Source: a virus
Virus record (IMG/VR): IMGVR_UViG_3300044529_000082
Span: 1-64,000 of that record
Reading direction: 5' to 3' (one strand)
Length of the DNA: 64,000 nucleotides
Part shown: positions 1 through 64,000 of the stretch, piece after piece
Numbering within the stretch: position 1 is the stretch's first letter
How the letters are laid out: each line of letters opens with the position of its first letter
Position numbers and translations under genes: made by a program
Notes under the pieces: generated by a model
The model's input: only the letters and a program-made list of their open reading frames with translations
Database searches by the model: none
Told to the model about the DNA's origin: nothing

Positions 1-313
1 TCGGCTCGCGTCGCGAGGGTCGCGCGCCGGTCGATGCCCGCTGCGCGCCGCCCTAGCCCGCTGAGCGTTCGGTGATGCCGTCGCACCCCAGACGCTGCGC
101 CCCAGGACCCTGCGCCCAGAGCCGCGCGCCCCGGTCGGAGGGCCTCGGTAACGTTATAAAACCCTCCCCGGGGCGCCTGGGGGTTTTGGGCCGCCGCCGC
201 TCGCTTAGTGGCTGTATCGAGAGATAAAAAATTTTCCTCGCGGGAATTCGGTTTTTGCGCGCCCGCTTTTTGTGTTCCCTTTTCAGGGCCGTTTGTGGTA
301 ATATGGCCCTAGA

Positions 314-490
314 ATGAATTGCGAATTGATAGTGAAGTGGCCCGGTCCGACCGGAATCCCAGACGAGGACCGGGCCTTTCTGGACGCGGTGGAGGAAATG
401 GTGCGCAATGCACTGCTCGACCTGAACCGCGCGCTCCGCGATGCGAGCTGCCCGACCGGAAACTTTGTCATTGCGACCCATGCCAGCTAA
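314..490 (+). CDS. Small hypothetical protein (58 aa)
   Basis: Read by hand: ATG314, MNCELIVKWPGP...THAS*. It overlaps the start of the next gene and is preceded by TGGTAATAT (extended -10-like). Confidence 0.5.
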   Translation: MNCELIVKWPGPTGIPDEDRAFLDAVEEMVRNALLDLNRALRDASCPTGNFVIATHAS

Positions 491-881
491 ATACAAACCT
501 GGAATCTGCATCGACTTCGACGGCGTGATTCACAGCTACACCAGTCCCTGGTTGACGGCCACTGAAATCCCGGACCCTCCGGTGCCCGGCGCTTTTGAGG
601 CAATCGCGCGATACATCAACGCGGGTTTTCTCGTGCATATCCACTCTTGCCGGTGCAGCACCCGTCCCGCAATCCGCGCAATCCGCGCGTGGTTCCTGCG
701 CAACGGGGGAGAAGTTTTGCTGAGGCATCTGAAATTCGCGGAGCGCAAGCCGAAGGCGCTCCTGTATATCGACGACCGGGGTTTCCGGTTCGAGGGAGCT
801 TTTCCCACGCCGGAGGAAATCCTCGCGTTCAAACCTTGGAACAAGCGAGCGCAATCTGACAAATCCGGTAACTGTTCTTAG
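480..881 (+). CDS. HAD-superfamily phosphatase (polynucleotide 3'-phosphatase / 5'-nucleotidase-like)
   Basis: HAD motif I CIDFDGVIH, a (H)SCR motif II, and KPKA..YIDD motifs III/IV. Start placed at ATG480. Confidence 0.8.
   Translation: MPAKYKPGICIDFDGVIHSYTSPWLTATEIPDPPVPGAFEAIARYINAGFLVHIHSCRCSTRPAIRAIRAWFLRNGGEVLLRHLKFAERKPKALLYIDDRGFRFEGAFPTPEEILAFKPWNKRAQSDKSGNCS
868..876 (+). promoter_or_regulatory. GTAACTGTT late-promoter-like motif (copy 1)
   Basis: The exact 9-mer recurs upstream of + strand late units. ATG lies 7 nt downstream. Confidence 0.65.
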
Positions 882-993
882 GCATGATTTTCGTTGTTCT
901 TTGATAGTGTCGGTGCGCCGTCGCCCAGGTCGGCGCGTTACAAGTGCTGGGCCGGGCGCCGCGCACGAGAACGAAGGCGCCCAGAATTTTTCT

Positions 994-1029
994 TGCGGGT
1001 TTCGTTTGGCTCATAATCACCCGCAACCA
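994..1029 (+). ncRNA. tRNA-fMet-like minihelix (acceptor stem plus CAT anticodon loop, no D or T arms)
   Basis: TGCGGGT/ACCCGCA stem, internal CTCATAA loop, 3' A-CCA, followed by an ATTT trailer. Confidence 0.55.
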
Positions 1030-1030
1030 A

Positions 1031-1103
1031 TTTGCGATAGCTCAAATGACCAGAGCAGCGGAACGATAAACCGAAGACGGGGGTAGGATTCCCCAACGCG
1101 AAC
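1031..1103 (+). tRNA. Degenerate tRNA-Ile(GAT)-like cloverleaf
   Basis: Acceptor TTTGCG/CGCGAA, D arm GCTC..GAGC, anticodon arm CGG..(GAT)..CCG, T arm GGGG-TAGGATT-CCCC. It has several mismatches and non-canonical loop bases. Confidence 0.6.
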
Positions 1104-1107
1104 GACT

Positions 1108-1130
1108 GGGGCATCGTTACTGCTCCACCA
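1108..1130 (+). ncRNA. tRNA-Ala-like microhelix
   Basis: GGGGCA-TCGTTAC-TGCTCC-ACCA gives G1:C72, G2:C71, G3:U70, A73 and CCA. Confidence 0.55.
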
Positions 1131-1246
1131 ATTTTGAATCGGACATGTCGTCGTCGCCGGTTCAATGCGCAAACAGTCGCACCATGCCGAGCGGCCAACC
1201 CCGAGGCGATGCAAGTGCGAGCGGTGCAACTCCGAAGGGAACTACG

Positions 1247-1279
1247 GGGGAGCCTCCTTTACGGGGGCTCCCCTTTTTT
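1247..1279 (+). terminator. Rho-independent terminator
   Basis: GGGGAGCCTCC-TTTAC-GGGGGCTCCCC followed by T6. Confidence 0.9.
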
Positions 1280-1304
1280 CTCGTGGCATTTTTCTCGCAT
1301 GCAG

Positions 1305-1313
1305 GTAACTGTT
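1305..1313 (+). promoter_or_regulatory. GTAACTGTT motif (copy 2)
   Basis: Lies just after the terminator, with ATG 7 nt downstream. Confidence 0.65.
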
Positions 1314-1354
1314 CCTTTGCATGAGTATCGGACAGACAACCACAGTATAAAAAC

Positions 1355-2614
1355 ATGTCAATCGAACTTTTTCCGCTTAACGCGTCCGTCTCCGGTTCGA
1401 CGGTCTCTCTCACATTTTCTACACTAGTGCCGAGCTTCCCTCCGCTAGTTTCCTACACTATCCAGCGAAAGCTGTTTGGTCGAGGCGACGACTGGGCCGA
1501 CTTGGTCGCTGCCGTGGCGCCTAGCGCCCCTTCGGCAGTTTATACTGCTCTCGGCGCCGCGGCCACTAAAGCCGCGATAATTGCGGGGACCACCGTTACC
1601 GCGGCGAATCCTTCTACCCTCAGCGGAGATTTAGACCTTTCGCCCGGCAGCTCAGTAGTGGGCACTTTTGCATTTACCGGGGGCGGCGCGGAGCACGTGG
1701 ACGACTCTACGGCAGTCGCCGCGCAAAGCGGTCTCACCGCGGCTTACAATGTGCTGGCGGCAGCGGTCACTACCAACACTGTGTCGGGCGACATCGGCGG
1801 CCAGACTCTCACCGCCGGGGTATATAAATCCACTTCTACCCTCGACATTACCGGCACGCTGACGCTGGACGCCCAGGGCGACCCGAATGCAGTCTTCATT
1901 TTTCAGATTGGCTCGACCCTTACCACGGCCGCGGGTAACAGCACTATCTCCCTGGTGAACGGCGCGCTGGCTTCGAATGTGTTTTGGCAGGTCGGCAGTT
2001 CTGCGACGCTGGGAACCAACACCATTTTCAAGGGGTCCATTCTAGCTCTGACGTCAGTCACGGCTACGACTGGCGCCGCCATCGAGGGCAGGTTACTGGC
2101 GCGTAACGGCGCGGTTACTGTGGACGGCAATACTGTCACGGTGCCCGCAGTTGTGGTTCCGGCGCCCGCGGTCGCGGCCAACACGGATGCCCCCGGCGCA
2201 GGCACTTGGTCATATCGAGTGGCCGGGGTAATGGTTCAGGGTGGAGTGGATTATCAGGGAACGCGCATCTACAGCCAAGAAGTCAACGTAACCGTAGGCG
2301 AACAGGTCATAACGTTGGTGCTCGGCAGCGAGCCCGCGCTCAGGCAGCCTGGATACACCCACATTAAACTGGGCTGGTATCCGACTCCTCTTATCGAGGA
2401 CGTGGAGAAATATGAAATCCAGTTGTCTGTGAACAGCGGCCCGTATCGCCCAGTCGGCGAAACGGACGAATTCGAGAATCTCAACTGGGAGGAGTTCCTT
2501 GTGGACGGGCTCGGCACGCTCAATTTTAAGGTGGTTGCTTACGGTCCGTCTGCTACGCCGCCTTACAACGCTCCGGTTCTTGTCACCAGCAACATTGTCA
2601 CGGTCAGCATCTAA
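1355..2614 (+). CDS. DUF3494 ice-binding-domain protein with FN3-like flanks
   Basis: Hallmark DUF3494 segments GQTLTAGVYK, LTLDAQGDPNAVFIFQI, NVFWQVGSSATLG and FKGSILA...GRLLA. The flanks are FN3-like (YTIQRK...W, WSYRV, KYEIQ...FKVVAY). Confidence 0.88.
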   Translation: MSIELFPLNASVSGSTVSLTFSTLVPSFPPLVSYTIQRKLFGRGDDWADLVAAVAPSAPSAVYTALGAAATKAAIIAGTTVTAANPSTLSGDLDLSPGSSVVGTFAFTGGGAEHVDDSTAVAAQSGLTAAYNVLAAAVTTNTVSGDIGGQTLTAGVYKSTSTLDITGTLTLDAQGDPNAVFIFQIGSTLTTAAGNSTISLVNGALASNVFWQVGSSATLGTNTIFKGSILALTSVTATTGAAIEGRLLARNGAVTVDGNTVTVPAVVVPAPAVAANTDAPGAGTWSYRVAGVMVQGGVDYQGTRIYSQEVNVTVGEQVITLVLGSEPALRQPGYTHIKLGWYPTPLIEDVEKYEIQLSVNSGPYRPVGETDEFENLNWEEFLVDGLGTLNFKVVAYGPSATPPYNAPVLVTSNIVTVSI

Positions 2615-2620
2615 TTGAAT

Positions 2621-2899
2621 ATGTCAACCGCTCTTTCAACCAGCGACGTGCAACAGATTCAGGCCGCCGCGAACTATCTCCTCACAGCCCTGGCATATGA
2701 AACCCCGGACCATCCGGATTTCGTCCAGCGGCTGGAACCGGTCGCAGTCTCCTGCGGCTTCTCTCCGAACGTGGGCCGGTTTCGCGAAAGCATGAAACTG
2801 AAGCCCGCTTCGACGATGGCGCTTTTCCTGGCGTATCTCGGCGGTATCGCAGCCGCGCAGAGCAATACCCAGGCAGTCGCCACTCTCCCGGTGCCATAA
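2621..2899 (+). CDS. Hypothetical protein
   Basis: ORF directly follows the previous gene and is followed by a terminator. Confidence 0.6.
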   Translation: MSTALSTSDVQQIQAAANYLLTALAYETPDHPDFVQRLEPVAVSCGFSPNVGRFRESMKLKPASTMALFLAYLGGIAAAQSNTQAVATLPVP

Positions 2900-2920
2900 G
2901 GGCGCCCGATACTCAGCATA

Positions 2921-2957
2921 AGCGGCGCTGAAATCGTTCAGCGCCGCTTTACTTTTT
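2921..2957 (+). terminator. Rho-independent terminator
   Basis: AGCGGCGCTGA...TCAGCGCCGCT followed by a T-rich tract. Confidence 0.8.
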
Positions 2958-2977
2958 GGGAGATGCTGTGTTATTGT
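2948..2977 (+). promoter_or_regulatory. Putative sigma70-type promoter giving a leaderless transcript
   Basis: TTTACT-N18-TATTGT with an extended TG. ATG2984 is 6 nt downstream. Confidence 0.45.
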
Positions 2978-2983
2978 TGAGGC

Positions 2984-3253
2984 ATGAAACAGAAGATTTG
3001 GTTTAGCCCGGGAGTCCGGATGGCCGCTGAAGGCTCGGCCCGAGGATTTTCGATTGATATGGATGCCGCGTGGGACCTGACCGCGGGCGCCGCGAAAGCC
3101 GTCGTCAAGGCGGTCGCCGCCGTTGTTGTCTGCGGGCTCTGCTTCGTATTCCTTTGGATGCTGCTCGGCGCGATTATCGGCCCCGCGACCGGCGGGAGCG
3201 TAGGCGCAGGTTTTGTTCTGCTCAGCATGCTTGGGGTTTTTCGCCGCCGATGA
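2984..3253 (+). CDS. Small membrane protein (2 predicted TM segments)
   Basis: Two hydrophobic stretches and a C-terminal RRR. ATGA-coupled to the recombinase gene. Confidence 0.65.
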   Translation: MKQKIWFSPGVRMAAEGSARGFSIDMDAAWDLTAGAAKAVVKAVAAVVVCGLCFVFLWMLLGAIIGPATGGSVGAGFVLLSMLGVFRRR

Positions 3254-3921
3254 AAGCTTTTCCCTACCTCAGAGTTTCCGGCAAGACGCAAGTAGAGGGC
3301 GACGGTCCGGAGCGCCAGCTCGAAAAGATTCGCACCTTTTGCATTCGGCACGACCTGCCGGAGTCGGTCGAGCGAACATTCGATGCTGGCGTCTCCGGGA
3401 CGATTGACGGTTTAGACAGACCCGCGCTAGCAGAGCTGATGACTAAAATGCAGCCCGGCGACGCAATCGTTGTTGAGCGCATGGACCGGCTCGCGCGCGA
3501 TTTGCTAGTGCAGGAACTTCTGTTAGCGGAATGCCGCAAGCGGAATTTTCTCGTCTATGCCGCGGACAATGAACTGGCGGACATGGCCAGCAATGAAGGA
3601 GACCCTACGCGGGTGCTGATTCGCCAGATTCTTGGCGCGGTCGCGCAGTGGGAGAAATCGGTCATTGTGGCCAAATTGAAGGCGGGCGCAGACAAGAAGC
3701 GGCGCGAGACCGGCCGGTGCGGCGGAGTGGCTCCCTATGGAGAACTGCCGGGCGAGAAGGAGATTCTGGCGTATCTTATCGAGCAGCATCGGATAGGGGA
3801 GTCTCTGGCCAGCATTGCTGCATCGGCCAATATCATCGGATTTTTGACACGGTCGGGTAAACATTGGTCAAAGCAGCGAGTGCATAATGCAGTCGCTAGA
3901 CACACTGGAGCAAAACTATGA
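3250..3921 (+). CDS. Serine recombinase (resolvase catalytic domain plus short recombinase-type DNA-binding domain)
   Basis: YLRVS catalytic Ser, DAGVSG, RPAL, VERMDRLAR, and a C-terminal SLASIA...TRSGKHWS segment. Confidence 0.9.
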   Translation: MKAFPYLRVSGKTQVEGDGPERQLEKIRTFCIRHDLPESVERTFDAGVSGTIDGLDRPALAELMTKMQPGDAIVVERMDRLARDLLVQELLLAECRKRNFLVYAADNELADMASNEGDPTRVLIRQILGAVAQWEKSVIVAKLKAGADKKRRETGRCGGVAPYGELPGEKEILAYLIEQHRIGESLASIAASANIIGFLTRSGKHWSKQRVHNAVARHTGAKL

Positions 3922-4094
3922 GAGGCAACACAGCACAACATTGGGAAAGAACGGTGACGGTCGAGCAGGCGCAGCGCGCGCACAAAGAAGAGTGCGAACG
4001 GCGGCTCGCGAAAGCGATGAACACTCCGAAGGAAAAAGTCAACACGCCCTGGCCTGAGGACCTCGCGGAAAAGGCGCCGGTTCAGCGCGGCTAA
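3918..4094 (+). CDS. Small hypothetical protein (58 aa)
   Basis: ATGA overlap with the recombinase stop; read by hand. Confidence 0.45.
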   Translation: MRGNTAQHWERTVTVEQAQRAHKEECERRLAKAMNTPKEKVNTPWPEDLAEKAPVQRG

Positions 4095-4131
4095 TAACTT
4101 TGCGCCAAGCTGGATTTTGAGCGGCCCCCGG

Positions 4132-4140
4132 GTAACTATT
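4132..4140 (+). promoter_or_regulatory. GTAACTATT motif variant
   Basis: ATG4147 is 6 nt downstream. Confidence 0.55.
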
Positions 4141-4146
4141 GGGCGC

Positions 4147-4278
4147 ATGATAACCATCGTCGTCTCAGTAGTCGCCTTCGCAGGCGGGGCAGTGTTCAGT
4201 TACCTTTCCCTCCGGGCCAACGCCCAGAAGAAAGCGGCTCTGGACGCCGCGGTCGCTAAAGCGGCTACCAAGCTCTAA
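4147..4278 (+). CDS. Small membrane protein (43 aa), monocistronic
   Basis: MITIVVSVVAFAGGAVFSYLSLRANAQKK..., bracketed by the motif and a terminator. Confidence 0.6.
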   Translation: MITIVVSVVAFAGGAVFSYLSLRANAQKKAALDAAVAKAATKL

Positions 4279-4284
4279 AACCAC

Positions 4285-4314
4285 CCGGCCACCTTCGGGG
4301 GCCGGTCTTTTTTA
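4285..4314 (+). terminator. Rho-independent terminator
   Basis: CCGGCC..TTCG..GGCCGG followed by a T-tract. Confidence 0.75.
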
Positions 4315-4335
4315 CTGACGCATACGCCTAAACGG

Positions 4336-4344
4336 GTAACTGTT
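4336..4344 (+). promoter_or_regulatory. GTAACTGTT motif
   Basis: ATG4352 is 7 nt downstream. Confidence 0.7.
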
Positions 4345-4351
4345 TAGGTGT

Positions 4352-4684
4352 ATGCAAGTTTTTGCTTTTTACGACCCGGCGGACCCGCACCCGCTAACGC
4401 GGCTCTGGATTAAGTCTTGGGCCGCCCGGGGCTGGGTGCCAAGGCTGATTCTGCCATCCGATACGGAGCGGCTGACGCTCAGGCAAGCGGCGAACCGGCT
4501 AGGCGGCGGACTTCTGGTTACCGCTGCGACGATAAATTTCTCGCGCGGTCCCAGAAAGAAGCACTTCAAAACTACAAAGGCGCCGGACGTTACCGGCGAC
4601 GTGGTAATTTTTGAGCGCGGCCCGCTAGGGATAGAGAAGACGGAGGAAGACGTATTGCATTGCGGCAGGACCCTCGAATGCTGA
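4352..4684 (+). CDS. Hypothetical protein, possibly a glycosyltransferase-like fragment
   Basis: LWIKSWAARGWVPRLI resembles the N-terminus of phage GT-A-like proteins. Confidence 0.5.
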   Translation: MQVFAFYDPADPHPLTRLWIKSWAARGWVPRLILPSDTERLTLRQAANRLGGGLLVTAATINFSRGPRKKHFKTTKAPDVTGDVVIFERGPLGIEKTEEDVLHCGRTLEC

Positions 4685-7653
4685 CCCAGGCCACAAAGGA
4701 TTTAGTTGCGGAGTGCGCGCCTCTACTACATGAACGGAGGCGCGGCGCAGTAGCGCAGCGGCTTATTGCGTTCTATCAGATTAAGGGAATGCGGGTCGGT
4801 GGAAAGGATAGCGACAAGAAAACGCTGCCCATTATTACGGCCTTCCTTCACAATCTCATGGAGCAAGGGACCGAGGGAATGACCGCCGCGGCCCAGCTTC
4901 TATGGACCCCCACGCTTTTCACCCCGAAACCTCAATCTGTTATCGAAGTTTGGCAGCTTTTTGATTCGGCGGACCGCGGCCTTATCATGGGGGCTGCACG
5001 GTTGGGCAAATGTCTTCACCCAGATACGCTTTGCCGCAAATTTGACGGCACAGAAATTCGGGCTGGGGACGTAAAAGTAGGAGATTTGTTGGCCGGAGAT
5101 GACGGCACCCCACGCAAGGTGCTAGGGACCGTTGCGGGTCGGGAACAGTTATTCAGAGTATCGCCGCATAACTGTCCGGACTTTTTGTGCACTGGAGACC
5201 ACATTCTTTCGCTGATGTGCACGCATAAAAAGCCAAATAACGGAGGGAAGTCTTACAGTTCACAATACGCTCCGGGCAAAATTATTGACGTTTCTGTTAA
5301 GGAGTATCTTCAGTGGTCCGCTACACGTAGGCGGCATTACGCGCTGTTTATGCGCGGCTTTGAAAGACCCGAGGCGAGGCTTAGAGTTGACCCTTACATT
5401 TATGGTTCTTGGCTGGGAGACGGAACCTCGTGCAGATGCGAGCTGACTTCGCCAGACGGCCCGATGATGAATTCTTGGGTGAACTACTGGGGCGGCCTAG
5501 GATTTCGTGTGGTGGAAACGGATAAGCCGATAACTAAAAGCGTTCGGGGTCAATCGCCGGGAGACCACATCTGGCCTAATGCTTGGGTTAGGCGAAGTAT
5601 TTTCGGTAGAGAAAAGCGCATACGGTATAAATATCAAATGGCTTCGACGCGCCAACGGCTGGAGCTTTTGGCGGGAATTATCGATGCTGACGGAACCTCG
5701 ACCGGTTCTTCCTATAACGTGGTGTCAAAGTGGAAAACTTTAGCAGACGATATTGAAAAGCTGGCTCGCGGACTGGGGTTTGAAGTTCACCGGCACGCGC
5801 GCAAACATGGAATTAAGTCCAGCGGCTTTTCAGCGACTTATTACCATATCACTATTCAGGGAGACTGTGCTCGGATTCCGACTCGCGAAAAACGAGTCAC
5901 AAGTCCTCCAGACCGAACCGTTGACGGAATTCGCGCCACGCGGTTTGTGGTTGCCCCCGATGCGGTTCAAGACTATGCAGGCTTCACACTAGACGGAAAT
6001 CATCGGTTTCTATTGGCTTCTGGAATTGTCACACATAATAGCTTTTCTATGGGTGTGCGCCTTTTCTTGGAATGGGTGCGGGACCCCGAATATACAACGG
6101 TCCGGGTGCTCGGACCTAGCGAGGACCATCTTGAACAAAATCTTTTTTCTCACCTTGTCGGACTTCACAAAAACGCATCGCTGCCGATGCCGGGCGAAGT
6201 CGGCGAGCTTTTCATTGGACTTAACCGGCGTGAACAGATGTCTTCTATCAAAGGCATTGTTATCCCGAAAGGGAATTCCAAAAAGGCCGGGCGGCTGCAA
6301 GGAGGACACCGGCGGCCCAGGACGAAGCCGCACCCACGATTTGGAAATCTCTCGCGCATGTTCATCTTTCTCGACGAAATTGAAAATATACCTAACGGTG
6401 TGTGGCTTGATATTGATAACGTCCTCTCCGAAATTGAAAAGGGCTCCCAAGGGTTCAAAGTGTTCGGCGCGTACAACCCCACAAATCCGTATGACGAGGT
6501 CGGCAAACGAGCTGAACCCCCGTTTGGATGGGGAAACCTGGATGCCGATACCCACTTTCGATGGAAATCAGTTCGTGGTTGGGACACTCTCCGACTTGAT
6601 GGCGAACGCTGTGAAAATGTGGTGCAAGGAAAGATTGTCTTCCCTGGACTGCAAACACGTGATGGCTTAGAGGCAATCGCGCAGGGAGCTGGCGGCCGGA
6701 ATTCCCCGGGCTACATGACGATGGGCCGCGGCATGTATCCCCCGGTCGGGCTCGCTGCTACCGTTGTTCCCGCTGGCATGATACCGAAGTGGCGCGGCGA
6801 ATTCGTTTGGTATGACCCGCCGCAGCCAGTGGTCGGCGTTGACTTGGCTTTTGAGGGCGGCGACTCCGCGATTTACACCCTGGGGAAGTGGGGCAAGGCG
6901 AGCGGCGCGAAATTTCCGCCCAGCCTGGAGCACCCGAACGGGGTAACGATTATGTTCAAGGACCGCAGCGGACAAGTCACTCCTCGCTGGGGCCTTGAAG
7001 CGACGCAGCAATTTGTCCTCCCGAAAGGGGACACGGTCGCGATGAAAAATAACATCATCGAATTCAATCGAAAGGCCGGAGTCCGACCGGAGTTTTTCGC
7101 GTGCGACCGGACCGGACACGGCTCTGGCGTAGCGGACTTGCTGCGCTACGAATGGTCCACCGCGATTTGGGACGTGAACTATACCGAGAGCGCCGGTGAC
7201 GAGAAGCTGATGGTGGAGGACACGAAAGTTTGCAAAGAAATGTATGAACGAATGTATTCCGTCCTCTGGTTTGCCCTCCGACAGTGGGGAGAATTTGGAT
7301 ACCTCCTGCTTAATCCTGCTCTCGACATGTCAAAGCTTACTCAGCAAATTACGCAGCGTGAAACCCGAACGATTAACGGTCGTTCAAAGGTCGAATCTAA
7401 AACGGACTATAAATCTCGCGGGTTCGGTTCTCCAGATGATGCAGACTCGCTTACACTCCTTGTACACGCTGCCCGAAAAGGAAGCGGCCTTTCATTGTCT
7501 CGTAGAGGAGAAAACCCTGATGTTCCTGGCGGCTCGCCTTTCGACGACTGGCCCGGCGAGGACTACGCAGGGGGCGTGAGAATTGACCCCACGAACCGGA
7601 GCGATTTTCTCGACGAGCGGATGCAGCCCGATTATGGAATGGCGATTTTATGA
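4678..7653 (+). CDS. terL: Terminase large subunit containing an intein
   Basis: Walker A GAARLGK/S, Walker B FIFLDE, coupling motif AYNP, nuclease GVDLA...DRTGHG...SPDDADS. Located upstream of the portal. Confidence 0.9.
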   Translation: MLTQATKDLVAECAPLLHERRRGAVAQRLIAFYQIKGMRVGGKDSDKKTLPIITAFLHNLMEQGTEGMTAAAQLLWTPTLFTPKPQSVIEVWQLFDSADRGLIMGAARLGKCLHPDTLCRKFDGTEIRAGDVKVGDLLAGDDGTPRKVLGTVAGREQLFRVSPHNCPDFLCTGDHILSLMCTHKKPNNGGKSYSSQYAPGKIIDVSVKEYLQWSATRRRHYALFMRGFERPEARLRVDPYIYGSWLGDGTSCRCELTSPDGPMMNSWVNYWGGLGFRVVETDKPITKSVRGQSPGDHIWPNAWVRRSIFGREKRIRYKYQMASTRQRLELLAGIIDADGTSTGSSYNVVSKWKTLADDIEKLARGLGFEVHRHARKHGIKSSGFSATYYHITIQGDCARIPTREKRVTSPPDRTVDGIRATRFVVAPDAVQDYAGFTLDGNHRFLLASGIVTHNSFSMGVRLFLEWVRDPEYTTVRVLGPSEDHLEQNLFSHLVGLHKNASLPMPGEVGELFIGLNRREQMSSIKGIVIPKGNSKKAGRLQGGHRRPRTKPHPRFGNLSRMFIFLDEIENIPNGVWLDIDNVLSEIEKGSQGFKVFGAYNPTNPYDEVGKRAEPPFGWGNLDADTHFRWKSVRGWDTLRLDGERCENVVQGKIVFPGLQTRDGLEAIAQGAGGRNSPGYMTMGRGMYPPVGLAATVVPAGMIPKWRGEFVWYDPPQPVVGVDLAFEGGDSAIYTLGKWGKASGAKFPPSLEHPNGVTIMFKDRSGQVTPRWGLEATQQFVLPKGDTVAMKNNIIEFNRKAGVRPEFFACDRTGHGSGVADLLRYEWSTAIWDVNYTESAGDEKLMVEDTKVCKEMYERMYSVLWFALRQWGEFGYLLLNPALDMSKLTQQITQRETRTINGRSKVESKTDYKSRGFGSPDDADSLTLLVHAARKGSGLSLSRRGENPDVPGGSPFDDWPGEDYAGGVRIDPTNRSDFLDERMQPDYGMAIL
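5011..6039 (+). mobile_element. Intein (343 aa) with LAGLIDADG homing endonuclease
   Basis: Starts K|CLHPDT and ends VTHN|S. Contains GSWLGDG and LLAGIIDADG motifs. Confidence 0.93.
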
Positions 7654-8216
7654 CCCTCAACAATAACATTTTTCCCAAGACGGGTTATGTGTTTATAGAC
7701 GCCGACAAGGTCCGGCATGTAGCGGACTCATGGCCCGGCGTCATTGCTCGGTTGCGCGCATATCGGAAACGGCGCGGCCAGCCGGAGGGCGACGTGGCGG
7801 CTGAGGTAGTGGCGCAGGCGTGCGCGCGGGAGCCGGTGTTGTGCCAGCGGGACGCGGGCACCCACGCAGCGGCCGTTCGGAAGACCACCCTAAAGACGCG
7901 CATTATTGCTTGGCTTCTGGCGGTCCGAGGCAACCAAGAAAAACGGATGGTGGACGAATCCTTGGCCCGGTCGAGGGCCAGCATATGCGCCACGTGCCCA
8001 AAGAACGTTCCGCTTCCAGGCGGTTGCGCTAGCTGCCGGAACACAGTGGAAAGTCTGCGGAAAGAGATTCTCGGCCCCGGCCGATTCATCGATGGCCGCC
8101 TCAATGAGTGTGACGTGCTGAGTGAAGATACTCCCGTCACTGTTCACATCGACATGATTGCCGTCGATAATGCCGAGCTGCCCGGGCATTGCTGGCGGCG
8201 GAGGACCTTAGCGTGA
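7650..8216 (+). CDS. Cys-rich hypothetical protein
   Basis: CxxC pairs (CATC, CASC); overlaps the TerL stop. Confidence 0.7.
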   Translation: MTLNNNIFPKTGYVFIDADKVRHVADSWPGVIARLRAYRKRRGQPEGDVAAEVVAQACAREPVLCQRDAGTHAAAVRKTTLKTRIIAWLLAVRGNQEKRMVDESLARSRASICATCPKNVPLPGGCASCRNTVESLRKEILGPGRFIDGRLNECDVLSEDTPVTVHIDMIAVDNAELPGHCWRRRTLA

Positions 8217-8464
8217 GATTCGTTCATTTCGCCAAGGCTTGGCTAAGATATCGGTGGTGGAAAATACGCGGGTATCGCGCCTTAGTTCCCGAGAAGATTT
8301 CTCGGGAGCGCTTTCTAGAGTGCCTGGAATGTAGCAGCTTTTTAGAGGGTGAATGCACCGCTTGTAATTGCCTTGTTCAAGCTAAAGTCATGCTGTCCAG
8401 CGAGGAATGCCCCCGGGGGTTCTGGATGTCGGTTAAGATTCTCAATGACAAGAAGCGCCCCTGA
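8213..8464 (+). CDS. Small Cys-rich (Zn-finger-like) protein
   Basis: CLEC...CTACNC...CPRGFW; GTG start coupled to the upstream stop. Confidence 0.65.
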   Translation: MRFVHFAKAWLRYRWWKIRGYRALVPEKISRERFLECLECSSFLEGECTACNCLVQAKVMLSSEECPRGFWMSVKILNDKKRP

Positions 8465-8465
8465 C

Positions 8466-8474
8466 GTAACTGTT
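8466..8474 (+). promoter_or_regulatory. GTAACTGTT motif upstream of the portal gene
   Basis: An ATG 7 nt downstream opens a short ORF overlapping the portal start. Confidence 0.65.
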
Positions 8475-8510
8475 AGATACAATGAATTTTTGTGCCCTTG
8501 AAGGATATCT

Positions 8511-10658
8511 ATGGCTGATGGAATGAGCGACCCCGGCGGTTTGATGGGTCCCGGGGGCATCACAAACCAGGATGCCGGGCAGAATTATACCGGCGCCATC
8601 ATCGCGTCCCCGAAGCTGGATTCGAAGTTCGAGCCCACGCAGCGAAGTGTGACCAGTGCCGCAATGGGACGAGACATTATTCGCACTGTAATCATGGCGA
8701 GCCGGAATCGGTCCATCGTCAATAGCCGCATCCTGGCGAAGATTAACGCGGAGCGGCCTTATGATGCGTATAAGCTCGAAGCGGAGGGTCTGGGCTGGCG
8801 CTCCAATTTCACAACCAAGCCCCTGCCCACAATGGCCGAGAAAGTGGCGCCGCGATTTTATTCCGTCATCGACAACCTGAAGTATTTCACAAGCGCATCT
8901 CTATCCGATAAGTGGCAGAACAATGTTGAAAAAACTGAAACGTTTCGGCGCGAAGTTACTGATACGATTCGAAATCGTAAAGGCTGGCGCATGTTTATCG
9001 AGTCACTGGCCTTTAATAACGCGATTTTTGGGTATTCCATAGCGGCGTGGCTGGACCAGTGGACTTGGTTCCCAAAGATGTTCGAGCAGGAGAACGCTTT
9101 CGCCGCAGACGGCACTAAGTCGGACCCAACATACGCGCAGATTCTCGTCTTAAAAGAGGAATTGTTGCCGCACGAGCTTTTCCTCCAGGTCAAGGAGGCC
9201 GGAGACTTGGCGGATGACGCTGGGTATTTCAAGGACGCGGTTCGCGAAGCCATAGACACCGCAAGCCCGATGCAGATTCGAGACCGGCTCAATGTCGGCG
9301 GGACTTTGGAAACGTGGTATCAGAACGCGTTGCGAGAGCTGACCATCGGCGCTAGCTACATGGCCGGTAACTCGGTCATCGTGGTTTACAACTTGTATGC
9401 GCGCGAGGTAACGGGCAAGGTAAGCCATTATCGTTTCGCAGGGCCGGGGCTGCACCTGATTCAGCAGGTGGAAGACCAGTTTCCGACGATGAATGACGCG
9501 ACTGCATTTTTCTCGTTCCAACGCGGAAACGGCACGCTTCACGGTTCGAAAGGCATAGGCCGGGACCTGTATGAAATGGCCGGGATGATTGACCGCATCC
9601 GAAACGAAGTGGTGGACCGGCTAATAATGTCCGGCAAGGTTTTGGTGCAGGGCGACATCAAGCGCATTCACACGTTTCGGATGAACGTGGTTGGCGCGTC
9701 GCTGGTAATTCCGACCGGCTGGCAGGTTCTTGAACAGAAGCTCGACGGCAATGTTGACCCGTTCATCAAGCTAGACGCCTACATGAACCAGCTCATTGAC
9801 CAGCTCGTGGGCTCAGTATCAGTCCCGCAAATGAGCGGCGCGGGCGAGGCTTTTCGTTCTCCCGCCGCGTGGAATCTTCTCGCCTCGCGGCAGCAGGAAG
9901 GGCAAGACGTCCGTATTGTCCGATTCATGGAGCAATTTGCGGCCATGATGCAAGGTTTTCAGCGGCGCCTGTGCGACAAAGAAACGATTGACGACGACGC
10001 GAAAGCGATGCAGGCGCGCCTTCTCAAGGTGATGACGCGCGAGGAGCTGGACGAGCTTGCTGCGTGTTCCACCGCAGGCACCGTAAATGATTTGACTCCG
10101 GTCGAGCGACAGATGATTGTCGCGCTCGCGCAGGAGAAAAAAGGCAACCCGCTTTACAACCAGAGGCAGCTCGAAATCGAAGACGTAACGGCGCGAATCA
10201 ATGCGGACTTCGCGCAGCGGGTGCTGCTGCCGGAGAATGACCCCACGGTTCAGGCCGAGCAGTCTCGCGAGCAGGACCTGGAAACCATGCTGCTCAGTTC
10301 CGGACACGCGGTCGCGGTTTCTCCGCGGGACAATCACCTTATTCACTTGCAGGAACTGATGCCGGATGCCGAGCAGCTCGCGTCCCAGATGATGCAAGGG
10401 CAGTTCCAATTACCAGTGCTCGAAGCGGTTCTTGCCCACGTGAACGAGCATTATCAGCAGGCCATCGCGCAGGGAACAAAGAAAGAAGTGCTCGCGGAAG
10501 TGGCCGACTTCGTCAAGAAGATTGGCCCGGCCCTTCAGAAGCTCACCGAAATTGAGCAGCAGAAACAGCAGCTCCAGCAGCAAGCATCCGCGATGCAGCA
10601 GCAGCAAGCACCACCCGACAACGTAGTTCAAATGCCGCAATCTCCACCCCAACAATAA
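8511..10658 (+). CDS. Portal (head-tail connector) protein
   Basis: 715 aa, helical, Q-rich C-terminal tail, GIG..L motif, position after TerL. Confidence 0.75.
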   Translation: MADGMSDPGGLMGPGGITNQDAGQNYTGAIIASPKLDSKFEPTQRSVTSAAMGRDIIRTVIMASRNRSIVNSRILAKINAERPYDAYKLEAEGLGWRSNFTTKPLPTMAEKVAPRFYSVIDNLKYFTSASLSDKWQNNVEKTETFRREVTDTIRNRKGWRMFIESLAFNNAIFGYSIAAWLDQWTWFPKMFEQENAFAADGTKSDPTYAQILVLKEELLPHELFLQVKEAGDLADDAGYFKDAVREAIDTASPMQIRDRLNVGGTLETWYQNALRELTIGASYMAGNSVIVVYNLYAREVTGKVSHYRFAGPGLHLIQQVEDQFPTMNDATAFFSFQRGNGTLHGSKGIGRDLYEMAGMIDRIRNEVVDRLIMSGKVLVQGDIKRIHTFRMNVVGASLVIPTGWQVLEQKLDGNVDPFIKLDAYMNQLIDQLVGSVSVPQMSGAGEAFRSPAAWNLLASRQQEGQDVRIVRFMEQFAAMMQGFQRRLCDKETIDDDAKAMQARLLKVMTREELDELAACSTAGTVNDLTPVERQMIVALAQEKKGNPLYNQRQLEIEDVTARINADFAQRVLLPENDPTVQAEQSREQDLETMLLSSGHAVAVSPRDNHLIHLQELMPDAEQLASQMMQGQFQLPVLEAVLAHVNEHYQQAIAQGTKKEVLAEVADFVKKIGPALQKLTEIEQQKQQLQQQASAMQQQQAPPDNVVQMPQSPPQQ

Positions 10659-10677
10659 ACAAAAAGGTTCCCCACCT

Positions 10678-10998
10678 ATGGAAATTTCCGCAGACCCCCT
10701 GGCCTGGACGACGCTCGATAGCGACTCGCTCGCCAAGTTTCTTGACACGGAAACCGGCAAGCGGCTGGTTCCCAAACTGGCAGACGCGTCCCCTACGCTT
10801 TTCGACCGAGGAGACACTAACGCGTTGCTGATTCGCACCGGCGAGGTCCGGGGCGTGCAGATTATCTTGCGTGAGATTTTGATGCTCGCGCATCCGCCCC
10901 CGCCGATGAAGCCAACAGACTCCAACTATCCGCCCCCGGAAGACGATTCCAAATGGGACGGCCCAAAAATCAACGACCCGTCGCCCGGATTGCTATGA
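10678..10998 (+). CDS. Hypothetical head-module protein
   Basis: ORF between the portal and scaffold-like genes. Confidence 0.65.
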   Translation: MEISADPLAWTTLDSDSLAKFLDTETGKRLVPKLADASPTLFDRGDTNALLIRTGEVRGVQIILREILMLAHPPPPMKPTDSNYPPPEDDSKWDGPKINDPSPGLL

Positions 10999-11051
10999 GA
11001 CTGATTACTCTCACGCAGGGAAAGTTTGCTAAAGTCGCAACCAAAAAATAA
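10995..11051 (+). pseudogene. HNH-AP2 endonuclease N-terminal stub (18 aa)
   Basis: MRLITLTQGKFAKV matches the typical N-terminus of HNH-AP2 endonucleases and the stub at 59277-59447. Confidence 0.5.
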
Positions 11052-11054
11052 ATT

Positions 11055-12413
11055 ATGCCAGAAATCGCAGGACAAGCACCGGCGCCCCTTCCTACCGCGG
11101 AAGAAGTGGCGGCACACAATGCGGCAATCAAAGCTAAAGTCGCGTCGCAGGATGCGGCGGGCGACCCAAAGCCCGACCCGATAGAGCAGAAGTCGGCCGG
11201 GGACGCACTAGACGCCCTGGCGCAGCAGCTCGAAAAGAAGAAGCCCGACGAGCAGGAACCTCCTGCCTCGGCTTCCGCTCCCGCTCCCGCTCCCGAGGCA
11301 GATGACGCGGCCGCCAAGGCCGCCGCGGCTAAGGCAGAGGAAGAGAAAGCCGCGCGCGAAGCTGAGTTGAAAAAAGCGGACGATTTTTTCAAAGATGCTC
11401 CCTCGCTGCCCCAGGGCGCCTCTGTAAAATCGCACGAGGCGTTTTCGTCAATCAAGGTCAAGGCCGCTCAGGAAATTAGCAAGCTTTCCGAGGAGCTGGA
11501 GAAGGCCCGGAAGGAATTGGAAACGCACAAACAATCGGCTGGCAAGGCTACGCCCGAGCAGGAGCAGCTCGCGAAGGAAAATGAGGAGCTGAAGAAATGG
11601 CGCGCCAAGCTGGACGTGGAATTCGACCCGAAGTTCAAGGAGTATGACACCGAGGCGGAGCAGAGCCGCGAGTTCATCTACGCGCAATTGCGGAAGTCTT
11701 CGGCAATCACTCCAGCCACGATTGAGAAAATTAAGCAGCTCGGCGGCCCGGACAAAATCCAGATGAAACCGGTGCTGGATGCCTTGAACGACACCACCAC
11801 GCAGCGGCTGGTTGAGGCGAAGCTGGCGGATATTGAAATGGCCAAGTATAAAAAGGAGCAGGCCGTCACGCAGTCCAAAACGAATATCGAGCAATACATG
11901 ACCGCGCGGCAGGAGGAGCTGACCAAGGCTTCGACGGCCGCCTTTGAAGAGACCCGAAAAGAGCTTGATGGGCTGTGGAAGGAGCTTCCGTGGACCAAGC
12001 CCCTGGCCCCTAAGCAGGGCGCTACTGAAGCAGAGAAGACTCAAATAGACAATCACAACAAGTTTGTCGAGAGCATGCGCAAGGAACTGGACACGGCTGC
12101 CCAGGATAACAGCCCGCGCATGAAGGCGACCATGTTGACCGCTGTGGCGCAGCTTTTCAATCTTCAGGAGAACCACAAAAATCTGAAGGAAGCGCACGCA
12201 AAGCTCGAAAAGGAAGTCACGGAGCTCCGAACCTTCAAGGACAAAATAAAGGGCGCCACTCGTTCGCGGCTGCCCGAATCCCAGGCCCCGGCCAGCGGCG
12301 CCGCCTCAGTTCAGAAGCCCGTGAACCAGTTCAATACGCCTGCCACCGAAGGGCTCGACGCCCTCGCGCGGCAGGTTATGGCGGAGAGGGCCGCTAAGGC
12401 AGGTCGTGCGTGA
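11055..12413 (+). CDS. Capsid scaffolding-like coiled-coil protein
   Basis: Highly charged coiled-coil sequence with an acidic/Pro-rich N-terminus; head-module position. Confidence 0.6.
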   Translation: MPEIAGQAPAPLPTAEEVAAHNAAIKAKVASQDAAGDPKPDPIEQKSAGDALDALAQQLEKKKPDEQEPPASASAPAPAPEADDAAAKAAAAKAEEEKAAREAELKKADDFFKDAPSLPQGASVKSHEAFSSIKVKAAQEISKLSEELEKARKELETHKQSAGKATPEQEQLAKENEELKKWRAKLDVEFDPKFKEYDTEAEQSREFIYAQLRKSSAITPATIEKIKQLGGPDKIQMKPVLDALNDTTTQRLVEAKLADIEMAKYKKEQAVTQSKTNIEQYMTARQEELTKASTAAFEETRKELDGLWKELPWTKPLAPKQGATEAEKTQIDNHNKFVESMRKELDTAAQDNSPRMKATMLTAVAQLFNLQENHKNLKEAHAKLEKEVTELRTFKDKIKGATRSRLPESQAPASGAASVQKPVNQFNTPATEGLDALARQVMAERAAKAGRA

Positions 12414-12820
12414 GCCCGGAAGAAAAAGAATCGTGGAGTCGCGTCGAAGCTTACTGGGAGCGCAATGTTTCTTGGGAGGAAACTTTGCGGGCGGTTCGAA
12501 TTCGTTGGCGGAATCCGCGCGAATGGAGACATACGGTCGCTAGGATTCGGCACTGGTGGATTTTTCGATTGGGGAATCCCGGCAAGTTTTTTAAGTCAAA
12601 CACGCACCCGCATTTCGGCAGCCCACAACCGGGCGATGAAGAGGCGGATATAATGCCCGGGTTCGGCATTCCCAGGGAAATTTATATAGCGTTCCCAACA
12701 GTAGTCCACATCGGCGACTCGCGGTTTCCTACTCTTTTGGAAGGAGACACGCTTGAAGGAATTGCGAAAATAGCGGACGAGCGAAAGGCCGCAAAGCTTC
12801 GGGACGGACGGTGCCCATGA
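12410..12820 (+). CDS. Hypothetical protein
   Basis: Translationally coupled on both sides. Confidence 0.55.
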   Translation: MSPEEKESWSRVEAYWERNVSWEETLRAVRIRWRNPREWRHTVARIRHWWIFRLGNPGKFFKSNTHPHFGSPQPGDEEADIMPGFGIPREIYIAFPTVVHIGDSRFPTLLEGDTLEGIAKIADERKAAKLRDGRCP

Positions 12821-13662
12821 GTGATATCGCAATTTCATCGCCGCCCGTTTCGGTCCTCTCGTTCGGAAAGCGAGTGCTGATTGGGATGCCCTGGCAGAAG
12901 GTCACCAATCCGCTAACCGCGTTCTGTGTTAGCCGACTGGTGGACACCCGCAGGTGCGCCCTGACGCTCAATCACGGGGACGCATTCGTGGCCCACACTC
13001 GAAATGCAATCGTGGACGTTTTCCTGCGGTCCGACCTTGAGTGGCTCTTGACAATCGATGACGACATGATTTTGCCTACGGGAAACGCAAAGGTCTTCCG
13101 CACCTACACCGGATGGAACGTGCCAGAGCCCTTCGCCTCGTTCCATGCGCTCGACCGGCTGATGTCTCACGGGAAAACCCTAGTCGGAGCGCTCTACTTC
13201 GGGCGGCAGGGGCTGAACAGCCCGCCCGTGTATAGCGAGGGAATGAGCGACAAGGATGAGGCGGCCTACGCGCGTAAAGGCTGGCGAGACCAAGTCAAGC
13301 TCACGCGCTGGGTCGGAACCGGCTGCATGCTCGCGCACCGAAGCGTTTTCGAGGCGATTGAAAAGCGGTTTCCCACCCTCGCGCGCACCGCGGAGCACGG
13401 CGGCAACTGGTTTTCGTCCACTGAGGCAAGCTTGCGAACGAGTGTCGAAAAGGTCAGTGATGATTTGCTGGCTAACCTCACTCCGGCGGGCGCACACAAG
13501 GCGGCGACCGATTTGATTTCTGCCCTCGCGCACGCGAAGGCGGACAACCCGGTCGGTTGCGGTGAGGACGTCGCATTCTGCTTGCGCGCCGCGGCCTGCG
13601 GGCACCCGGCGCACGTGGACATGGGCTTGCGTTGCGGCCACCTTGGAACTTTCTGCTTTTAA
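12817..13662 (+). CDS. Glycosyltransferase (GT-A fold, GT2-like)
   Basis: TRNAIV...WLLTIDDDM (DxD), VGTGCML, GEDVAFC...GH. Confidence 0.8.
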   Translation: MSDIAISSPPVSVLSFGKRVLIGMPWQKVTNPLTAFCVSRLVDTRRCALTLNHGDAFVAHTRNAIVDVFLRSDLEWLLTIDDDMILPTGNAKVFRTYTGWNVPEPFASFHALDRLMSHGKTLVGALYFGRQGLNSPPVYSEGMSDKDEAAYARKGWRDQVKLTRWVGTGCMLAHRSVFEAIEKRFPTLARTAEHGGNWFSSTEASLRTSVEKVSDDLLANLTPAGAHKAATDLISALAHAKADNPVGCGEDVAFCLRAAACGHPAHVDMGLRCGHLGTFCF

Positions 13663-14396
13663 TGCCTGGAAAATTGCTAATCGCTCTACAGTTTTGGGAC
13701 GGAGACCGAGCCCAGGCCCTCGAATTGTCCAGATTCTTGGCCGACTTGGAACCCAAGCATTGTGATTTAGCGGATTTGGTGCTGGTGCATAGGAAAGATT
13801 GCCGCGCGCCGAGCGAGGTAATCTCGCACGTGTCACGAAAGTTCAATACGCGCATTTATCACAGCCAAAAAAGCGAAGTCGGATGGCCGCAGGGCTGCAA
13901 TGCGCTCATGGAAGCGACCCTTGAATGGGCCTATTGCCTCATGGACGCGAACCGGCTCCCTCGATACAAGGCGATTTTCTTGTGTGAGGCGGACGGGGGA
14001 CCCGTTTCCCGGGACTGGATTGCCAAAATGTCGAACGCGTGGGACGAAGCGAGCCGCCGCAAGCCGGTCGTCATCGCCGGTCCGCTAGTTTACGGCCCCT
14101 CGGAGCACATAAACGGCAACTGTATGCTGACCGGCGACCTGAATTTCCTCCGCTGGATGGTCCGCGGCCCCCGGCAGCACACCGCGGGCGGATGGGACTA
14201 CGTTATGTGGCCGATTTTCAAGCAAAAAGGTGCTGCAAATATTCTCGGCATGCGAAGCTATTACGCCACGCCGCATTTTTCGCTCGAACAGTATCACCAG
14301 ATGCAAAATGAGGACTTGATTTGGTGCCATGGCGATAAATCGGGAGATTTAGTTAAATGGGGGAGACAGGAATTGCTGAATTATCCAAACCTATGA
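13662..14396 (+). CDS. Putative glycosyltransferase (GT-A-like)
   Basis: GWPQGCN, FLCEADG (ExD), HINGN, GGWD, terminal HGDK; lies within the sugar cluster. Confidence 0.55.
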   Translation: MPGKLLIALQFWDGDRAQALELSRFLADLEPKHCDLADLVLVHRKDCRAPSEVISHVSRKFNTRIYHSQKSEVGWPQGCNALMEATLEWAYCLMDANRLPRYKAIFLCEADGGPVSRDWIAKMSNAWDEASRRKPVVIAGPLVYGPSEHINGNCMLTGDLNFLRWMVRGPRQHTAGGWDYVMWPIFKQKGAANILGMRSYYATPHFSLEQYHQMQNEDLIWCHGDKSGDLVKWGRQELLNYPNL

Positions 14397-15316
14397 ACAA
14401 AAATAGCACAGTTTTTGTGACAGGGCATCGCGGACTCGTGGGGAGCGCCGTTTGCCGCGCGCTTACCGCCCAGGGCTTCACAAACATACTCACGGCGACG
14501 CGCCAGGAGGTAGATTTGAGCGACCCCGTTCGGACCGAGACATTTTTTCACACCCGGCGACCGGAATACGTGATTCACTGCGCGGCCAAAGTGGGCGGCA
14601 TCGTTTTTCACTCGAATAATCCGGTTTCGGCCATGTCCGAGAATCTTTTCATCAACGAAAATGTGATTCACTCCGCGGCTTGCACGAACGTAAAGAAGCT
14701 TTTGTTTCTGGGGTCCGCGTGCGCCTATCCCAGGCTAGCGGAAGTCCCAATCAAAGAGTCTTCACTGCTCTCCGGCTCGCTTGAGCCGAGCAACGAGGGG
14801 TATGCGCTGGCTAAAATTGTCGGCATCCGCCTGTGCCAGTATTATAAGCGCGAGCAGGGCAAGAATTTCATTTCGTGCATGCCCACGAATGTTTATGGGG
14901 TCGGTGATAATTACGATTTGAATAATTCTCACGTGCTGCCTGGAATGATGCGGCGCATGTATGCATGCAAGCTCGAAGGCGCGGCGGTAAAGCTGTGGGG
15001 AACCGGGACGCCCACGCGTGAATTTATTTTGTCGGACGATTTGGCACGCGCCTGTCTAGTGCTGATGGAAAAATATGATGGGGAGGAAACGGCGAACATC
15101 GGCACCGGCGACGAAATCGCGCTCTCTTTTCTGGCGAAGCAGATAGCACGAACAATTGGATTTGCGGGCGAAATCAAGTGGGACCACTCGAAGCCGGACG
15201 GAACGCCCCGGCGGTTTCTCGACTCCTCGAAAATTTTTCAGCTCGGATGGCGACCGCAGGTAACCTTAGAAGCGGGGATTAAACTGGCGTATGAGGACTT
15301 TTTACAGAGGATATAA
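14393..15316 (+). CDS. fcl: GDP-L-fucose synthase
   Basis: [60 protein letters not shown]. Confidence 0.95.
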
Positions 15317-15318
15317 AA

Positions 15319-16275
15319 ATGAGCAAACGAGCTTTTGTTACCGGGCTTACTGGCCAGGACGGGGCGTATTTAGCCAAACTTTTATTGGACAAGGATTACG
15401 AAGTTCATGGACTGATTCGCCGCTCCAGCGTGGACAATCTCTCACGGTTGGGTCCTCTGGCGTCCCAGTTGCAGCTACACTATGGAGACCTGGGCGACTC
15501 TGGCTCGCTGGTTCGGGCGCTACGGAAAGCGCAACCCGATGAGGTTTTCAATCTCGGGGCCATGTCACATGTCGGCGTATCGTTCGACAACCCCGAATAT
15601 ACGGTGGACGTGACTGGCGCCGGAGCTATCCGTCTGCTCGAAGCGGTTCGCGACACCTGCCCGAACGCGCGCTTTTATCAGGCCAGCTCCTCCGAAATGT
15701 TCGGCTCGACCCCGCCGCCTCAGAACGAGGAAACCCCGTTTCATCCGCGCAGCCCTTACGGATGCTCGAAGGTATTCGCCTATTGGGCCGCCGTGAACTA
15801 TCGAGAGTCCTACGGCATGTTCGTCAGCAATGGGATTCTGTTCAACCACGAGAGCCCCCGGCGCGGCGAGACTTTTGTTACGCGCAAAATTACGCGCGCG
15901 GTCGCCAATATCCACCTGGGCCGACAAAATAAGCTCCTGCTCGGGAATCTGCGCGCCCGGCGAGATTGGGGATTCGCGGGAGATTTCGTGAACGCAATGT
16001 GGCTGATGCTCCAGCACGACACACCGGACGATTTCGTGGTCGCGACGGGCGAAATGCACACGGTCGCTGAATTCTGCGAGGCGGCTTTTAGTGTCGTGGC
16101 CCTCGACTGGCGCGAACACGTTCAGTCTGATGCGGCGCTGTTTCGCCCGGCCGAAGTGGACGCGCTCCAGGGAGACAGCACGAAGGCCCGGCAGCTCCTG
16201 GGATGGCAGCCTAAAGTCAGCTTTTCTGAACTGGCCAAAATGATGGTCGAATCCGATATTGAATCGCTCGCATGA
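15319..16275 (+). CDS. gmd: GDP-mannose 4,6-dehydratase
   Basis: [59 protein letters not shown]. Confidence 0.97.
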
Positions 16276-16994
16276 ACCCAGATACAGCCGTTGTTGCGTT
16301 TGGATATTCCGGAGACGCGCACCAGATTTTCCTTCTGATGCCATATTATTTGCACCACAAGTGCCCGGTAGTTGTCATGTCTCCCAGCGATTCGCCAATC
16401 GCGCGAAAAGACACAGACCGCATTTTTTTCCGGCAAGCAGGCAAGCGAGCTTACACCGGGCAGGACTCGCTCGACCGGCAGGTCCTTCAGATGAAGCGGC
16501 TGCTAGAAGAATTCCCGCATAGATTTTTTCTCTTCAACGATTCGGATTCGGTCTGCTTGTCGCCCCACCTTCCGCAGTATCTCTACAACGCGCACGATAC
16601 GGTCTGGAGCAACGAGGTCTCAGACATGATGCACGTGCGAACGGACCCGGCGTATCCATGGCCCAGGCTCGCATTCCAGCCGCCCTACTTCGTCTCCCGG
16701 GAGACCGTCGGGGCGTGGATTAAAGCGGCCGATGAAGTCAAGGCCGACCCGCAGACCCCGTTCCTCGATTGGTTTTTTATGGCAGCCACAATCCGCGCAG
16801 GTCTGAAGCATTCCAGCTTTTTGAATGGCGAGGGCGTGAGTTGCCCGACACGCGGGTATGAGCCCGGATGCCAAGCCATGGAAAATGCGGTGAAGAACCA
16901 CCGAGCCATTTTCTTGCATTCCATCAAGGACAAGCAGGCGCTGCTCCGGATGGCGCATGCGCGGCTGGCTTGCAAGAAAAAGTTCAAGCTTTAG
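16272..16994 (+). CDS. Putative glycosyltransferase (GT-A-like)
   Basis: FFLFNDSDS (DxD) after a beta-strand, terminal FLHSIK; coupled to gmd. Confidence 0.5.
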
Positions 16995-17041
16995 CGCAAA
17001 AAGGCATTGCGTAAGCCGTCTTTTTGTGCAACTATTAGCGG

Positions 17042-17539
17042 ATGACAAAATGCTGCAATAAATGTGGTCTTGAAAAGCCGCTATTGGAATTTCGGATATG
17101 CGCTGTGCGCGGAACCGATTACGTGCGAGGAGGCTGTCGAGAATGTGAACGAAAAGCCCGGGCCGCACAATATGCGGCCAATCCTGAAAAGGCGGCAGCG
17201 GCGGCCAGAAAATGGTCAAGAGAGCATCCTGAGAAGCGAAACGCTACCAAGCGCAGGTGGCGCCAAAACAATCCAGATAAGCATAAAAATGCCGTGTTGA
17301 AACGCACTTATGGCATTTCGTTGGAACAGTATAACCAGATTCTGGCCGCTCAAGGGGAAGTGTGTGGCATCTGTATGTCTGCTACCGTTAGCAATTGCGG
17401 GAGGAGATTAAGCGTTGACCACAATCACGAAACGGGAAAAGTTCGAGGGCTTCTGTGTGGTCGATGTAACAGTATGCTGGGGTTTATAGACGAGCATCCG
17501 GGCACTTTGGAGCGAGCCGCGGCCTGGATTAAAAAGTAA
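17042..17539 (+). CDS. Endonuclease VII-family (HNH) homing endonuclease
   Basis: YGISLEQY...QGEVCGIC...LSVDHNHETGKVRGLLCGRCN. Confidence 0.9.
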   Translation: MTKCCNKCGLEKPLLEFRICAVRGTDYVRGGCRECERKARAAQYAANPEKAAAAARKWSREHPEKRNATKRRWRQNNPDKHKNAVLKRTYGISLEQYNQILAAQGEVCGICMSATVSNCGRRLSVDHNHETGKVRGLLCGRCNSMLGFIDEHPGTLERAAAWIKK

Positions 17540-17557
17540 TTTGAATTACAGCATTAG

Positions 17558-17592
17558 AAAAGCGCCACACTTTTTTGTGTGGCGCTTTTTTT
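17558..17592 (+). terminator. Rho-independent terminator
   Basis: AAAAGCGCCACAC...GTGTGGCGCTTTT followed by a T-tract. Confidence 0.85.
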
Positions 17593-17600
17593 ATGCGCAG

Positions 17601-17609
17601 GTAACTGTT
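17601..17609 (+). promoter_or_regulatory. GTAACTGTT motif upstream of the capsid leader
   Basis: Lies directly after the terminator and ~145 nt upstream of the capsid ATG. Confidence 0.7.
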
Positions 17610-17753
17610 TAGTGAGTCTAACACCCGCCGAGACTCAGTGGGAATCGGCCTTACTAAATCTGCTGGAGTGGCCAACGGTAGAAGCTGTGTTGCGCAGTGA
17701 AACTTGCAACAACTCTTGGAGAGAGTAACAATCTCCGATAGACAGTTTTTACT

Positions 17754-19070
17754 ATGAGCTTTTTCTGTGACGACCCTTCAGCAATTTCGGATATCGCATC
17801 AAAAGATACGGACCGCATAGTCGGGGTCATTGGCAAAGCGTTGGCTGCGAACGCACCCTACATGAACGTAGTTTCCGGCGGGACTTTCCCGTCCGGCACT
17901 TCTGACGCCATCCGCTCGGTGGTCCAGATGATGGCGGCCCCTGGCGACAGCTATGCGGTGCCGACCTTCGTTTGCGATACCGACATCTGCGGTCAGAACG
18001 GCGTGCAGGATTTGACTGACACGGTCGAATTCACCCTGCGCCTCGAATCCTTCCGCGGCCGCGGCCCGAACATCTGCGTCAAGAAAGGCTACTCGGCCTT
18101 CAAAGGCAGCTATGTCATGGCCGAGGACTCGCTGAAGAAAAACGTGGTCCAGTATATCAACGCGGATATCCGCGCGCAGACTTACCTCCGCAGCGCGAGC
18201 AAGTTCACTGCGAACGCGCACTACGACTTCAACAGCCTTTTCACCGGCGGTCTCGAAACCGACCTGGGCGTCAAATTCGCGCCCCTGTTGCCTACCGGCC
18301 CGATGACCTTCAAGGCGTTGCACTACATCGCCCGCTATATGCGCGAGGTGCTTTTCGCCGAGTGGTATTCTCAGGACAAGGGCATGCCGCATTTCCGTTT
18401 CATCGGCGGCAGCGACCAAATCGAATACTTCCGCAATGAAGTCGGCGTCCAGAACGTGATGATTGGTTTGACGACTGGTGGTTACCAGCTCGGCGAAACC
18501 ACTCTCACCGCTTACAGCTTCGAGCAGAGCCCCGCTTACCGCGGCCTCGCGTTCGGCGTTGACCAGCGGCCTCTCCGCGCTTCCGGTTTCAATCCGGACG
18601 GCACGCTGGCCCTGATTAACCCGGTTACCATCGTCAGCAACCCCGCTCGCGGCGTCGCTTTCGCCAAGCCTAATCCTACGTGGTTGACGGCCCCTTACGA
18701 GGTCGGCACCCTTTTCGCGGACGGCGCTTTCGAGCGGCTCGTGCCCGAAAAGTATGTGGGCGAAGGCTCGTTCAAGTTCGCGCCCCAGTTGCACATGGGC
18801 GAGCTGGAATGGCATTACATCATGGACAACCAGTGTAACCAGTGGGGTGACTTCGGTTGGCATAAATACCAAATCACTCGCGCCTATCGGCCTCTGCGCC
18901 CGCAGCACATCGTCCCCATTCTGTATGGGCGTTGCACTGCCGACCTGGGTCTGGTTAGCTGCATCACCACGGATGCCAGCTCCTACAGCGGCGCATTCAA
19001 CTACGTGCAGGTTGGCGTATGCGGTGACAACGAGTCGCCGGTTGTGGGTCCTGGCGTTCCGACGCTCTAA
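17754..19070 (+). CDS. Major capsid protein
   Basis: 438 aa with strong codon bias, its own promoter motif and terminator, and head-module position. Fold not verified. Confidence 0.7.
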   Translation: MSFFCDDPSAISDIASKDTDRIVGVIGKALAANAPYMNVVSGGTFPSGTSDAIRSVVQMMAAPGDSYAVPTFVCDTDICGQNGVQDLTDTVEFTLRLESFRGRGPNICVKKGYSAFKGSYVMAEDSLKKNVVQYINADIRAQTYLRSASKFTANAHYDFNSLFTGGLETDLGVKFAPLLPTGPMTFKALHYIARYMREVLFAEWYSQDKGMPHFRFIGGSDQIEYFRNEVGVQNVMIGLTTGGYQLGETTLTAYSFEQSPAYRGLAFGVDQRPLRASGFNPDGTLALINPVTIVSNPARGVAFAKPNPTWLTAPYEVGTLFADGAFERLVPEKYVGEGSFKFAPQLHMGELEWHYIMDNQCNQWGDFGWHKYQITRAYRPLRPQHIVPILYGRCTADLGLVSCITTDASSYSGAFNYVQVGVCGDNESPVVGPGVPTL

Positions 19071-19127
19071 TCCGGCACACATTACTTTGATGCTGTTTCT
19101 GACAGCATCGGGGTAGGGAACCAAAAC

Positions 19128-19160
19128 AAAGGGCCGGGGCACTTAGGCCCCGGCCCTTTT
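19128..19160 (+). terminator. Rho-independent terminator
   Basis: AAAGGGCCGGGGC-ACTTAG-GCCCCGGCCCTTTT. Confidence 0.85.
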
Positions 19161-19179
19161 AGCTTAGGTAGAAAAATTT

Positions 19180-20052
19180 ATGGCCATTGACAATCTCAGT
19201 CCTGCGCAGGGGGACACACAGTATAATCTCCTCTGGAAGCTCTTGAAGGGCTTCTATACTGGCACTTTTAGCAGCGGAGGCGGCGGAGGGGGCGGCGGCG
19301 CGGTTACTATCGCGGATGGCGCGGACGTCGCAGTAGGCGCCACTACTGATAGCCCAGCAACCAATACGGCTCTCCCCGGAACTGTAATGGGATGGCTGAA
19401 GGGAATAAGTTTTCTCCTTCAATCCGGGTCTTTTGAGGTCAAGCAAGCGAGCGCCCCACAACTGAATGCTACAGTGGTCCAGGGCAACGGCGCGAATTTG
19501 AATGCTACGGTGGTTCAAGCCGCGGCGGCCAATCTGAATGCTACGGTAGTTCAAGCCACGGCGGCCAATCTGAACGCGACGGTTATCGGCAATGTCGGCG
19601 GCTACACCACGGTAATTAAAGACACCACTGCGGTTAGCACGTCCCCCGCTTACTCGGCGGGCGACGCGGTCGGCGCGAAGCGCACCATTGCAAACGCGGT
19701 GCGCACCCAAGGAACCGGGGTCCTCGAATCAGTAACTATTCTTGACCGGGCAAACCAGAAAGCGGGAATGACGCTTTTCATTTTTGACGCGGACCCTTCG
19801 GCGGCGACAATTACGGACAACGCGGCTTTCGTGTTTAGCACGGATGACGTGAAGGTGATTGCGCAAGTCAACATTGCATCCAGTGACTACGTCACTACTA
19901 ACAGCAAAGCAGTGGCCCAGAAAACCGGTCTCGGCGTCGCGTTGAAAGTCGCCAGTGGGACAACGCTATACGCGGCCCTCGTCACGACCGGAACGCCTAC
20001 GTTTGCGGCTACGACTGACGTGCAACTGGAATACGGGATACTCCAGGATTAA
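19180..20052 (+). CDS. Virion structural (decoration/fibre-like) protein with 12-aa repeats
   Basis: Poly-Gly linker, four Q....(Q/N)LNATV repeats, beta-rich C-terminal domain. Confidence 0.6.
   Translation: MAIDNLSPAQGDTQYNLLWKLLKGFYTGTFSSGGGGGGGGAVTIADGADVAVGATTDSPATNTALPGTVMGWLKGISFLLQSGSFEVKQASAPQLNATVVQGNGANLNATVVQAAAANLNATVVQATAANLNATVIGNVGGYTTVIKDTTAVSTSPAYSAGDAVGAKRTIANAVRTQGTGVLESVTILDRANQKAGMTLFIFDADPSAATITDNAAFVFSTDDVKVIAQVNIASSDYVTTNSKAVAQKTGLGVALKVASGTTLYAALVTTGTPTFAATTDVQLEYGILQD
19444..19587 (+). repeat. 4 x 36-bp imperfect tandem repeat
   Basis: Encodes QASAPQLNATVV / QGNGANLNATVV / QAAAANLNATVV / QATAANLNATVI. Confidence 0.85.
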
Positions 20053-20276
20053 TGACAATTCAAGAGCATCATGTCCCCATAATTGCATCCGCGAATCTCG
20101 GCCTGGGTGGACTGTCCGTTCTGGTTTCTCAAATCGTCCCGCATCTTGCCACTATCGCGGTGCTGTTGCAGATAGCCGTGGCCGCGGTTTCGCTATGGCA
20201 GATGCTCAAGAAAAAATCGACCAATGAAAAAAACGTTCCCACAAATCCCGAAAGCCCGAAAACTAAATCCGATTGA
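20052..20276 (+). CDS. Holin-like small membrane protein
   Basis: Two hydrophobic segments and a basic C-terminus (KKKS). Confidence 0.5.
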   Translation: MTIQEHHVPIIASANLGLGGLSVLVSQIVPHLATIAVLLQIAVAAVSLWQMLKKKSTNEKNVPTNPESPKTKSD

Positions 20277-21468
20277 ATTGCGCGGTTCGACGGCTTGGCT
20301 AGGACTCACAAAAGGAAAGCGAACCCAGATAGACGCTGAAGACTTAGGTCGCGTAGCCGCCTTTCGGTGGAGCGTATCTTTGGCGGGTCCAGGAAAGCCT
20401 TACGCCAGGACGGCGTCCTCTGGCGAATCGATAGCGATGCATAGAATGCTGGCAGGAGCCTCTGCGGGAATGGACGTGGACCACATAAACGGAGATACGT
20501 TAGACAATCGAAAAGAAAATCTTCGGGTGAGCACGCACGCAGAAAACTGCCGTAATCAAAAACCAAGAGCCGCGCATGGTCTCAAGGGGGTCTCGTTTAA
20601 GCCCGCCGATAGCTCAGGAAAGCCTTGGGCAGCCACTTTGCATCTGGGGCATTTTTCTACAAAAGAATTGGCAGCCAGGGCTTATGACAAGGCCGCCGTG
20701 TTTTTCTGTGGAAAATTTGCTAGATTGAATTATCCAATAGCACTAGGTATTCTAATGCTGGGACTTACTGGTTGCGGAATTTTGCCTAAACGTGTAGAAT
20801 TTTTTCAGGACAAGGTCCAGAGGTTTCCTGTCCCGGCATCTAAGCAAATAGAATTGCAGCGCGAGGTAGCGCGCAAGGCCAATGACAAGGCAGCGGAGAC
20901 CCTGCATCAAGCCATCAAAGAGAATTCGAGCCCCACGCTCTTGGTGCCCGCGGCAGAGACCGAGAAATTAACGGCTGCGGTAGCGGAATCAGTCGGCGCT
21001 CCTGCCAAATCACCGGCCAAGCTGGAAACGGACGCGCTAATCACCGACCTGCGCGCGCAGATGGCGAAGCTCGATAATAAGGTGACGGAGTTCGTGAAAG
21101 ACAACAATGAAAACGCCGGAAAAAAGATTGAGGGAACGGGTCTGGTTCAAGTTCCTTATTTTGCTTGGACTGGCGGCATCCTGGTTTTTCTTCTTGTTGG
21201 CTGGTATATTCTGCGGACTGTGGCTGGGGCAGCCGCATTGGCCAACCCCGGAGCTGCCGTGGGTGTTGGTGCGATGAACGTCGCGGGCTCAGTTGTCAGC
21301 AAAGCTTTTCAGCAGGTTGTTAAAGGCGGCGAGGAGTTCAAGGACTGGGTAGGCAAGGAAATCAACGACCCGGCGCTAAAGCAAAAAGTTTTGGACGCGT
21401 TTACCGCCGCGCACAAGGAAACCCAGGACCAGGATGTTAAGAGCTTGGTGGACCACGTAATCAAATAA
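20224..21468 (+). CDS. HNH-AP2 endonuclease fused to a lipoprotein (spanin-like) with a C-proximal TM segment
   Basis: MHRM...VDHINGDTLDNRKENLR, AP2 segment AARAYDKAA...FARLNYP, then IALGILMLGLTGC lipobox, coiled coil and TM. Confidence 0.7.
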   Translation: MKKTFPQIPKARKLNPIELRGSTAWLGLTKGKRTQIDAEDLGRVAAFRWSVSLAGPGKPYARTASSGESIAMHRMLAGASAGMDVDHINGDTLDNRKENLRVSTHAENCRNQKPRAAHGLKGVSFKPADSSGKPWAATLHLGHFSTKELAARAYDKAAVFFCGKFARLNYPIALGILMLGLTGCGILPKRVEFFQDKVQRFPVPASKQIELQREVARKANDKAAETLHQAIKENSSPTLLVPAAETEKLTAAVAESVGAPAKSPAKLETDALITDLRAQMAKLDNKVTEFVKDNNENAGKKIEGTGLVQVPYFAWTGGILVFLLVGWYILRTVAGAAALANPGAAVGVGAMNVAGSVVSKAFQQVVKGGEEFKDWVGKEINDPALKQKVLDAFTAAHKETQDQDVKSLVDHVIK

Positions 21469-21471
21469 TTT

Positions 21472-22596
21472 ATGCCTGACGGAAATAACTGCACGAGCTG
21501 CGGAGACGGGGACCAAAATCCCAATCCGCTAGACGCGTGCACGCGAAGCTTCATGGGCTGCGACAACCCGTGCGCCATAACGCAGCAGAACACGGTCGCG
21601 TGTGAGTCTCTTCCCTCGCGCGTCGAGAACTTCACGAAGAACTTTTTCGGCGATGTCATTCGAACCGAAGTAAACGGTCAGGTCATTTGGTCGTTGCCGT
21701 GCGGGCTCGATATCGGCCTGCCGAGCAACCCGCGCGGCGCGGACGAAGGGCTCGCGTGCTATTTTCTGCGGCTGTTCAATGACGGTATCGTGGGCCTCAC
21801 CGGTCCCGCCGGGGCAGCGGGGGCTCAAGGTCCGGCGGGCCACAACGCTTACACCGTCACGCTCCAGGGATTCAACACCCCGGCGGTCGGCGGAAGTGTA
21901 ACGGTCTCGACATTCTACAATCCGGCCATGCTAGTGGGCGCCTACGTCCTAGTGGACACTTCGGGATGGTATATCATAACCGGCTCGAATGGCCTAGGCG
22001 TGCTCACTTTGCAACTCATTATCGCGGCGCCCGGCGCAGGATACACGACTGCGGGAAAGCTGGTCGTCCCCTCGGGGGCGCCCGGCCAGTCGATTACCGG
22101 CCCAAAAGGCGATATGGGAGATACCGGCCCGCGCGGCGGGGTCGGCCCGCAAGGCGCCACCGGCCCAAAGGGGGACACCGGTCCGGCCGGAGACAGCTTT
22201 CTCGCCAACAACGGCTATGTATCGGGCTCCGGCGGTAGCGACTTTAACATTCCGAACAACACATTTACCACGGTGAATTTTGGAACGGATTTCGGATTTG
22301 ACACCACCGCGCAGGGAACATATTTTGTGATTACAACGTTCGGAGTCGTCAACGGTTCTGCGTCTCCGGCGACCGCGACGTTCCAGCTTTTCAATGCAAC
22401 CGACTCAATTTCGCATCCGGGCTCGCAGTCTCAGGTTTATTTGCTGGCCGGGGAAGAGGCTTCCGTGACTGTCACTGACTTAATCGCTCCTACAGGAATA
22501 AATAAGCACATCGTATTGCAGGGGTCTTCGACAACGGCCGCAGCCAATTCAGTTGTCGCGGCGCACTCGGCGATGGTGCATTTCCAAATCGCGTAA
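21472..22596 (+). CDS. Collagen-repeat tail fibre protein 1
   Basis: G-X-Y tracts, Cys-rich N-terminal domain, beta-rich C-terminus. Confidence 0.7.
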   Translation: MPDGNNCTSCGDGDQNPNPLDACTRSFMGCDNPCAITQQNTVACESLPSRVENFTKNFFGDVIRTEVNGQVIWSLPCGLDIGLPSNPRGADEGLACYFLRLFNDGIVGLTGPAGAAGAQGPAGHNAYTVTLQGFNTPAVGGSVTVSTFYNPAMLVGAYVLVDTSGWYIITGSNGLGVLTLQLIIAAPGAGYTTAGKLVVPSGAPGQSITGPKGDMGDTGPRGGVGPQGATGPKGDTGPAGDSFLANNGYVSGSGGSDFNIPNNTFTTVNFGTDFGFDTTAQGTYFVITTFGVVNGSASPATATFQLFNATDSISHPGSQSQVYLLAGEEASVTVTDLIAPTGINKHIVLQGSSTTAAANSVVAAHSAMVHFQIA

Positions 22597-23751
22597 ATGA
22601 GCTGCAATCAAAATCCTCTTGACCCTTGCACTCGCAGCTTCATGCAATGCGATAATCCGTGCAACACTCACGAGCCGTGCAAGGAGTTGCTGCCGACCCA
22701 AATCGATACCTTTATCACGCAGTTTTTCGGGCAGCTTGGAAAGGCCAATTCAAACGGCTCTGTTGCATGGACGCTTCCCTGCGGATTAGACTCCGGCACA
22801 TCCGCGAATCCTCGGCAGGCAGGCGAGAGTTTGGCGTGCTATTTTCTCCGGCTCATGCAGGCCGGGCTGGCGGGAATCTCAGGTCTCCCAGGCGAGGACG
22901 GGCAGGCGGGCGTCCCCGGACCGGACGCCTTCACCTACACGGAGCAGGATTTTTCTCAGCCCAGTGTAGCCAGTCCCTACTTATCGGTGAAGCTGCATCC
23001 TTCCGCTTCGCTGGTAACCGGTCTATATGTGGAAATCGCCGGGTCGGGAATCTATCAGATTTTGAATCTCGCGGCGGACGGAACCGCGCTGCTTCAGCTC
23101 TTGACTGCGCTCGCCGCAGAGGGTTCTGTCATTCCTTCCGGCGCCACGGTCATAGCTTCCGGTTTTCCGGGCGTGCGTGTGCAAGGTCCACAAGGAGAAA
23201 AGGGCGACACCGGGCTTCAGGGGCCTCAAGGATTCATCGGCGCTACCGGGATAAAGGGCTCGCAGGGCGACCAAGGCGCCGAGGTTCCGTTAGTGAGTGG
23301 AAAATCGCTTTTTACTTCCGGCTCTTTTGTGGCCATTCCGAATACGGCTACCTGGGTCGCTCTGGCGTCTCCTCCTGATAGCCGATTTGTTGCGCCCACC
23401 ACAGATGCAGCGACGTATTTTGTCATATTCATATTGTTCCCCGGCTTGCTGGCCCAGGGAAGTTACCCTCCGGTCGCACACGGCGGTCTGCGGATGAAAA
23501 TCAAGAAATTTGATGGAGCGGTCGAGGTCGGAGACGAAGACGGAACACTGCGCTACTGGGAATATAACACCACCCAGATACCGATGCCGTCTGAGTTCGT
23601 TTTGCAGATTTATCGACAGTGTGTTATTCCTTTTTTTGCGGTAAATAACGCCGGAGAATCTGGAAACTGGATACCCTACTATTATAGCGAGGTTACCGGT
23701 GATGGTTACGCTGGGTCTAGGGGGTCCATGGCAATCTGGTTTAAATTATGA
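22597..23751 (+). CDS. Collagen-repeat tail fibre protein 2 (paralog)
   Basis: Shares NPLDxCTRSFMxCDNPC and LPCGLD...LACYFLRL with the upstream gene; G-X-Y tracts. Confidence 0.7.
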   Translation: MSCNQNPLDPCTRSFMQCDNPCNTHEPCKELLPTQIDTFITQFFGQLGKANSNGSVAWTLPCGLDSGTSANPRQAGESLACYFLRLMQAGLAGISGLPGEDGQAGVPGPDAFTYTEQDFSQPSVASPYLSVKLHPSASLVTGLYVEIAGSGIYQILNLAADGTALLQLLTALAAEGSVIPSGATVIASGFPGVRVQGPQGEKGDTGLQGPQGFIGATGIKGSQGDQGAEVPLVSGKSLFTSGSFVAIPNTATWVALASPPDSRFVAPTTDAATYFVIFILFPGLLAQGSYPPVAHGGLRMKIKKFDGAVEVGDEDGTLRYWEYNTTQIPMPSEFVLQIYRQCVIPFFAVNNAGESGNWIPYYYSEVTGDGYAGSRGSMAIWFKL

Positions 23752-23969
23752 GCGACCGAATGTCACAGAGCGTGGGAAAATGCACGCCAATAATTCGAGA
23801 CACGAAAGCTGGGTATTCGAACGACCCGAGCGTCCCCGCGCCGCACGTTGGCGGTTTGTTGTCGCATGACTGCAAGCGGGAGCGCGGCGGGACAAAGACG
23901 GCTGGGGTGAAGCCCTATGTCTTGACGGTCAAAAACATCGATAACGAGGAAATGTTGCCGCCTCTCTGA
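23748..23969 (+). CDS. Hypothetical protein
   Basis: ATGA-coupled ORF. Confidence 0.55.
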   Translation: MSDRMSQSVGKCTPIIRDTKAGYSNDPSVPAPHVGGLLSHDCKRERGGTKTAGVKPYVLTVKNIDNEEMLPPL

Positions 23970-23975
23970 TTTCCG

Positions 23976-23984
23976 GTAACTGTT
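23976..23984 (+). promoter_or_regulatory. GTAACTGTT motif
   Basis: ATG23993 is 8 nt downstream. Confidence 0.7.
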
Positions 23985-23992
23985 AATAGCGT

Positions 23993-24436
23993 ATGAGTGA
24001 AATTGATTTAGGCGTGTCGGCAAAAGACAAATATGAAATTTCCAGCCCCACGGAAATGGGCAAGGAAAAGGTATATCCGTGCTTCCATTACTGCGGTCCG
24101 GTCGAGCTTGATTTGCCGGACGAGGGTGAAATGACAATTCGGTTTCGCAAGAAGCGCGAAGCGTCCTCAGTCGAGGAAGACGGTTCGCACTGGTATGAAT
24201 GCGACATCGAAGTCCGCAAAATGCTGGGAGTTGATGGCGAGGAACCGGAGGCGGACGAGGCTCCCGCCAAGAGCTACGACGAGGCCGGGGACGCCCTGGA
24301 TTCTATTCGCGACCGGCTAGCAAAACATTTCGGCAAGGACGAAATCGAGGAAGAGCGGACCGGTGACGCGCTCGAAGAAATCAACGAAAAGTTGGCGGGA
24401 TTGTTGGAGAACGAGAAAAACGAAAGCTCGGACTGA
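23993..24436 (+). CDS. Acidic hypothetical protein
   Basis: ORF follows the motif and is coupled to the next gene. Confidence 0.65.
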   Translation: MSEIDLGVSAKDKYEISSPTEMGKEKVYPCFHYCGPVELDLPDEGEMTIRFRKKREASSVEEDGSHWYECDIEVRKMLGVDGEEPEADEAPAKSYDEAGDALDSIRDRLAKHFGKDEIEEERTGDALEEINEKLAGLLENEKNESSD

Positions 24437-25449
24437 TGTTCATTCTGGACGATATTTGGGACGAGGCTAAGCACATTATGGGCTCTTGCCCAGACACGCG
24501 CCTGCTTCGCTGGCTCAGCGATGCCGTCGCGTTGACCGCCAACAAGGCGGACCTCGACGGTCTTCGTGGATACTTGGACATATGCACGGTCGGATGCAAG
24601 TGTGGCGGATGTGGCGCGCAGGGCAGCACGTGTAATTCTCCGGCTGGGTGTGGTCGGAAGTGCGTCACCCTCCCGCGCGAAGTCGAGACGGTCATAGGAA
24701 TCCAAATTGGCGGGCAGCCGGTGCTTTTTCGTGGCGAGCTTTTCCAGTTCCATTTAAACGGGCCGGGAAGTTGCCGGACGATTTGCGAATGGGCCGCGGA
24801 TGACCGCGGGCACAATTTCTGCACGCTGCGAGACATAATCACGCCGTCGAAGCTTGTCGCATATCTCGATACCGACGAGGATAACGGGAAAAAGCTGCTC
24901 GTTTATGGATTTGACAAGAGCGGCGGCAAACTGAAGCGGCAGGTAAACGGAAGCTGGGTCGATGGATATCAGGTGCCCACCGTTTACGGGGCCGCCATCC
25001 CGGACGACACCGCGCCGGAGGTCGCGCGAATCACGAATATTTTCAAAGATAAGACAGTCGGTAATATGCGGTTGGCTACGGTGGACAGCTCCGGCACGAC
25101 CGGAATCAACCTCGGGATTTATGAACCCGACGAGCAGGTCCCAAATTATTGCAGGCTTCAATTGAACCGTAGCTGTAACTGGGTGCGGATTGCGTATCTG
25201 AAAACCAATCCGAATTTTCAGAGCCGGTATGACCACGTGCCGCTGCGGTCCCCGCGCTCTGTGCTTCTCGCGCTTCAGGCAATCAAGCACTATAGCGAGC
25301 GGGATTACGCTAACGCGCATCTGGTCGAAGCGGACGCTGCGCGGCTTGAAATCGAGGCCCAATTGAAGGCAGAACCTCCGACGTATAACCCCATCCAGGT
25401 GATTAACAATAGCTTACCTAGGGATTTTTACGACTACAGCATAGTTTAA
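24436..25449 (+). CDS. Head-tail adaptor / tail tubular protein A-like
   Basis: Size, position before the nozzle-like gene, helical N- and C-termini with a beta-rich core. Confidence 0.5.
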   Translation: MFILDDIWDEAKHIMGSCPDTRLLRWLSDAVALTANKADLDGLRGYLDICTVGCKCGGCGAQGSTCNSPAGCGRKCVTLPREVETVIGIQIGGQPVLFRGELFQFHLNGPGSCRTICEWAADDRGHNFCTLRDIITPSKLVAYLDTDEDNGKKLLVYGFDKSGGKLKRQVNGSWVDGYQVPTVYGAAIPDDTAPEVARITNIFKDKTVGNMRLATVDSSGTTGINLGIYEPDEQVPNYCRLQLNRSCNWVRIAYLKTNPNFQSRYDHVPLRSPRSVLLALQAIKHYSERDYANAHLVEADAARLEIEAQLKAEPPTYNPIQVINNSLPRDFYDYSIV

Positions 25450-25452
25450 CTA

Positions 25453-26106
25453 ATGATTACTTCACTGGACCAAACTTTGTTTTTTGCTTGGAATCTTTTG
25501 GGTCTAAAAGAAGACCCCAAAGGATTTGAAAAATTTTGTCATCGAATTAGACAAAATAGGACGCGAGAGTCTTGGAGTGAAGACCGGTGGCAGAAGCATT
25601 TTAAACAAACTGAAATCTGGAATAAAAACAACCCGGAGCAGCGTAAAAAAATAGCCAGAAAAAGCGCGGCAGAGATTCGCGGTCCGGCCACAAGAGTGCC
25701 GTTGACTCCGGAAGAAAGAAAACAATATCGGCGCGATTATGAAAATATTCGTCGGAGAACAGACCTTAATTGGAAGATTAAAAAATACGTTACCACAGAT
25801 ATTCTGCAAGCGTTAAAACGGACTAAAAGTAAAAAGCACGTCCGAACCGTCGCGCTTTTAGGATGTAGCATCGAAGAGTTTAAGCAAAAAATTGCATCGC
25901 AATTTACAGCCGCAATGTCTTGGAAAAATCACGGACCGGTTTGGCACCTTGACCATATTCGTCCGAAAAGGAGCTTTGATTTGAATGACCCCGCGCAGCA
26001 GGCTCAATGTTTTCATTGGTCGAATTGGCAATCGCTGAGCGCCTTCGAGAACCAAAGCAAGGGCGCGAAGTGGAACGGAGTTGACTGGAGGTTTCAGGAT
26101 GCCTGA
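25453..26106 (+). CDS. HNH homing endonuclease
   Basis: LLGCS...MSWKNHG..WHLDHIRP...CFHWSNWQSL..FENQSKG; AT-rich. Confidence 0.85.
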   Translation: MITSLDQTLFFAWNLLGLKEDPKGFEKFCHRIRQNRTRESWSEDRWQKHFKQTEIWNKNNPEQRKKIARKSAAEIRGPATRVPLTPEERKQYRRDYENIRRRTDLNWKIKKYVTTDILQALKRTKSKKHVRTVALLGCSIEEFKQKIASQFTAAMSWKNHGPVWHLDHIRPKRSFDLNDPAQQAQCFHWSNWQSLSAFENQSKGAKWNGVDWRFQDA

Positions 26107-28105
26107 GCGAGTTCTAGACTGGGATTCGAACTGGTTTCAAGGCGTCCAAAGTTCGATGGACCCCTCCCAGGTCCCGCTTGGCTACGCGTGGTCTGTTGAG
26201 AACATGCTGAACCTCGGCGGCCTGTGGTCGTGCCGCCCAGGTCACCGGTGCATCAAGCTCCTGCCGGACGGCAATCTTCAGGGCGCCGCGATTTTCCGTC
26301 CCCAGGTCGGAATCGAGCAAATCGTGGTCGCGATTGACGGGCTGCTCTATGCGGCGGCCTATCCGTTCTATGAAGGCTGGCGCCAGCTCCCCGGCATTCA
26401 GCTCTCCGCTTCTGCAAAACAGATTTTCTGGGCTCTCGCAGTCCAGTCCGCGGAGCGGCTCTCGCTCGACATCGCCGCGGGAATCAAAGTCATCGAGCCC
26501 AAGGTTGTATTGTTCGCGCAGGACGGTCTTCTGACTGCTCCGGCGTGGTATGACGGCTCAAATTCTGGCCACGTGCGCGGCGACCCCTTCGGCACTCCTT
26601 CTGGCGGACCTATGGTGTGGGTCGGCGACCGCCTGTGGGTCGCAGCAGGCAATCAGGTTTACGCGAGCGACGTTGCCAATCCCTTTTCGTTTCGTGAGCA
26701 GATTTATCTCGGCGGCGCGACCAGTTTTTTCTTCGCCGATGAAGTCACCGCCATGCAGAAAACCCCCTCGATTGAGTCGCCGCAGCTCATGGTATTCACG
26801 GGCGACAACGCTTCGCTCTTGCAGGCCAACATTCGCGACCGGTCGCAGTGGCCTACTACCGTCGATTTTCAAGTCGAGGTTGTGCAGGTCGGCTGCCTGT
26901 CTCAAAAATCGGTCGTGTCCCATTACGGACACATCATATGGTTCTCTCCTTCGGGAGTAGCCATCTACGACCCGGCTACTAGTGGCAAGCTAACAAGCCG
27001 CCTTCCTGTCCGTGATAGCGAAATGATGGTGTCTAAAATAGGCTTGTCTGATGACCTATCGCTGGTCTGTGCCGCAACCTTCGGGCAATACATGCTGATG
27101 TCGGTGCCGCACGAGGACGTCCACAATAAGCACACTTGGGTCCTAAATAACGCATCCCTGGCATCGCTCAATGACGACTCTGGTCCGTGCTGGTCTGGTC
27201 ATTGGACCGGGACGCGTCCAGTGGAATGGTTGTTTGGCGAGATTGCCAGCCAGGAGCGCATTTATCACGTTGCGGCGGACACTGACGGGCATAATCACTT
27301 ATGGGAATCCTTTACTCCGGACCGGCTGGACGGCGGGTGTCCGATTGCCTGGAAAATAGAGACCCGCGGCTATTTTGGGCAGACGGCAGCCATCCAATCG
27401 AAGCCCCCCGGCGAGCGGGTCCGGTTGCTCTATGTCGATGTCGCCCTGGCGGGCATTTCTGAGAATCTGGACCTGGGGGTCTTCTTTGCGGGCGGCACGC
27501 GCGGCGCTTTTCGTCAGCTCATGGACCGGCGGCTGAACGTGTCTAAGGGCTCCCTATCCTACACGCTCAAGCTGGACGCGAATACGCAGATTTTTGCATT
27601 CAAGCCGCAGAGCCGAAATGAACGGACCCAGGACGCGAATCAAATCGACAATGCCGAGGACGGCTCGTGCCCAGTCGAGCGCTTTGACCTCGACAATATC
27701 GACGATTCTTTTCAGCTAGCAATCTGCGGGCACGGCCCGGCAACGATTCGCTGGATTCGGCCCTGGGGGCTCACCGTCCCGCCCAATGTGGACGGTAACG
27801 GAATGGCGTGCGAAGATGAAGTCACTCTGAAGGCGGTCCGGTTCGATGGCTGGGGCGCCCACGGCGACACGCTGCAAGAACTGGTAGATACGCTAACTGC
27901 GGCACCTATGTTTTTCTTCGAGTCCAACGAGACGGCATCGCTTTCGATAGACGATTTCATAGCCATCGGGACCGGCTACGCGCAGTCGGTGATATCACAG
28001 CGCGCGGCGGACCGGGTAGCGAAAATCATTGCCACGAATCAGGCCGAAATGGAACTGGCTTCCGTGCGACCGCCGACGCTTTCAACCGGATTGGGATTTG
28101 AATAA
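26099..28105 (+). CDS. Tail nozzle / tubular protein B-like (beta-propeller)
   Basis: ~670 aa, beta-rich, with DRLWVA and VGCLSQKSV..YG..IWFSP motifs typical of podophage stabilisation proteins. Confidence 0.6.
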   Translation: MPERVLDWDSNWFQGVQSSMDPSQVPLGYAWSVENMLNLGGLWSCRPGHRCIKLLPDGNLQGAAIFRPQVGIEQIVVAIDGLLYAAAYPFYEGWRQLPGIQLSASAKQIFWALAVQSAERLSLDIAAGIKVIEPKVVLFAQDGLLTAPAWYDGSNSGHVRGDPFGTPSGGPMVWVGDRLWVAAGNQVYASDVANPFSFREQIYLGGATSFFFADEVTAMQKTPSIESPQLMVFTGDNASLLQANIRDRSQWPTTVDFQVEVVQVGCLSQKSVVSHYGHIIWFSPSGVAIYDPATSGKLTSRLPVRDSEMMVSKIGLSDDLSLVCAATFGQYMLMSVPHEDVHNKHTWVLNNASLASLNDDSGPCWSGHWTGTRPVEWLFGEIASQERIYHVAADTDGHNHLWESFTPDRLDGGCPIAWKIETRGYFGQTAAIQSKPPGERVRLLYVDVALAGISENLDLGVFFAGGTRGAFRQLMDRRLNVSKGSLSYTLKLDANTQIFAFKPQSRNERTQDANQIDNAEDGSCPVERFDLDNIDDSFQLAICGHGPATIRWIRPWGLTVPPNVDGNGMACEDEVTLKAVRFDGWGAHGDTLQELVDTLTAAPMFFFESNETASLSIDDFIAIGTGYAQSVISQRAADRVAKIIATNQAEMELASVRPPTLSTGLGFE

Positions 28106-29727
28106 TGGATAGCGTTCTTGATTTTTTATTCCTGCGGCGGCTCAAGTTTGAATACACGAGCCCTCCCATATGCCCTATCTCGCCCGCCAGTGCGAGCGGA
28201 ACCGGCATTCAGGGACAGGTAATCAGCCCGATTCTCAAGATGCGGACTCCGACCGTCTCGGGCCGATTTTTAATTTGGCCCTGCCAAGCGACGGAAATTT
28301 GCTACAATATCTATTTCAACAATGGTGGTATTTTGACGGAAGTCGCCACTTGCATTTCTCCTAACTCGGTGCTTGTGTGCAGCGCCGGGTGCTGGAAAAG
28401 CATCCCGCTTTTTGGACAGACGCCCGGGCCAGAAACTACTCCGGTATGCGTCGATGGCAGCGCGCCCGTAGTAATCTCACTTCCCGCAGAGCCCGGTGTA
28501 ACCGGATATGAAATCTATTTTAGCCCTGACGGAGTAAGTTACGAGCTTATTTTGGCGGGAGAATTCTGCGCGGCATTTGAGACTTGCACCCTTGGATGTT
28601 ACAGCCTATCAGCTATCACCGGCGATGGCGAAACTCCGCCCAGTGACCCGGCTTGTAACGGAGGGGACCCCACGATTTCAATCACGAGCCCCGCCGATGG
28701 AACTACAGGAGACCTGCCCTATTCTACTTCGATAGTGGCCGCGACAAACGAAAACGGGCATACTCCGGTCCAAGTGGACTTTTATGATGGTGCCTCGTTG
28801 CTCGGGTCGGTTTTAGGGGCGGGACCATATTCGCTTCCCTGGACGCCGACAGTGCTAGGGATGCACATCCTAACGGCCGTGCTGGTCTATGATAGCGCAC
28901 TGACCGTCACTTCAGCTCCGATAAGCGTCAACATAGACGTAATACTCCCGGGCTCTAACGATTTGCTTCAGCAGACCGAGAGCTTCGATTTTGATTCGAC
29001 CCCGGACGGCACGCTTATTTCGCCTTGGTTGGATAAGACTCCCTATCATAACAATTGGGTGCATTACGTTACAGACCCCGTTGTGGATGGGACAATTACG
29101 GCCGGTGGGCATAAAACGTTACGCTTTTCCGGAACTGGCACGTGCGGCTTAAAAAGCATCAATAAATTTATTCCTAACGGGCTTACCGGGATGGAACTAA
29201 TGGTTATTTTCCGAGCCGCTGTTGACCCTCCCCCTACTAGAAATGCAGTAATCACGTATCAAACAACCCCCAACGAAGCGGGAGGGACCGTGGCAACGCA
29301 CGCTGACCAAGGCGCCAATCCGGCAGTAGCGGGTTGCGGAGGCGCAGGCCCGTTTTATCTAGAAACATTTTGTGTAGATAATACGCTAGGGGCCGTTGCG
29401 AACTGTGGCCCATTTCTTAATTTGGGAACACCAGCTACGAATACGGCTTCGGAATTTGTGTGCTATAACCTCTCAGCAGAATCCGGAGGCCCCTTTGACG
29501 CGTTTATTAATTCTGAGCATTTCTTTACCAGTCCGACCGGATTCCCTTTTATTAGCCAGGGGACGGAAATTTTTTATACCGTGGGCTGGGGGCTTAATTC
29601 CAATGGGTCCGCTGATTATTTTGCTGGAAACATAGCCGCGGTGTATCTGTGGAAACGGGCGCTAACCTCGGATGAGCGGGATAAGGCGCGCATCTATATC
29701 GCCCAAAAATGGGGAGTGCCTTTTTAA
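28105..29727 (+). CDS. Tail protein with Ig-like and LamG/lectin-like domains
   Basis: PTISITSPADG...VDFYDG..LLG...LTAV (bacterial Ig-like); C-terminal FAGNIAAVYLWKRALT...YIAQKWG. Confidence 0.65.
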   Translation: MDSVLDFLFLRRLKFEYTSPPICPISPASASGTGIQGQVISPILKMRTPTVSGRFLIWPCQATEICYNIYFNNGGILTEVATCISPNSVLVCSAGCWKSIPLFGQTPGPETTPVCVDGSAPVVISLPAEPGVTGYEIYFSPDGVSYELILAGEFCAAFETCTLGCYSLSAITGDGETPPSDPACNGGDPTISITSPADGTTGDLPYSTSIVAATNENGHTPVQVDFYDGASLLGSVLGAGPYSLPWTPTVLGMHILTAVLVYDSALTVTSAPISVNIDVILPGSNDLLQQTESFDFDSTPDGTLISPWLDKTPYHNNWVHYVTDPVVDGTITAGGHKTLRFSGTGTCGLKSINKFIPNGLTGMELMVIFRAAVDPPPTRNAVITYQTTPNEAGGTVATHADQGANPAVAGCGGAGPFYLETFCVDNTLGAVANCGPFLNLGTPATNTASEFVCYNLSAESGGPFDAFINSEHFFTSPTGFPFISQGTEIFYTVGWGLNSNGSADYFAGNIAAVYLWKRALTSDERDKARIYIAQKWGVPF

Positions 29728-29730
29728 CGT

Positions 29731-30573
29731 ATGCCTAATCCAATAGTCAATCGCAGATTGGTTTCTGCAACTGGCCCGAGCTTAGACCCGGTCGTGTCTG
29801 CTTGGGCGGCAAGTGTCGTCGCGAATGGCGGCACGCTCCCGTCTATGGCCACACAGATGGCACTCAATACTTTTTACGGGTCCATTTCGACCATAGCGTC
29901 GAAAATGATTGCCGTGAACTGCTTCGCTCCAGACAGCTTAATAGCGGCCATAACCCCGCTGATTCACACCGCGGGGAGCAATCCGTGGACGAACCATAAC
30001 TTTGTCGGAGGCGACATCGCCATTCAAGGGTTACTGGGGAACACTTCTTCTAAGTATCTCGACACTGGATGCAATCCGGCTAGTATTTACCCGAATGACA
30101 ATGGCTGCGGGTTTACTCTCTATAGTGCTTCGACCGGGTCGGCCCTTTCGGCGCGAATGAACGCCTATAACGGTAGCACGATGGCGGGACTGTATCAAGA
30201 CAGTTCGTCCAGCTATACGGGGGCCTATCAGGCCTGGGATACTTCTTTCGTAATCAGTGCGCTTTTTCCGGCAGGGACCTTCGGTTTCACCAGCGCGAAC
30301 AGGACGGCTTCCAACGCGGTCGCGATTTACAGAGCCAACTCTCTCACTGCGTTTGCAGCGGGTTCCTCGGCAGGAGGCGCCCCCGGCGGCAGGCCAAATT
30401 TGAATTTGTGGATGAATTGCTGGAACTTTAACGGTTCTCCCTCGCAGTTTCCTGTTTCCGCTACTCGCTATTCTTTTGCGGCGATTCATCTGGGGCTCAC
30501 TTCGGGGGAAGCGCAGACACTATATAACGCAGTCCAGGCGCTAAGAATCACACTCGGCGGAGGCTATACCTAA
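29731..30573 (+). CDS. Lectin-like (LamG-type) tail/receptor-binding protein
   Basis: KYLDTG...YSFAAIHLGLTSGEAQTLYNAVQAL..LG pattern. Confidence 0.55.
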   Translation: MPNPIVNRRLVSATGPSLDPVVSAWAASVVANGGTLPSMATQMALNTFYGSISTIASKMIAVNCFAPDSLIAAITPLIHTAGSNPWTNHNFVGGDIAIQGLLGNTSSKYLDTGCNPASIYPNDNGCGFTLYSASTGSALSARMNAYNGSTMAGLYQDSSSSYTGAYQAWDTSFVISALFPAGTFGFTSANRTASNAVAIYRANSLTAFAAGSSAGGAPGGRPNLNLWMNCWNFNGSPSQFPVSATRYSFAAIHLGLTSGEAQTLYNAVQALRITLGGGYT

Positions 30574-30578
30574 AATTT

Positions 30579-31406
30579 ATGAGCTTAAAAGACACCAGTC
30601 TAATCATCCAGGCAGCGCCGCTGCCCTTGACATTCGAAGGAACGCCCAACGAATTTCTGGCCGCCATGGTCCAGAGGATGCGGGTCGTTTCGCCCAACGG
30701 CGCGAACTTCATTTTCATCGGCGACATCGCACCTACTACCAACTTAGGTCCCTGGCTGAAGGGCGGGACGCAGTGGTATGTGTGGGATAATTCCAGCAAC
30801 TCCTACGTGCCGCTCGACGTGTCGGCGTCAATCACAATTCCGTATTGGATTGGCAACGCGACCCCGACCGGAAATTCTCCGCCGGTGTGGTTGCAGACCA
30901 CGAACAACTCTACCGACACGGACCCAAACGGCTACGGAACCCCGCTCTCGTGGTTTTTCTGGAACGGCACGAGCTGGCAGTCTTTCAATTCTGTGCCCGA
31001 GTCCGGTTCGACCAGTTTGCGCCCCGCGGCCCCGCTGAATTATCAGCAATATTTTGACACGGACATCAACGTCCTGATTCACTGGGAAAGAAGCGCTTGG
31101 CGAACAGTCTCCGGTTCTCCGGGCGATTTGAAATATGTCACCGCGGCCACACAAGCGGTAGCGCTTCAGCAGAACCCCGGCTGGGTCATTTTCTCGGATA
31201 CGGTGACCGCCTATCGCGGCCGCGGGCTCTCTCAGGCCACTCAGGACTCCGGGACCAATCCCGTGTATGTCCAAACCCCCCCGTCAGGGGTCACGGCGCG
31301 CGCGGTCGGGGATACCTGGGGCGAAACGACCCTGTTGCAGCTCAACGGGGTGTCTCAAACCACCTTGCCCCCGCAGATTGCGTTCTTTTTGTTGGTCAAG
31401 CAGTGA
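30579..31406 (+). CDS. Tail fibre/structural protein
   Basis: Trp-rich beta repeats (WYVWD, FFWNGTSW); tail module position. Confidence 0.55.
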   Translation: MSLKDTSLIIQAAPLPLTFEGTPNEFLAAMVQRMRVVSPNGANFIFIGDIAPTTNLGPWLKGGTQWYVWDNSSNSYVPLDVSASITIPYWIGNATPTGNSPPVWLQTTNNSTDTDPNGYGTPLSWFFWNGTSWQSFNSVPESGSTSLRPAAPLNYQQYFDTDINVLIHWERSAWRTVSGSPGDLKYVTAATQAVALQQNPGWVIFSDTVTAYRGRGLSQATQDSGTNPVYVQTPPSGVTARAVGDTWGETTLLQLNGVSQTTLPPQIAFFLLVKQ

Positions 31407-31413
31407 TTTTGAC

Positions 31414-31422
31414 GTAACTGTT
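31414..31422 (+). promoter_or_regulatory. GTAACTGTT motif upstream of the ejection-protein unit
   Basis: Exact 9-mer right after the tail gene stop. Confidence 0.65.
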
Positions 31423-31423
31423 A

Positions 31424-31549
31424 ATGGAACAAATGACTATTGACGAAAAGCGCGCAAAAGAACGCGAACGCAGCAGATTGCGACGCGCTTCTGAGACCCC
31501 CGAGCAGCGAGAAAAAAGGCTGGCTAAAGGGACTTCGGTAATACATTAA
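31424..31549 (+). pseudogene. Basic 41-aa ORF, probable endonuclease N-terminal remnant
   Basis: MEQMTIDEKRAKERERSRLRRASETPEQREKRLAK..., similar in character to HNH N-terminal basic helices. Confidence 0.35.
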
Positions 31550-31564
31550 TAGACAGGAACTTAC

Positions 31565-32566
31565 ATGGATTTTGGAGGGGTCTTCGGCGCGGCCGGGCAA
31601 ATCGCAGGAGCGTTTATCGCTTCTGACGCGGCTAAAAAAGCAACGGCTATACAGAATCAAGCGATGCAAGACGTGCGTACGCGTCTTGAGGGTGAGCTGT
31701 CGCCGTCCACACTTCAGCAAATCGCCACGCAAGGCGATACGCAACGCGCGCAGCAGCAGCAGCAGTTGTTTTCTCAGATGTTTCCCGACCTTGCCTCGGC
31801 ATCGTCGGCGGCTCAGAAAAGCTTGCAGATGCAGGCCGGAGGTTACGGTGCTCAGTCCCAGGCTTCTCAGGTCGGCAACGCAGCCGTTGCGGACGCGCTA
31901 AAGAACGCGGGCGCTACGCAGCAAGGCCAGAACCAACTGATTGACGCCGCGCTCGAACAACTGAAGGCCGGAGCGACCCTGCCCCCGGACGTTGAAGCGC
32001 AGCTTGTGCAATCCGGTCTCGAATCGTCCGGGATGGTTACGCAGCACGCTTCGGGTCAAGGCATCGGCGGCCAGCAAATCCGCACCCTTCTCGGCACCGC
32101 GGGCATCCAGCTTCAGCAGCAACGGCAGGTGCAGGCCGCTAGTCTGCTCACGCAGGCGCAGAATCTCGAAACGCAACGCCAGTCCGTGCTTCAGGACCTT
32201 TTCCCCAAGCTATCTTCAGTCCAGTTGCAGCAGACGCAAGGCGCCGCCGGAATTTTCAATACTGCCCAGAGCGCCGTGCCTCAAGCGGGGCTCTCCGGCA
32301 CCCAGCTCGCCAACACTTGGTTGCAACGTATTGGTGCGTTGAATCAGGCTCAGGAACAACAGGCCGGTATCAATGCCTCGGGGCAGCTTGCTCAAGGCCA
32401 GATTTGGGGTAACGCAATCGGCTCTGCGGTCGGCGGTCTCGGGTCTATGGGGATTGGGGGGATGGGCGGCGGAGGGGGCCAGAAAGTGAACAATGGCCCT
32501 GCGTTGTTTTCCAGCCTTCAACTGGGAAACAGCGGGCAGTCGGCAGACTTCGGAGGAGAGCTATAA
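31565..32566 (+). CDS. Internal virion / DNA ejection (pilot) protein
   Basis: Gly/Ala-rich hydrophobic ends and a Q-rich helical core; position after tail genes. Confidence 0.6.
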   Translation: MDFGGVFGAAGQIAGAFIASDAAKKATAIQNQAMQDVRTRLEGELSPSTLQQIATQGDTQRAQQQQQLFSQMFPDLASASSAAQKSLQMQAGGYGAQSQASQVGNAAVADALKNAGATQQGQNQLIDAALEQLKAGATLPPDVEAQLVQSGLESSGMVTQHASGQGIGGQQIRTLLGTAGIQLQQQRQVQAASLLTQAQNLETQRQSVLQDLFPKLSSVQLQQTQGAAGIFNTAQSAVPQAGLSGTQLANTWLQRIGALNQAQEQQAGINASGQLAQGQIWGNAIGSAVGGLGSMGIGGMGGGGGQKVNNGPALFSSLQLGNSGQSADFGGEL

Positions 32567-32567
32567 T

Positions 32568-34061
32568 ATGGCGGGAATCGGCCAACCTGATGTAGAACCA
32601 CTGAGCGGCGGTGCCGCAGCGCAACCGCTAGTTTCGCCCATGCAGCCCGTTTTGACACCGAACGCGGTGCAACAGCTCGTGGACGCGGTCCACAATGGCG
32701 CCATCAACACGATTGATATCGCTAATCGGATTGGCGCTGTAGCGCAGGCGGAGAAAAAAGCGAACCTCGAAAAGCTCGGCGAATACGTTTCTCCCGAAGC
32801 GATTCAATCGCGCATGTCGCAGCTTCGAGCGCAGGGCCAGCAGGCACAGCTCACCGGTGCCCAGGCGGAAGCAGCCCAGGGGCTAGTGCAACCGGCAACT
32901 GAAAGCCAGCTTCAGGACATAATCCAGAAAAACGAAACTCGATACAGCGCTCCTGCCGTCTCAGCCTACACCCAGTTCAATCCGCCCATTTACAAGGTGG
33001 ACGAAAACGGCAACCCGACGAAGGAGTATGACGTTCAAGCCATGTCACGTGAGGGTTCGAGGTATGTCCGCGCGCAGAGCATGCTCGCTTTAGCGGCGGA
33101 TGGATTAAAAGCGACGCCGACGCAGATGAAGAATCCTAAAACCGGAGCGCCGGTCACCGTGTGGCTCAATGCCAAAGGCGAGGATGTCACTCCCGTAGCT
33201 GGAAATAAGTCATACGAGTTCTATAACCAGATGCGCCGAGATGCCTACGAAGTTTTCCACGAGAAGCCGGACACTACTCCGCACGTTGAGCCAGTAAAAA
33301 ACGCGGAGGGCATTAACATTTTGCCGAAAGACAATCCTCCGGCTGGAATGATTACGGGGCCGGACCAAGAAGCCGTTCCCGCACCTGGAGTTACCCCGCA
33401 GGCGTCGCAAGGAGCCGCCGCGGCGGACCCCACGCTTACTCAGCCCGCCATCGTCGCAACTTCAGAGCAGCCGACAGTTGCTCCAGATTATATGCCATAT
33501 CAAGGAATGCAGGTCGGCCCGGTCCAGACTCCGCCCGAGGCGACGAAAGCTTTCGAAGAGAAACCGGACGTAAAAGCCTTTTACACGAGCCTTCCAGTTT
33601 ACACCGGATTTGCTGACGCGTCGCGGCAGTCGATTCAGCAGCCCAGTAGCGTCTCGGACCTCGCCCTGGCAGAGTCCTACAGCAAGCTTTTCGACCCGCA
33701 ATCAACGTTGCGAGAATTCAAATTCGACGCCTTGCAAAAGGCGATTCCCTGGTTGTCCAAGTTCAAAGACGCGCTCCCCATCATCGAACGCGAGCACATG
33801 TTTCCGGACAACGTTCGAAAAGCCATCGCGCGCTCAGGGCTAGACGTGATTAACTCGCGCGAGAAAGCGCTAGTTCCGCGGCTGCAAGAAGCGCAGGCCG
33901 AAGGTGCGCTTTTGGACCCGGAGCAAAGAAAGATTCTCGCTGGCATTCCTTTTAGCTCCCGGGCCGGGCTGGACCCAATGCTCGCGGGCGCGCCCGGGTC
34001 CGCACCTGGATTGACGACACTTCCATCCGGACGGCGGGTCCGGTTCGTTCCTGGCCCTTGA
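32568..34061 (+). CDS. Internal virion / ejection protein
   Basis: Position between the pilot-like gene and the giant gene; start placed at ATG32568. Confidence 0.55.
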   Translation: MAGIGQPDVEPLSGGAAAQPLVSPMQPVLTPNAVQQLVDAVHNGAINTIDIANRIGAVAQAEKKANLEKLGEYVSPEAIQSRMSQLRAQGQQAQLTGAQAEAAQGLVQPATESQLQDIIQKNETRYSAPAVSAYTQFNPPIYKVDENGNPTKEYDVQAMSREGSRYVRAQSMLALAADGLKATPTQMKNPKTGAPVTVWLNAKGEDVTPVAGNKSYEFYNQMRRDAYEVFHEKPDTTPHVEPVKNAEGINILPKDNPPAGMITGPDQEAVPAPGVTPQASQGAAAADPTLTQPAIVATSEQPTVAPDYMPYQGMQVGPVQTPPEATKAFEEKPDVKAFYTSLPVYTGFADASRQSIQQPSSVSDLALAESYSKLFDPQSTLREFKFDALQKAIPWLSKFKDALPIIEREHMFPDNVRKAIARSGLDVINSREKALVPRLQEAQAEGALLDPEQRKILAGIPFSSRAGLDPMLAGAPGSAPGLTTLPSGRRVRFVPGP

Positions 34062-34086
34062 CATCCCCGACAAACTGTGCCATATT
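34058..34086 (+). promoter_or_regulatory. Sigma70-type promoter
   Basis: TTGACA-N17-CATATT, with ATG34092 5 nt downstream (leaderless). Confidence 0.65.
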
Positions 34087-34091
34087 TCAGC

Positions 34092-34457
34092 ATGAATATG
34101 CTACTTATCTTGGCGGCGGGACTGTATATTTCGAGTAATCCGCAGTGGCGCGCTTTTCTGCGCGCGCTCCCCTGGTGGATATTTTTGCCCCTTGTGGCCG
34201 GTTTTTGGTCGCCCCTTGCCGGTTGGGTGCTGTTTATCCCACTCGCTGCCCTAAAATCGCTGCATTTAATTTTTACCAAAGGCCCGCGTATTTGTAAATC
34301 CGCGATTAAGGCAGTTCGAGGTTTTTGGAATGCGATGCGGCAGGGCGCCCAGAAGCGTCCAGAACGACCTTTTGCATGTTCTGGAATGTATCCCATTTTC
34401 GAGATTCGAAATCCCGACCACATTTCATTACCGACCCAAGCCAATGCCGTTCGTTGA
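34092..34457 (+). CDS. Small membrane protein (moron)
   Basis: Hydrophobic N-terminal half, basic C-terminus, own host-type promoter. Confidence 0.6.
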   Translation: MNMLLILAAGLYISSNPQWRAFLRALPWWIFLPLVAGFWSPLAGWVLFIPLAALKSLHLIFTKGPRICKSAIKAVRGFWNAMRQGAQKRPERPFACSGMYPIFEIRNPDHISLPTQANAVR

Positions 34458-37400
34458 CGAAAATAATCAGCCAGTTCAACTATCTCCCGAAGACCAAGCT
34501 GCCTATTGGCAGCAGAATCCCCCGGCGGGCGCCCTCGTCGATGAATCCGGAAAACCGATAAACGCACTGCGCGATTTGTCAGCCCCGGACCTAGCGGCGC
34601 TTTCCACTGACCAGAAAGACAAGTTCGACCTTCTTTCCGCGTTTAATGCGGACCCCGAAGCGCAGAAAAATCCGGACACTGTTCAAAAAGTCGCGGACGC
34701 TTTTCACATCCTGCGCGAGCAGCCGCTATTGACCGGCGTCACCCCCACTGGAGTAATCAAGAACGTTTGGAATACCTTTGCTGGGCTCGGGAGATACGGC
34801 GCCAAGACGGCTATTGGGACGGGCCAAATGGCAGAAAGCTTAGCCGCCCGCGCGCTCCCCGGAGATACCGCCGAAACTTTTGCAAATCAGACTGAGACGG
34901 CAGGAAGGCAGAATCTGGGAGAGACCGCCGCCGCCACTGAACAGGGAATGACCGGCCTCGTCACCGCCGCGACAAAAGTCGCCGCAGCGTTAGGCCGCGG
35001 ATTGCACCTGACTAAATCTCTTTCAGACTATTCTCCCGAAGACAAACGAAATGCGCTTTTCGATGCTGCCGCGGTTGCGCAGCAGGCCCAACAGACCGCT
35101 ACCGGGCAAGGCCCCATAGCGCAAGCCGTCACGGGCGGCGCCGTCCCTGTCCGACCCGAGGAAGTCAGCAAGCTCACTTCTCCGTTTGACTGGGAAGCGC
35201 TCGGCGGTTTGACCCGCGGAGCCGCCGCAGTCACTCCCGAAGTGCTGGGCTCCGCAAAGGCGGCCGCGGGCGAGTTACTCGCCAAAGGTGCGGGCAAAAT
35301 ATCTGACGTCGCTTCGCGCATCGGCGCGGGAACGGCGCGAGTCGCCGAAAAGGCCGCTCCAGTAGCCGCGGCAGTGGGCGTTCCGACATATGCTATTGCC
35401 ACGGGGGACGCGCATCTTTTGGCCGAGTCTCTGCTTTTCGGCAGCAGCGCGGGAGAGAAAGCCGCCGCCGTCGCAGAGAAGACTGCAAAGGGTCTGGATG
35501 CGGCTAGCAAGTTCGCAAAGCAGGTATCTGGAGAAGTGCCGGTAACTTCTGCATATGCCCAGGCGGCCCGTGATACGCTACTCGCGGCCCCGGCCGCGGC
35601 GGTAGAACTGGGCAAAGGCGCGGCATTCGATGTCGCAATGGCGTCTGGCGCCGACACTCCGCAAGAACGTCAAGCTGCCATCGGGCTGGGCACCGCGTTC
35701 GGATTACTCGGTGCCGCCAATATGGCCGGGCGGCACGTAATAAGCGGGCAGCTAATAGCCCCCCGGGGATATGACATTTCAATGCCAGTTTCGGGAAGCG
35801 GAAGATTTCCGGCGCTAGAAGCATTGCATAAAGACGCGTTTTCTCAGCTCGCGCCGGGGCAGCAGCAACGGCTAAATGCCGTGCGCTCTTTCTTAAAGAA
35901 GGCGTCCCCGAATACGGACGTTTTCGCCCTTGGCGAAGACCCCGCGGTGGTTTCTGATGCATTGCAGAAAACGGGGCTCTCTCCGGAGCAAGCAGACTTC
36001 TATTCCCAGCAGGCCGGTTTTAGCACAAAAATCGGGGACCGCAAAATAATCGGAGTTGCGGAACCCGGCGCGGCTCCGCACGAGGCTTTTCACGGAATCG
36101 AAGACGTAATTGGCGCAGCTAAAATGCGAGAGCTGGATGCCGTAACCAAGCAACAATACGCAGACCGGTGGAATGATTTCGGTCGGTATTATGCGCAACG
36201 GCTAACCGGTCAAGACCCTGGAGCTGATTGGAAAACCCCGATTCTCACTGCCTCGAAATGGGGGTCCGCTGACGCGGGCGAAAAGCTTTACCGAGAGACG
36301 GCAAATCAATATGTTTTAGAAGCTAAACGCAACGGCCAGCCGATGCCGACCGAGCAAGAGATTCGAGACGCCGTGAATCTCAGCGCTCCTCGTCTTCCGG
36401 ATGGAACGGTGGATTGGCAAAAAGTGCTTACCCCGGCTGAGCAGCAAGAAACGGCAGACCGCTATATTGCCCGAGAAAAGCTCGCTGAAAATTTCGATGC
36501 CTTTTTCAAGCACGCCGGGCCAACGCTTGAATCCGGCAAACAGGTGCCCGAGAAGATTGCCCAGATAATGGGCCAGATGATGCAGTTCTTTGGCGTAAAT
36601 CCGCTAGCGGGTCGCGCCAGCGAAGCGCTGCACGTGCCGCTGAATCCAGACGTAATTAAGGCCGTGTCCGAAGCTGGGCGCGGGGCAATCCCCGAAGCTC
36701 CAGAGATAGCGTCTAAAACTCTAAGCGCGCCGTCCCAGTCCCGCGCGCCGATGCCCGTAACTCCGCAGCAGCAGCAAGAGGCCGCCGACGAGGCTCGTCA
36801 GGCTGCCGCCGCCGCTCCTACTACTCCCGTTGCGGGCGGCACGCAATCGCCTCGGGAGATTCTGGGCGCAATCGCGGAGTCTATTGCTAGCCGAACCGGA
36901 ATCAAGCTGAATTATCTCTCGGCCCCCGATGAACCGGCGGCCGCAATTTCGATGAATCGAAAGGTCCGGCGCGCGCTAATTGAGGCAGGCCGAACCATGA
37001 GCGCCGCGGGAAAATCGCTGTGGGAAAAAAGCTTTTTCCCTGAGCGAGTCATCCAAAACAAGAACGGCTCTTTTCAGGTCTCGGGCTGGGCGCCGGAGGT
37101 CTTTGCAGCCAATGTTCACAGAACGGCGCAGGAAGTTAGCCAATTAGGGCATCCGCAACTGGTGCCCTATCCGCTGGACCCAAAGACCGGTTCTCTTACT
37201 CCGGATGGTTGGCGCCAGCTATACGAAGACACGCAGAAAGCGGTCCGCAATTACGTGGGCGGCTACACCGCATCCGGCGAGGATTTGGTGGTTCCTCGGT
37301 CCGCGGTTGCCGCTGGCGCGTCAAAGCCGCCAGTCCGCGGCGCCGCGGAAGCGTTAGACCAGAATAAAGCGGATTTCATCAATGCCATGTTCGGGATAAA

Positions 37401-40400
37401 GCTCCCGAAGACTCCTCGAATTTCTACCAAAGAGCTTGGATTACCGACCGCGATTGTAGGCGAGGATATCAGCCGGGCCACTCTTCCAGGCCGCGTGCAG
37501 CCGCCGATAGTCCCGCGCGGAACCTTTGAGGGGCCGAAGGCAGAAGCGCTCGGCATCGCGGGGCGCCCGATAATGGAAGTCAACCCCTGGCGCAATCAGG
37601 CAGAAGCCGCGGGCTTTGATTCGTCGAAGCTAATCGAAGCGCGCCAGAATCTCAACGTTGACAACATCAAAGACGTTGCGATGACCCCAGAGCAGCCGCA
37701 GTTCCGTGGGAATACTTTGACCCTTCAAGCCGGATTCATGCCTGCCGAAATCTCTCCCGAGAAAGAGGCCAGTATCCAAGAGCGAATCGCCCGGGGAATC
37801 CCTCCGGCGAATATCCGCCTGTCTATTTTCAATGACCCGTCGCTGCCTGAAAAATATCATGGGGTCCAGGTGGACGAAGTTGACCCGAGCGCTCCGCCCG
37901 GACAACGGAATATCTTTTCGAGCAACCCGGAAGACATGCGGCGGCTTGGATATGACATGCCGACGACCCAGGAGCTGCTCAAGCTGCCTTTTGGGCAGCA
38001 CACCCTGGCGGACGCGAAGAAAGTTCTTGGCGGCAAAGAACCGACCGGCCAGTTTAGTCCTGCCGACACGGCCGGAGTAACGAATCAAAGCGACGTTCGA
38101 GAAGCCCGCAAGGCGTGGCGCGAGCAAGGCGTCCAGTCTCCATATTTCAAGCGGTGGTTCGGTGACAGCAAAGTGGTGGACGAGAGCGGGGGACCGCTGG
38201 TTATCTATCATGGCACTACGCATAACTTTGACCGCTTCGCCAACGTCCGCGGAAATCCAGAAAACTCGCTGGGCATAGGGCACTATTTCACCACGGACGA
38301 AAACGATGCTTCTGGAAACTACGGCACTACAACGAGCTCGGATTTGAATTCGCGACTTGAGTGGCGTGTTGACCAGTTGATTGGTGAGGATATGCCCGAG
38401 GCTGCGGCCAGAAAACAGGCTCGCCGGGAACTGGTAGGCCGCACAGAAAAGGTAATTCCTGCGTATCTGAAACTGGAAAATCCGGTAGTGCTCGACCCGA
38501 AAGGCGGCACGCATTTCAATTACGATTACGACGAGAGCACCGGCCAAGAGTCGGGAACTTCAGTTGACCTTTACAATGAATTAATGCGGCTCGGGGCCGA
38601 GCACAAATTCGACGCTCAATCGGTGTGGAACGACATCACTGAGAATGGGGCGGATGACCTAAAAGCGTATGATATTTGGAAGGAGATTAAGGATTCGGAT
38701 GCCATGCTGGACGCGACCGATGAAAATGGAAATCAGCTCAGCTCAGAAATCGCGCGGCAGCTTTTTGAAAACCTGGGATACGACGGAATAGAGCTCGCCA
38801 ATCCGGCCGACGAGTATCAGGGGATGCGCCTCGACCCCGACACCAAGCACTACGTCGCTTTCAATTCTGAGCAGGTCAAAGGCGTTGAAAATCGCGGGAC
38901 ATTTTCTCAACAGGACCCGCGTTTTCAGTTCCTTCCTTCGGATGAAAATCGCGAAGAGGAATCAGTGCCCAAAACGTTTATTGTCCGTCACGGCAGCACC
39001 GAAATGAATAATGCGGACCCCGCGAAAGATTTGATACGCGGGCATCTTGACGTGCCTTTGGACGATAAGGGAAAGAAGGAGGCCAAAGAGACCGCCGCAA
39101 AGATTGCCGAGCAAGGCGGAGTCTCGCACATCGTCGCCTCGGACCTGGGCCGCACGCTCCAGACCGCTGCGGAGATTTCCAAGGCGACCGGCGCCACGAT
39201 TGAACCGGACCCCGGCTTACGCCCGTGGAAGCTGGGACCGACAATCGAGGGCCATCCAACCTCGAAGATGCTGCCGAAAATTGCGGAGCTTACCGACAAT
39301 CCCGACACCCGTCCTCCGGGCGGAGAAACCTTCAACGAATTCAAGGACCGTTTTCTGTCCGCATGGAACCGCATCCAGGCCGAGCATCCGGACAAAAATA
39401 CAGCCGTGGTGACGCATTATCGAGGCACTAAGCTGCTCGACGCATGGCGCGCGGCTGGCGTGGATAACAACGAAATCGACAAAGGGGTTTTCGAGACTTA
39501 CGACAAGAACAAAAAGCCGGGGCACGTGGACGTGGTTGACAAGACAGGAAACGCCTTTTCCGGCGCCCCGGCTAAAGAAACTCCCGCCGCTCAATTTGCC
39601 ACTCGAAAAGCCAAGCAGGATTACGAATTCAAAGAGTCGCCCGGCTCATTGTTCAGCAAGGCGTGGGTTCTTCCTAACGGAAAGATTGTCCAGCTCGGGG
39701 GCAAGTGGCACCATGAATGGGTGAACGAAAATCCGGAAGTGATGAAGCAATTCGGTCTGAAGAAAACCACGAGCGGAGAAGAGAACCGCGTGGATGCTCT
39801 GAAAAGAGGGTTCGCGCGCGTCAACTACGAGCGGAATACCGGCACGCTGAAGGTAGAAGCCCGCGCGCAAGACTGGGCTCGGCTATCCCCATCGATTAAA
39901 GAAATGGTCCGGGCCAACCTGGGGCGAGTCGATAACATGGACGTGCATTTGCTCGACGATAAAGCGCAGAACATCGTCGAGCAGGACGGGGTCGCACTGC
40001 ACACCTATGACCCCGAGGAGCGCATGGACCACATTCCGCTGATTACGGAACCCAGTGCCACGACTACATTTTCTCCGCAGAGCTCGGCAGAATCTAACCG
40101 CGGCGCTCAGTTTATGCCCGAGACCCGCTGGTACGGGCAAGAGCGGGAAGGCGAAAAAGAGCATAGGTGGGACGCGCTAAGTAATTCTATTTTACATCCT
40201 GACATGCGAACCCCTGCCAATGAAGGGGAGGCCCCAGAGGTTACTTTAGAGGCTCTAAAAAAAGAGGGGTATAAGACGGTGGACTGGGCCGAGACACCTA
40301 CCTTTCACGACCATACAACGCGAGCCGTTTTCTATAAGAACGACCGAGGACGATTCCCTTTATCTGAAGAGGGGGTTCGCAAGGCATCGGAAGCCGCGAG

Positions 40401-43400
40401 GCAGCAGGAAAAAAAAGTGCAGGCCATTGCGTATCCGCAAGATTCAGACGTCCAATTTATGCCCGGCGGAGACGCCAGAGCAATCAAAGCAGCCGCTATT
40501 CGTGACCCAGAGACCGGCAAAGTCTATGAAGGCCCGATGCACTTCATGGCGCGGCAGAACTACATCAAGGAACACCCCGGCTTCGACCCGATGAACTTTT
40601 TCAAGTTCGAAGAGGGATTCACCGATAACGGGGACCGTTTTCTGAGCCGCACGCAAGCCTTCGAGCGGGCCAAGGAACTGAAGCAGCTGAAGCCGGTGGT
40701 TGGGGCCAATCAAAAAAACGCCGAGCAGACGTATGACAAGCTCGGGCAGCTGGCCAGTGAGCGAACGCAATTAGCGCAATTCTTTCCCATGCAAAAAGGC
40801 GAAGGACCGGACGAAGTTTTACGAACCGCAAGAAAATTCTGGGTCACCAACGGAGGGGAGACGCGCCCTGCTTGGGGCACGCATGCGCATCAGGCGGCGC
40901 AAGAAATTCTTGGAGACTGGAAACCTAAGGACCCCGAAAACGCAGGTCCCGAAACGAACGAAGAGGCCATCAGGCGCGGGCATGTTCGGGGCGTATATCG
41001 GATGTATCCGCACATGCTGGATTTGAACGGCAGGCCTTGGTCCGAGCTTTCGGTTCCTGCGCAAAAAGAAATAAGGCGACTATCTCAGAGCTTAGCGCTT
41101 CCGACAGATTACAATGGACGTCCCGTTGACACGGGCGTGGGTCCGTTTCCGCTCGACTCAGAAAACGTCCAATTTATGCCCGGCGGAGACCCTCGCGCGA
41201 TTCGCGCCGCGGCAATCCGCGACCCGGACACCGGCGAAGTCACCGAAGGGATGGCGCACTTTTACGCGCGTATGAAGCATTCCGAGGAGCACCCCGGGAT
41301 GGGCCCGTTCAATTACTTCAAATTTCAAGAGGGCTTCGTGGACAACTCCGGGAATTTCCTCGACCGAGTCCAAGCGTTCGAGCGCGCGAAAGAGCTGAAT
41401 CAGCTCAAGCCCGCCGCTACTCCAGGCCAGAAAGATTTGCATGAACAGTTTGACCGGATGGGCAAACTGGCCGCGGAACGGGTGGCGACATCCCAGTTTA
41501 TGCCTAGCCGAAGAGAGGCAGACAACATTAAAGACGAAATCGAACCGCTTTTTCAAAAGCACGGTATGTCTTTAGACGTGGTTGGGTCTTTGTCAAAAAA
41601 ACCTGAAGGAAACGACATCGATTTTCATTTGCGGCCTGAAAAATCGGGCGCCACTATTGAAGAACAAATGGGGTCATTTTACGACCATATTGCGCCAGAG
41701 CTAAAAAAACAAGGATGGGACCTTCGTGATACCAACAATCCTCGGGATTATGTCCATCCTGTTCGCGGCAAAGAGTGGTTCGTTTCGGCGGACGACCCTA
41801 AAGGTAATACTGTTGAATTTTTTATGTCAGGGCCTGAAGGATTCGACAGTGCTCAATTTAGACCCGGTGCGGCGCCGGAGGAATTCAAGGACGAAAAAAC
41901 GCTGCCCGCCGCTTTGACAAAACCAAACTGGGCCGTGCTCACCGCAACCCAGGAATCGCTCGGCGCGGGGACCGACAAGGTAAATCAAGAAGCCAATCGG
42001 CGCCTGGAAAAAGAACTAAAGGCGGCCGGATTCAACCCAATTCCGGTCAAAGGGAATTACAAAGGCGTTGACCAGGGCATGAATTATTTGGTCACTGGAA
42101 TGACCCCGGACGAAGCAGTCGCCTGGGGTCGGAAATTCGGCCAGGAATCTGTTCTCACTCCGCGCGGGCTGCTTTATGGGGACGGCTCGCTTAGCCCGGC
42201 CATTCCGGAAGAAACCACAATCGGAGACCGGGCCAAAAAACAGGATTTCTATTCTCAGATTGAAGGCGGCCCCGCGTTCAGCATGGGCATCGACTTCGGC
42301 AAGCGGGTCCCGGCTGCAATTGATACCGGCGCACTCCCCGGGTTCGAGGGCGAAATCGGCTCGCCCAAAACGCGTGCCCTATCTACCGTCGAGAAGGGCA
42401 ACATGACGATGAAGCAGCTCGGCGAGCAGTTCCCCGAAGCTGTGGTCCCGCGGAAGAAGGACGAAGCAATTCCGTCCAAGATTACCGAGTCTCCGCTTTA
42501 CAAACAGGCCGGTAGTGAAGAGAACGCGGTTAAAGCTTTTGCAAAACGGCTTGTCGATTTCGCCAAGCAGTATAAGGACCATCCGGCGTTTGAAGACGGA
42601 AAAACGTGGTATGACCACATCGCGCCGAAAATCAAAAAGCACTTTGGCAAGACCGGACAGCTTTTTGCCGAAATGCTGGCGGCCACTTCGCCGGGCCAGA
42701 AGCCGGACACGAATTTTGCTGATGCGCTGGCGGCACATGACATGGCCGTCGCGGGCAAGTATGACAAGCAAGTCAAAAAACTCGTCCAGGGCCTCGACAT
42801 GATTGAAAAAGACACGTGGCGCGGCTGGCTGACAAAGCACGGAACAGACCTGCCCGAGACTCCCACGCCAGAGACTTTTCTGGGCCAGTGGATTGATTTT
42901 CACGACCTCAAGCCGCGCAAGGAAAACGGCGCGCTTTACGGTTACAATTCCGTGCAGGTGCTCAAGGTTGCCGCGCGCAAGTGGCTTTCTGAGGCGGGAC
43001 CTAAGACGAGCAATTTCATCCAGAACCTGCTCGGCACGGGGCACGAGGCGACGATTGACCTTTGGGCAGACCGCACCATGCGATGGGCCGGATACGAGGG
43101 CGCAAAAGACCGCTGGCGGATTCTGCCGGAGAACAAGTCCGGGGTATCAGACGAGGATTTCGCTTTCGCGCAGAAGGCATTTTCGGCCGCCGCTAAAGAG
43201 CTTGGAATGCGCCCGGACCAGCTCCAGGGCGCCCTGTGGTTCGCCGAAAAGCAGCGTTGGGCGGACAACGGCTGGTCTCCGCTCGACCTAGGGACCTACG
43301 AACCAGAATTCGCGAAAATCGAGCAACGCCGTGCGGGCGCGCGTCAAACCGCCGCCATCAAGCAGCAGGCGAAAAAGGCCGCTCCGGCATTGACAGGAGA

Positions 43401-43446
43401 GCAAATCGGGTTTAACCTGGGGCCGGACATGATACAACCAAAATGA
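34444..43446 (+). CDS. Giant polyvalent ejection protein (~3000 aa) with zincin peptidase, ADP-ribosyltransferase, histidine phosphatase, nucleotidyltransferase, DUF3293-like and HhH-glycosylase-like domains
   Basis: PHEAFH (HExxH); FKRWFGDSKVVD..G.PLVIYHGT...GHYFT...YDGI...VAF (ART-PolyVal); RHG...SDLGR...VVTH; VGSL..NDIDF; WYD...AATSP...GPKT..F..N...TIDLW...LQGALW. Confidence 0.85.
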   Translation: MPFVDENNQPVQLSPEDQAAYWQQNPPAGALVDESGKPINALRDLSAPDLAALSTDQKDKFDLLSAFNADPEAQKNPDTVQKVADAFHILREQPLLTGVTPTGVIKNVWNTFAGLGRYGAKTAIGTGQMAESLAARALPGDTAETFANQTETAGRQNLGETAAATEQGMTGLVTAATKVAAALGRGLHLTKSLSDYSPEDKRNALFDAAAVAQQAQQTATGQGPIAQAVTGGAVPVRPEEVSKLTSPFDWEALGGLTRGAAAVTPEVLGSAKAAAGELLAKGAGKISDVASRIGAGTARVAEKAAPVAAAVGVPTYAIATGDAHLLAESLLFGSSAGEKAAAVAEKTAKGLDAASKFAKQVSGEVPVTSAYAQAARDTLLAAPAAAVELGKGAAFDVAMASGADTPQERQAAIGLGTAFGLLGAANMAGRHVISGQLIAPRGYDISMPVSGSGRFPALEALHKDAFSQLAPGQQQRLNAVRSFLKKASPNTDVFALGEDPAVVSDALQKTGLSPEQADFYSQQAGFSTKIGDRKIIGVAEPGAAPHEAFHGIEDVIGAAKMRELDAVTKQQYADRWNDFGRYYAQRLTGQDPGADWKTPILTASKWGSADAGEKLYRETANQYVLEAKRNGQPMPTEQEIRDAVNLSAPRLPDGTVDWQKVLTPAEQQETADRYIAREKLAENFDAFFKHAGPTLESGKQVPEKIAQIMGQMMQFFGVNPLAGRASEALHVPLNPDVIKAVSEAGRGAIPEAPEIASKTLSAPSQSRAPMPVTPQQQQEAADEARQAAAAAPTTPVAGGTQSPREILGAIAESIASRTGIKLNYLSAPDEPAAAISMNRKVRRALIEAGRTMSAAGKSLWEKSFFPERVIQNKNGSFQVSGWAPEVFAANVHRTAQEVSQLGHPQLVPYPLDPKTGSLTPDGWRQLYEDTQKAVRNYVGGYTASGEDLVVPRSAVAAGASKPPVRGAAEALDQNKADFINAMFGIKLPKTPRISTKELGLPTAIVGEDISRATLPGRVQPPIVPRGTFEGPKAEALGIAGRPIMEVNPWRNQAEAAGFDSSKLIEARQNLNVDNIKDVAMTPEQPQFRGNTLTLQAGFMPAEISPEKEASIQERIARGIPPANIRLSIFNDPSLPEKYHGVQVDEVDPSAPPGQRNIFSSNPEDMRRLGYDMPTTQELLKLPFGQHTLADAKKVLGGKEPTGQFSPADTAGVTNQSDVREARKAWREQGVQSPYFKRWFGDSKVVDESGGPLVIYHGTTHNFDRFANVRGNPENSLGIGHYFTTDENDASGNYGTTTSSDLNSRLEWRVDQLIGEDMPEAAARKQARRELVGRTEKVIPAYLKLENPVVLDPKGGTHFNYDYDESTGQESGTSVDLYNELMRLGAEHKFDAQSVWNDITENGADDLKAYDIWKEIKDSDAMLDATDENGNQLSSEIARQLFENLGYDGIELANPADEYQGMRLDPDTKHYVAFNSEQVKGVENRGTFSQQDPRFQFLPSDENREEESVPKTFIVRHGSTEMNNADPAKDLIRGHLDVPLDDKGKKEAKETAAKIAEQGGVSHIVASDLGRTLQTAAEISKATGATIEPDPGLRPWKLGPTIEGHPTSKMLPKIAELTDNPDTRPPGGETFNEFKDRFLSAWNRIQAEHPDKNTAVVTHYRGTKLLDAWRAAGVDNNEIDKGVFETYDKNKKPGHVDVVDKTGNAFSGAPAKETPAAQFATRKAKQDYEFKESPGSLFSKAWVLPNGKIVQLGGKWHHEWVNENPEVMKQFGLKKTTSGEENRVDALKRGFARVNYERNTGTLKVEARAQDWARLSPSIKEMVRANLGRVDNMDVHLLDDKAQNIVEQDGVALHTYDPEERMDHIPLITEPSATTTFSPQSSAESNRGAQFMPETRWYGQEREGEKEHRWDALSNSILHPDMRTPANEGEAPEVTLEALKKEGYKTVDWAETPTFHDHTTRAVFYKNDRGRFPLSEEGVRKASEAARQQEKKVQAIAYPQDSDVQFMPGGDARAIKAAAIRDPETGKVYEGPMHFMARQNYIKEHPGFDPMNFFKFEEGFTDNGDRFLSRTQAFERAKELKQLKPVVGANQKNAEQTYDKLGQLASERTQLAQFFPMQKGEGPDEVLRTARKFWVTNGGETRPAWGTHAHQAAQEILGDWKPKDPENAGPETNEEAIRRGHVRGVYRMYPHMLDLNGRPWSELSVPAQKEIRRLSQSLALPTDYNGRPVDTGVGPFPLDSENVQFMPGGDPRAIRAAAIRDPDTGEVTEGMAHFYARMKHSEEHPGMGPFNYFKFQEGFVDNSGNFLDRVQAFERAKELNQLKPAATPGQKDLHEQFDRMGKLAAERVATSQFMPSRREADNIKDEIEPLFQKHGMSLDVVGSLSKKPEGNDIDFHLRPEKSGATIEEQMGSFYDHIAPELKKQGWDLRDTNNPRDYVHPVRGKEWFVSADDPKGNTVEFFMSGPEGFDSAQFRPGAAPEEFKDEKTLPAALTKPNWAVLTATQESLGAGTDKVNQEANRRLEKELKAAGFNPIPVKGNYKGVDQGMNYLVTGMTPDEAVAWGRKFGQESVLTPRGLLYGDGSLSPAIPEETTIGDRAKKQDFYSQIEGGPAFSMGIDFGKRVPAAIDTGALPGFEGEIGSPKTRALSTVEKGNMTMKQLGEQFPEAVVPRKKDEAIPSKITESPLYKQAGSEENAVKAFAKRLVDFAKQYKDHPAFEDGKTWYDHIAPKIKKHFGKTGQLFAEMLAATSPGQKPDTNFADALAAHDMAVAGKYDKQVKKLVQGLDMIEKDTWRGWLTKHGTDLPETPTPETFLGQWIDFHDLKPRKENGALYGYNSVQVLKVAARKWLSEAGPKTSNFIQNLLGTGHEATIDLWADRTMRWAGYEGAKDRWRILPENKSGVSDEDFAFAQKAFSAAAKELGMRPDQLQGALWFAEKQRWADNGWSPLDLGTYEPEFAKIEQRRAGARQTAAIKQQAKKAAPALTGEQIGFNLGPDMIQPK
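40448..41190 (+). repeat. 26-bp exact direct repeat (40448-40473 and 41165-41190) opening a duplicated ~105-aa domain
   Basis: ACGTCCAATTTATGCCCGGCGGAGAC occurs twice. The downstream protein copies are clearly paralogous. Confidence 0.9.
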
Positions 43447-43610
43447 AAAAGCTCGAATTAAGCGAAGCAGAAAAAGCTCAAGCCGGGAAACTGGCGAAAA
43501 CCGCTACCGCAACACCGTCTGACGACTTCTGGCGGAACGTCCAGGCCGAGGCAAACCGCCTGCACAAAGCCCGCGGTCCTGAAATTAAACCACGACAAAT
43601 CCGGTCCTAG
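43443..43610 (+). CDS. Small protein (55 aa) coupled to the giant gene
   Basis: ATGA overlap; MKKLELSEAEKAQAGK...QIRS*. Confidence 0.55.
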   Translation: MKKLELSEAEKAQAGKLAKTATATPSDDFWRNVQAEANRLHKARGPEIKPRQIRS

Positions 43611-43612
43611 GA

Positions 43613-43621
43613 GTAACTGTT
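43613..43621 (+). promoter_or_regulatory. GTAACTGTT motif
   Basis: ATG43628 is 6 nt downstream. Confidence 0.7.
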
Positions 43622-43627
43622 AAAGGT

Positions 43628-44311
43628 ATGGCCGACATCGACATTCAGCCCCGAGAACCCGCCGGTGCGATGGCAACGCCGCCCCCGGCGCCGCCGTCTC
43701 CTTCTGACGCCGCACCCACGCCCACACCCGAGCAGGCACAACCAGAGCAGCCAGAGCAGCCAGCCGCGTTACCTCCCGAATTGCTGGAAATACCCGCCAT
43801 CCAGGGCCTTGTTGCGGGCGCCCCGGCCGCCGTCTCGATGGATATCAGCCAATTTGCCAAAACAGAGCCCGGAAAGCTGATTGCGGCCAACTCGGACGAC
43901 ATGCAGCAGGCCGGAATGGGGTTCTACCACTCGATAAAGGGCGATATCGGGGTGATTTTCAATCAGCTTCACGTGCATCCGGCCGACCTTCAGGCGGCCG
44001 ACAAAGCGGGAAAGCTGACGTCTGTGGCGCCGCCGTGGTCCAAGGTTGACCATGCCCTATCTAAAGCCGGTGCCGCGCACCCCGCGCTGGGGCACCGCGG
44101 CGCTCCGACCGGGCCGCCTATGGCAACACCGCCTCCGCCGCCCCAGGCAGCAACTGGGGTCATCCAGACACCAGGGAAGCCCCTTCCTGCCGCTGCTCAG
44201 AATAAACTACTTCAGGCGCGAATCGCGGCTACGCAGCCAGTGGCACCTACTGGGGGGCCTGCCCCGGGGCAGTCTCAGCTCCTGAATCGGGTCCTGCGGC
44301 CCATAGTTTAG
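43628..44311 (+). CDS. Pro-rich late protein
   Basis: ORF behind the late motif; last + strand gene. Confidence 0.65.
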   Translation: MADIDIQPREPAGAMATPPPAPPSPSDAAPTPTPEQAQPEQPEQPAALPPELLEIPAIQGLVAGAPAAVSMDISQFAKTEPGKLIAANSDDMQQAGMGFYHSIKGDIGVIFNQLHVHPADLQAADKAGKLTSVAPPWSKVDHALSKAGAAHPALGHRGAPTGPPMATPPPPPQAATGVIQTPGKPLPAAAQNKLLQARIAATQPVAPTGGPAPGQSQLLNRVLRPIV

Positions 44312-44472
44312 TGTTTGTATAGGAAAGTCACCGTTGCCGTAATCGCGGCCGCGGATAACCAGTAGCACGCATCGGCCCACTTGTGGCTGAGCGCCCAACG
44401 CGTGGCACTGAGCATGTAAAGCCCCAGGATGACGTAATTGAAGACGGCCGGGTCAAGTAGAAGTTTTTTCAT
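44308..44472 (-). CDS. Small membrane protein (54 aa)
   Basis: MKKLLLDPAVFNYVILGLYML...FLYKH*, read by hand. Confidence 0.55.
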   Translation of the reverse strand: MKKLLLDPAVFNYVILGLYMLSATRWALSHKWADACYWLSAAAITATVTFLYKH

Positions 44473-44509
44473 GGGAAGACCGCCCCGCCGTTTGTTAGCC
44501 GAATTTCTT

Positions 44510-45568
44510 TCATGCGTTCAAAACGAGGTGCCCCTTGAGGATTTTCACGTCACTCGTCAGATACTTTTTATAAAAGCCGCGAGTGAAGTATCGAACGAAT
44601 TCCAGTCGGCACCGCGTAACAGAACCGTCCTCGGGATTGCGTTTGAATTCCAGAATGGCGCCCCCGATTTCCATACGCAGCCTTTTCTTGCGCGCGAAAA
44701 TGGTTTGGTCCTGCCAGCCGGGGAGCGAAACCACGTGAATGTTCCGGTCGTTCATCCAGTTTGACACGTGGTAATGCCCCTGCACCAGAATGGCAGGCTT
44801 CTCGCCGCCTTCGAATGCCTCGACCTGCTTCTGACCGGTGTAACTTCTCGCGTAGGAAGACCCGCCGCCTGGATGCTGAATCTTGATGATGGTGCTGGCT
44901 TTCTTGCTCTTCAGCTCGATGTCCGCCTCGACGTGGCCAATATAGACCAAGTCCTTGCGGCCTTGGTCGTGCGCCAGATACTGAAGATAGCCGCCGAAAT
45001 TGAATCCTTCTTTTTGCCACCATCCTTCGTGGTCGTCGCCCGTGATATAGTAGGTAGTGATGCCTTTTCGTGACGGGTAATTGTCAATGAAGTATTGGCA
45101 TTGGCCGTCAATCGAGGAATCGAAAACAGAATCTCCATTGATTTTCGGGACATATCCATCTACCGGATTGCCTGCGTGGAAAACCTCATGTATGCCTTCT
45201 TTTTCCAGCAGGTCATAAAACTGATGCAGCTCTGCTAGGCGCTCCTGCTTGCAGCAAAGATGCGTATCTCCCACGAGCCCGTAGCGAAACCATTCGCCCG
45301 AATCCGTCACGCTCAGCGGAAGGTGCCCAAACTCTGGCTTGGGCAGTTCCAGCTCTTTAACCTTTACCGGGACCGCCGTTTCGTATTCCGGCTCGATTTC
45401 TACCTTTGGGCGAGCCGCGGCCGGAATGTCAAACCGGGCCGCCGCTTGTTCCACCGCTTTGACCGAGCGATTCATCTGTTTGGATATCTCCCTCGTTGTC
45501 AGTCCCCGGCTGCGAAGGGCTCTGAGTTGCGTCACTTCCGTTTCCGTCCACTTGTTTGTTTTGCTCAT
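44510..45568 (-). CDS. Calcineurin-like metallophosphoesterase with N-terminal HTH
   Basis: GDTH, HAGN..DG, GDDHE, QHPGGG, GHYH; N-terminal WTETEV..L....G.T..EI...M.RS. Confidence 0.85.
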   Translation of the reverse strand: MSKTNKWTETEVTQLRALRSRGLTTREISKQMNRSVKAVEQAAARFDIPAAARPKVEIEPEYETAVPVKVKELELPKPEFGHLPLSVTDSGEWFRYGLVGDTHLCCKQERLAELHQFYDLLEKEGIHEVFHAGNPVDGYVPKINGDSVFDSSIDGQCQYFIDNYPSRKGITTYYITGDDHEGWWQKEGFNFGGYLQYLAHDQGRKDLVYIGHVEADIELKSKKASTIIKIQHPGGGSSYARSYTGQKQVEAFEGGEKPAILVQGHYHVSNWMNDRNIHVVSLPGWQDQTIFARKKRLRMEIGGAILEFKRNPEDGSVTRCRLEFVRYFTRGFYKKYLTSDVKILKGHLVLNA

Positions 45569-46097
45569 TCAGTTCTTGTATTGTTTCTGCTACTTTGCCA
45601 CGAAAAGCGTCATCGAAAGCGGCCAGGGCTTCTTCTGGAGAGGAGCCCAGACCATAGATGTTCGGATTTTCTGCCGAGCCGGTAAAGGCGGCATACTTGC
45701 CGTCCTGCAATAGCGCGAGGTTCGGATTGCAGATATGATGCGGCGATGCGGCCTCGACCGCCGCGTCTCGCTGCGCGCGGATGTATTCGAGGTTCATTTG
45801 CATCGCGCTCGCGTAGTCGTCTTCGACCTTCTTTTGAAAGGCGTAGTCCCAGCGTTGTTTGTCGGAAACGATGGCCTCGATGGCCTCGCATGCCTTGACG
45901 AAACAGTTTTCCGCCGCTACCGGCGCTTCGCCAAGAACTGGATGATACTCTCCATCCGGCTGCGGCGGCCGCGCATGAATCGCACTCAGCATGAATCCCG
46001 CGATATTCAGCAGCGAGTGCAGTTGCGCCTGCGTGGTCGTCTCCCGGGAGGAGACCACAACCCGGTTCAAATCCTGTTCTTTGATTTTATTTGCCAT
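45429..46097 (-). CDS. Hypothetical protein
   Basis: Start placed at MANKIKE. Contains a HicB-like GLGSSPEEALAAFD segment and overlaps the next gene by 140 nt. Confidence 0.55.
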   Translation of the reverse strand: MANKIKEQDLNRVVVSSRETTTQAQLHSLLNIAGFMLSAIHARPPQPDGEYHPVLGEAPVAAENCFVKACEAIEAIVSDKQRWDYAFQKKVEDDYASAMQMNLEYIRAQRDAAVEAASPHHICNPNLALLQDGKYAAFTGSAENPNIYGLGSSPEEALAAFDDAFRGKVAETIQELNEQNKQVDGNGSDATQSPSQPGTDNEGDIQTDESLGQSGGTSGGPV

Positions 46098-46584
46098 AGT
46101 TCGCGCGGGAGAGATTGTGCGCTGCCCAATAAAAAATCCAAAGGGCATCAATTGCGTTGTCGTCGAGCTTCGCGTTTTTCCATTTCGGATACTGCAAAAA
46201 CAGATGCTTTTCCATGCCTTTCTTGTCGGCGTTTCCCGAGCCGGTTGCAAACTTTTTCAGCGTGGTAACGGGCACGCATTCAATAGTTACCTGGGTCGCA
46301 AAAGCGAGCCACACGGCAGTCCGAAGGCTGGACCACATTTGGGTCTGTTTGCAGTAGGAGCTGAATTCAACATCTTCGAAGACTACCACATCGGGTCGCT
46401 CCAGGGAGCACAAAAATTCATAAAATCGAACCACCCGGGGGTCCCTCCTCCGGGTCTGCCGCTGCTTCCCCCAGGCGGTCACTTCGGCGCCGGTGGCCCA
46501 GGTCTTTGTATATGCCGACACTTCACCGCCCAGGTTAGTGGCGATGCCGGTCTTAGTCCCGAGGTCCAAGGCAAGAATTTTCAT
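46087..46584 (-). CDS. RuvC-like Holliday junction resolvase
   Basis: MKILALDLG, VFEDV, TLKKFATGSGNADK, DDNAIDAL. Confidence 0.88.
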   Translation of the reverse strand: MKILALDLGTKTGIATNLGGEVSAYTKTWATGAEVTAWGKQRQTRRRDPRVVRFYEFLCSLERPDVVVFEDVEFSSYCKQTQMWSSLRTAVWLAFATQVTIECVPVTTLKKFATGSGNADKKGMEKHLFLQYPKWKNAKLDDNAIDALWIFYWAAHNLSRANYGK

Positions 46585-47180
46585 ACGTTGAGAACCTTTT
46601 GCACTCTTTCTATGACCTTGGAAGCTATCGCCTGCGCCGCGGCTCGGGAAATGCCTAATACCTTGCCGGTTTCCTCGAACGTAAAATGCATGCTGAATAC
46701 CAGTTGCATAATCGTGCGTTCCCGGTCGGTGCATCGCTTGGCAAGAATCGCAGAGACCTCGGCCCAGCGTTCCCGGAAGCCGATAGAATCGAAATCTGGT
46801 TCGGAGTGCGGCGTATCGTAGTCTCGAATTTCCGAGTCCGGTGCTTCATCCAGAAAAACCGCGGTTGAGAGTTCAGGAACTACTTCTGCATTTCGCACGG
46901 TCGCCATAGTGGTTTTCCAATGACGCAGAAGCGAGCCCCGGATTCGCGGCTTGCAGTAGGCGAAAAATCGGCCGCGCTCGGGAGAGAACAACTTGGCCGT
47001 TTTCATCATCGCATCATAGCAGATGCTGACAAGCTCGCCATCGGGGATTTCGGACGCGCAGCACGCGCGCGCGTAGAGCACGGCCTCGTGCATATAGGCA
47101 ACCGAGAGGTCCTCGGGTTTCATCCTTGCTTCAGTTTTAGCGTCCAGTTCAGTTTTCGGAAAAGAATCGAGTATGTTCAT
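46581..47180 (-). CDS. Phage sigma70-family factor
   Basis: Region 2-like F.PERGRFFAYC..RIRG and region 4 TDRERTIM..F....TFEETGKVLGISR. Confidence 0.75.
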   Translation of the reverse strand: MNILDSFPKTELDAKTEARMKPEDLSVAYMHEAVLYARACCASEIPDGELVSICYDAMMKTAKLFSPERGRFFAYCKPRIRGSLLRHWKTTMATVRNAEVVPELSTAVFLDEAPDSEIRDYDTPHSEPDFDSIGFRERWAEVSAILAKRCTDRERTIMQLVFSMHFTFEETGKVLGISRAAAQAIASKVIERVQKVLNV

Positions 47181-47181
47181 T

Positions 47182-47256
47182 TTACGTATCAAAAGGATTT
47201 TTGGTTGTGGTTCCTTCACCGGCGGTGGTGCCCAGGTCGAGGCAGAGCAACTTCAT
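47182..47256 (-). pseudogene. Chimeric 24-aa scar ORF (RuvC N-terminus plus primase C-terminus)
   Basis: MKLLCLDLGTTAG-EG-TTTKNPFDT*, compared with RuvC MKILALDLGTKTG and the primase end PTTKNPFDK*. Confidence 0.7.
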
Positions 47257-47795
47257 CGGGCCTCCCAGCGATTTTTTACAAGCCCCATAACCGGGGCATA
47301 CGTGCGAGAAGTCAAGTGGTCCGCTTTCCTCCAGCCGGGAGCGACTGGTTTAGTTTTCCCAACCTTTTCCCACCCAGCCCCGCGTAGCGAAGCCCCCGAT
47401 TCCGTTTCCAGGGTATAGGTAATCATTTTACGACCGCCCATCGCCCGCCAGGCGCGCCAGCAAGCTTGATATAACATGGAGCACGCGCCTCGGGGAGCTT
47501 TCTCAACGGTGCAGACCCTAAGTACCTCTGAAGTAAACCCGTCCATGTAAGTTGCGGAAAGCGGGTTTCCCACGATAGCAACACCGACTTGCTCGCCGTC
47601 TAGCAGTAGAGAGATGGCAAACTTGCCGCCATTACGGGCAGTGCGACCGTTGTGCCGATGGTGCAACGCCACAAAATCATTAGCCTTGCGGAGGGTGGTT
47701 GGAGCTACCTGCAAAACTGCTTTAGAAATCTCATTGCACTGCCCTATAATTTTTGGCTCGGGTTCAGTTTTCGGAAAAGAATCAAGTATGTTCAT
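47253..47795 (-). CDS. XF1762-family / Mom-like GNAT-fold protein
   Basis: ANDFVALHHRH, GVAIVGNP, EVLRVCT, ACSMLY, GGRKMITYTLETESGASLRGAGW. Confidence 0.8.
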   Translation of the reverse strand: MNILDSFPKTEPEPKIIGQCNEISKAVLQVAPTTLRKANDFVALHHRHNGRTARNGGKFAISLLLDGEQVGVAIVGNPLSATYMDGFTSEVLRVCTVEKAPRGACSMLYQACWRAWRAMGGRKMITYTLETESGASLRGAGWEKVGKTKPVAPGWRKADHLTSRTYAPVMGLVKNRWEAR

Positions 47796-47796
47796 T

Positions 47797-50031
47797 CTAC
47801 TTATCAAAAGGATTTTTTGTGGTTGGCGTGATTGGACCAGCTTGAATCGTGGGAGCGACGGCGACGGGGACCCCAAGAACGTCTTCGAAGGCGGTCCGCT
47901 TGAAAATCCAAACGCGGGTCTTGAGCTTTCCGCTATCCGCCTCGCAGTGCAGCAGGCCCTCTTTCTGGATTTGCTCCAGGTATCGGTTGACTTGGTCCAT
48001 TTTCAGGCCGCGCATTACGTGGTCATTCAACGGATTCGAGGAGAGCAGCCGCATGAGCTGAGTAACGGTGCCGCGCCATTCCGGCTTCTCCAGGTCTTGC
48101 CGAAAATAGTCTGAGAGAGATTCGATTAGCAACTCCTTGAAGGGTCCGATGGACTGAGATTGATTCGTGCGGTCCAGCAGCAGTTCATCGTGGTATGCTT
48201 CCCAGCCATAGCGCCCGTAAGGCTTCACCAGCTCCTGCGGAATCTCGACCGTCATCACAGCTTTGATAAAGTAGGGCAGCTCGACGCTAAGAATCCGCGC
48301 AACCTCGGCCCGCGAGGGAAACGCGAAAGGAACCTCATTGCACCGATAGATGTTCGTTTTTTCGAGCGTAGCGGAATCCTGTGGGCCGATAATGCGCATC
48401 GAATTAGTGTCCAGGTTCAACGTTACCCCGAGCCGACCGGAGAATTCCACCATACTCTGTTTTTGGAATTTCGCATGAGACATCATAGTCTGATTCGCGG
48501 CGATTTTCTTGAACATATTCGAAGTTCGCTGCATGTTCGCGGGGGAGCCAACAACCGTTTCGTCATCGATTACCCAGTGGCCGACTTCGAACAAGTGGGC
48601 GTTGAACATAGAAAGACCGAGAAAATACTCGCTCGCGTCCATGAATCCGCCGACCGAGGCGCCGATATAGTGCCGGTTAGCAAGGGTCTTTCCCGAGTTG
48701 TGGACTCCCGCGAGGAAAATGTTTTGCCCGGGCCGCGGACACCAGTCATTCACGCTTATCAAGAGGTATTGATACCAAGCGATGAAGGACCAGTAAGCTT
48801 TTTCCTCGTTCAGCATATGCCGAAACAGGGCCGAGGACCAGGGCGAGTTGCCGAGGGGTCCCAGGACCTGGGTGCCCGCCGCGGGGGTAATCGGCTTCCG
48901 GAAATAGGTGTTCAGAATGCGGCCGCTGTCCCGGGTAATGATGCCCGGGCGCTGGAAAGCAAATGACGCGGCAGAGACGATGCGATTGTTGCGATAGATG
49001 TAGTTCATCGCCTCGTCCATTTGAGAAATCCCAGTCTGTTTGTCGCCCTTGGTAGAAATCCGGCAGTTCACTTTCAGATAATTCGCCAAGGCATCTTTAT
49101 TCGTAAGCTGATAGATTCCCTCGACGCCCTGCATAAAGAAATCGTGGCCGTCGAAGAAAATGTTCTCTGTCGATTTGGATATGGCGCCCTGGGACCAGCC
49201 TTTCGCGAATTCCGTACCTAAGATATCGCTCCAGGTGTTAAAGGGCTTCGTGGCGTGCGCCGCAAATGTCATCATTCCGCCGGGCTTCACAATGGCGGAC
49301 ATGGGGCTCGTCGATTCAGGAATCCAGAATGTTGGACCCTGCGAATTTAGTTCGAACGCGGAGGGCCACGCGAACGAGGGATACTTTTCTCGAAGAGCCT
49401 TTTCGACCGCGTCCAGCGGCACGTCTGATTCGACGCGCGACGGCTTGAAATCGAAATCCCGCGCGGCATCCACAAGAAAAGCCTGAACCGCGTCCATGGG
49501 CAAATCGCCGTGCCCGGTGTCCAGCCATTGGCAGCCGTTGCATAGATACCGCGTGGGGGTTTCAAATGCCGATTGGTCCAGACAGGGAAGGATGTCGAGG
49601 TTCAGCCATTTCACCGCGCGCTTGCACAGGAACTGGTCAAAGTTAAAATTGCCCACGTGTATCCCGCGCGGAAGAGTGAAAACCAGCCGCCAATTATGGC
49701 CCAGGCTCTGCTCGATTCGACTTGGCTTCAGGGGCATCTGCTTAACTGCCTCGGCGATGCGTTCGTGCGATAGATTGAGGGTATCGTAATCGGCAGCGAA
49801 ACCCCACCGAACGTGCGGCGGGTTCTCGTCCTTCGTGATTCGCGCATTCGGATTCAACGGCTCGACCATCGAATAAAAGCTGTGCCGGGTGCCGGGATTG
49901 GAATACCACGCCTGCCGGGCGGCTTTGTTCTTTCGCACGTCTTCCGAAAGGACTTCCGCGGGCTTGAAGTCCCACGGGTTTCCTTGTTGCGCAGTGACAG
50001 AGACCAGATTGTGTATGTAGTAGAGCGGCAT
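47797..50031 (-). CDS. Primase-helicase (AEP-like N-terminus plus SF3/DUF5906 ATPase)
   Basis: ADYD motif in the N-terminus; Walker A AGVHNSGKT, FN, IDDE, TLN. Confidence 0.8.
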   Translation of the reverse strand: MPLYYIHNLVSVTAQQGNPWDFKPAEVLSEDVRKNKAARQAWYSNPGTRHSFYSMVEPLNPNARITKDENPPHVRWGFAADYDTLNLSHERIAEAVKQMPLKPSRIEQSLGHNWRLVFTLPRGIHVGNFNFDQFLCKRAVKWLNLDILPCLDQSAFETPTRYLCNGCQWLDTGHGDLPMDAVQAFLVDAARDFDFKPSRVESDVPLDAVEKALREKYPSFAWPSAFELNSQGPTFWIPESTSPMSAIVKPGGMMTFAAHATKPFNTWSDILGTEFAKGWSQGAISKSTENIFFDGHDFFMQGVEGIYQLTNKDALANYLKVNCRISTKGDKQTGISQMDEAMNYIYRNNRIVSAASFAFQRPGIITRDSGRILNTYFRKPITPAAGTQVLGPLGNSPWSSALFRHMLNEEKAYWSFIAWYQYLLISVNDWCPRPGQNIFLAGVHNSGKTLANRHYIGASVGGFMDASEYFLGLSMFNAHLFEVGHWVIDDETVVGSPANMQRTSNMFKKIAANQTMMSHAKFQKQSMVEFSGRLGVTLNLDTNSMRIIGPQDSATLEKTNIYRCNEVPFAFPSRAEVARILSVELPYFIKAVMTVEIPQELVKPYGRYGWEAYHDELLLDRTNQSQSIGPFKELLIESLSDYFRQDLEKPEWRGTVTQLMRLLSSNPLNDHVMRGLKMDQVNRYLEQIQKEGLLHCEADSGKLKTRVWIFKRTAFEDVLGVPVAVAPTIQAGPITPTTKNPFDK

Positions 50032-50086
50032 GGTTATTGAGGAAAATTAGGCCGCGCAAACTTTCCCTGCGTGAGAGGAATCAATT

Positions 50087-52048
50087 TCATTTTCCGTAGC
50101 GCTCCATGATTTTTGCCTCGGCGGCGACCGGAAGGCCCGGAATCCACTCCGGCGTTTTTCCCATTTCCCGTTCCACGTCTTCAACAGAAACGCTCGGGTC
50201 AGTCTCTAGTAATGCTTCGTCGTGAACGCTTAGAATACAGGGCCACCCTCGGCGGTCCATGTTCACGAGCTGCCACGCGAAAACGTCTCGGGCCGCCGCC
50301 TGCACTACGTTTTCGAGGATTCGCGAGCCCCACAATTCAAATCTTCGGCCGCCTATCCCGGCAGTATAAGCCGTTTTCCGGATTGGCTTTTTAGTCTCGG
50401 GGTCCACGTCAATTTTTATTCCGCAACGGACGTCCTCATATACCAAAGCCCTTCCGGAGGGTAACGTGACTTTGAAATCCTGCCCCACAGAACTACGCAA
50501 AGCGTCATCCAGCCGGGACCAGAGCCCCGTTATTTTAGGGCTGGCTTTTCGGAATTTTTCAACCGCACTCCGGCTCGTTTGCCCGTATCCGCTTTTTGAA
50601 ACAGTCTCTCCGGTAATCGGGTCTTCAGTTTCAATAAGCTCTGGGTCTTGGGCACAGAGGTCAATTCCTCCGGTTGCTGCAATCTTGATGAACTTACGCC
50701 AGCCCGCGCCATACCCCAGCCCGAGCACCATAATCTTGGTCATCTTGTAAAAGTCGGAAGCTTTGTCCATCTTGGGACCAGAGTATTCAAGCGCGGTTCG
50801 CGCGAAAGCTTCATACACGCTCATGCCCTGGCTAACCGCGTCGAGCAGCGGTTTATTACCCCCCAACCACGCGAGCACCCGAGGCTCAATGGTCGCGAGG
50901 TCTGACACGATGAGTCTCTTTCCCGGACGGGCCATAATCATGGACCGAACATCGAGCGCGCCGCGGACCCATCCCGGCTCTTTGCCCGTTGCTTTTATCA
51001 CGGCGGAGCGTTCTGCGAGCCGTTTTACATCGTGTTCCATAAGTCCATGCTCGTTGCAGACGACCGGCTGTCGCAAAAGATTTTGCATGTTAAGCTTGCC
51101 ATCGCCAGAAAAACGACCGGTATGCGCTCCCCAATATTTCAGCGAATACGGCATTGTGCCATCTTCCCGAGAGCGAAATTTCATCAACTCAAAAGTTTTA
51201 TAGAGCCGATTAATCGAACGCCAGTTCGACACTTCATAAATCCAGGGATGCTTAGGGCCGTGAGTCTCTTCCCACAGCTCAAAGCCTTCAAGGTCGTCAA
51301 CTTTGGCAGGAGGACACGGGATACCGACCCGCCGACAATTTTCTGCGATGCATTTGCTGCTCGTCGGTTTTGTGTTGAAATCGTCCCAATCTTCGGCGCC
51401 TGCCGTCCAGGGAACTTGCTTTTCAGTATTCTTCAGCATCTCGTGCGCGAGACAGAGCGCCGCATCCAGCCGGTCTTGGTCTAGCTGCACGCCGCGCTTG
51501 CCTTGTTCGATTGTGAACCGACTCAAATATCGTTCTGTAGCGGGCCACTGGTTCCCGAACTTGTCCCAAAGTCGCCACGTCCAAATCGCGTCGTCCTTGG
51601 CGTATTTGAGCATCGCGGTTTGCTCCGAGGCGGTGAAATCATTTGGCCATTTTTTATTGTCGGCGTCTGCTCGGACTGATTTGTCGAGCTTTACCTTGAA
51701 CAGATACTCGACCGCATCCGCCAAAGCGCGGCGGTTGCACAAATACGATGTGAGGTTGGCCGTGCAGACCCACTCCGCGACATTTATCCTGGGAGCAAGG
51801 CCCCGCTTGACCATCTCTTCATAGACGCTTCCGTCGAACCTATAATTATGGCAGAGCACAACGGCCCCTTCCAGGGCGCTCCAGTTAAAGTCTTTTGGGG
51901 CTCCGCTCCACGAGTGCGTTCCGTCGCATACGGACAAAAGATATGGGTCAAAGCGCTCGTCGGCACAATAGATTTCCGGAAGATTCCCGGCGACTGAATA
52001 CTTTAGCTTACGTGAAAAAAACGTTTCAAAGTCAAGTGCGATTGGCAT
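50087..52048 (-). CDS. DNA polymerase family A with 3'-5' exonuclease
   Basis: ALDFET, HNYRFD, YAKDD, GAHTGRFSG, SDLATIEPR, K..VLGLGYG, ENVVQAAARD, VHDE. Confidence 0.93.
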   Translation of the reverse strand: MPIALDFETFFSRKLKYSVAGNLPEIYCADERFDPYLLSVCDGTHSWSGAPKDFNWSALEGAVVLCHNYRFDGSVYEEMVKRGLAPRINVAEWVCTANLTSYLCNRRALADAVEYLFKVKLDKSVRADADNKKWPNDFTASEQTAMLKYAKDDAIWTWRLWDKFGNQWPATERYLSRFTIEQGKRGVQLDQDRLDAALCLAHEMLKNTEKQVPWTAGAEDWDDFNTKPTSSKCIAENCRRVGIPCPPAKVDDLEGFELWEETHGPKHPWIYEVSNWRSINRLYKTFELMKFRSREDGTMPYSLKYWGAHTGRFSGDGKLNMQNLLRQPVVCNEHGLMEHDVKRLAERSAVIKATGKEPGWVRGALDVRSMIMARPGKRLIVSDLATIEPRVLAWLGGNKPLLDAVSQGMSVYEAFARTALEYSGPKMDKASDFYKMTKIMVLGLGYGAGWRKFIKIAATGGIDLCAQDPELIETEDPITGETVSKSGYGQTSRSAVEKFRKASPKITGLWSRLDDALRSSVGQDFKVTLPSGRALVYEDVRCGIKIDVDPETKKPIRKTAYTAGIGGRRFELWGSRILENVVQAAARDVFAWQLVNMDRRGWPCILSVHDEALLETDPSVSVEDVEREMGKTPEWIPGLPVAAEAKIMERYGK

Positions 52049-52251
52049 TAGTGGTAGTAGGGTATCCGGTCAAGTTTCGCGCGAAGGTCGTCAATGACGC
52101 CTTCCTGTTCCAAAAGTTTCTCCTCCGCCCGGGCGAGCCGGACGTATAGTGATTCGTTTTCTCGCAGCGCTTTAGCGAGTTCGGGACAATGTAACTCCGC
52201 AACTGGGCTGGCGTTCGACGGCTCTTTGGATAATTCTGGCAATGACTTCAT
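52048..52251 (-). CDS. Small coiled-coil protein
   Basis: ORF coupled to the polymerase start. Confidence 0.5.
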   Translation of the reverse strand: MKSLPELSKEPSNASPVAELHCPELAKALRENESLYVRLARAEEKLLEQEGVIDDLRAKLDRIPYYH

Positions 52252-52513
52252 TAGTTGCTTCGGTTAATTTATCAGTTAAAGCGCCGGAGGGGAACATAAG
52301 ATTGCATGATACCTGAGGATGTGTAAGCGTTGGGTGCTCGTTACGAAGCTTGCGGACTAGCGCTTCAACGTCAGCTTTAATCTGGTCCACAAATTCCGCC
52401 GACACTCTCGTAAACTTTCCAGCCCGGCATTGTTTAGAGCATTCCAGCGCATGCTGGCGGATGGCCGACTCGTTAAGATACCGGCCTGAAGCTAAATCTA
52501 GAATTTCACTCAT
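52172..52513 (-). CDS. Putative histone-fold-like protein
   Basis: LNESAIRQ-helix, TRVSAEF-long helix, V...PS.GVTL pattern. Confidence 0.4.
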   Translation of the reverse strand: MSEILDLASGRYLNESAIRQHALECSKQCRAGKFTRVSAEFVDQIKADVEALVRKLRNEHPTLTHPQVSCNLMFPSGALTDKLTEATNEVIARIIQRAVERQPSCGVTLSRTR

Positions 52514-52517
52514 TGGC

Positions 52518-52550
52518 AAAAGGGCGGCCCGGCTTGGGACCGAGCCGCCC
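52518..52550 (-). terminator. Rho-independent terminator after the SSB gene
   Basis: On the - strand, GGGCGGCTCGG-N7-CCGGGCCGCCC-TTTT. Confidence 0.7.
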
Positions 52551-52568
52551 TGCATCGGGGTTCGGGGA

Positions 52569-53381
52569 CTAGCCTTTCAGGACCTTATCGGCGAAGGCCA
52601 GAAACTCCGGCGTGCTGGCCTTTGCGGGCACCAGCACCGGGAGCCATGCGAAATTGCCCCCCTGGAAGGGAGTCAACTTCGTTGAGGCGGCAAAGCTGAA
52701 CGCGGGGTAGCCTTTCTGAAGGCAGCCGGTCAGCTTCGCGGGGAACACCACGCGCTTGCACGCGGCGGTGTATGCGGACGCTTTGAACGACCAGAACGCC
52801 AGCGCGTATTTCAGGCCATTGACTTCATGCACGAACAGCGCGCCGTCATCCGCGACGTGCTCGGGACGCTGAATGGCGACCATGGCGCGAACCGTGGGCA
52901 CGAAATACTTCATGCCCTGAGCCTTTTTCAAACTCCACTCGCCATAGTCCAGGGTGCCGCCGGACGCGGTGACCGCCTGCTCCGTGTTCACTACGATGCC
53001 TCGGGCGCCACCGGCGACCTTTTCCGCGTAACGGGGCGTCTCGATTCCGAGAAATGTCACGATGCACGGGGGCAGCGCAGCGCGGCGAACGGTGCCGGTC
53101 GCAGTGTCGATGTCGGGCGGAGCGAAAAGCACCACTCGATTGTCATACACGATGGAACCGTGCGGGAACGTTTTCCCGATTTCGCCAACCGGGTGCGCGA
53201 TGTTCAAGGCCGGAAGAATCACGTCCCGAAAACCGGGAATGTAATCGGCCGCGAGCGGCCGGGCGACGGCACCGGCGCCAGTGGTATCGGGAACTTGAGA
53301 CTCGTTTTGCGGAACCGCGGCGGTCTCAGGGGCTGCGGTTTCGACCGGCGTGGCACCGGCACCAAAATTAACTTCGGACAT
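52569..53381 (-). CDS. Single-stranded DNA-binding / annealing protein (putative)
   Basis: Highly biased codons, position between the nuclease and polymerase genes, D..LP.L.I and G..F.W motifs. Confidence 0.5.
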   Translation of the reverse strand: MSEVNFGAGATPVETAAPETAAVPQNESQVPDTTGAGAVARPLAADYIPGFRDVILPALNIAHPVGEIGKTFPHGSIVYDNRVVLFAPPDIDTATGTVRRAALPPCIVTFLGIETPRYAEKVAGGARGIVVNTEQAVTASGGTLDYGEWSLKKAQGMKYFVPTVRAMVAIQRPEHVADDGALFVHEVNGLKYALAFWSFKASAYTAACKRVVFPAKLTGCLQKGYPAFSFAASTKLTPFQGGNFAWLPVLVPAKASTPEFLAFADKVLKG

Positions 53382-53488
53382 ACTATTTATTTTCCTTTGG
53401 TTTGTGTGTTTATGTTTTCTGCAAATTTGGAAAATTCAAGCAAGCAAATTCCCCAAAAATTTCGCGTGCGGCGCGGTCATGATTAATT

Positions 53489-54700
53489 TCACGGAGTTTC
53501 GTTAATCAAAGCTTGCTGCTTAGCCGCTTTCTTTTTCTCTTTATCGTTCGAAGCTTTCAAAAAGCTGTAAGGCTCACCGTGAGCTACCGCTCCGGCAGCT
53601 TCGAGGTCTGCGGCATACTGCCGAACTGTCGATTCTTTACTGCCCCGCGGGGCCGCTTCCGATATAACCTCTTCAATCGCTCCTATCGGCGGCGGCTCAA
53701 CCAGTTTGTCGTAAACCTCTTTCTTGATATAGTTCAAAGTGATTTGTGCGAACTTCACTACGTCTGCAACCTTTCGGTTGCCTCGGCGGGACTCGATATG
53801 AAAACCTTCCGGCAAGTCCGAGTCGCCGCGCAGCACGCGGTCGGTTTGTCGAGCCCGAAAAGCCTCGGCCCAGGTCTTGGCAATCTGGGCGATTTTCATG
53901 CACATTCCGGTGTCTTTCGAGCTCAGCAACGCGGTCGGCGTGATATCCGGCGGCACCGCTACGGAGTGGAACTTTCGGCCAACATTCAGCATCAAGGCCG
54001 CAACCTTTGGGCACTCGCCGAGATTTGCACAAAAACAGCACAGCGGGCAACCCGGAGTCGCCGAATCGTAATTCCCAGACTTTCGCGCAGTCCGAGCGCG
54101 CGCCACTACGGTTTGAATTCGAAGATACATTTCGGGAATTCGGTCCCGCGTCATTTCCGTTTCGCTAAAACCATCGATATGCGGCTGCCTAAAGAAAAAA
54201 CGGATGCGCTGGAGCTTCGGGTATCTCTTGAAAAGGCCTAGCATATAGGAACCTGCTTGCAGATTGTTGGACGCGTCTTCGACCGCCCACATTCCAAATT
54301 TCCAATCCGCCATTTCGGCGTAGGTTTTATCCCAGCTCAGCAGCACCGTATCCACATACCCGGCCGTCGTGCTTTTCGCGTCATCGAAAACGAGGTCGTC
54401 AATCGACAGATAGGATTCTTGCAGCTCGATAACCGGGCCGCCAGGAAAGCGGGTCTGAATATCCAGCTTGCGCGTTTCGACAAAGTCAATGCACGCCGCG
54501 GCTGCTACAGCGTCAGCGTCCGAGAGCCGGTCATCGTCCATTTTTGTCTCGACAACCTTATGGCCGAGGGTCCCCGCAATGGTGCGTTCGTGCTTGCTGT
54601 CCTTGCCCTTGTAGCAGGGGCACGCTTCGAGGGATTGAAGCTGCGACGGGCTGTAGGGGTGGTGGACCCTCTCTTCAGAATTATCGGCGTTCGTTGACAT
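53489..54700 (-). CDS. Cas4-like PD-(D/E)XK exonuclease (DUF2800-like)
   Basis: SPS..CPC, GTLGH, GYVD, ADWKFG, NLQ..Y, C..CCFC....CP. Confidence 0.85.
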   Translation of the reverse strand: MSTNADNSEERVHHPYSPSQLQSLEACPCYKGKDSKHERTIAGTLGHKVVETKMDDDRLSDADAVAAAACIDFVETRKLDIQTRFPGGPVIELQESYLSIDDLVFDDAKSTTAGYVDTVLLSWDKTYAEMADWKFGMWAVEDASNNLQAGSYMLGLFKRYPKLQRIRFFFRQPHIDGFSETEMTRDRIPEMYLRIQTVVARARTARKSGNYDSATPGCPLCCFCANLGECPKVAALMLNVGRKFHSVAVPPDITPTALLSSKDTGMCMKIAQIAKTWAEAFRARQTDRVLRGDSDLPEGFHIESRRGNRKVADVVKFAQITLNYIKKEVYDKLVEPPPIGAIEEVISEAAPRGSKESTVRQYAADLEAAGAVAHGEPYSFLKASNDKEKKKAAKQQALINETP

Positions 54701-55373
54701 CGGGGTCTATTTCTCGAAGGTTTTCGATTATGTCCTGTTCCAAAGCGCGAGCCTTTGTATCACACAAATACTGGGCCTGGGCGGCGCAGCGTGCGGTAAC
54801 GGCAGCTATCGTATCCAGCGGTGGATGATATCCGCGGCGAAGATATTTCATCAAGCGAAGCATCGAACCGCCGGGCTCTGCCTCCGCAATGGACGGCCAC
54901 GTATAGACTAGCCGCTTCGCGGCAAGGTCCGCGTAGAACGAATCGCCGATTTGCGACGTCCAGCGGTCGCCCTCCCGGCTGATACCGAACCACATAGCGG
55001 CCCGGCATACAGTGAAGTCAAAAAGGTTCAGCACTCCGGCCGGGCCGGAGAAGGGCCAGCGATGCACAATCTGAATAACGGGCGCGAAACAAGTCAGGGT
55101 CAGAGCGTTTTTGGTCTCGAAAACGTGACCGGCCGTGCCGCTGCCCAGTTTGCGCTTTACGAGGTCTGCGGCCAGCGATTGCGCCACCGCTTCGCTCGGG
55201 ACAAAAACGTCAACGTCGTTTACATCCTCGCGCGCAATCGTGGCTCGGATGAATCCGCCCGCGATTATGGCATCAGAGATTTCACGTTCCTCGACGGCTT
55301 CGCGGAGCTGCCACGGCAGCCGCGCGACACAATAATTTAAATCACAGTTTCTAAGCGCGTTCGACATTTGCAA
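54681..55373 (-). CDS. Nucleotidyltransferase (CCA-adding/poly(A) polymerase head-like)
   Basis: IAGGFIR...VNDVDVF, FDFTVCRAA, R..KY..RGY. Confidence 0.75.
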   Translation of the reverse strand: MQMSNALRNCDLNYCVARLPWQLREAVEEREISDAIIAGGFIRATIAREDVNDVDVFVPSEAVAQSLAADLVKRKLGSGTAGHVFETKNALTLTCFAPVIQIVHRWPFSGPAGVLNLFDFTVCRAAMWFGISREGDRWTSQIGDSFYADLAAKRLVYTWPSIAEAEPGGSMLRLMKYLRRGYHPPLDTIAAVTARCAAQAQYLCDTKARALEQDIIENLREIDPDVNERR

Positions 55374-55551
55374 TTTCTTTCAGTTTGATTGCGATTTTTG
55401 CCAGTGCGCGCCGCTCAATCCGCCGGACCGCTTCGCGTGAGATGCCCAGTTCCCGGGCTACCGCGTGCTGCGATTTCAACGGAGTGAGGCATTCGGCGAG
55501 CCTCTTTCCCAGTTCCAGCTCCGCCGTCTCGGCGGCGTTTCTACCGAGCAT
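55351..55551 (-). CDS. Small HTH (sigma region 4-like) protein
   Basis: SQHAVARELGISREAVRRIERRALAKI. Confidence 0.75.
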   Translation of the reverse strand: MLGRNAAETAELELGKRLAECLTPLKSQHAVARELGISREAVRRIERRALAKIAIKLKEIANVERA

Positions 55552-55957
55552 AAAAAGCCTCGTGAACGGTTGAAAAAGCATCCCGAACGGCAAAGAACGA
55601 GCGGGCCGCACACCATTCGCGGCGGCTGATGCGGGTCCATTTTGCTGGCCCGGATTCCTGGATGACCGATGCGTGCGACGGGATGCAGATAGCGGCGCCG
55701 CGCGGCGCGGCCGAGACAGGACTGCGGTCTTCGTAGGCCAGCTCCCGCTTGCGCTTCTCCAGGCGATTGGCCGCGACGCGGTCGGCGCCAATTTGGTTGC
55801 GCATTTTGGCGACCAGGGTTTCCTTGTCAGGGGCACCCAGTTCCTCGTTGGCTTGAACGGCCTCGATTTGAGCCTCGCGATTTTTTATGCCGAGGAGGAT
55901 TTCCCTCAGCTTTGCGCTTAAACGACGACTGCGATTTCCGGATTTAATGTTTTGCAT
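55541..55957 (-). CDS. Hypothetical protein
   Basis: ORF with an A-rich leader. Confidence 0.55.
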   Translation of the reverse strand: MQNIKSGNRSRRLSAKLREILLGIKNREAQIEAVQANEELGAPDKETLVAKMRNQIGADRVAANRLEKRKRELAYEDRSPVSAAPRGAAICIPSHASVIQESGPAKWTRISRREWCAARSFFAVRDAFSTVHEAFYAR

Positions 55958-56016
55958 TTTTTCTATTTTCGAGTTTTGAGTTTATCAGAATTTTCGGGGA
56001 AAGGGAACACAAACTT

Positions 56017-56304
56017 TCATGGCACGCAATCCGGGTGCGTCACTACCATAACCGGAGCGGTCTCGTAGCGCTTAATCATCAAGCGCTCCGTGGCGCCGGG
56101 CTTGCCGCAGAAATGACAGTGGAGAACTGTCAGGAACTTTGCATTACGCGCTTCCGAAAGTCCGGATTGTGTTCTATCCCCCGGAGAAGTCGCGCTTGTG
56201 CCTCGGCCTTCGTTTTGCTCGTCCCTTTCGCCTTGACTCCGCCGGGGGTTCGAACTTGGACTTTTCCGTGACCTACAGATTTGATTTTGACAGGCATAGC
56301 TCAT
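56017..56304 (-). CDS. Hypothetical Zn-ribbon protein
   Basis: C....C and CHFC...HPDC. Confidence 0.5.
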   Translation of the reverse strand: MSYACQNQICRSRKSPSSNPRRSQGERDEQNEGRGTSATSPGDRTQSGLSEARNAKFLTVLHCHFCGKPGATERLMIKRYETAPVMVVTHPDCVP

Positions 56305-56376
56305 AAATAGTTACGCGATTACATTAGCAGCGCAATTAGAAAAGTAGCCCAGATAATGTCCCGCAGAATAAGGCGG

Positions 56377-57021
56377 TCAATGACTTGTTGGCACATATTG
56401 AATCAGTTCCTTCGCGATTTCTTGCACGCCCGGGGTATTGGTCGGCCATACGCAGGGATTTATTCGCGCGTCTCGGGGTGTCCCGAGCGGGACCCAGGGA
56501 AAAGGTCCCCAGGTGTGTATCCCGGTATCCTGGCAGAATTTATCAATAGTGCTCAGCTTCAGCCCCGGCTTGTGGCAGAGCAGCGCGCATCCGAGCGGGC
56601 CTGTTTCAACGCGGATTTCGAAATCCCCATCCGGGGTCACGCGGCACTTGGCGGGCACTCCATTGTGTCGGCAGTGCATGAGAATGAGCCCGGACACCGC
56701 AAGGCGGTTTCGGTAATCAGGGAACTTGAACCGATTGACGGTCATAAAAGGGAATGGGGCGCCCGGAGTGGGAGTGATTGCCTGCGCCGCGGCGGCTTTT
56801 CGCAGAGCCGATTTCAGCTCGGGGCCGCGGAGGAAATCCAGCATCCGCTTCCACTTGTCGATAAAATACGGGCTCGCGTGCTCCTCGGCGGCTGCAACAG
56901 AAAAGCCGTCATATTTCCATTGCCTGCGCAGCACGTTGTGATACGCGCGGGTCGCGCGCATTAAAGTTTCGGGGAGCGCCAGCTTGAAAAGCTGGCCAAA
57001 TGTCAAGTGGTCAAGTTTCAT
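56377..57021 (-). CDS. Hypothetical protein
   Basis: Start MKLDHLTF coupled to the upstream stop. Confidence 0.55.
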   Translation of the reverse strand: MKLDHLTFGQLFKLALPETLMRATRAYHNVLRRQWKYDGFSVAAAEEHASPYFIDKWKRMLDFLRGPELKSALRKAAAAQAITPTPGAPFPFMTVNRFKFPDYRNRLAVSGLILMHCRHNGVPAKCRVTPDGDFEIRVETGPLGCALLCHKPGLKLSTIDKFCQDTGIHTWGPFPWVPLGTPRDARINPCVWPTNTPGVQEIAKELIQYVPTSH

Positions 57022-57383
57022 GGTCGTGAATACGGAGCTAAACGAAGAGTGCGGTGTTTGTCTGAGAGTTGATTGAACCAAACAGTCTTTACGAAATATC
57101 TGGCCGCAGTCCGGGGCAGCAGAACCAAAACTAGGTCCAGCTTTTCGTCATACGGAAAGCGAACCACCGCTTTAACCGGACTGCCGCCCCGGACTTCTAC
57201 CTCGACCACGTCGCCCGATTGAATCTCAAGAGAGCCGGGCAGCTCGGCGATGCCGTAGCGGTCCGCTCGGGACTCTTCCAGGGCGTGATTCGCGTAGTCG
57301 AGGGTCGCAATCGTGGCGGCGAATACTTCAGCCGCCCCGGAAGGGAGCCCGTAGGCGCCGCGATTGTAAAGGCCGTCTTTCAT
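57018..57383 (-). CDS. Hypothetical protein
   Basis: HALEESRADRYG...VKTVWFN...D.H.TL; coupled start. Confidence 0.6.
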   Translation of the reverse strand: MKDGLYNRGAYGLPSGAAEVFAATIATLDYANHALEESRADRYGIAELPGSLEIQSGDVVEVEVRGGSPVKAVVRFPYDEKLDLVLVLLPRTAARYFVKTVWFNQLSDKHRTLRLAPYSRP

Positions 57384-57496
57384 TAGTCCAGCCATCGGTC
57401 GATTGCCCAGTTGACTACCGCGATGCCCGCGAACACCGCAACGACAACCAGGGCGACCACGACCCAGAGATTACCCGAAAATTCGTAGGCACTCAT
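57383..57496 (-). CDS. Small single-TM protein (37 aa)
   Basis: MSAYEFSGNLWVVVALVVVAVFAGIAVVNWAIDRWLD*. Confidence 0.5.
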   Translation of the reverse strand: MSAYEFSGNLWVVVALVVVAVFAGIAVVNWAIDRWLD

Positions 57497-57500
57497 GGGG

Positions 57501-57746
57501 TTAGAAGTAGGATTCAACCAGATGGTCGCGCTGCTCCTGGCTGTTCACGGACCACCAGGCCGCCAGAAATGCCGCCGCCTGCCGTCCGCCGCGCAGGAAA
57601 ACCGTATTGCGGTGCTTGGCGGAGTGCAGGACCACGCCTTCCTGGGAGTTGCCCGCGAACGAGCAGTGCCGTGAAAAGTTGTCTTCGCGCATCGACTGCT
57701 CGACCGCTTCCCGGTTCATCCGAATAATTTGATTCAACGCATACAT
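57501..57746 (-). CDS. Hypothetical early protein
   Basis: Leaderless start behind a promoter. Confidence 0.6.
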   Translation of the reverse strand: MYALNQIIRMNREAVEQSMREDNFSRHCSFAGNSQEGVVLHSAKHRNTVFLRGGRQAAAFLAAWWSVNSQEQRDHLVESYF

Positions 57747-57752
57747 GAGACA

Positions 57753-57780
57753 AATATACTAAGTAGCCGCAACTCTGCAA
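57753..57780 (-). promoter_or_regulatory. Sigma70-type early promoter
   Basis: TTGCAG-N16-TATATT, 6 nt before ATG57746. Confidence 0.55.
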
Positions 57781-57783
57781 GCC

Positions 57784-59289
57784 TCAATGTAAAACTAAGT
57801 TATCGGGCATCAGGTCCCCGTCAACCAGGGCATCCAGGCAATCCAGCTTTCCGCGCAGGCTTTTCCAGACAGGCTCTTCCACCGTTCCCGCGGCGAAAAT
57901 CACGCGATAGTAGCAGGTGCTCTTTCCGCCGTCCCGATGGAACCGGCCCACGAGCTGACGAAACTCTTCGGCCGAAAAGCCCGGGAACACGATGCCGGAC
58001 CTAGGGAAGCATCCGACCAAATCTTGCAGGCTCAGCGAAACCCCTCCGGCGGCGCAGTTGACAATTAGCTCCCGCAGAACGTTGTCTTGATACTGGTCTA
58101 TGTAGCGCTGCCGGTTGCGCAGCGACTCCGGAGAGCCGTCGATTATCCCGGCGCCCGGGAACCGCTTTTTCAGCTCCTCGATAGTTTGCCGAAAGTTCAC
58201 GAAGAACGCGACCGACATCCCCTTTTCCAAATCGTCCTGGGCCAGCTCAGTGGCGACGGGCACCTTGAGCAGCTCGACTTGCTGTCTCTCTCGGAGGATG
58301 CAAGTCAGCGCACTGTCCGGATTTTTATCTCCCGCGGCTTTTAATTTCAACGCCTCAATTGCCCCGGCCATCGTTTTATAGCACGAGTTGACGGCTTCCG
58401 GGTCGTCCAGCGTGTATAGCTCGGGCAGGATTACGCGTTTCGGAAAACCGGGAATAGATTCTGTAGTGACTCGAACGCCGCGCGCGGGAATTATCGAGTT
58501 GCGGATTTCGAGCATTATTTTTTTCTGGTCCTCCCGCCCCGCAAACCATTTTAAGCCTTTGAAGCGCGCGTCGTTCCAGCACTGATACTGTCTCAACCAT
58601 TGGTAGAAACTGGGCTTGCCCCGGCGGGGAAGCATCTGGCCTGAAATCGTGATAGCTTCCTCGGTCTTATCGTTGTGAAGCCCCAAAGCAAATCCTAAAG
58701 CGCGCATATTGAGGGGAGAATGCGCGGGAGTGGCCGAAAGATATAGAGCTTTTATTTTCTGTCGAGTGGCTGCCAGCGACAGTTCGGAATTTAAAGAATC
58801 CAAGCCATTAATTCGCTGGCTTTCATCATAAATGATTAGCTCGATAGCGGGATGAAATACAAAGCTACCGTAATTCGGCGGTCGCCGTTTCTTTTCTACC
58901 GAATGGATGCCCCGTGGGTGGTGCGGGCACGGAAAAGGGTTTACCGGGTCCACAACACACTGACAAACTTCGCATTTAAGATAATCAACACCTGGCTTAT
59001 AACCATCCCACTTTCCAAAAGGAGTGTTGCCGCCGCGCAAAAGTTCATAGTTACAAAAAGAAAATTTATCTTCGAAGTTCGCCGCTCCTCGGTCCCAAGC
59101 CGAGCGGCTGATTTTCGGACCTATGACCAGAGTAGCCGCATGTAACTGATTAGCTATCCAAGAGGACACATAAGTTTTTCCCGTGCCTGTGTCAGAAGCA
59201 TCTAGGGCAGCTCCGTATTGTGTAAGGCATTTCCGAAGCTCTTGCGCGGGTCTCTGTTGGTGCGGCCGTAATCGTTCTAGAAACAGCAT
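57784..59289 (-). CDS. SF2 (SNF2-like) helicase
   Basis: DTGTGKT, DESQR, LSATP, AGGVSLSL, QLVGRFHR; Zn-finger insert CEVC...C.HH. Confidence 0.88.
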   Translation of the reverse strand: MLFLERLRPHQQRPAQELRKCLTQYGAALDASDTGTGKTYVSSWIANQLHAATLVIGPKISRSAWDRGAANFEDKFSFCNYELLRGGNTPFGKWDGYKPGVDYLKCEVCQCVVDPVNPFPCPHHPRGIHSVEKKRRPPNYGSFVFHPAIELIIYDESQRINGLDSLNSELSLAATRQKIKALYLSATPAHSPLNMRALGFALGLHNDKTEEAITISGQMLPRRGKPSFYQWLRQYQCWNDARFKGLKWFAGREDQKKIMLEIRNSIIPARGVRVTTESIPGFPKRVILPELYTLDDPEAVNSCYKTMAGAIEALKLKAAGDKNPDSALTCILRERQQVELLKVPVATELAQDDLEKGMSVAFFVNFRQTIEELKKRFPGAGIIDGSPESLRNRQRYIDQYQDNVLRELIVNCAAGGVSLSLQDLVGCFPRSGIVFPGFSAEEFRQLVGRFHRDGGKSTCYYRVIFAAGTVEEPVWKSLRGKLDCLDALVDGDLMPDNLVLH

Positions 59290-59447
59290 GGAAAATTGAG
59301 AAAAGCAAACTCTCCAAAATATTTTCTCGCTGCGTCGTCCCTGGCCCGAGCCGCCAAAATAGCAGACTCGAAGCAGCCTAAAAAAATCTGTTTTCGATTT
59401 ACCCGTACCTTGGCTGCCTTTCCTTGAGTAAGCGGGATTAATTTCAT
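59277..59447 (-). pseudogene. HNH-AP2 endonuclease with the HNH domain deleted (56 aa)
   Basis: MKLIPLTQGKAAKV joined directly to RVNRKQIFLGCF....AARARDDAARKYFGEFAFLNFP. Confidence 0.75.
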
Positions 59448-59450
59448 TAG

Positions 59451-59735
59451 TCAGCCGGTGATATAGACAGAATTCTTGGTGCGAAAGCCGTTCGAGCTGA
59501 CTTCAGTGACGGGGCTCGACACGAATGCTCCAGGGACCGTCTCGCCGTTTCGTTTGTCCCGGAGCACGAAGACCGATTCTCCCGGCCGGATAGGCCAGAG
59601 CAGCTCGCCTTCGATTTCGTATTCCACCGGGAGAGATTTCCCATCATCATTCGGGCCGCCGGGGACGTGGTCTTTCATGCTGCGCGCCTCGGCGCCGCCC
59701 GGGTTCTCGGCGATTTTCTTGATGCGGATTCTCAT
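59451..59735 (-). CDS. Hypothetical protein
   Basis: Ends in SSPV...FRTKNSVY, a common small phage domain. Confidence 0.6.
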   Translation of the reverse strand: MRIRIKKIAENPGGAEARSMKDHVPGGPNDDGKSLPVEYEIEGELLWPIRPGESVFVLRDKRNGETVPGAFVSSPVTEVSSNGFRTKNSVYITG

Positions 59736-59974
59736 ACGGGCGGCGCGCCGGGATTTTTGACCATGCGACAAGAAAGCGAGCCGTCCTCCTCGGCCCATAG
59801 CTCTAGATGCCATCCCGCTTTTTGTGCTGTGATTGCTTGCTGTAGCGCGCCCTGCATATCATAAGCCGTATTAAAATTGTCGATATGCCACAGCGGCCGC
59901 GTTTCTGGATTTCGAACTTGATTGACCCAGGCCGCGGTCCGCTCGAACAGCCTTTTGTATCCACCCTCTTTCAT
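59732..59974 (-). CDS. Hypothetical protein
   Basis: Coupled ORF. Confidence 0.55.
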   Translation of the reverse strand: MKEGGYKRLFERTAAWVNQVRNPETRPLWHIDNFNTAYDMQGALQQAITAQKAGWHLELWAEEDGSLSCRMVKNPGAPPV

Positions 59975-60525
59975 AGCTCCACGCTCGCTCCTAGGGCCGC
60001 GGCTTTTTCTTTAGAGATTTCCCGCGCAGTATGAAACTTTTCAATGGCGGGCAGCATCCCACTCACGTTCCAGACGCCATTAAACCAATACTCGCCTAAA
60101 TCCTCAGAATGGCGCGCACGATAAATAACGGAACTGCTTGTAATAAAATACTTTGGATACTTGGAAGTAAATTGCGTCCCTTCCAGTTCTTTCTGCAACA
60201 GCGCAAGCGCACGCCACGCCATCTTGACCGTATGCCGAACGCCGTCCGTGTCAACAGTGCCGCGCTGGAGAAAATGCCGCATCATCGTGTCCGCCTCGTC
60301 ACCTGATTTTGAACGGTCCCAGTGCAACGGCTTGCCGGGATTGTGCTGGTCATTGCCTTTTTGTGACAGAGCCGAAATCGCGACCAGGGCGTCCGGAAAG
60401 TAATCCAAAACGCCAGAGGCGACGGGAAACTTTTTACGGTCTGCGGCGCCCTCGGGAAGTGTAGTTGCCCGGGTCGGCGCGCCGCCGGGGCCTTTCAAGC
60501 TAGGGTCTGAGTTTAAGGAATTCAT
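59971..60525 (-). CDS. dATP/dGTP diphosphohydrolase-like (DUF5664) protein
   Basis: GVLDYFPDAL..I...S..GN.QHNPG..LHWDRSKS....D...RH...H...AWRALA.LQ. Confidence 0.75.
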   Translation of the reverse strand: MNSLNSDPSLKGPGGAPTRATTLPEGAADRKKFPVASGVLDYFPDALVAISALSQKGNDQHNPGKPLHWDRSKSGDEADTMMRHFLQRGTVDTDGVRHTVKMAWRALALLQKELEGTQFTSKYPKYFITSSSVIYRARHSEDLGEYWFNGVWNVSGMLPAIEKFHTAREISKEKAAALGASVEL

Positions 60526-61048
60526 AAATAAAACGGTTGCTGATTTGTTCTTTAGACATTGTTTCCCACTCGGAAAAGTCCCACTGTTCCGGCAGGTGAA
60601 TTCCTAGGGGTCGCTGAACTGCCAGAACGTCCTCCGCGTATTCGTGCGGAAAAAATGCTCGATGTTCTTCTTGCAGCGCGATTGAATCCGCGATTTTCAC
60701 GAGGTCCGGCTTGGGCCACTTGTAGCCGAAACGCTTAGAACCGGCGGTCATAATTGAGTGTTCGATTTCCTTGTATTCCGGCATGAGCGCTTTGAACGGG
60801 CTCGGTATATCGCAGAAATACGCTTCGCTCAGGTCGTGCATGAGCCCGTCAAACTTAAGTTCGCGTGGCAGCATCGCGGCGACGAAAAGGCAATGAGGAA
60901 CCACCGGATACCACCAGCGGGTGTGGCCGCCCCAGCGAGAGGCGCATGCGAGTCCCCGGGCAATATCGCGAATGTCGAAGTCTTCCGGCCGAGGCGACGT
61001 ATGAAATTTATGTCCCGAATATGTCCGGATGTAATCGGGGACGCTCAT
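60500..61048 (-). CDS. HD-domain 5'-deoxynucleotidase (YfdR-like)
   Basis: IRDIARGL...RWGGH...V..H...LMHDLSEAY..DIPSP.K...ADSIAL..E. Confidence 0.85.
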   Translation of the reverse strand: MSVPDYIRTYSGHKFHTSPRPEDFDIRDIARGLACASRWGGHTRWWYPVVPHCLFVAAMLPRELKFDGLMHDLSEAYFCDIPSPFKALMPEYKEIEHSIMTAGSKRFGYKWPKPDLVKIADSIALQEEHRAFFPHEYAEDVLAVQRPLGIHLPEQWDFSEWETMSKEQISNRFIYEFLKLRP

Positions 61049-61227
61049 TGGCCGTTAGCTGTCGGATGATTCGGCAGCTCAGGAAGGGTTGTGTCGTCTT
61101 TCTTACCCGGCGCGAGCAGACCGTCTCCCGGCCAGTGTGGATTTTGACCACAAGCCGATTCATCCACGCCTTCAATGCGGGGCGCTTCGGGCTTGCCCTG
61201 TTTCTTGTTGTCGATTTTCTTGTCCAT
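61045..61227 (-). CDS. Hypothetical protein
   Basis: Coupled ORF. Confidence 0.45.
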   Translation of the reverse strand: MDKKIDNKKQGKPEAPRIEGVDESACGQNPHWPGDGLLAPGKKDDTTLPELPNHPTANGQ

Positions 61228-61231
61228 AGAT

Positions 61232-61459
61232 TTACTTTCCGAAAAGCGTCCGGCCTAGGATGCTCAGCACCCAGAGTATGGCGAATGTCAGCCAGAACCC
61301 TATATGATGAATCCCGAAGGCCGGTGCGATGGCGTGATTCCAGAGCAACCACACGATTAAGGTGGGCAGCATAACCGCGCACCCCACTACAACGAAAACC
61401 GCGAGGATGCCAAGAATCGCGGCACCCAGGCCCAGACTAATTAGACTTTTTTCTCCCAT
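61232..61459 (-). CDS. Small membrane protein
   Basis: Multiple hydrophobic segments. Confidence 0.65.
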   Translation of the reverse strand: MGEKSLISLGLGAAILGILAVFVVVGCAVMLPTLIVWLLWNHAIAPAFGIHHIGFWLTFAILWVLSILGRTLFGK

Positions 61460-61461
61460 AT

Positions 61462-62367
61462 TTATTCTCCCGTTATGATTGAATTTTGCGATTGCTGAAG
61501 CATCTGTCGCGCGGTTTCCAGCGTAAGGAACCGGGGACTCGGCGCGGGGACCGTATCATTCCAGATGCACGGTAACTGGCCGCCCTGCGGGCGCATGCTG
61601 ACCTCACGCACGAGCTGATTAGAAAGCGCGACGGCGAGCTGGTCATTGGCGCCGACGCGCCGCTTGCGGGTGCCCAAAGTCTGATTGCTGCACGCGATAT
61701 GAAAATGCTGAAAGCCGTTCGACTTCAATTCGTCCAACAGGGCTTGGGTTGTGCATGTCGTCACAGCCACGGGCATCGATTCTCTATTCGCGCTGTTAAT
61801 CAGCATCTTCTGCCAAAAACCGCGCTCGCCAAACTCGAAATTCAACGACTGCGGCATCAGTAGCTTGCGGACAAAGTCAACGAAAAGCATGCGGGCCGGA
61901 GTCACCGGCGTTTTGGGGTCCACTACGCCCTCGCCCCAGACCAGGAGCGTGTTGACGAAGTCGGCCGGTGGTTCTTGACCGGGAAAGTAGCGATGATACA
62001 GGTCCCGAATCGAGTCCTGGATTTGCAGCTCAATGAGGCCGAGCTGCTTCGCGACTGAAGACTTCCCGGAGCCGGTGACGCCGGTAAAGACCATACGCAA
62101 GCCCGCCGGAATGGGGACCGCCGCCTCTGGAATGAAAATCTCGGGGGCGGCAGGTTTAGTTCCGGACAACGTTTTACCACGCTGCGCGGCGGTCACGGGC
62201 GGCGCCGTGGGCGCGCCGGTGGTATCGAGAATCGGGTCCGCGGGGACCACCGTCATCCCGTCCGGACCGTCCGGACCGCTGTATTCGTCTTTACTTGGCA
62301 CTGAAGGCACTGAAGGCACTGAATCGAGGTTGGACATCATTTGCTGCAATTTTTCCATTTCAGTCAT
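61462..62367 (-). CDS. P-loop kinase (deoxynucleotide monophosphate kinase-like)
   Basis: MVFTGVTGSGKSSVA; low-complexity N-terminus. Confidence 0.55.
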   Translation of the reverse strand: MTEMEKLQQMMSNLDSVPSVPSVPSKDEYSGPDGPDGMTVVPADPILDTTGAPTAPPVTAAQRGKTLSGTKPAAPEIFIPEAAVPIPAGLRMVFTGVTGSGKSSVAKQLGLIELQIQDSIRDLYHRYFPGQEPPADFVNTLLVWGEGVVDPKTPVTPARMLFVDFVRKLLMPQSLNFEFGERGFWQKMLINSANRESMPVAVTTCTTQALLDELKSNGFQHFHIACSNQTLGTRKRRVGANDQLAVALSNQLVREVSMRPQGGQLPCIWNDTVPAPSPRFLTLETARQMLQQSQNSIITGE

Positions 62368-62392
62368 AATCGTTGCGGTAGTATGGCAGAAA

Positions 62393-62896
62393 TCACGCCG
62401 CCCGGGAACACAAAGCTTTCTTTAATGTTCGAGCGAACGCGGGGGCACCGGCAGTTTTAACGGACTCCCAGAGCTTCCTCCGCTTGCCAATTTCCGACTC
62501 GACAGCGTCGATGAAAATATCCAGTATGCGCGCTTTGGCGTTCAGTGCGGCCGTCGCTTGCTGGAGCACAAGCAGCTCCTGAATGTCACTATCGCTGGGC
62601 TGCCCAGTTTTCTTGCCGAGCTTCTCCTGGCGCCGCTGAATGATTTGGAACTTGGCCTGCGCGTCCCGTCTGCGGGTGGTCGCGCGCTTCAGCCATTTAC
62701 AGAGCTGTTTCCAGTTGCGCTGACACAGCCGATAGTCCAGCCGGTGCTCGATGCCTAGCGGGTCAAACTTCTCGGGGTTAAGCAGGGTCCACCGCGCGCG
62801 GTGAAACTGTTTGCGTTCTTTATTGGTCATTCGCAGGCCCGGAGTGCAGAGCAATTCGGTTGCAACTTCTTTAGTAATTACGGTTTGTGTTTGCAT
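62393..62896 (-). CDS. Hypothetical basic protein
   Basis: ORF with an A/C-rich leader. Confidence 0.6.
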   Translation of the reverse strand: MQTQTVITKEVATELLCTPGLRMTNKERKQFHRARWTLLNPEKFDPLGIEHRLDYRLCQRNWKQLCKWLKRATTRRRDAQAKFQIIQRRQEKLGKKTGQPSDSDIQELLVLQQATAALNAKARILDIFIDAVESEIGKRRKLWESVKTAGAPAFARTLKKALCSRAA

Positions 62897-62929
62897 ATTG
62901 ACTGTGTTTTTCTGTTTTAGCTGACTGTG

Positions 62930-63868
62930 TTATTGAGCGGCCGGAGCGGTTACCATTTCCTGATAAACCGACATGCCGTTATTAAGAAGTGATTTGTAAT
63001 ACTGCGCGAAACCCTGGACCACTCCACGGTGAATCTCTGTCTTTGCGGCAACGAAAAGCTGCTCTTTAATCCAGTCGGCTTCCTCTTCCAGAGTGTCGCG
63101 TTGAATCTCTCGGACCAGTGGACCGATATCCTTTTCCGCATTGGCAAGCTGGCCCGCCTCTCGGAGATGCTGAATCGCTTTGAGCCATCGCGCCTCGGTC
63201 CGCAAGCTGTTTATGATTGCTTGCATGTGCTCGCCCTGTCCGGCCTTCGGATTGCGGGGCTGGCTGGACTGCTTCTCTTTGAAGCGCTCAGAGACAATTT
63301 TGGCGGTCATTGGCGCGAAGCCCGATTCGGACTCCGGATGCGGCAACGCATAGTTCTTTATGACAATGCCCTCGACCTTGCAACCGCCTAGAGCAGAGTC
63401 GGTCTGAAGAAAAGCGTCCACCCATTCTTGGGTTGGAGATAGCTCGCCGAAATGCAGAACCGGAACGGGTTCGAGACCTAAAATGTCGGCGGACGCGCGT
63501 TTCGCGTCGAGCGACAAATAGGTTCCATCTTTATCTTTCGCGTCGAAAAGCACCAGATGGCTTCTAGGTATCCGGTTGTATGACAGAACGTTGTGCTTCG
63601 GCTTGGCGAGATATTCGCACTGATAAACCCGTCCGGGCACGAGCACGTCACCGAACCCGAGCGCGGTTTCTACTGCGGCTGAAAACATGCCCGGAGCGTT
63701 CAAGTCGATGACTTGTCCCTTGCTGCGGCAGACCAATACGCCCTCTTCCAGGTCAAGGCCAAACTGGAACTGGCTGCCGTCGATTTTCTCCTCGACCGCG
63801 ACTGGGCCTCGGAGAATGTCAGTATTGAACCGTGTTCCGAACGTGTAGATTTTTGGGATTTTGTTCAT
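62930..63868 (-). CDS. RNA ligase (Rnl2-like, ATP-dependent)
   Basis: Motif I EEKIDGSQF, III YQCEY, IIIa LFD, VPVL, IV EGIVIK, V AKIVSERFKE. Confidence 0.85.
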   Translation of the reverse strand: MNKIPKIYTFGTRFNTDILRGPVAVEEKIDGSQFQFGLDLEEGVLVCRSKGQVIDLNAPGMFSAAVETALGFGDVLVPGRVYQCEYLAKPKHNVLSYNRIPRSHLVLFDAKDKDGTYLSLDAKRASADILGLEPVPVLHFGELSPTQEWVDAFLQTDSALGGCKVEGIVIKNYALPHPESESGFAPMTAKIVSERFKEKQSSQPRNPKAGQGEHMQAIINSLRTEARWLKAIQHLREAGQLANAEKDIGPLVREIQRDTLEEEADWIKEQLFVAAKTEIHRGVVQGFAQYYKSLLNNGMSVYQEMVTAPAAQ

Positions 63869-64000
63869 AACACTTTAGAAAAAGCTTCATCCACGAGCTG
63901 CTTGAAAAGGTCCCTTTGTTCTTTATTCGCCGCCGACCGCGCCAACGCCGCCGACGTCGCATCAGCCGACCGCGCCGCCGCATAAGCCGCCGCATCAGCC
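63865..64000 (-). CDS. Partial gene with Ala-rich repeats (3' end)
   Basis: ADAAAYAAARSADATSAALARSAANKEQRDLF...*; coupled to the ligase start. Confidence 0.6.
   Translation of the reverse strand, partial: ADAAAYAAARSADATSAALARSAANKEQRDLFKQLVDEAFSKVL

Follow-up and report, generated by a model that had tools for sequence, protein, structure and literature searches.

The notion that an 'operational RNA code' preceded the anticodon rests on acceptor-stem microhelices, which have been laboratory tools; synthetic microhelix-Ala and minihelix-Ala were reportedly described as substrates of alanyl-tRNA synthetase by Francklyn and Schimmel in 1989. A review of the identity rules is available as PMC9976931. 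The tRNA cluster of phage T4 also yields two stable RNAs of more than 100 bases, RNAs C and D, which have no assigned function and are co-transcribed and processed with the tRNAs; neither is known to carry an alanine identity. For mycobacteriophage DS6A, PMC4131195 describes a TLD-only tmRNA, in which the phage gene has kept just the part of tmRNA that accepts alanine, and mentions, citing Mao et al. 2009, inhibition of tmRNA by a molecule of similar kind, for which titration of SmpB is a possible mechanism. Further, phage tRNA gene clusters leave decay products in the form of tRNA gene fragments, according to bioRxiv 10.1101/2022.07.05.498093. Searches of the literature revealed no description of an acceptor-stem microhelix that occurs naturally in a phage; the 10,006 candidate RNAs of PMC10690425 may include one.

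Here, we analyzed a window of 64,000 nucleotides from the 72,298-base genome of an uncultured peat phage (IMG/VR record IMGVR_UViG_3300044529_000082). Judged from its sequence, the small-RNA gene unit at 868–1279 would be a shrunken, decayed tRNA-type island that keeps a single microhelix, which would act through its alanine identity, a reading to which we give a probability of roughly 0.55. Its features are the following:

868–876, + strand: GTAACTGTT, a promoter-like motif read from the sequence; start of the unit.
884–905, + strand: what is left of a small gene for a membrane protein (ATG ATT TTC ... TGA, six codons), fused to TTGTTCTTTGAT.
909–1103, strand not given: 195-base contig matching with zero differences, from a peat metatranscriptome library (run X4, record 8).
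954–983, + strand: hairpin (a), GGGCGCC (954–960) paired with GGCGCCC (976–982); a 7-pair GC stem with a 15-base loop, then AGAATTTTTC.
994–1029, + strand: element (b), most likely an internally deleted initiator-type tRNA-Met, retaining the acceptor stem, the 5' anticodon-stem strand, a CUCAUAA loop and ACCA.
1031–1103, + strand: element (c), seemingly a degenerate tRNA-like gene; its anticodon-like loop has GAU, and T-psi-C and CCA are absent (RF00005, 19.3 bits).
1108–1130, + strand: element (d), alanine-type acceptor microhelix GGGGCATCGTTACTGCTCCACCA, with a loop of 7 bases on a stem of six pairs, one of them G3:U70, followed by A73 and CCA.
1131–1135, + strand: ATTTT trailer after the CCA.
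1141–1240, + strand: element (e), candidate decayed copy of a long (95–125 base) tRNA-like gene, in partial alignment with contig L252.
1246–1279, + strand: intrinsic terminator, end of the unit; a 12-pair stem (1246–1274) with nine GC pairs, then the TTTTTTCT T run.

A preliminary description of this DNA had proposed that a run of acceptor-stem hairpins, with no credible ORF, lies between a motif and a strong terminator. When the sequence was re-read, this frame and the coordinates of (a), (b), (c) and (d) were reproduced, with GTAACTGTT at 868–876 and the 12-pair stem at 1246–1274 followed by a T run, while A/T trailers, claimed for three elements, were found after (b) and (d) and not after (a), which is followed merely by AGAATTTTTC. 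The absence of coding sequence was also borne out. Nine ORFs of 39–97 aa overlap the region; eight had no tblastn match (E ≤ 0.01) among the related loci, and the match of the ninth was confined to the part antisense to the start of the next gene. In the accompanying control, one of two ORFs (2615–2899) matched related loci, at 80%.

With up to two mismatches, the 11-mer GGTAACTGTTC occurs 24 times, compared to 9.8 ± 3.2 in shuffled sequences, and the GTAACTGTT motif on the + strand stands 6–10 bases 5' of ATG starts. Among the 22 distinct tRNA-Met genes of relatives, seven are preceded by ACTGTT, which ends 6–9 bases upstream of the gene. No promoter-like site was detected on either strand within 700–1450. 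The fused remnant downstream of the motif has its counterpart in the related contig L136, where the shared motif is followed by ATGATTTTC, beginning a hydrophobic 37-aa ORF, and where TTGTTCTTTGAT lies immediately 5' of the tRNA-Met.

Standard searches were largely silent on the unit. ARAGORN called no tRNA in the window or the whole genome, even at the 80% threshold, so that the tRNA-caller check of the earlier proposal came out negative, and it found no tmRNA in the genome. Rfam gave nothing in the window at gathering scores; six weak matches appeared in the whole window at E ≤ 10, none of them in 868–1279, and the tmRNA model RF00023 had no match in the genome at the same threshold. Stems of at least six pairs followed by NCCA number 173 across both strands of the genome; hairpins alone are therefore not above chance, and it is homology, rather than counts of hairpins, that identifies (b) and (d) as real. 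Among cultured phages, no similarity was found for 441–1400, and all 13 weak matches to the microhelix and its flanks fell in coding sequence or unannotated records. The neighboring HAD-like and ice-binding proteins led to distant loci only (≤52% and ≤66% identity, respectively), which do not share the RNA unit; in G004, the ice-binding gene is present and the upstream RNA unit absent.

Fuller islands were found in related uncultured phages. ARAGORN called tRNA-Met in 32 of 97 related loci, many of them short or mutually overlapping, which correspond to 22 distinct sequences. In L136, whose serine recombinase is 63–64% identical to that of the window, the island lies approximately 2.3 kb upstream of the same recombinase gene, in the order motif, small ORF, full tRNA-Met, approximately 240 noncoding bases, motif and a homologue of the gene at 1355. 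A true relative by its homologue of the 94-aa protein (E 9e-16), L266 carries a tRNA, tRNA-Met, a tRNA-like gene, the microhelix and a tmRNA (77.3 bits), and the island of L170 contains tRNA-like genes, the microhelix and a long tRNA-like gene. The RNA genes in these islands all end in NCCA followed by ATTT, and several ORFs begin 4–7 bases beyond such ends.

Element (b) shares 34 of its 36 bases with the full tRNA-Met genes of L192 and L186, and 32 of 36 with that of L136. Three alignment gaps, of 16, 16 and 9 bases, together account for the loss of the D arm, the 3' strand of the anticodon stem, the variable loop and the T arm (41 of 77 positions). This upheld its description as an initiator-like stem and CAT loop lacking D and T arms: the CTCATAA loop, T1:A72 and ACCA are those of an initiator tRNA-Met and match the full genes of relatives, the D arm, anticodon stem and T arm are incomplete, and the predicted fold is a 7-pair hairpin. 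It did not uphold the further suggestion of a selected mini-tRNA, since a full tRNA-Met occupies the site in relatives and no second copy of the truncated form was present in any other locus examined. Thus, (b) is most likely a remnant of the initiator-type tRNA-Met of this phage group, although the scarcity of point changes and the full 7-pair stem could also be explained by selection.

At E ≤ 10, RF00005 matched the genome of 72,298 bases only once, at (c) (19.3 bits against a cut-off of 29; E 0.007 for the genome). The element is predicted to adopt a cloverleaf as its minimum-energy fold. It has a 3-pair anticodon stem, C at position 33, a T loop reading TAGGATT and GAC after the discriminator, and so falls short of a canonical tRNA, defined by stems of 7, 4, 5 and 5 pairs, by U33, by a T-psi-C loop and by a 3' end that carries CCA or can receive it. 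Its core aligns with tRNA-like genes in G003 (76% over 33 bases, E 0.013) and L170 (76% over 25 bases, E 0.44), and its relatives score 30–67 bits compared to 19 for (c). Of the proposed Ile(GAT)-like cloverleaf, the fold, the GAU-like loop and the odd loops were retained, while the notion of a selected form was not: (c) looks like a degenerate relative of a tRNA-like gene found in two related phages rather than a designed form. The nearest relative holding the region is only 63% identical (recombinase), so (b) and (c) may be either young remnants or kept elements.

The hairpin (a) is an unconserved one. It lacks CCA, has no counterpart in relatives and competes in the predicted fold with a stronger alternative hairpin at 913–966, all of which speaks against its proposed role as an acceptor mimic. 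As for (e), the alignment of 1091–1150 with L252 (74% over 61 bases, E 1.6e-4) spans the microhelix and reaches the first part of the long tRNA-like gene of that contig, and short, weak matches were obtained with G003, L137 and L136 (E 0.16–4.9). No acceptor stem or CCA is left in (e) and its fold is no better than that of shuffled sequences; by alignment, it is probably what decay has left of the long tRNA-like gene located after the microhelix in relatives. A tmRNA remnant was also considered for (e) and was not supported, the match being just 67% over 36 bases (E 1.2).

In the peat RNA library, (a), (b) and (c) occur joined in the X4 contig, which gives neither strand, RNA ends nor level; its termini at 909 and 1103 are not evidence for RNA ends. 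X4 had no coverage over 400–908 or 1104–1800, and as one low-depth contig it is uninformative on processing or on (d). No variants were seen in the DNA runs X2 and X3.

Element (d) has a predicted folding energy of -8.4 kcal/mol, and G1110 pairs with T1124 to form G3:U70. Of the alanyl-tRNA synthetase identity set, it has G3:U70, A73, G1:C72, G2:C71 and an encoded CCA (GGGG...CTCC ACCA). Lying between the tRNA-like gene and the remnant of the long one, with the loop TCGTTAC and the trailer ATTTT, it shows the features by which we defined a microhelix family: a GGGN.../...NTCC stem of 4–6 pairs, a loop containing CGWTA, ACCA, an A/T trailer and a place in a same-strand tRNA or tmRNA gene island. 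A pseudoknot between AACGA (1101–1105) and the loop TCGTT (1114–1118) was rejected, as by eye the other family members have no consistent partner. The same applied to (d) as a tmRNA or TLD-only tmRNA, given the negative RF00023 and ARAGORN results and a 23-base hairpin without T arm or D-loop analogue.

The family comprises 10 distinct sequences including that of the window, and at least 12 other viral or metagenome contigs carry it, with tRNA-Met, tmRNA and tRNA-like genes as neighbors. Its members are the window, L170, L246, L249, L252 (identical to L266), L262 (identical to L265), L238, G003 (identical to L143), L187 and L212. Nine were aligned (alignment A5); L170, whose 5' strand, or that of all rows, was shifted in alignments A3 and A4, was left out and its pairs were read by eye. 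In A5, 95.6% of cells are paired, compared to 52–73% in slid controls, and pairs 4 and 5 show two-sided changes in five cells versus 1.7 in shuffles (0 of 500 reach five), a comparison that ignores relatedness. G1:C72, G2:C71 and G3:U70 are kept in all nine sequences, A73 and CCA are invariant, and the CGWTA loop is conserved across the family. The ATTTT trailer follows the CCA in seven of the nine (ACTTTT and GAATTTT in one each) and also in most tRNA-Met genes of relatives.

Seven of the 10 sequences came from patterns requiring GGGG...CTCCACCA, so the constancy of G3:U70 is fairly tested only by two freer scans, with sequences that are few and possibly related by descent. An IMG/VR scan with positions 3 and 70 left free returned the same five loci, every one with G:U, and four further copies, all GGG...TCC-ACCA, came from a scan in which nothing but the loop and NCCA was prescribed. 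Another pattern scan gave 33 loci, of which about 10 were read as 3' ends of tmRNA type, with a T arm and GCTCCACCA (a permuted tmRNA was called by ARAGORN in only three), and six as microhelices (L238, L246, L249, L252, L262 and a doubtful L244), while the remainder look like chance. L244 was excluded from the family for its coding-like context, L178 (2462–2483) for having four pairs and A3:U70, and L193 for a 3-base loop on the minus strand; the two loci from one further scan, both coding-like, were taken as chance. Of seven matches in genome contigs, six were coding-like and one was a copy of the viral contig L265 filed in a Planctomycetota MAG, a filing from which no host was drawn.

The compensatory stem changes, together with the invariant G3:U70, A73 and CCA, indicate that (d) is under selection rather than in decay. 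The alanine microhelix of the preliminary description was thereby substantiated, and the covariation that it had called for was seen at pairs 4 and 5, which change on both sides. Its broader premise, that retained identity elements reflect selection and not decay, was sustained by the covariation in (d) and probably does not hold for (b) and (c), which read as remnant and degenerate, respectively.

These observations suggest the following scheme. The island type would belong to a group of uncultured phages of approximately 70–75 kb, in which fuller islands combine an initiator-type tRNA-Met and odd tRNA-like genes with the alanine-type microhelix, one long tRNA-like gene and, in some cases, a tmRNA. 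Here, transcription would run from the GTAACTGTT motif through to the terminator, and decay appears to have cost the tRNA-Met its D arm, half of the anticodon arm and its T arm, to have left (c) degenerate and (e) barely recognizable, and to have spared as the sole intact part the 23-base microhelix. Host tRNA-processing enzymes would release it: RNase P would cleave 5' of the hairpin, and a second cut, in the AUUUU trailer, would free the 3' side. The microhelix would then act through its alanine identity as a ligand, and probably a substrate, of the host alanyl-tRNA synthetase, and may mimic or compete with the acceptor end of tRNA-Ala and tmRNA.

From sequence comparison, an acceptor-end mimic read by alanyl-tRNA synthetase is favored for (d) over a mere processing mark. 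In its full form, a natural, gene-encoded microhelix-Ala that is released, charged by the host enzyme and either tunes or hijacks the alanine charging of tRNA-Ala and tmRNA or serves as an alanine donor, the proposal is a tentative one; a helix of five to six pairs is a poorer synthetase substrate than a tRNA. That the hairpin is punctuation only, a minimal RNase P or RNase E substrate that separates RNAs and makes mRNAs with short leaders, with alanine identity playing no part, is unlikely. The uniform NCCA and ATTT ends of the island genes, with ORF starts shortly after several of them, would suit it, as would the position of the microhelix 7–20 bases 5' of an ORF start in L187, L246 and L249, which fits a processing or leader role. 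However, a cutting mark requires a helix and RCCA but does not need a wobble pair at position 3, yet G3:U70 is kept in nine of nine sequences while pairs 4 and 5 flip, and the CGWTA loop is conserved too. We consider it very unlikely that each of (a), (b), (c) and (d) is a mini-tRNA under selection, produced as a separate RNA with a CCA end: the perfect 7-pair stem, CAU loop and ACCA of (b), only two point differences from full genes, the cloverleaf fold of (c) and the presence of the stretch in the RNA library would agree with this, but the truncated Met was found in no other locus while relatives have full genes at the site, (c) scores 19 bits versus 30–67 and, like (a), lacks CCA, (a) has no relative, and the RNA contig carries (a), (b) and (c) joined as a single piece.

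Two further accounts leave the synthetase out. As a decoy, the microhelix would engage defense enzymes that act on tRNA 3' ends, such as AbiEii/MenT nucleotidyltransferases or CCA-modifying toxic alarmone synthetases. According to PMC7725324, toxins of the AbiE family extend the 3'-CCA of specific tRNAs with further nucleotides, and a decoy role has been suggested for phage tRNAs; FaRel2 is described as inspecting the acceptor stem and modifying the CCA end (bioRxiv 10.1101/2024.07.05.602228). The islands also carry tRNA-Met and tmRNA, which may be typical backups against translation-targeting toxins. We know of no toxin of this type that requires G3:U70, however, and a decoy is highly improbable. 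Least credible is that the opposite strand is the working one, giving an antisense RNA to both ends of the host tmRNA or tRNA-Ala, or that the hairpin is merely a weak terminator. Complementarity to the host ends would likewise preserve G3 and U70, and a terminator scan flagged the hairpin and T run of the L262 copy; against this, the microhelix is co-oriented with tRNA genes, shares its strand with the motif and terminator of the window and, in L262 and L143, with upstream sigma-70-like promoters (each at 10 of 12 consensus positions), neither strand of 700–1450 has a promoter-like site, and the four bases of ACCA separate the stem from a T run that here has only four T.

If a released and charged 23-base hairpin is confirmed as the product of (d), it would be the smallest natural aminoacylatable RNA, and its conserved phage gene would show the minimal recognition unit in use in living systems, giving a handle on phage interference with alanine charging, ribosome rescue or tRNA-end defenses. 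As ARAGORN and Rfam found nothing above threshold here, such islands are invisible to tRNA finders and the RNA gene content of phages is under-annotated. The locus also illustrates that decayed tRNA genes can pass for designed mimics.

Compared with the known systems, (b), (c) and (e) resemble the partial or degenerate tRNA genes that standard tools miss or mislabel; they occupy sites at which relatives have intact genes. Integration-site fragments keep one end only, whereas (b) has clean internal deletions and both acceptor strands. The DS6A TLD-only tmRNA, as PMC4131195 portrays it, keeps the whole tRNA-like domain, whereas the microhelix has no T arm or D-loop analogue, so that binding of SmpB is unlikely; and unlike the DS6A case described there, it co-exists with a full phage tmRNA in L266. 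Like T4 RNAs C and D, it would be a non-tRNA small RNA among phage tRNAs, although far smaller than those. In form, it resembles synthetic microhelix-Ala, with which (d) shares a few acceptor-stem pairs, G3:U70, A73 and a single-stranded CCA, and its G1:C72, G2:C71 and G4:C69 pairs are those of the usual bacterial tRNA-Ala stem. Unlike the laboratory molecule, (d) is natural, gene-encoded and conserved in phage genomes, with a conserved CGWTA loop of its own and a putative charging by alanyl-tRNA synthetase.

The 868-1279 unit lies on the + strand of a virus record of 72,298 bases, which is complete by CheckV and whose first 64 kb make up the window; few of the window proteins matched Pfam or PHROGs. 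Sequence inspection located every feature named in the preliminary description, which had taken the unit for a set of selected truncated tRNA mimics. These features and the neighbouring genes are the following:

441-881: HAD-like gene, flanking the unit on one side
954-983, +: GC hairpin (a)
994-1029, +: shortened tRNA-Met-like element (b)
1031-1103, +: tRNA-like element (c)
1108-1130, +: 23-base alanine-type acceptor microhelix (d), with G3:U70, A73 and CCA
1246-1274, +: 12-pair stem of the strong closing terminator, then a T run
1355-2614: gene with an ice-binding-like domain (PF11999, E 8e-53), flanking the unit on the other side
About 2.1 kb downstream of the unit: serine recombinase gene (PF00239)

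Among the relatives, L136 is the closest at this locus; its homologue of the 1355-2614 gene (1983-2609, 208 aa) shares the N and C termini of the window protein and lacks the ice-binding-like domain, so this domain looks inserted in the gene of the present phage. Window 4660-7653 encodes a 997-aa intein-containing protein (Hint and LAGLIDADG homing endonuclease domains).

ARAGORN detected neither tRNA nor tmRNA in the window or the whole genome, and Rfam at gathering scores gave no match in the window. The whole + strand of the unit folded somewhat better than shuffles (z -2.4) and, folded alone, (b), (c) and (d) gave a 7-pair hairpin, a cloverleaf and a 6-pair hairpin, respectively. Since a hairpin followed by NCCA occurs 173 times on both genome strands together, as a chance background, the case rests on homology and not on hairpin counts. 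Of nine ORFs (39-97 aa) overlapping the region, eight had no tblastn match in related loci and the ninth matched only where it is antisense to the start of the next gene, in line with the claim that the unit holds no credible ORF. One of two control ORFs was matched (2615-2899, at 80%).

Allowing up to two mismatches, GGTAACTGTTC occurred 24 times, compared with 9.8 +/- 3.2 in shuffles. On the + strand, GTAACTGTT is typically found 6-10 bases upstream of ATG (window 868, 1305, 4336, 8466, 17601, 23976, 31414 and 43613), and it looks like a promoter for leaderless or near-leaderless transcripts. Among 22 distinct tRNA-Met genes of relatives, ACTGTT ends 6-9 bases ahead of the first base in seven, and CTTTGA stands at that distance in four. 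We infer that the motif is a promoter element, with transcripts starting at or near the gene, a reading that supports 868-1279 as a single transcription unit.

Relatives and pattern matches (L and G numbers) were retrieved from viral and metagenome collections. Queries with the 674-aa protein (26081-28105) and the recombinase yielded 15 related viral loci (84-53% identity) and 9 viral plus 80 metagenome loci, respectively. No relative above 63-64% recombinase identity included region 868-1279, which is also missing from the partial contig of the 84% relative. By ARAGORN, tRNA-Met(CAT) was present in 32 of 97 loci (L133-L229), many of them short or overlapping, as 22 distinct sequences; these have in common an acceptor stem that starts TGCGGG and ends CCCGCA, after which come ACCA (or a variant) and ATTT. 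The order in L136 is a GTAACTATT motif, a 37-aa hydrophobic ORF opening ATGATTTTC, TTGTTCTTTGAT, a full tRNA-Met, about 240 noncoding bases, the motif again and the homologue of the window gene at 1355. At window 884-905, this small ORF is cut to six codons and fused to TTGTTCTTTGAT.

Aligned with full tRNA-Met genes, element (b) agreed at 34 of 36 bases with those of L192 and L186 and at 32 of 36 with that of L136; gaps of 16, 16 and 9 bases account for the missing D arm, 3' anticodon-stem strand, variable loop and T arm. Shortened tRNA-Met versions were sought in all loci, and none besides (b) was found. Full tRNA-Met genes in relatives and a truncation found only in the window are the outcome that the preliminary description had named as refuting its proposal; (b) is most likely a remnant, which, keeping a whole 7-pair stem and ACCA, may have gained a separate use.

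At E <= 10, element (c) gave the sole match of the Rfam tRNA model in the whole genome (19.3 bits, below the cut-off of 29; E 0.007 for the genome). Its core resembled tRNA-like genes of G003 (76% over 33 bases, E 0.013) and L170 (76% over 25 bases, E 0.44), listed here with other RNA genes of related phages:

L170 1812-1952 and L134 (G003) about 239-383: tRNA-like gene with D-region insertion, stems covarying between both phages
L170 2176-2291; L252, minus strand, just past the microhelix; L134 388-482; L178 about 2510-2640: long tRNA-like RNA, 95-125 bases
L266 3447-3784: tmRNA gene, ends ACCA, with G3:U70
L178 2653-3038: tmRNA gene, ends TCCA, with G3:U70

In both G003 and L170 the tRNA-like gene forms one unit, whose D region contains a structured insertion of 65-75 bases. 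The acceptor stems have 7 perfect pairs and differ between the two by compensatory changes, the anticodon stems have 5 pairs, with TAT or CAT anticodons, and the odd T loop, GTCAATA, is common to both; the L170 unit folded well (z -4.0) and scored 30.4 bits. Element (c) is poorer than these, with an anticodon stem mismatched at both ends, C at position 33, T loop TAGGATT and no CCA, and was interpreted as a member of their class in decay.

With regard to (d), L170 carries GGGGGCCACGTTATGCCTCCACCA, then ATTTTT, at the syntenic place, and IMG/VR pattern scans gave more copies in L246 (24 bases downstream of a GGTAACTGTTC motif), L249, L252, L262, L238, L265 and L266. As the initial patterns fixed GGGG and CTCCACCA, two fairer scans were run. 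Leaving positions 3 and 70 unconstrained returned the same five loci, with G:U in all. The looser scan, which required only loop CGWTA, NCCA and at least 4 pairs over 3.86 Mb on both strands, added four copies (G003, L143, L187 and L212), all GGGC...GTCC-ACCA with pair 4 flipped; its matches in unrelated loci (L004, L019, L032 and L106) had different stems and no A/T trailer.

Covariation was analyzed in nine distinct sequences correctly aligned by MAFFT, L170 being read by eye instead. In this alignment 95.6% of cells were paired, compared with 52-73% in slid controls. Pairs 4 and 5 showed two-sided changes in 5 cells vs. 1.7 in shuffles, a value reached by 0 of 500 shuffles, which ignore shared descent. 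G1:C72, G2:C71 and G3:U70 were unchanged in all nine, and L170 adds G5:C68 and C6:G67. A wobble fixed as G:U and never replaced by G:C or A:U, next to pairs that flip, is predicted by alanine identity and not by a mere helix; this is the pattern seen at G3:U70 in this small sample. The view of (d) as a kept alanine-type microhelix was thus borne out by G3:U70 in 9/9 with covarying pairs 4 and 5: judged by this alignment, (d) is conserved, and it is probably functional.

In L249, L143 and L266 the microhelix follows tRNA-Met; in the AT-rich L238 it lies within an array of nine tRNAs; in L170 and L252 a long tRNA-like gene (95-125 bases) comes immediately after it; and in L187, L246 and L249 an ORF starts 7-20 bases downstream of it. 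On the microhelix strand, L262 and L143 have sigma-70-like promoters upstream. The alignment of the window with L252 (74% over 61 bases, E 1.6e-4) begins 17 bases ahead of the microhelix and extends to where the long tRNA-like gene of L252 starts, so the region after (d) most likely represents the decayed remains of that gene. From sequence comparison, most of the unit is an RNA island in decay. Two related-phage RNA islands contain a full one-piece tmRNA by Rfam (L178, 78.7 bits; L266, 77.3 bits), and none was found in the window's genome, G002, G003, G004, G007 or G011.

Several further RNAs were observed. The long tRNA-like RNA, which matched no Rfam family, combines an acceptor stem of 6-9 pairs with a T arm and, usually, NCCA, and bears a large structured domain in place of the anticodon arm. 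L166 carries tandem paralogous 71-base tRNA-like genes (1441-1511 and 1518-1588; T loop TGAAAAT), and both L166 (1593-1669) and L266 (2802-2877) carry tRNAs with 8-base anticodon loops (four-letter anticodon per ARAGORN). In L134 (7120-7130), L156, L172, L252 and L249, ORFs without a Shine-Dalgarno sequence start 4-7 bases past the CCA of a tRNA or tRNA-like gene (CCA, ATTT, ATG), where tRNA processing may create mRNA 5' ends. ARAGORN detected permuted (two-piece) tmRNAs in unrelated IMG/VR contigs (L233 2057-2373, L235 11238-11611 and L254 3183-3503), with tags ending ALAA and T loops GGCAGTA. A conserved noncoding stretch without an Rfam match is common to L143 (about 7030-7110) and L212 (about 3010-3095), downstream of microhelix or tRNA-like genes.

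Two other peat DNA runs contained the region with zero differences. A peat metatranscriptome library yielded a single 195-base contig, equal to 909-1103, which carries no strand or end information; (a), (b) and (c) are thus present as one joined stretch in this RNA library, the contig being uninformative on (d). Overall, the unit is real, and its transcription is probable.

The nearest laboratory analogue of (d) is microhelix-Ala. No paper on a natural acceptor-stem microhelix was found in word searches of the literature. According to one paper (PMC7725324), the 3'-CCA ends of tRNAs are targets of modification by AbiE-family toxins, and a decoy role has been suggested for phage tRNAs. The nearest natural analogue is the TLD-only tmRNA of mycobacteriophage DS6A, as presented in the tmRNA database paper (PMC4131195), where a similar molecule is described as inhibiting tmRNA, perhaps via SmpB titration.

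Follow-up and report, generated by a model that had tools for sequence, protein, structure and literature searches.

A recurrent QF-x-P peptide borders the exchangeable modules of a giant phage polyvalent protein and is a candidate processing site

Analysis of the 64-kb window (the whole stretch of 64,000 nucleotides that was examined) indicated that its late structural arm carries a giant gene, for which the database gene call starts at Met39 (nt 34444) and gives a product of 3000 aa, 100% identical to family entry P0002. The window also encodes a terminase large subunit, collagen-repeat fibre-like genes, a DNA polymerase and a product with a weak virion-protein match, and relatives of the giant gene lie on contigs of about 68-75 kb; this is the phage and virion-gene setting that marks polyvalent proteins. 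As judged by its sequence, the giant protein belongs to the phage-type polyvalent proteins with a zincin-like domain, the class in which the original prediction had placed it: ART-PolyVal, His_Phos_1, DUF3293 and DUF7178 all pass their Pfam cut-offs, a zincin-like domain is present and at least 11 modules could be delimited. An RNA polymerase domain was not found in the giant protein, and blastn of nt 37000-43446 against 50,697 phage records returned no match. The features of the ORF and of its N-terminal core are the following.

34330-43446, plus strand: giant ORF, 3,038 aa, phage-type polyvalent protein
34444-35736 (aa 39-469), plus strand: N-terminal Ala/Gly-rich region, conserved in the family, with one weakly hydrophobic stretch at about aa 449-467
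35767-36699 (aa about 480-790), plus strand: zincin-like HExxH...E domain, with HExxH at aa 584-588 (nt 36079-36093)
36475-36477, plus strand: Glu716, invariant, downstream of HExxH
36808-37716 (aa about 827-1129), plus strand: second conserved N-block domain, containing a WYL/Sm-like beta-barrel

Pfam gave no match in the Ala/Gly-rich region (aa 39-469), while the neighbours of the WYL/Sm-like barrel in a VIA comparison were PafBC (6sj9_B, Z 9.3, 85 residues aligned, rmsd 2.2), BrxR (Z 8.1) and CapW (Z 7.8). Downstream of this core the chain continues as a series of modules and junction peptides.

37732-37743 (aa 1135), plus strand: GFMP, junction 0, end of the vertically inherited N-block
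37744-38049 (aa 1139-1240), plus strand: module A, no family match
38050-38925, plus strand: ADP-ribosyltransferase module with junction 1 (QFSP at 38050, aa 1241); ART-PolyVal at aa 1284-1523
38926-39591, plus strand: histidine phosphatase module with junction 2 (QFLP at 38926, aa 1533); His_Phos_1 at aa 1550-1700
39592-40107, plus strand: module X with junction 3 (QFAT at 39592, aa 1755, Thr instead of Pro); KAWIxPxG...WHH type, the most frequent of the family's variable modules
40108-40452, plus strand: module Y with junction 4 (QFMP at 40108, aa 1927); poorly predicted structure, few relatives
40453-40776, plus strand: AAIRDP module, copy 1, with junction 5 (QFMP at 40453, aa 2042)
40777-41169, plus strand: module Z with junction 6 (QFFP at 40777, aa 2150); no family match
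41170-41493, plus strand: AAIRDP module, copy 2, with junction 7 (QFMP at 41170, aa 2281)
41494-41853, plus strand: candidate Pol-beta-type nucleotidyltransferase, from a sequence pattern and weak leads, with junction 8 (QFMP at 41494, aa 2389)
41854-42339, plus strand: DUF3293 module with junction 9 (QFRP at 41854, aa 2509); Pfam aa 2548-2608
42340-43443, plus strand: conserved C-terminal DUF7178 module (Pfam aa 2888-2973), whose boundary near aa 2671 keeps only a decayed junction, GFEG

Most of the module identities first proposed from the sequence were borne out. The ADP-ribosyltransferase call is supported by ART-PolyVal above the Pfam cut-off (3e-15), the histidine phosphatase call by His_Phos_1 (2e-31) and a fold match to PhoE (1h2e, Z 19.9, 184 residues aligned), and the DUF3293-like call by a DUF3293 match above the cut-off; the two AAIRDP copies, described as a duplication, are identical at 64 of 108 residues. 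The Pol-beta nucleotidyltransferase call stands in part, having the hG[GS]...DhD pattern that we take to be the signature of these enzymes and weak language-model leads (0.85-0.87, NTP_transf_2) behind it but nothing from Pfam. On the contrary, the HhH-glycosylase-like domain has to be given up, as Pfam assigns that part of the chain to DUF7178. Pfam searches at E<=1 on ten separate segments found no match for module A, either AAIRDP copy, module Z or the nucleotidyltransferase-like module, and sub-threshold matches only (E 0.04-0.09) for modules X and Y. NCBIfam models run on the whole giant protein added phosphatase models alone, below their cut-offs, and PF26092 is precomputed for several relatives.

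All ten junctions listed in the original prediction, and likewise the HExxH at 36079, were found in frame in the giant ORF. QFxP occurs eight times in the protein where its composition predicts 0.44 occurrences (Poisson P(>=8) = 2.2e-8); the highest count in 20,000 residue shuffles was five, and every site lies after aa 1134. The same holds for 39 close family members, which contain 136 QFxP against 12.7 expected, 131 of them after aa 1100. The consensus at the joints is [small]-Q-F-x-P-[K/R/S], with x being S, L, M, M, F, M, M and R in the eight sites of the giant protein. At junction 0 the G and F are invariant across the family and the P nearly so, and at the point equivalent to the GFEG boundary relatives have a QFxP 9-17 aa ahead.

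Structure predictions place the junction sites in low-confidence, predicted disordered linkers between confidently folded domains. GFMP falls in a tail of pLDDT <50 (model residues 665-671) of an AF2 model whose mean pLDDT is 85.7. In a second model four of five motifs fall in segments of pLDDT <50, and the fifth in a block of mean pLDDT 54 directly ahead of a domain with pLDDT >=90. Junction 2 (QFLP) is among those in segments of pLDDT <50, and the predicted phosphatase fold (aa 1546-1744) fits between the motifs at 1533 and 1755. The placing of the motifs at domain boundaries, rather than inside folded domains, is thus what the models indicate.

About 140 metagenomic giant proteins have one HExxH...E domain in common. 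H584, E585, H588 and E716 are invariant in 27 sequences and the HEHE signature is present in 117 of 140 members; the domain was found in 187 cluster representatives, and all full-length proteins among the 150 listed have it at about aa 370-680. In the AF2 model (pLDDT 85.7) strands are followed by a helix carrying HExxH and then by a second helix carrying the downstream Glu, which is the order of a zincin. The nearest solved folds in VIA were lethal factor (Z 6.2), PPEP-3 (Z 5.8), PPEP-2 (Z 4.6) and collagenases (Z 4.2-5.0), values that, being under 8, may reflect only a common arrangement. Foldseek of the model against the PDB had no hit at E<=1e-3, a search of PDB sequences with an HMM profile of the domain retrieved only HflK (E 0.047, taken as chance), and Pfam, its MPTase-PolyVal model included, gave no match to the domain. 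Because of the missing Pfam and PDB sequence matches and the middling fold likeness, we do not file the domain as a lethal factor/Pro-Pro endopeptidase member; it may nonetheless work like one. A complex prediction combining the alignment of the domain, Zn and a 40-aa junction segment (aa 1907-1946), run without controls, scored 0.02 and 0.04 with a mark of 0.32 and is neutral on binding. Ten of the 140 members carry HDxxH in place of HExxH, and nine of these keep two to nine junction-like sites, so either Asp suffices as the base or the HExxH domain is not the reader of the junctions.

Comparison of the relatives gave good support, at the level of sequence, for module exchange at the junction motif. 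The N-blocks of family members are only 25-50% identical, yet the junction peptide is conserved. The starts of BLAST homology blocks peak at the Q of the motif (65 at offset 0) and their ends at the P (66 at +3); the interval from -3 to +6 around a motif takes in 17.4% of 1847 block starts and 15.0% of 1789 ends, but 3.1% of randomly placed points. Module order is permuted between relatives; the ART homology blocks (1241/1242-1536), for instance, occupy another chain position in P0003-5. In the near-identical pairs P0101/P0104, P0003/P0004 and P0117/P0118 most rearrangement breakpoints fall on the motif. The suggestion that QF-x-P is the unit border of module exchange is therefore well supported, since relatives gain, lose and permute modules at it.

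The coincidence of breakpoints with the motif could also arise if the motif had no function as a peptide and were a recombination scar, or microhomology used in cassette exchange at the level of DNA. We consider this very improbable. At 99 motif sites the codons follow the background (CAA/CAG 45/55 against 42/58, TTC/TTT 47/53 against 55/45), all four Pro codons are used at the motif Pro, and the DNA flanking the joints differs between the joints of one gene, leaving no DNA identity to drive recombination while the peptide is conserved nonetheless. Because the Q, F and P codons follow background usage, selection appears to act on the junction peptide and not on the DNA. Repeats or gene conversion acting on the DNA at the joints were ruled out by the same codon usage and unshared flanks.

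Position x is more uniform within a protein than chance allows: 87 same-x pairs were counted against 36.6 +/- 5.4 (0 of 5000 shuffles). Later junctions repeat the x of the first one in 119 of 316 cases (38%) against 70 +/- 8.3 (0 of 5000 shuffles), and in the non-Q lineages in 30 of 123 against 12.7 +/- 4.3 (2 of 5000 shuffles). Whole lineages use FLP, FMP, FEP, FQAP or QAQP at their junctions. On a FastTree tree the junction labels changed 49 times, whereas shuffled labels gave 62.7 changes (none of 200 shuffles was as low), a comparison that uses the overall count alone as the labels came from a crude cut and some are wrong (e.g. P0019). These sequence patterns suggest one reader per lineage. 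In 41 other polyvalent proteins (P0041-P0081) QFxP is absent from 26, present once in 13, twice in one and three times in one, and the protein with three, P0042, itself matches the HExxH profile; a comparable junction tag was not found in these 41, only domain-internal repeats such as YH.T. In the proteins compared, the presence of the QFxP motif follows the HExxH family.

Taken together, we propose that the giant protein is a self-processing effector polyprotein cut at its joints by its own zincin, a reading to which we give a probability of about 0.45. The protein would have three parts, namely a vertically inherited core of about 1,130 aa (the Ala/Gly-rich region, the zincin-like HExxH...E peptidase domain and the WYL/Sm-like domain), an array of about ten exchangeable enzyme modules and the conserved C-terminal DUF7178. 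The zincin domain would recognise the junction motif and cut there; the protein would be synthesised, and probably also packaged, as a single chain, to be split into separate enzymes while still in the capsid or once ejected. Gains, losses and permutations of modules would become fixed at the motif because only arrangements with an intact inter-module site work. We infer cleavage, the identity of the protease, the scissile bond, packaging and ejection, the last two by analogy with N4 vRNAP and phi24B gp47 and from the place of the gene in the late structural arm. A cut after the Pro perhaps fits the fold neighbours and the near-invariant Pro at least as well as the QF|xP cut proposed originally.

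A short site recurring at domain borders and a candidate protease occur here in one chain, as in a polyprotein, and within the invariant core there is no conserved catalytic candidate other than the zincin-like domain. At the seven loci whose downstream ORFs were listed, the modules are in no case encoded as genes of their own. The short giant ORFs at L008, L022 and L002 lack the C-terminal module, and the gene normally found downstream comes next. As one boundary has QFAT and another only GFEG, not every joint need be cut. Counting against self-processing are the tolerance of position x, matched to the first junction in only 38% of sites, the HDxxH members, the unprocessed N4 vRNAP and the middling zincin fold match.

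The cut might be made by another enzyme. The prohead protease of T4 and phiKZ-type phages processes many packaged proteins at a short consensus sequence, and the motif could likewise be cut by a phage head-maturation protease or a host protease, with the HExxH domain serving elsewhere, e.g. in attacking host proteins or the cell wall. Retention of the motif by the HDxxH variants would agree with this, and a cell-wall role was proposed for the gp47 metallopeptidase by the phi24B authors in the part of their work available. We regard it as quite unlikely, since the presence of the motif tracks the HExxH family, the long real ORFs of the window hold just one further QFxP (nt 32973) and the capsid and scaffold candidates of the window have none. 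Pfam and PHROGs scans of the other window ORFs recognised no prohead or other protease, though most of these ORFs have no match of any kind, so another protease could be hidden among them.

A second question is whether the motif is cut at all, and here the end of the gene is relevant.

43429-43443, plus strand: C-terminal MIQPK, a terminal hydrophobic-x-Pro-basic motif common to most relatives
43628-44311, plus strand: conserved downstream gene, 227 aa, Pro/Ala-rich, with an N-terminal IQPR that resembles the C-terminal motif of the giant protein

In most relatives the giant protein carries a hydrophobic-x-P-[R/K] motif of this kind within 0-5 residues of its C-terminus. Little would be gained by cutting at such a place, and this speaks for binding; the downstream 227-aa protein is a possible further substrate or partner. 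The motif may then be a linker element, a docking, hinge or threading signal that would organise the packaging, or the stepwise ejection, of an intact chain of beads on a string; it could be read by the capsid interior, by the portal or tail channel, by a chaperone or by the WYL/Sm-like domain. The similar motifs at the giant C-terminus and near the N-terminus of the downstream protein make more sense as binding sites, the HDxxH variants retain the motif, and the lineage bias of x fits any lineage-specific reader. N4 vRNAP, according to the available parts of the reports, is packaged unprocessed, and modules on flexible linkers may ease passage through the tail tube (PMC13492108, PMC5512222). 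We nevertheless hold an uncut linker to be unlikely: a four-residue tag ahead of each folded module, with a small residue before and a basic residue or Ser after, has the look of a protease site, we identified no candidate partner for binding, and the sole conserved catalytic candidate of the invariant core is the zincin-like domain.

Returning to self-processing, a bolder version can be formulated, which we think rather unlikely as a whole. The family would be one of soil-type phages whose true polyprotein has a lineage-tuned, proline-directed code, F-x-P followed by K/R/S, read by a built-in zincin resembling lethal factor and the Pro-Pro endopeptidases; about ten free enzymes would be released from the packaged or ejected chain, the half-sites at its own C-terminus and at the N-terminus of the downstream gene product would be trimmed, and any tagged module could be plugged in anywhere in the array. 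Such a code, if true, would set the rules under which phages exchange counter-defence modules.

The view since 2017 has been that the giant polyvalent proteins of phages and plasmids are injected counter-defence cocktails, perhaps cut by their own metallopeptidase, with no site named. A junction peptide that about 140 diverged relatives have kept, and that changes in concert within a lineage, gives the exact residues to mutate and the termini to seek. That modules bounded by a tag are inserted, lost and reordered provides a guide for dividing uncharacterised giant phage proteins into functional units, and a tagged array may be a natural carrier with which to deliver selected enzymes in laboratory phage-host systems.

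The closest known system is the polyvalent proteins of Iyer, Burroughs, Anand, de Souza and Aravind (2017), which, like the giant protein, combine many unrelated enzyme domains, ART-PolyVal, phosphatase and DUF3293 among them, with a zincin-like HExxH...E domain in the phage late region; the 2-15 unrelated domains per chain, hallmark domains included, given in the available text are matched here (PMC5512222). The same text links their MPTases to lethal factor and proposes self-processing by the MPTase; no cleavage or junction motif is named in it, the word 'linker' being absent and 'cleavage site' occurring once. Our literature search found no paper naming such a motif in polyvalent proteins, though the supplementary alignments of PMC5512222 might show domain borders. 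Compared with the proteins as described there, the giant protein has a defined peptide at its joints that about 140 relatives retain, that shifts from lineage to lineage and that marks off what is exchanged as a unit.

Among giant virion proteins with an MPTase domain, N4 vRNAP has been studied best. It is described as packaged unprocessed (PMC5512222 as available; PMC13492108, figure legend), and its flexible linkers may help it through a tail tube of about 30 A (PMC13492108). As far as these sources go, N4 gp50 resembles the giant protein in its size of about 3,000-3,500 aa, a genome of about 70 kb, an MPTase-type HExxH and flexible linkers, and it is packaged in and ejected from the virion, as the giant protein would be; it differs in being unprocessed and built around a T7-like RNA polymerase, whereas the giant protein is a variable enzyme array with a repeated tag. 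Another giant protein, phi24B gp47, was detected by virion proteomics, according to the portion of that report available.

Lethal factor and the Pro-Pro endopeptidases (1yqy, 9g0j and 6fpc; Z 6.2, 5.8 and 4.6, with 156-161 residues aligned) share HExxH and the downstream Glu with the HExxH domain. PPEPs are described, in the available text, as cutting between prolines and reading P3-P3' (PMC12828418), and this proline specificity suits the junction motif because its most conserved residue is the Pro. On the other hand, the HExxH domain has no detectable sequence similarity to them and carries a long helical insert between HExxH and the Glu. Lethal factor and the PPEPs are secreted toxins or adhesion-releasing enzymes and not parts of polyproteins.

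The polyproteins of eukaryotic RNA viruses (the 3C-like sites of picorna-, poty- and coronaviruses) have an in-chain protease and a recurrent border site with a conserved core and lineage-specific flanks. By analogy the giant protein would be cleaved in the same manner, but it belongs to a DNA phage, has a zincin-like domain and not a Cys/Ser protease, and carries exchangeable accessory enzymes in place of a fixed replicase. T4 (L/I-x-E) and phiKZ (S/A/G-x-E) likewise trim the internal proteins packaged in their heads at a short consensus before these are ejected. The enzyme in those phages is a prohead protease encoded apart from its many substrate proteins, whereas here none was recognised and the motif is confined to one protein. 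Polymorphic toxins use a short conserved border peptide for cassette swaps, VENN in CdiA and PxxxxDPxGL in Rhs. They have one border, one C-terminal cassette and an immunity gene, whereas the giant protein, with no immunity genes, has about ten borders in tandem.

Translation and a motif scan placed all ten junction peptides of the original prediction in frame, and at the coordinates it had assigned, within a single giant ORF. The database gene call starts this ORF at Met39, giving a protein of 3,000 aa (P0002). The features of the ORF and its product, the window protein, are as follows.

34330-43446, + strand: giant ORF, product of 3,038 aa
nt 36079 (aa 584): HExxH
aa 1135: GFMP, junction closing the N-block
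aa 1241: QFSP
aa 1284-1523: ART-PolyVal (Pfam)
aa 1533: QFLP
aa 1550-1700: His_Phos_1 (Pfam)
aa 1755: QFAT
aa 1927, 2042, 2281 and 2389: QFMP
aa 2150: QFFP
aa 2509: QFRP
aa 2548-2608: DUF3293 (Pfam)
aa 2888-2973: DUF7178, in the C-terminal part (Pfam)

The window protein contains eight Gln-Phe-x-Pro (QFxP) peptides against 0.44 expected from its composition (Poisson tail 2.2e-8), and the maximum in 20,000 shuffles was five; one of its joints reads QFAT and another has decayed to GFEG. Elsewhere in the window a single QFxP belongs to a genuine long ORF (nt 32973); the few others, in the other five frames and the other genes, fall in short or antisense frames.

Several other window genes were annotated. 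A late-arm ORF carries a complete ice-binding-like domain (1355-2614; PF11999, 8e-53), a serine recombinase/invertase-like ORF (3070-3921; phrog_95, phrog_125) occurs in a genome otherwise lytic-looking, and the terminase large subunit harbors an intein with Hint and LAGLIDADG homing endonuclease domains (4660-7653). In the structural arm a GDP-mannose 4,6-dehydratase adjoins an epimerase/reductase-type gene (14357-16275). An HNH_3 endonuclease-domain ORF is followed by two collagen-like-repeat ORFs, probably fibres (20224-23751).

A word-indexed search with aa 1135-3038 of the window protein retrieved 80 proteins, about 38 of which share its N-terminal 1,100 aa; most of these also carry the C-terminal DUF7178, and their variable middle holds radical SAM, GNAT, methyltransferase and other domains. 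The 39 family proteins, window protein included, contain 136 QFxP against 12.7 expected, 131 of them after aa 1100, and 25 of the 39 have at least three. Among the 41 other polyvalent proteins from the same search, QFxP was absent from 26, single in 13, and present twice in one and three times in another (P0042), which also matches the HExxH profile; an unsupervised scan of the 41 found no comparable junction tag. Scanning of metagenome contigs yielded 35 loci, 17 with a giant ORF carrying at least three QFxP and nine with none, six of the nine being pieces with little or no module array (five cross a contig end and L035 has 56 aa). A profile of the HExxH domain matched 187 of 1.84 billion representatives at E<=1e-3, and in nearly all of the matches listed the domain sits at about aa 370-680 of a giant protein, the rest being a few short fragments. 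New representatives of 1,500 aa or more numbered 104, and 45 of them had at least three QFxP; in many of the remainder the top over-represented tetrapeptide was a sister tag (xFQP, xFLP, xFMP, xFEP, FQxP or QxQP), with xFLP in five to nine copies in the most distant clade. Many of the proteins P0082-P0214 have an excess of the tetrapeptide x-T-P-E (6-13 copies vs about 0.5-1.3 expected), which may reflect a helix-capping habit.

The consensus of 131 sites is [A/G/V/T/S]-Q-F-x-P-[K/S/R], with E, P, G, K and D abundant in the flanks. Alignments of homologous modules revealed the strongest conservation in the Pro column and replacement of Q or F at some sites (QAQP, QMQP, KFQP, RYMP, GFQP); the N-block always ends in G-F-x-P, with G and F invariant. 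In the window protein x is S, L, M, M, F, M, M and R. Across the family, same-x pairs within a protein numbered 87 vs 36.6 +/- 5.4, a value reached in 0 of 5,000 shuffles, and the x of later junctions matched that of the N-block junction in 119 of 316 cases (70 +/- 8.3 expected), or 30 of 123 (12.7 +/- 4.3) in lineages whose first x is other than Q. First and later junctions were paired as GFAP/QFAP, GFKP/QFKP, GFEP/QFEP and GFQG or GFQA/FQAP. On the HExxH-domain FastTree the dominant x, crudely labelled, was clustered yet often changing (49 changes vs 62.7 in shuffles). The within-protein bias in x is real but loose.

That the tag might be the unit of module exchange, as had been suggested, was borne out among the relatives. 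When relatives were aligned to the window protein by BLAST, block limits sat on motifs (for example 1241/1242-1536, 1547-1740, 1755/1757-1930/1932, 1927-2049, 2042-2120, 2150-2294, 2281-2360 and 2508/2509-3038) and block order varied: the ADP-ribosyltransferase module is second in the window array, after module A and behind junction 1, and late in the relatives P0003, P0004 and P0005. In all-pairs BLAST, block starts peaked at Q and block ends at P, with about 16% of endpoints within -3 to +6 of a motif vs 3% of random positions, some of this sharpness being inherent, as the motif takes part in the alignments. Pairs with near-identical N-blocks (P0101/P0104, P0003/P0004, P0117/P0118) differ by whole modules with breakpoints on the tag; P0101 and P0104 share 96% identity across 1,271 aa and are 2,319 and 3,212 aa long. 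One breakpoint, in P0104, lies off the tag, 28 aa ahead of one. The tag's anatomy and its behaviour in evolution are firmly established. A joint acting purely at the DNA level would also place breakpoints on the motif. This is very improbable, since the Q, F and P codons at 99 motif sites match background usage of the genes and the flanking DNA is unrelated between joints of one gene, indicating that the peptide is what is conserved and that neither gene conversion nor microhomology accounts for this conservation.

The motifs had been placed at domain boundaries, and two AlphaFold2 models agree, putting them in predicted linkers. In the first (aa 470-1140, family alignment of 31 rows, mean pLDDT 85.7) GFMP falls within the terminal segment of pLDDT <50. 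In the second (aa 1525-2160, 42 rows, mean pLDDT 75.3) the phosphatase, module X and AAIRDP are each predicted with confidence as a domain. Segments of pLDDT <50 contain the motifs at aa 1533, 1755, 1927 and 2150, and the aa 2042 motif is in a block of mean pLDDT 54 immediately N-terminal to a domain of pLDDT >=90. Over aa 1546-1744, inside the motif interval 1533-1755, the phosphatase fold matched histidine phosphatases of solved structure (1h2e, Z 19.9). The borders of module Y (aa 1927-2041), poorly predicted, rest on homology only.

Pfam recovered the proposed ADP-ribosyltransferase, histidine phosphatase and DUF3293 modules between motifs, and each of these, like DUF7178, is flanked by two. 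The AAIRDP duplication is likewise genuine (two copies, 64/108 residues identical). For the Pol-beta nucleotidyltransferase proposed at aa 2389-2508, a G-S...D-x-D pattern and weak language-model leads were found and nothing beyond these, leaving it a candidate; the HhH-glycosylase call was unconfirmed, Pfam assigning the C-terminal part to DUF7178. The second conserved N-block domain (36808-37716) is predicted to contain a WYL/Sm-like beta-barrel (PafBC Z 9.3, BrxR Z 8.1, CapW Z 7.8), a fold with which defence regulators bind single-stranded nucleic acid or ligands.

As to the mechanism at the tag, we infer, with a probability of about 0.45, that the built-in zincin would cut its own chain at the tag-bearing joints. 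H584, E585, H588 and E716 of its HExxH...E core are invariant in 27 sequences, and the HEHE signature is present in 117 of 140 family members. Counted against cleavage by this domain are, first, the ten of 140 members with HDxxH (P0039, P0017 and eight of the most distant clade: P0192, P0195, P0201, P0204, P0207, P0210, P0211, P0212), nine of which keep two to nine junction-like sites each. The QFAT and GFEG joints count likewise, as does N4 vRNAP, which bears an MPTase, yet is packaged unprocessed (PMC5512222, PMC13492108). Cutting of the tag by another protease is rather improbable; Pfam and PHROGs scans of other window ORFs recognised none, and most of those ORFs match nothing. The end of the chain also counts against self-cleavage: hydrophobic-x-P-[R/K] lies 0-5 residues from the stop in 20 of 29 complete giant proteins (counted by eye), and a site at this extreme position suggests binding as much as cutting. 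The conserved Pro/Ala-rich downstream gene starts with a similar peptide, M-x(2-5)-hydrophobic-hydrophobic-[E/Q/D]-Pro (loci L002-L034); in the window the giant protein ends in MIQPK (43429-43443) and the product of this next gene has IQPR at residues 5-8 (43628-43654). These peptides may be half a junction site or a docking peptide, and an uncut docking or threading element is the less likely reading of the tag as a whole, ahead of a separate protease.

In the main texts of the literature searched, polyvalent proteins are not credited with any named junction motif. The HExxH domain drew no match from Foldseek or from sequence profiles; an exhaustive structural search gave lethal factor (Z 6.2, 158 aligned), the Certhrax lethal-factor-like domain (Z 6.2), PPEP-3 (Z 5.8, 161 of 215), PPEP-2 (Z 4.6) and collagenases (Z 4.2-5.0), values in the range where the tool warns of a mere common arrangement. 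Pro-Pro endopeptidases are described as reading P3-P3' with a cut adjoining proline (PMC12828418); by analogy with this habit a cut beside the near-invariant junction Pro is plausible, as a lead and not a result. The model predicts beta strands, then the HExxH helix, with the Glu on a later helix, and this predicted layout is the one described for polyvalent-protein MPTases by Iyer et al. (PMC5512222), who linked them to lethal factor.
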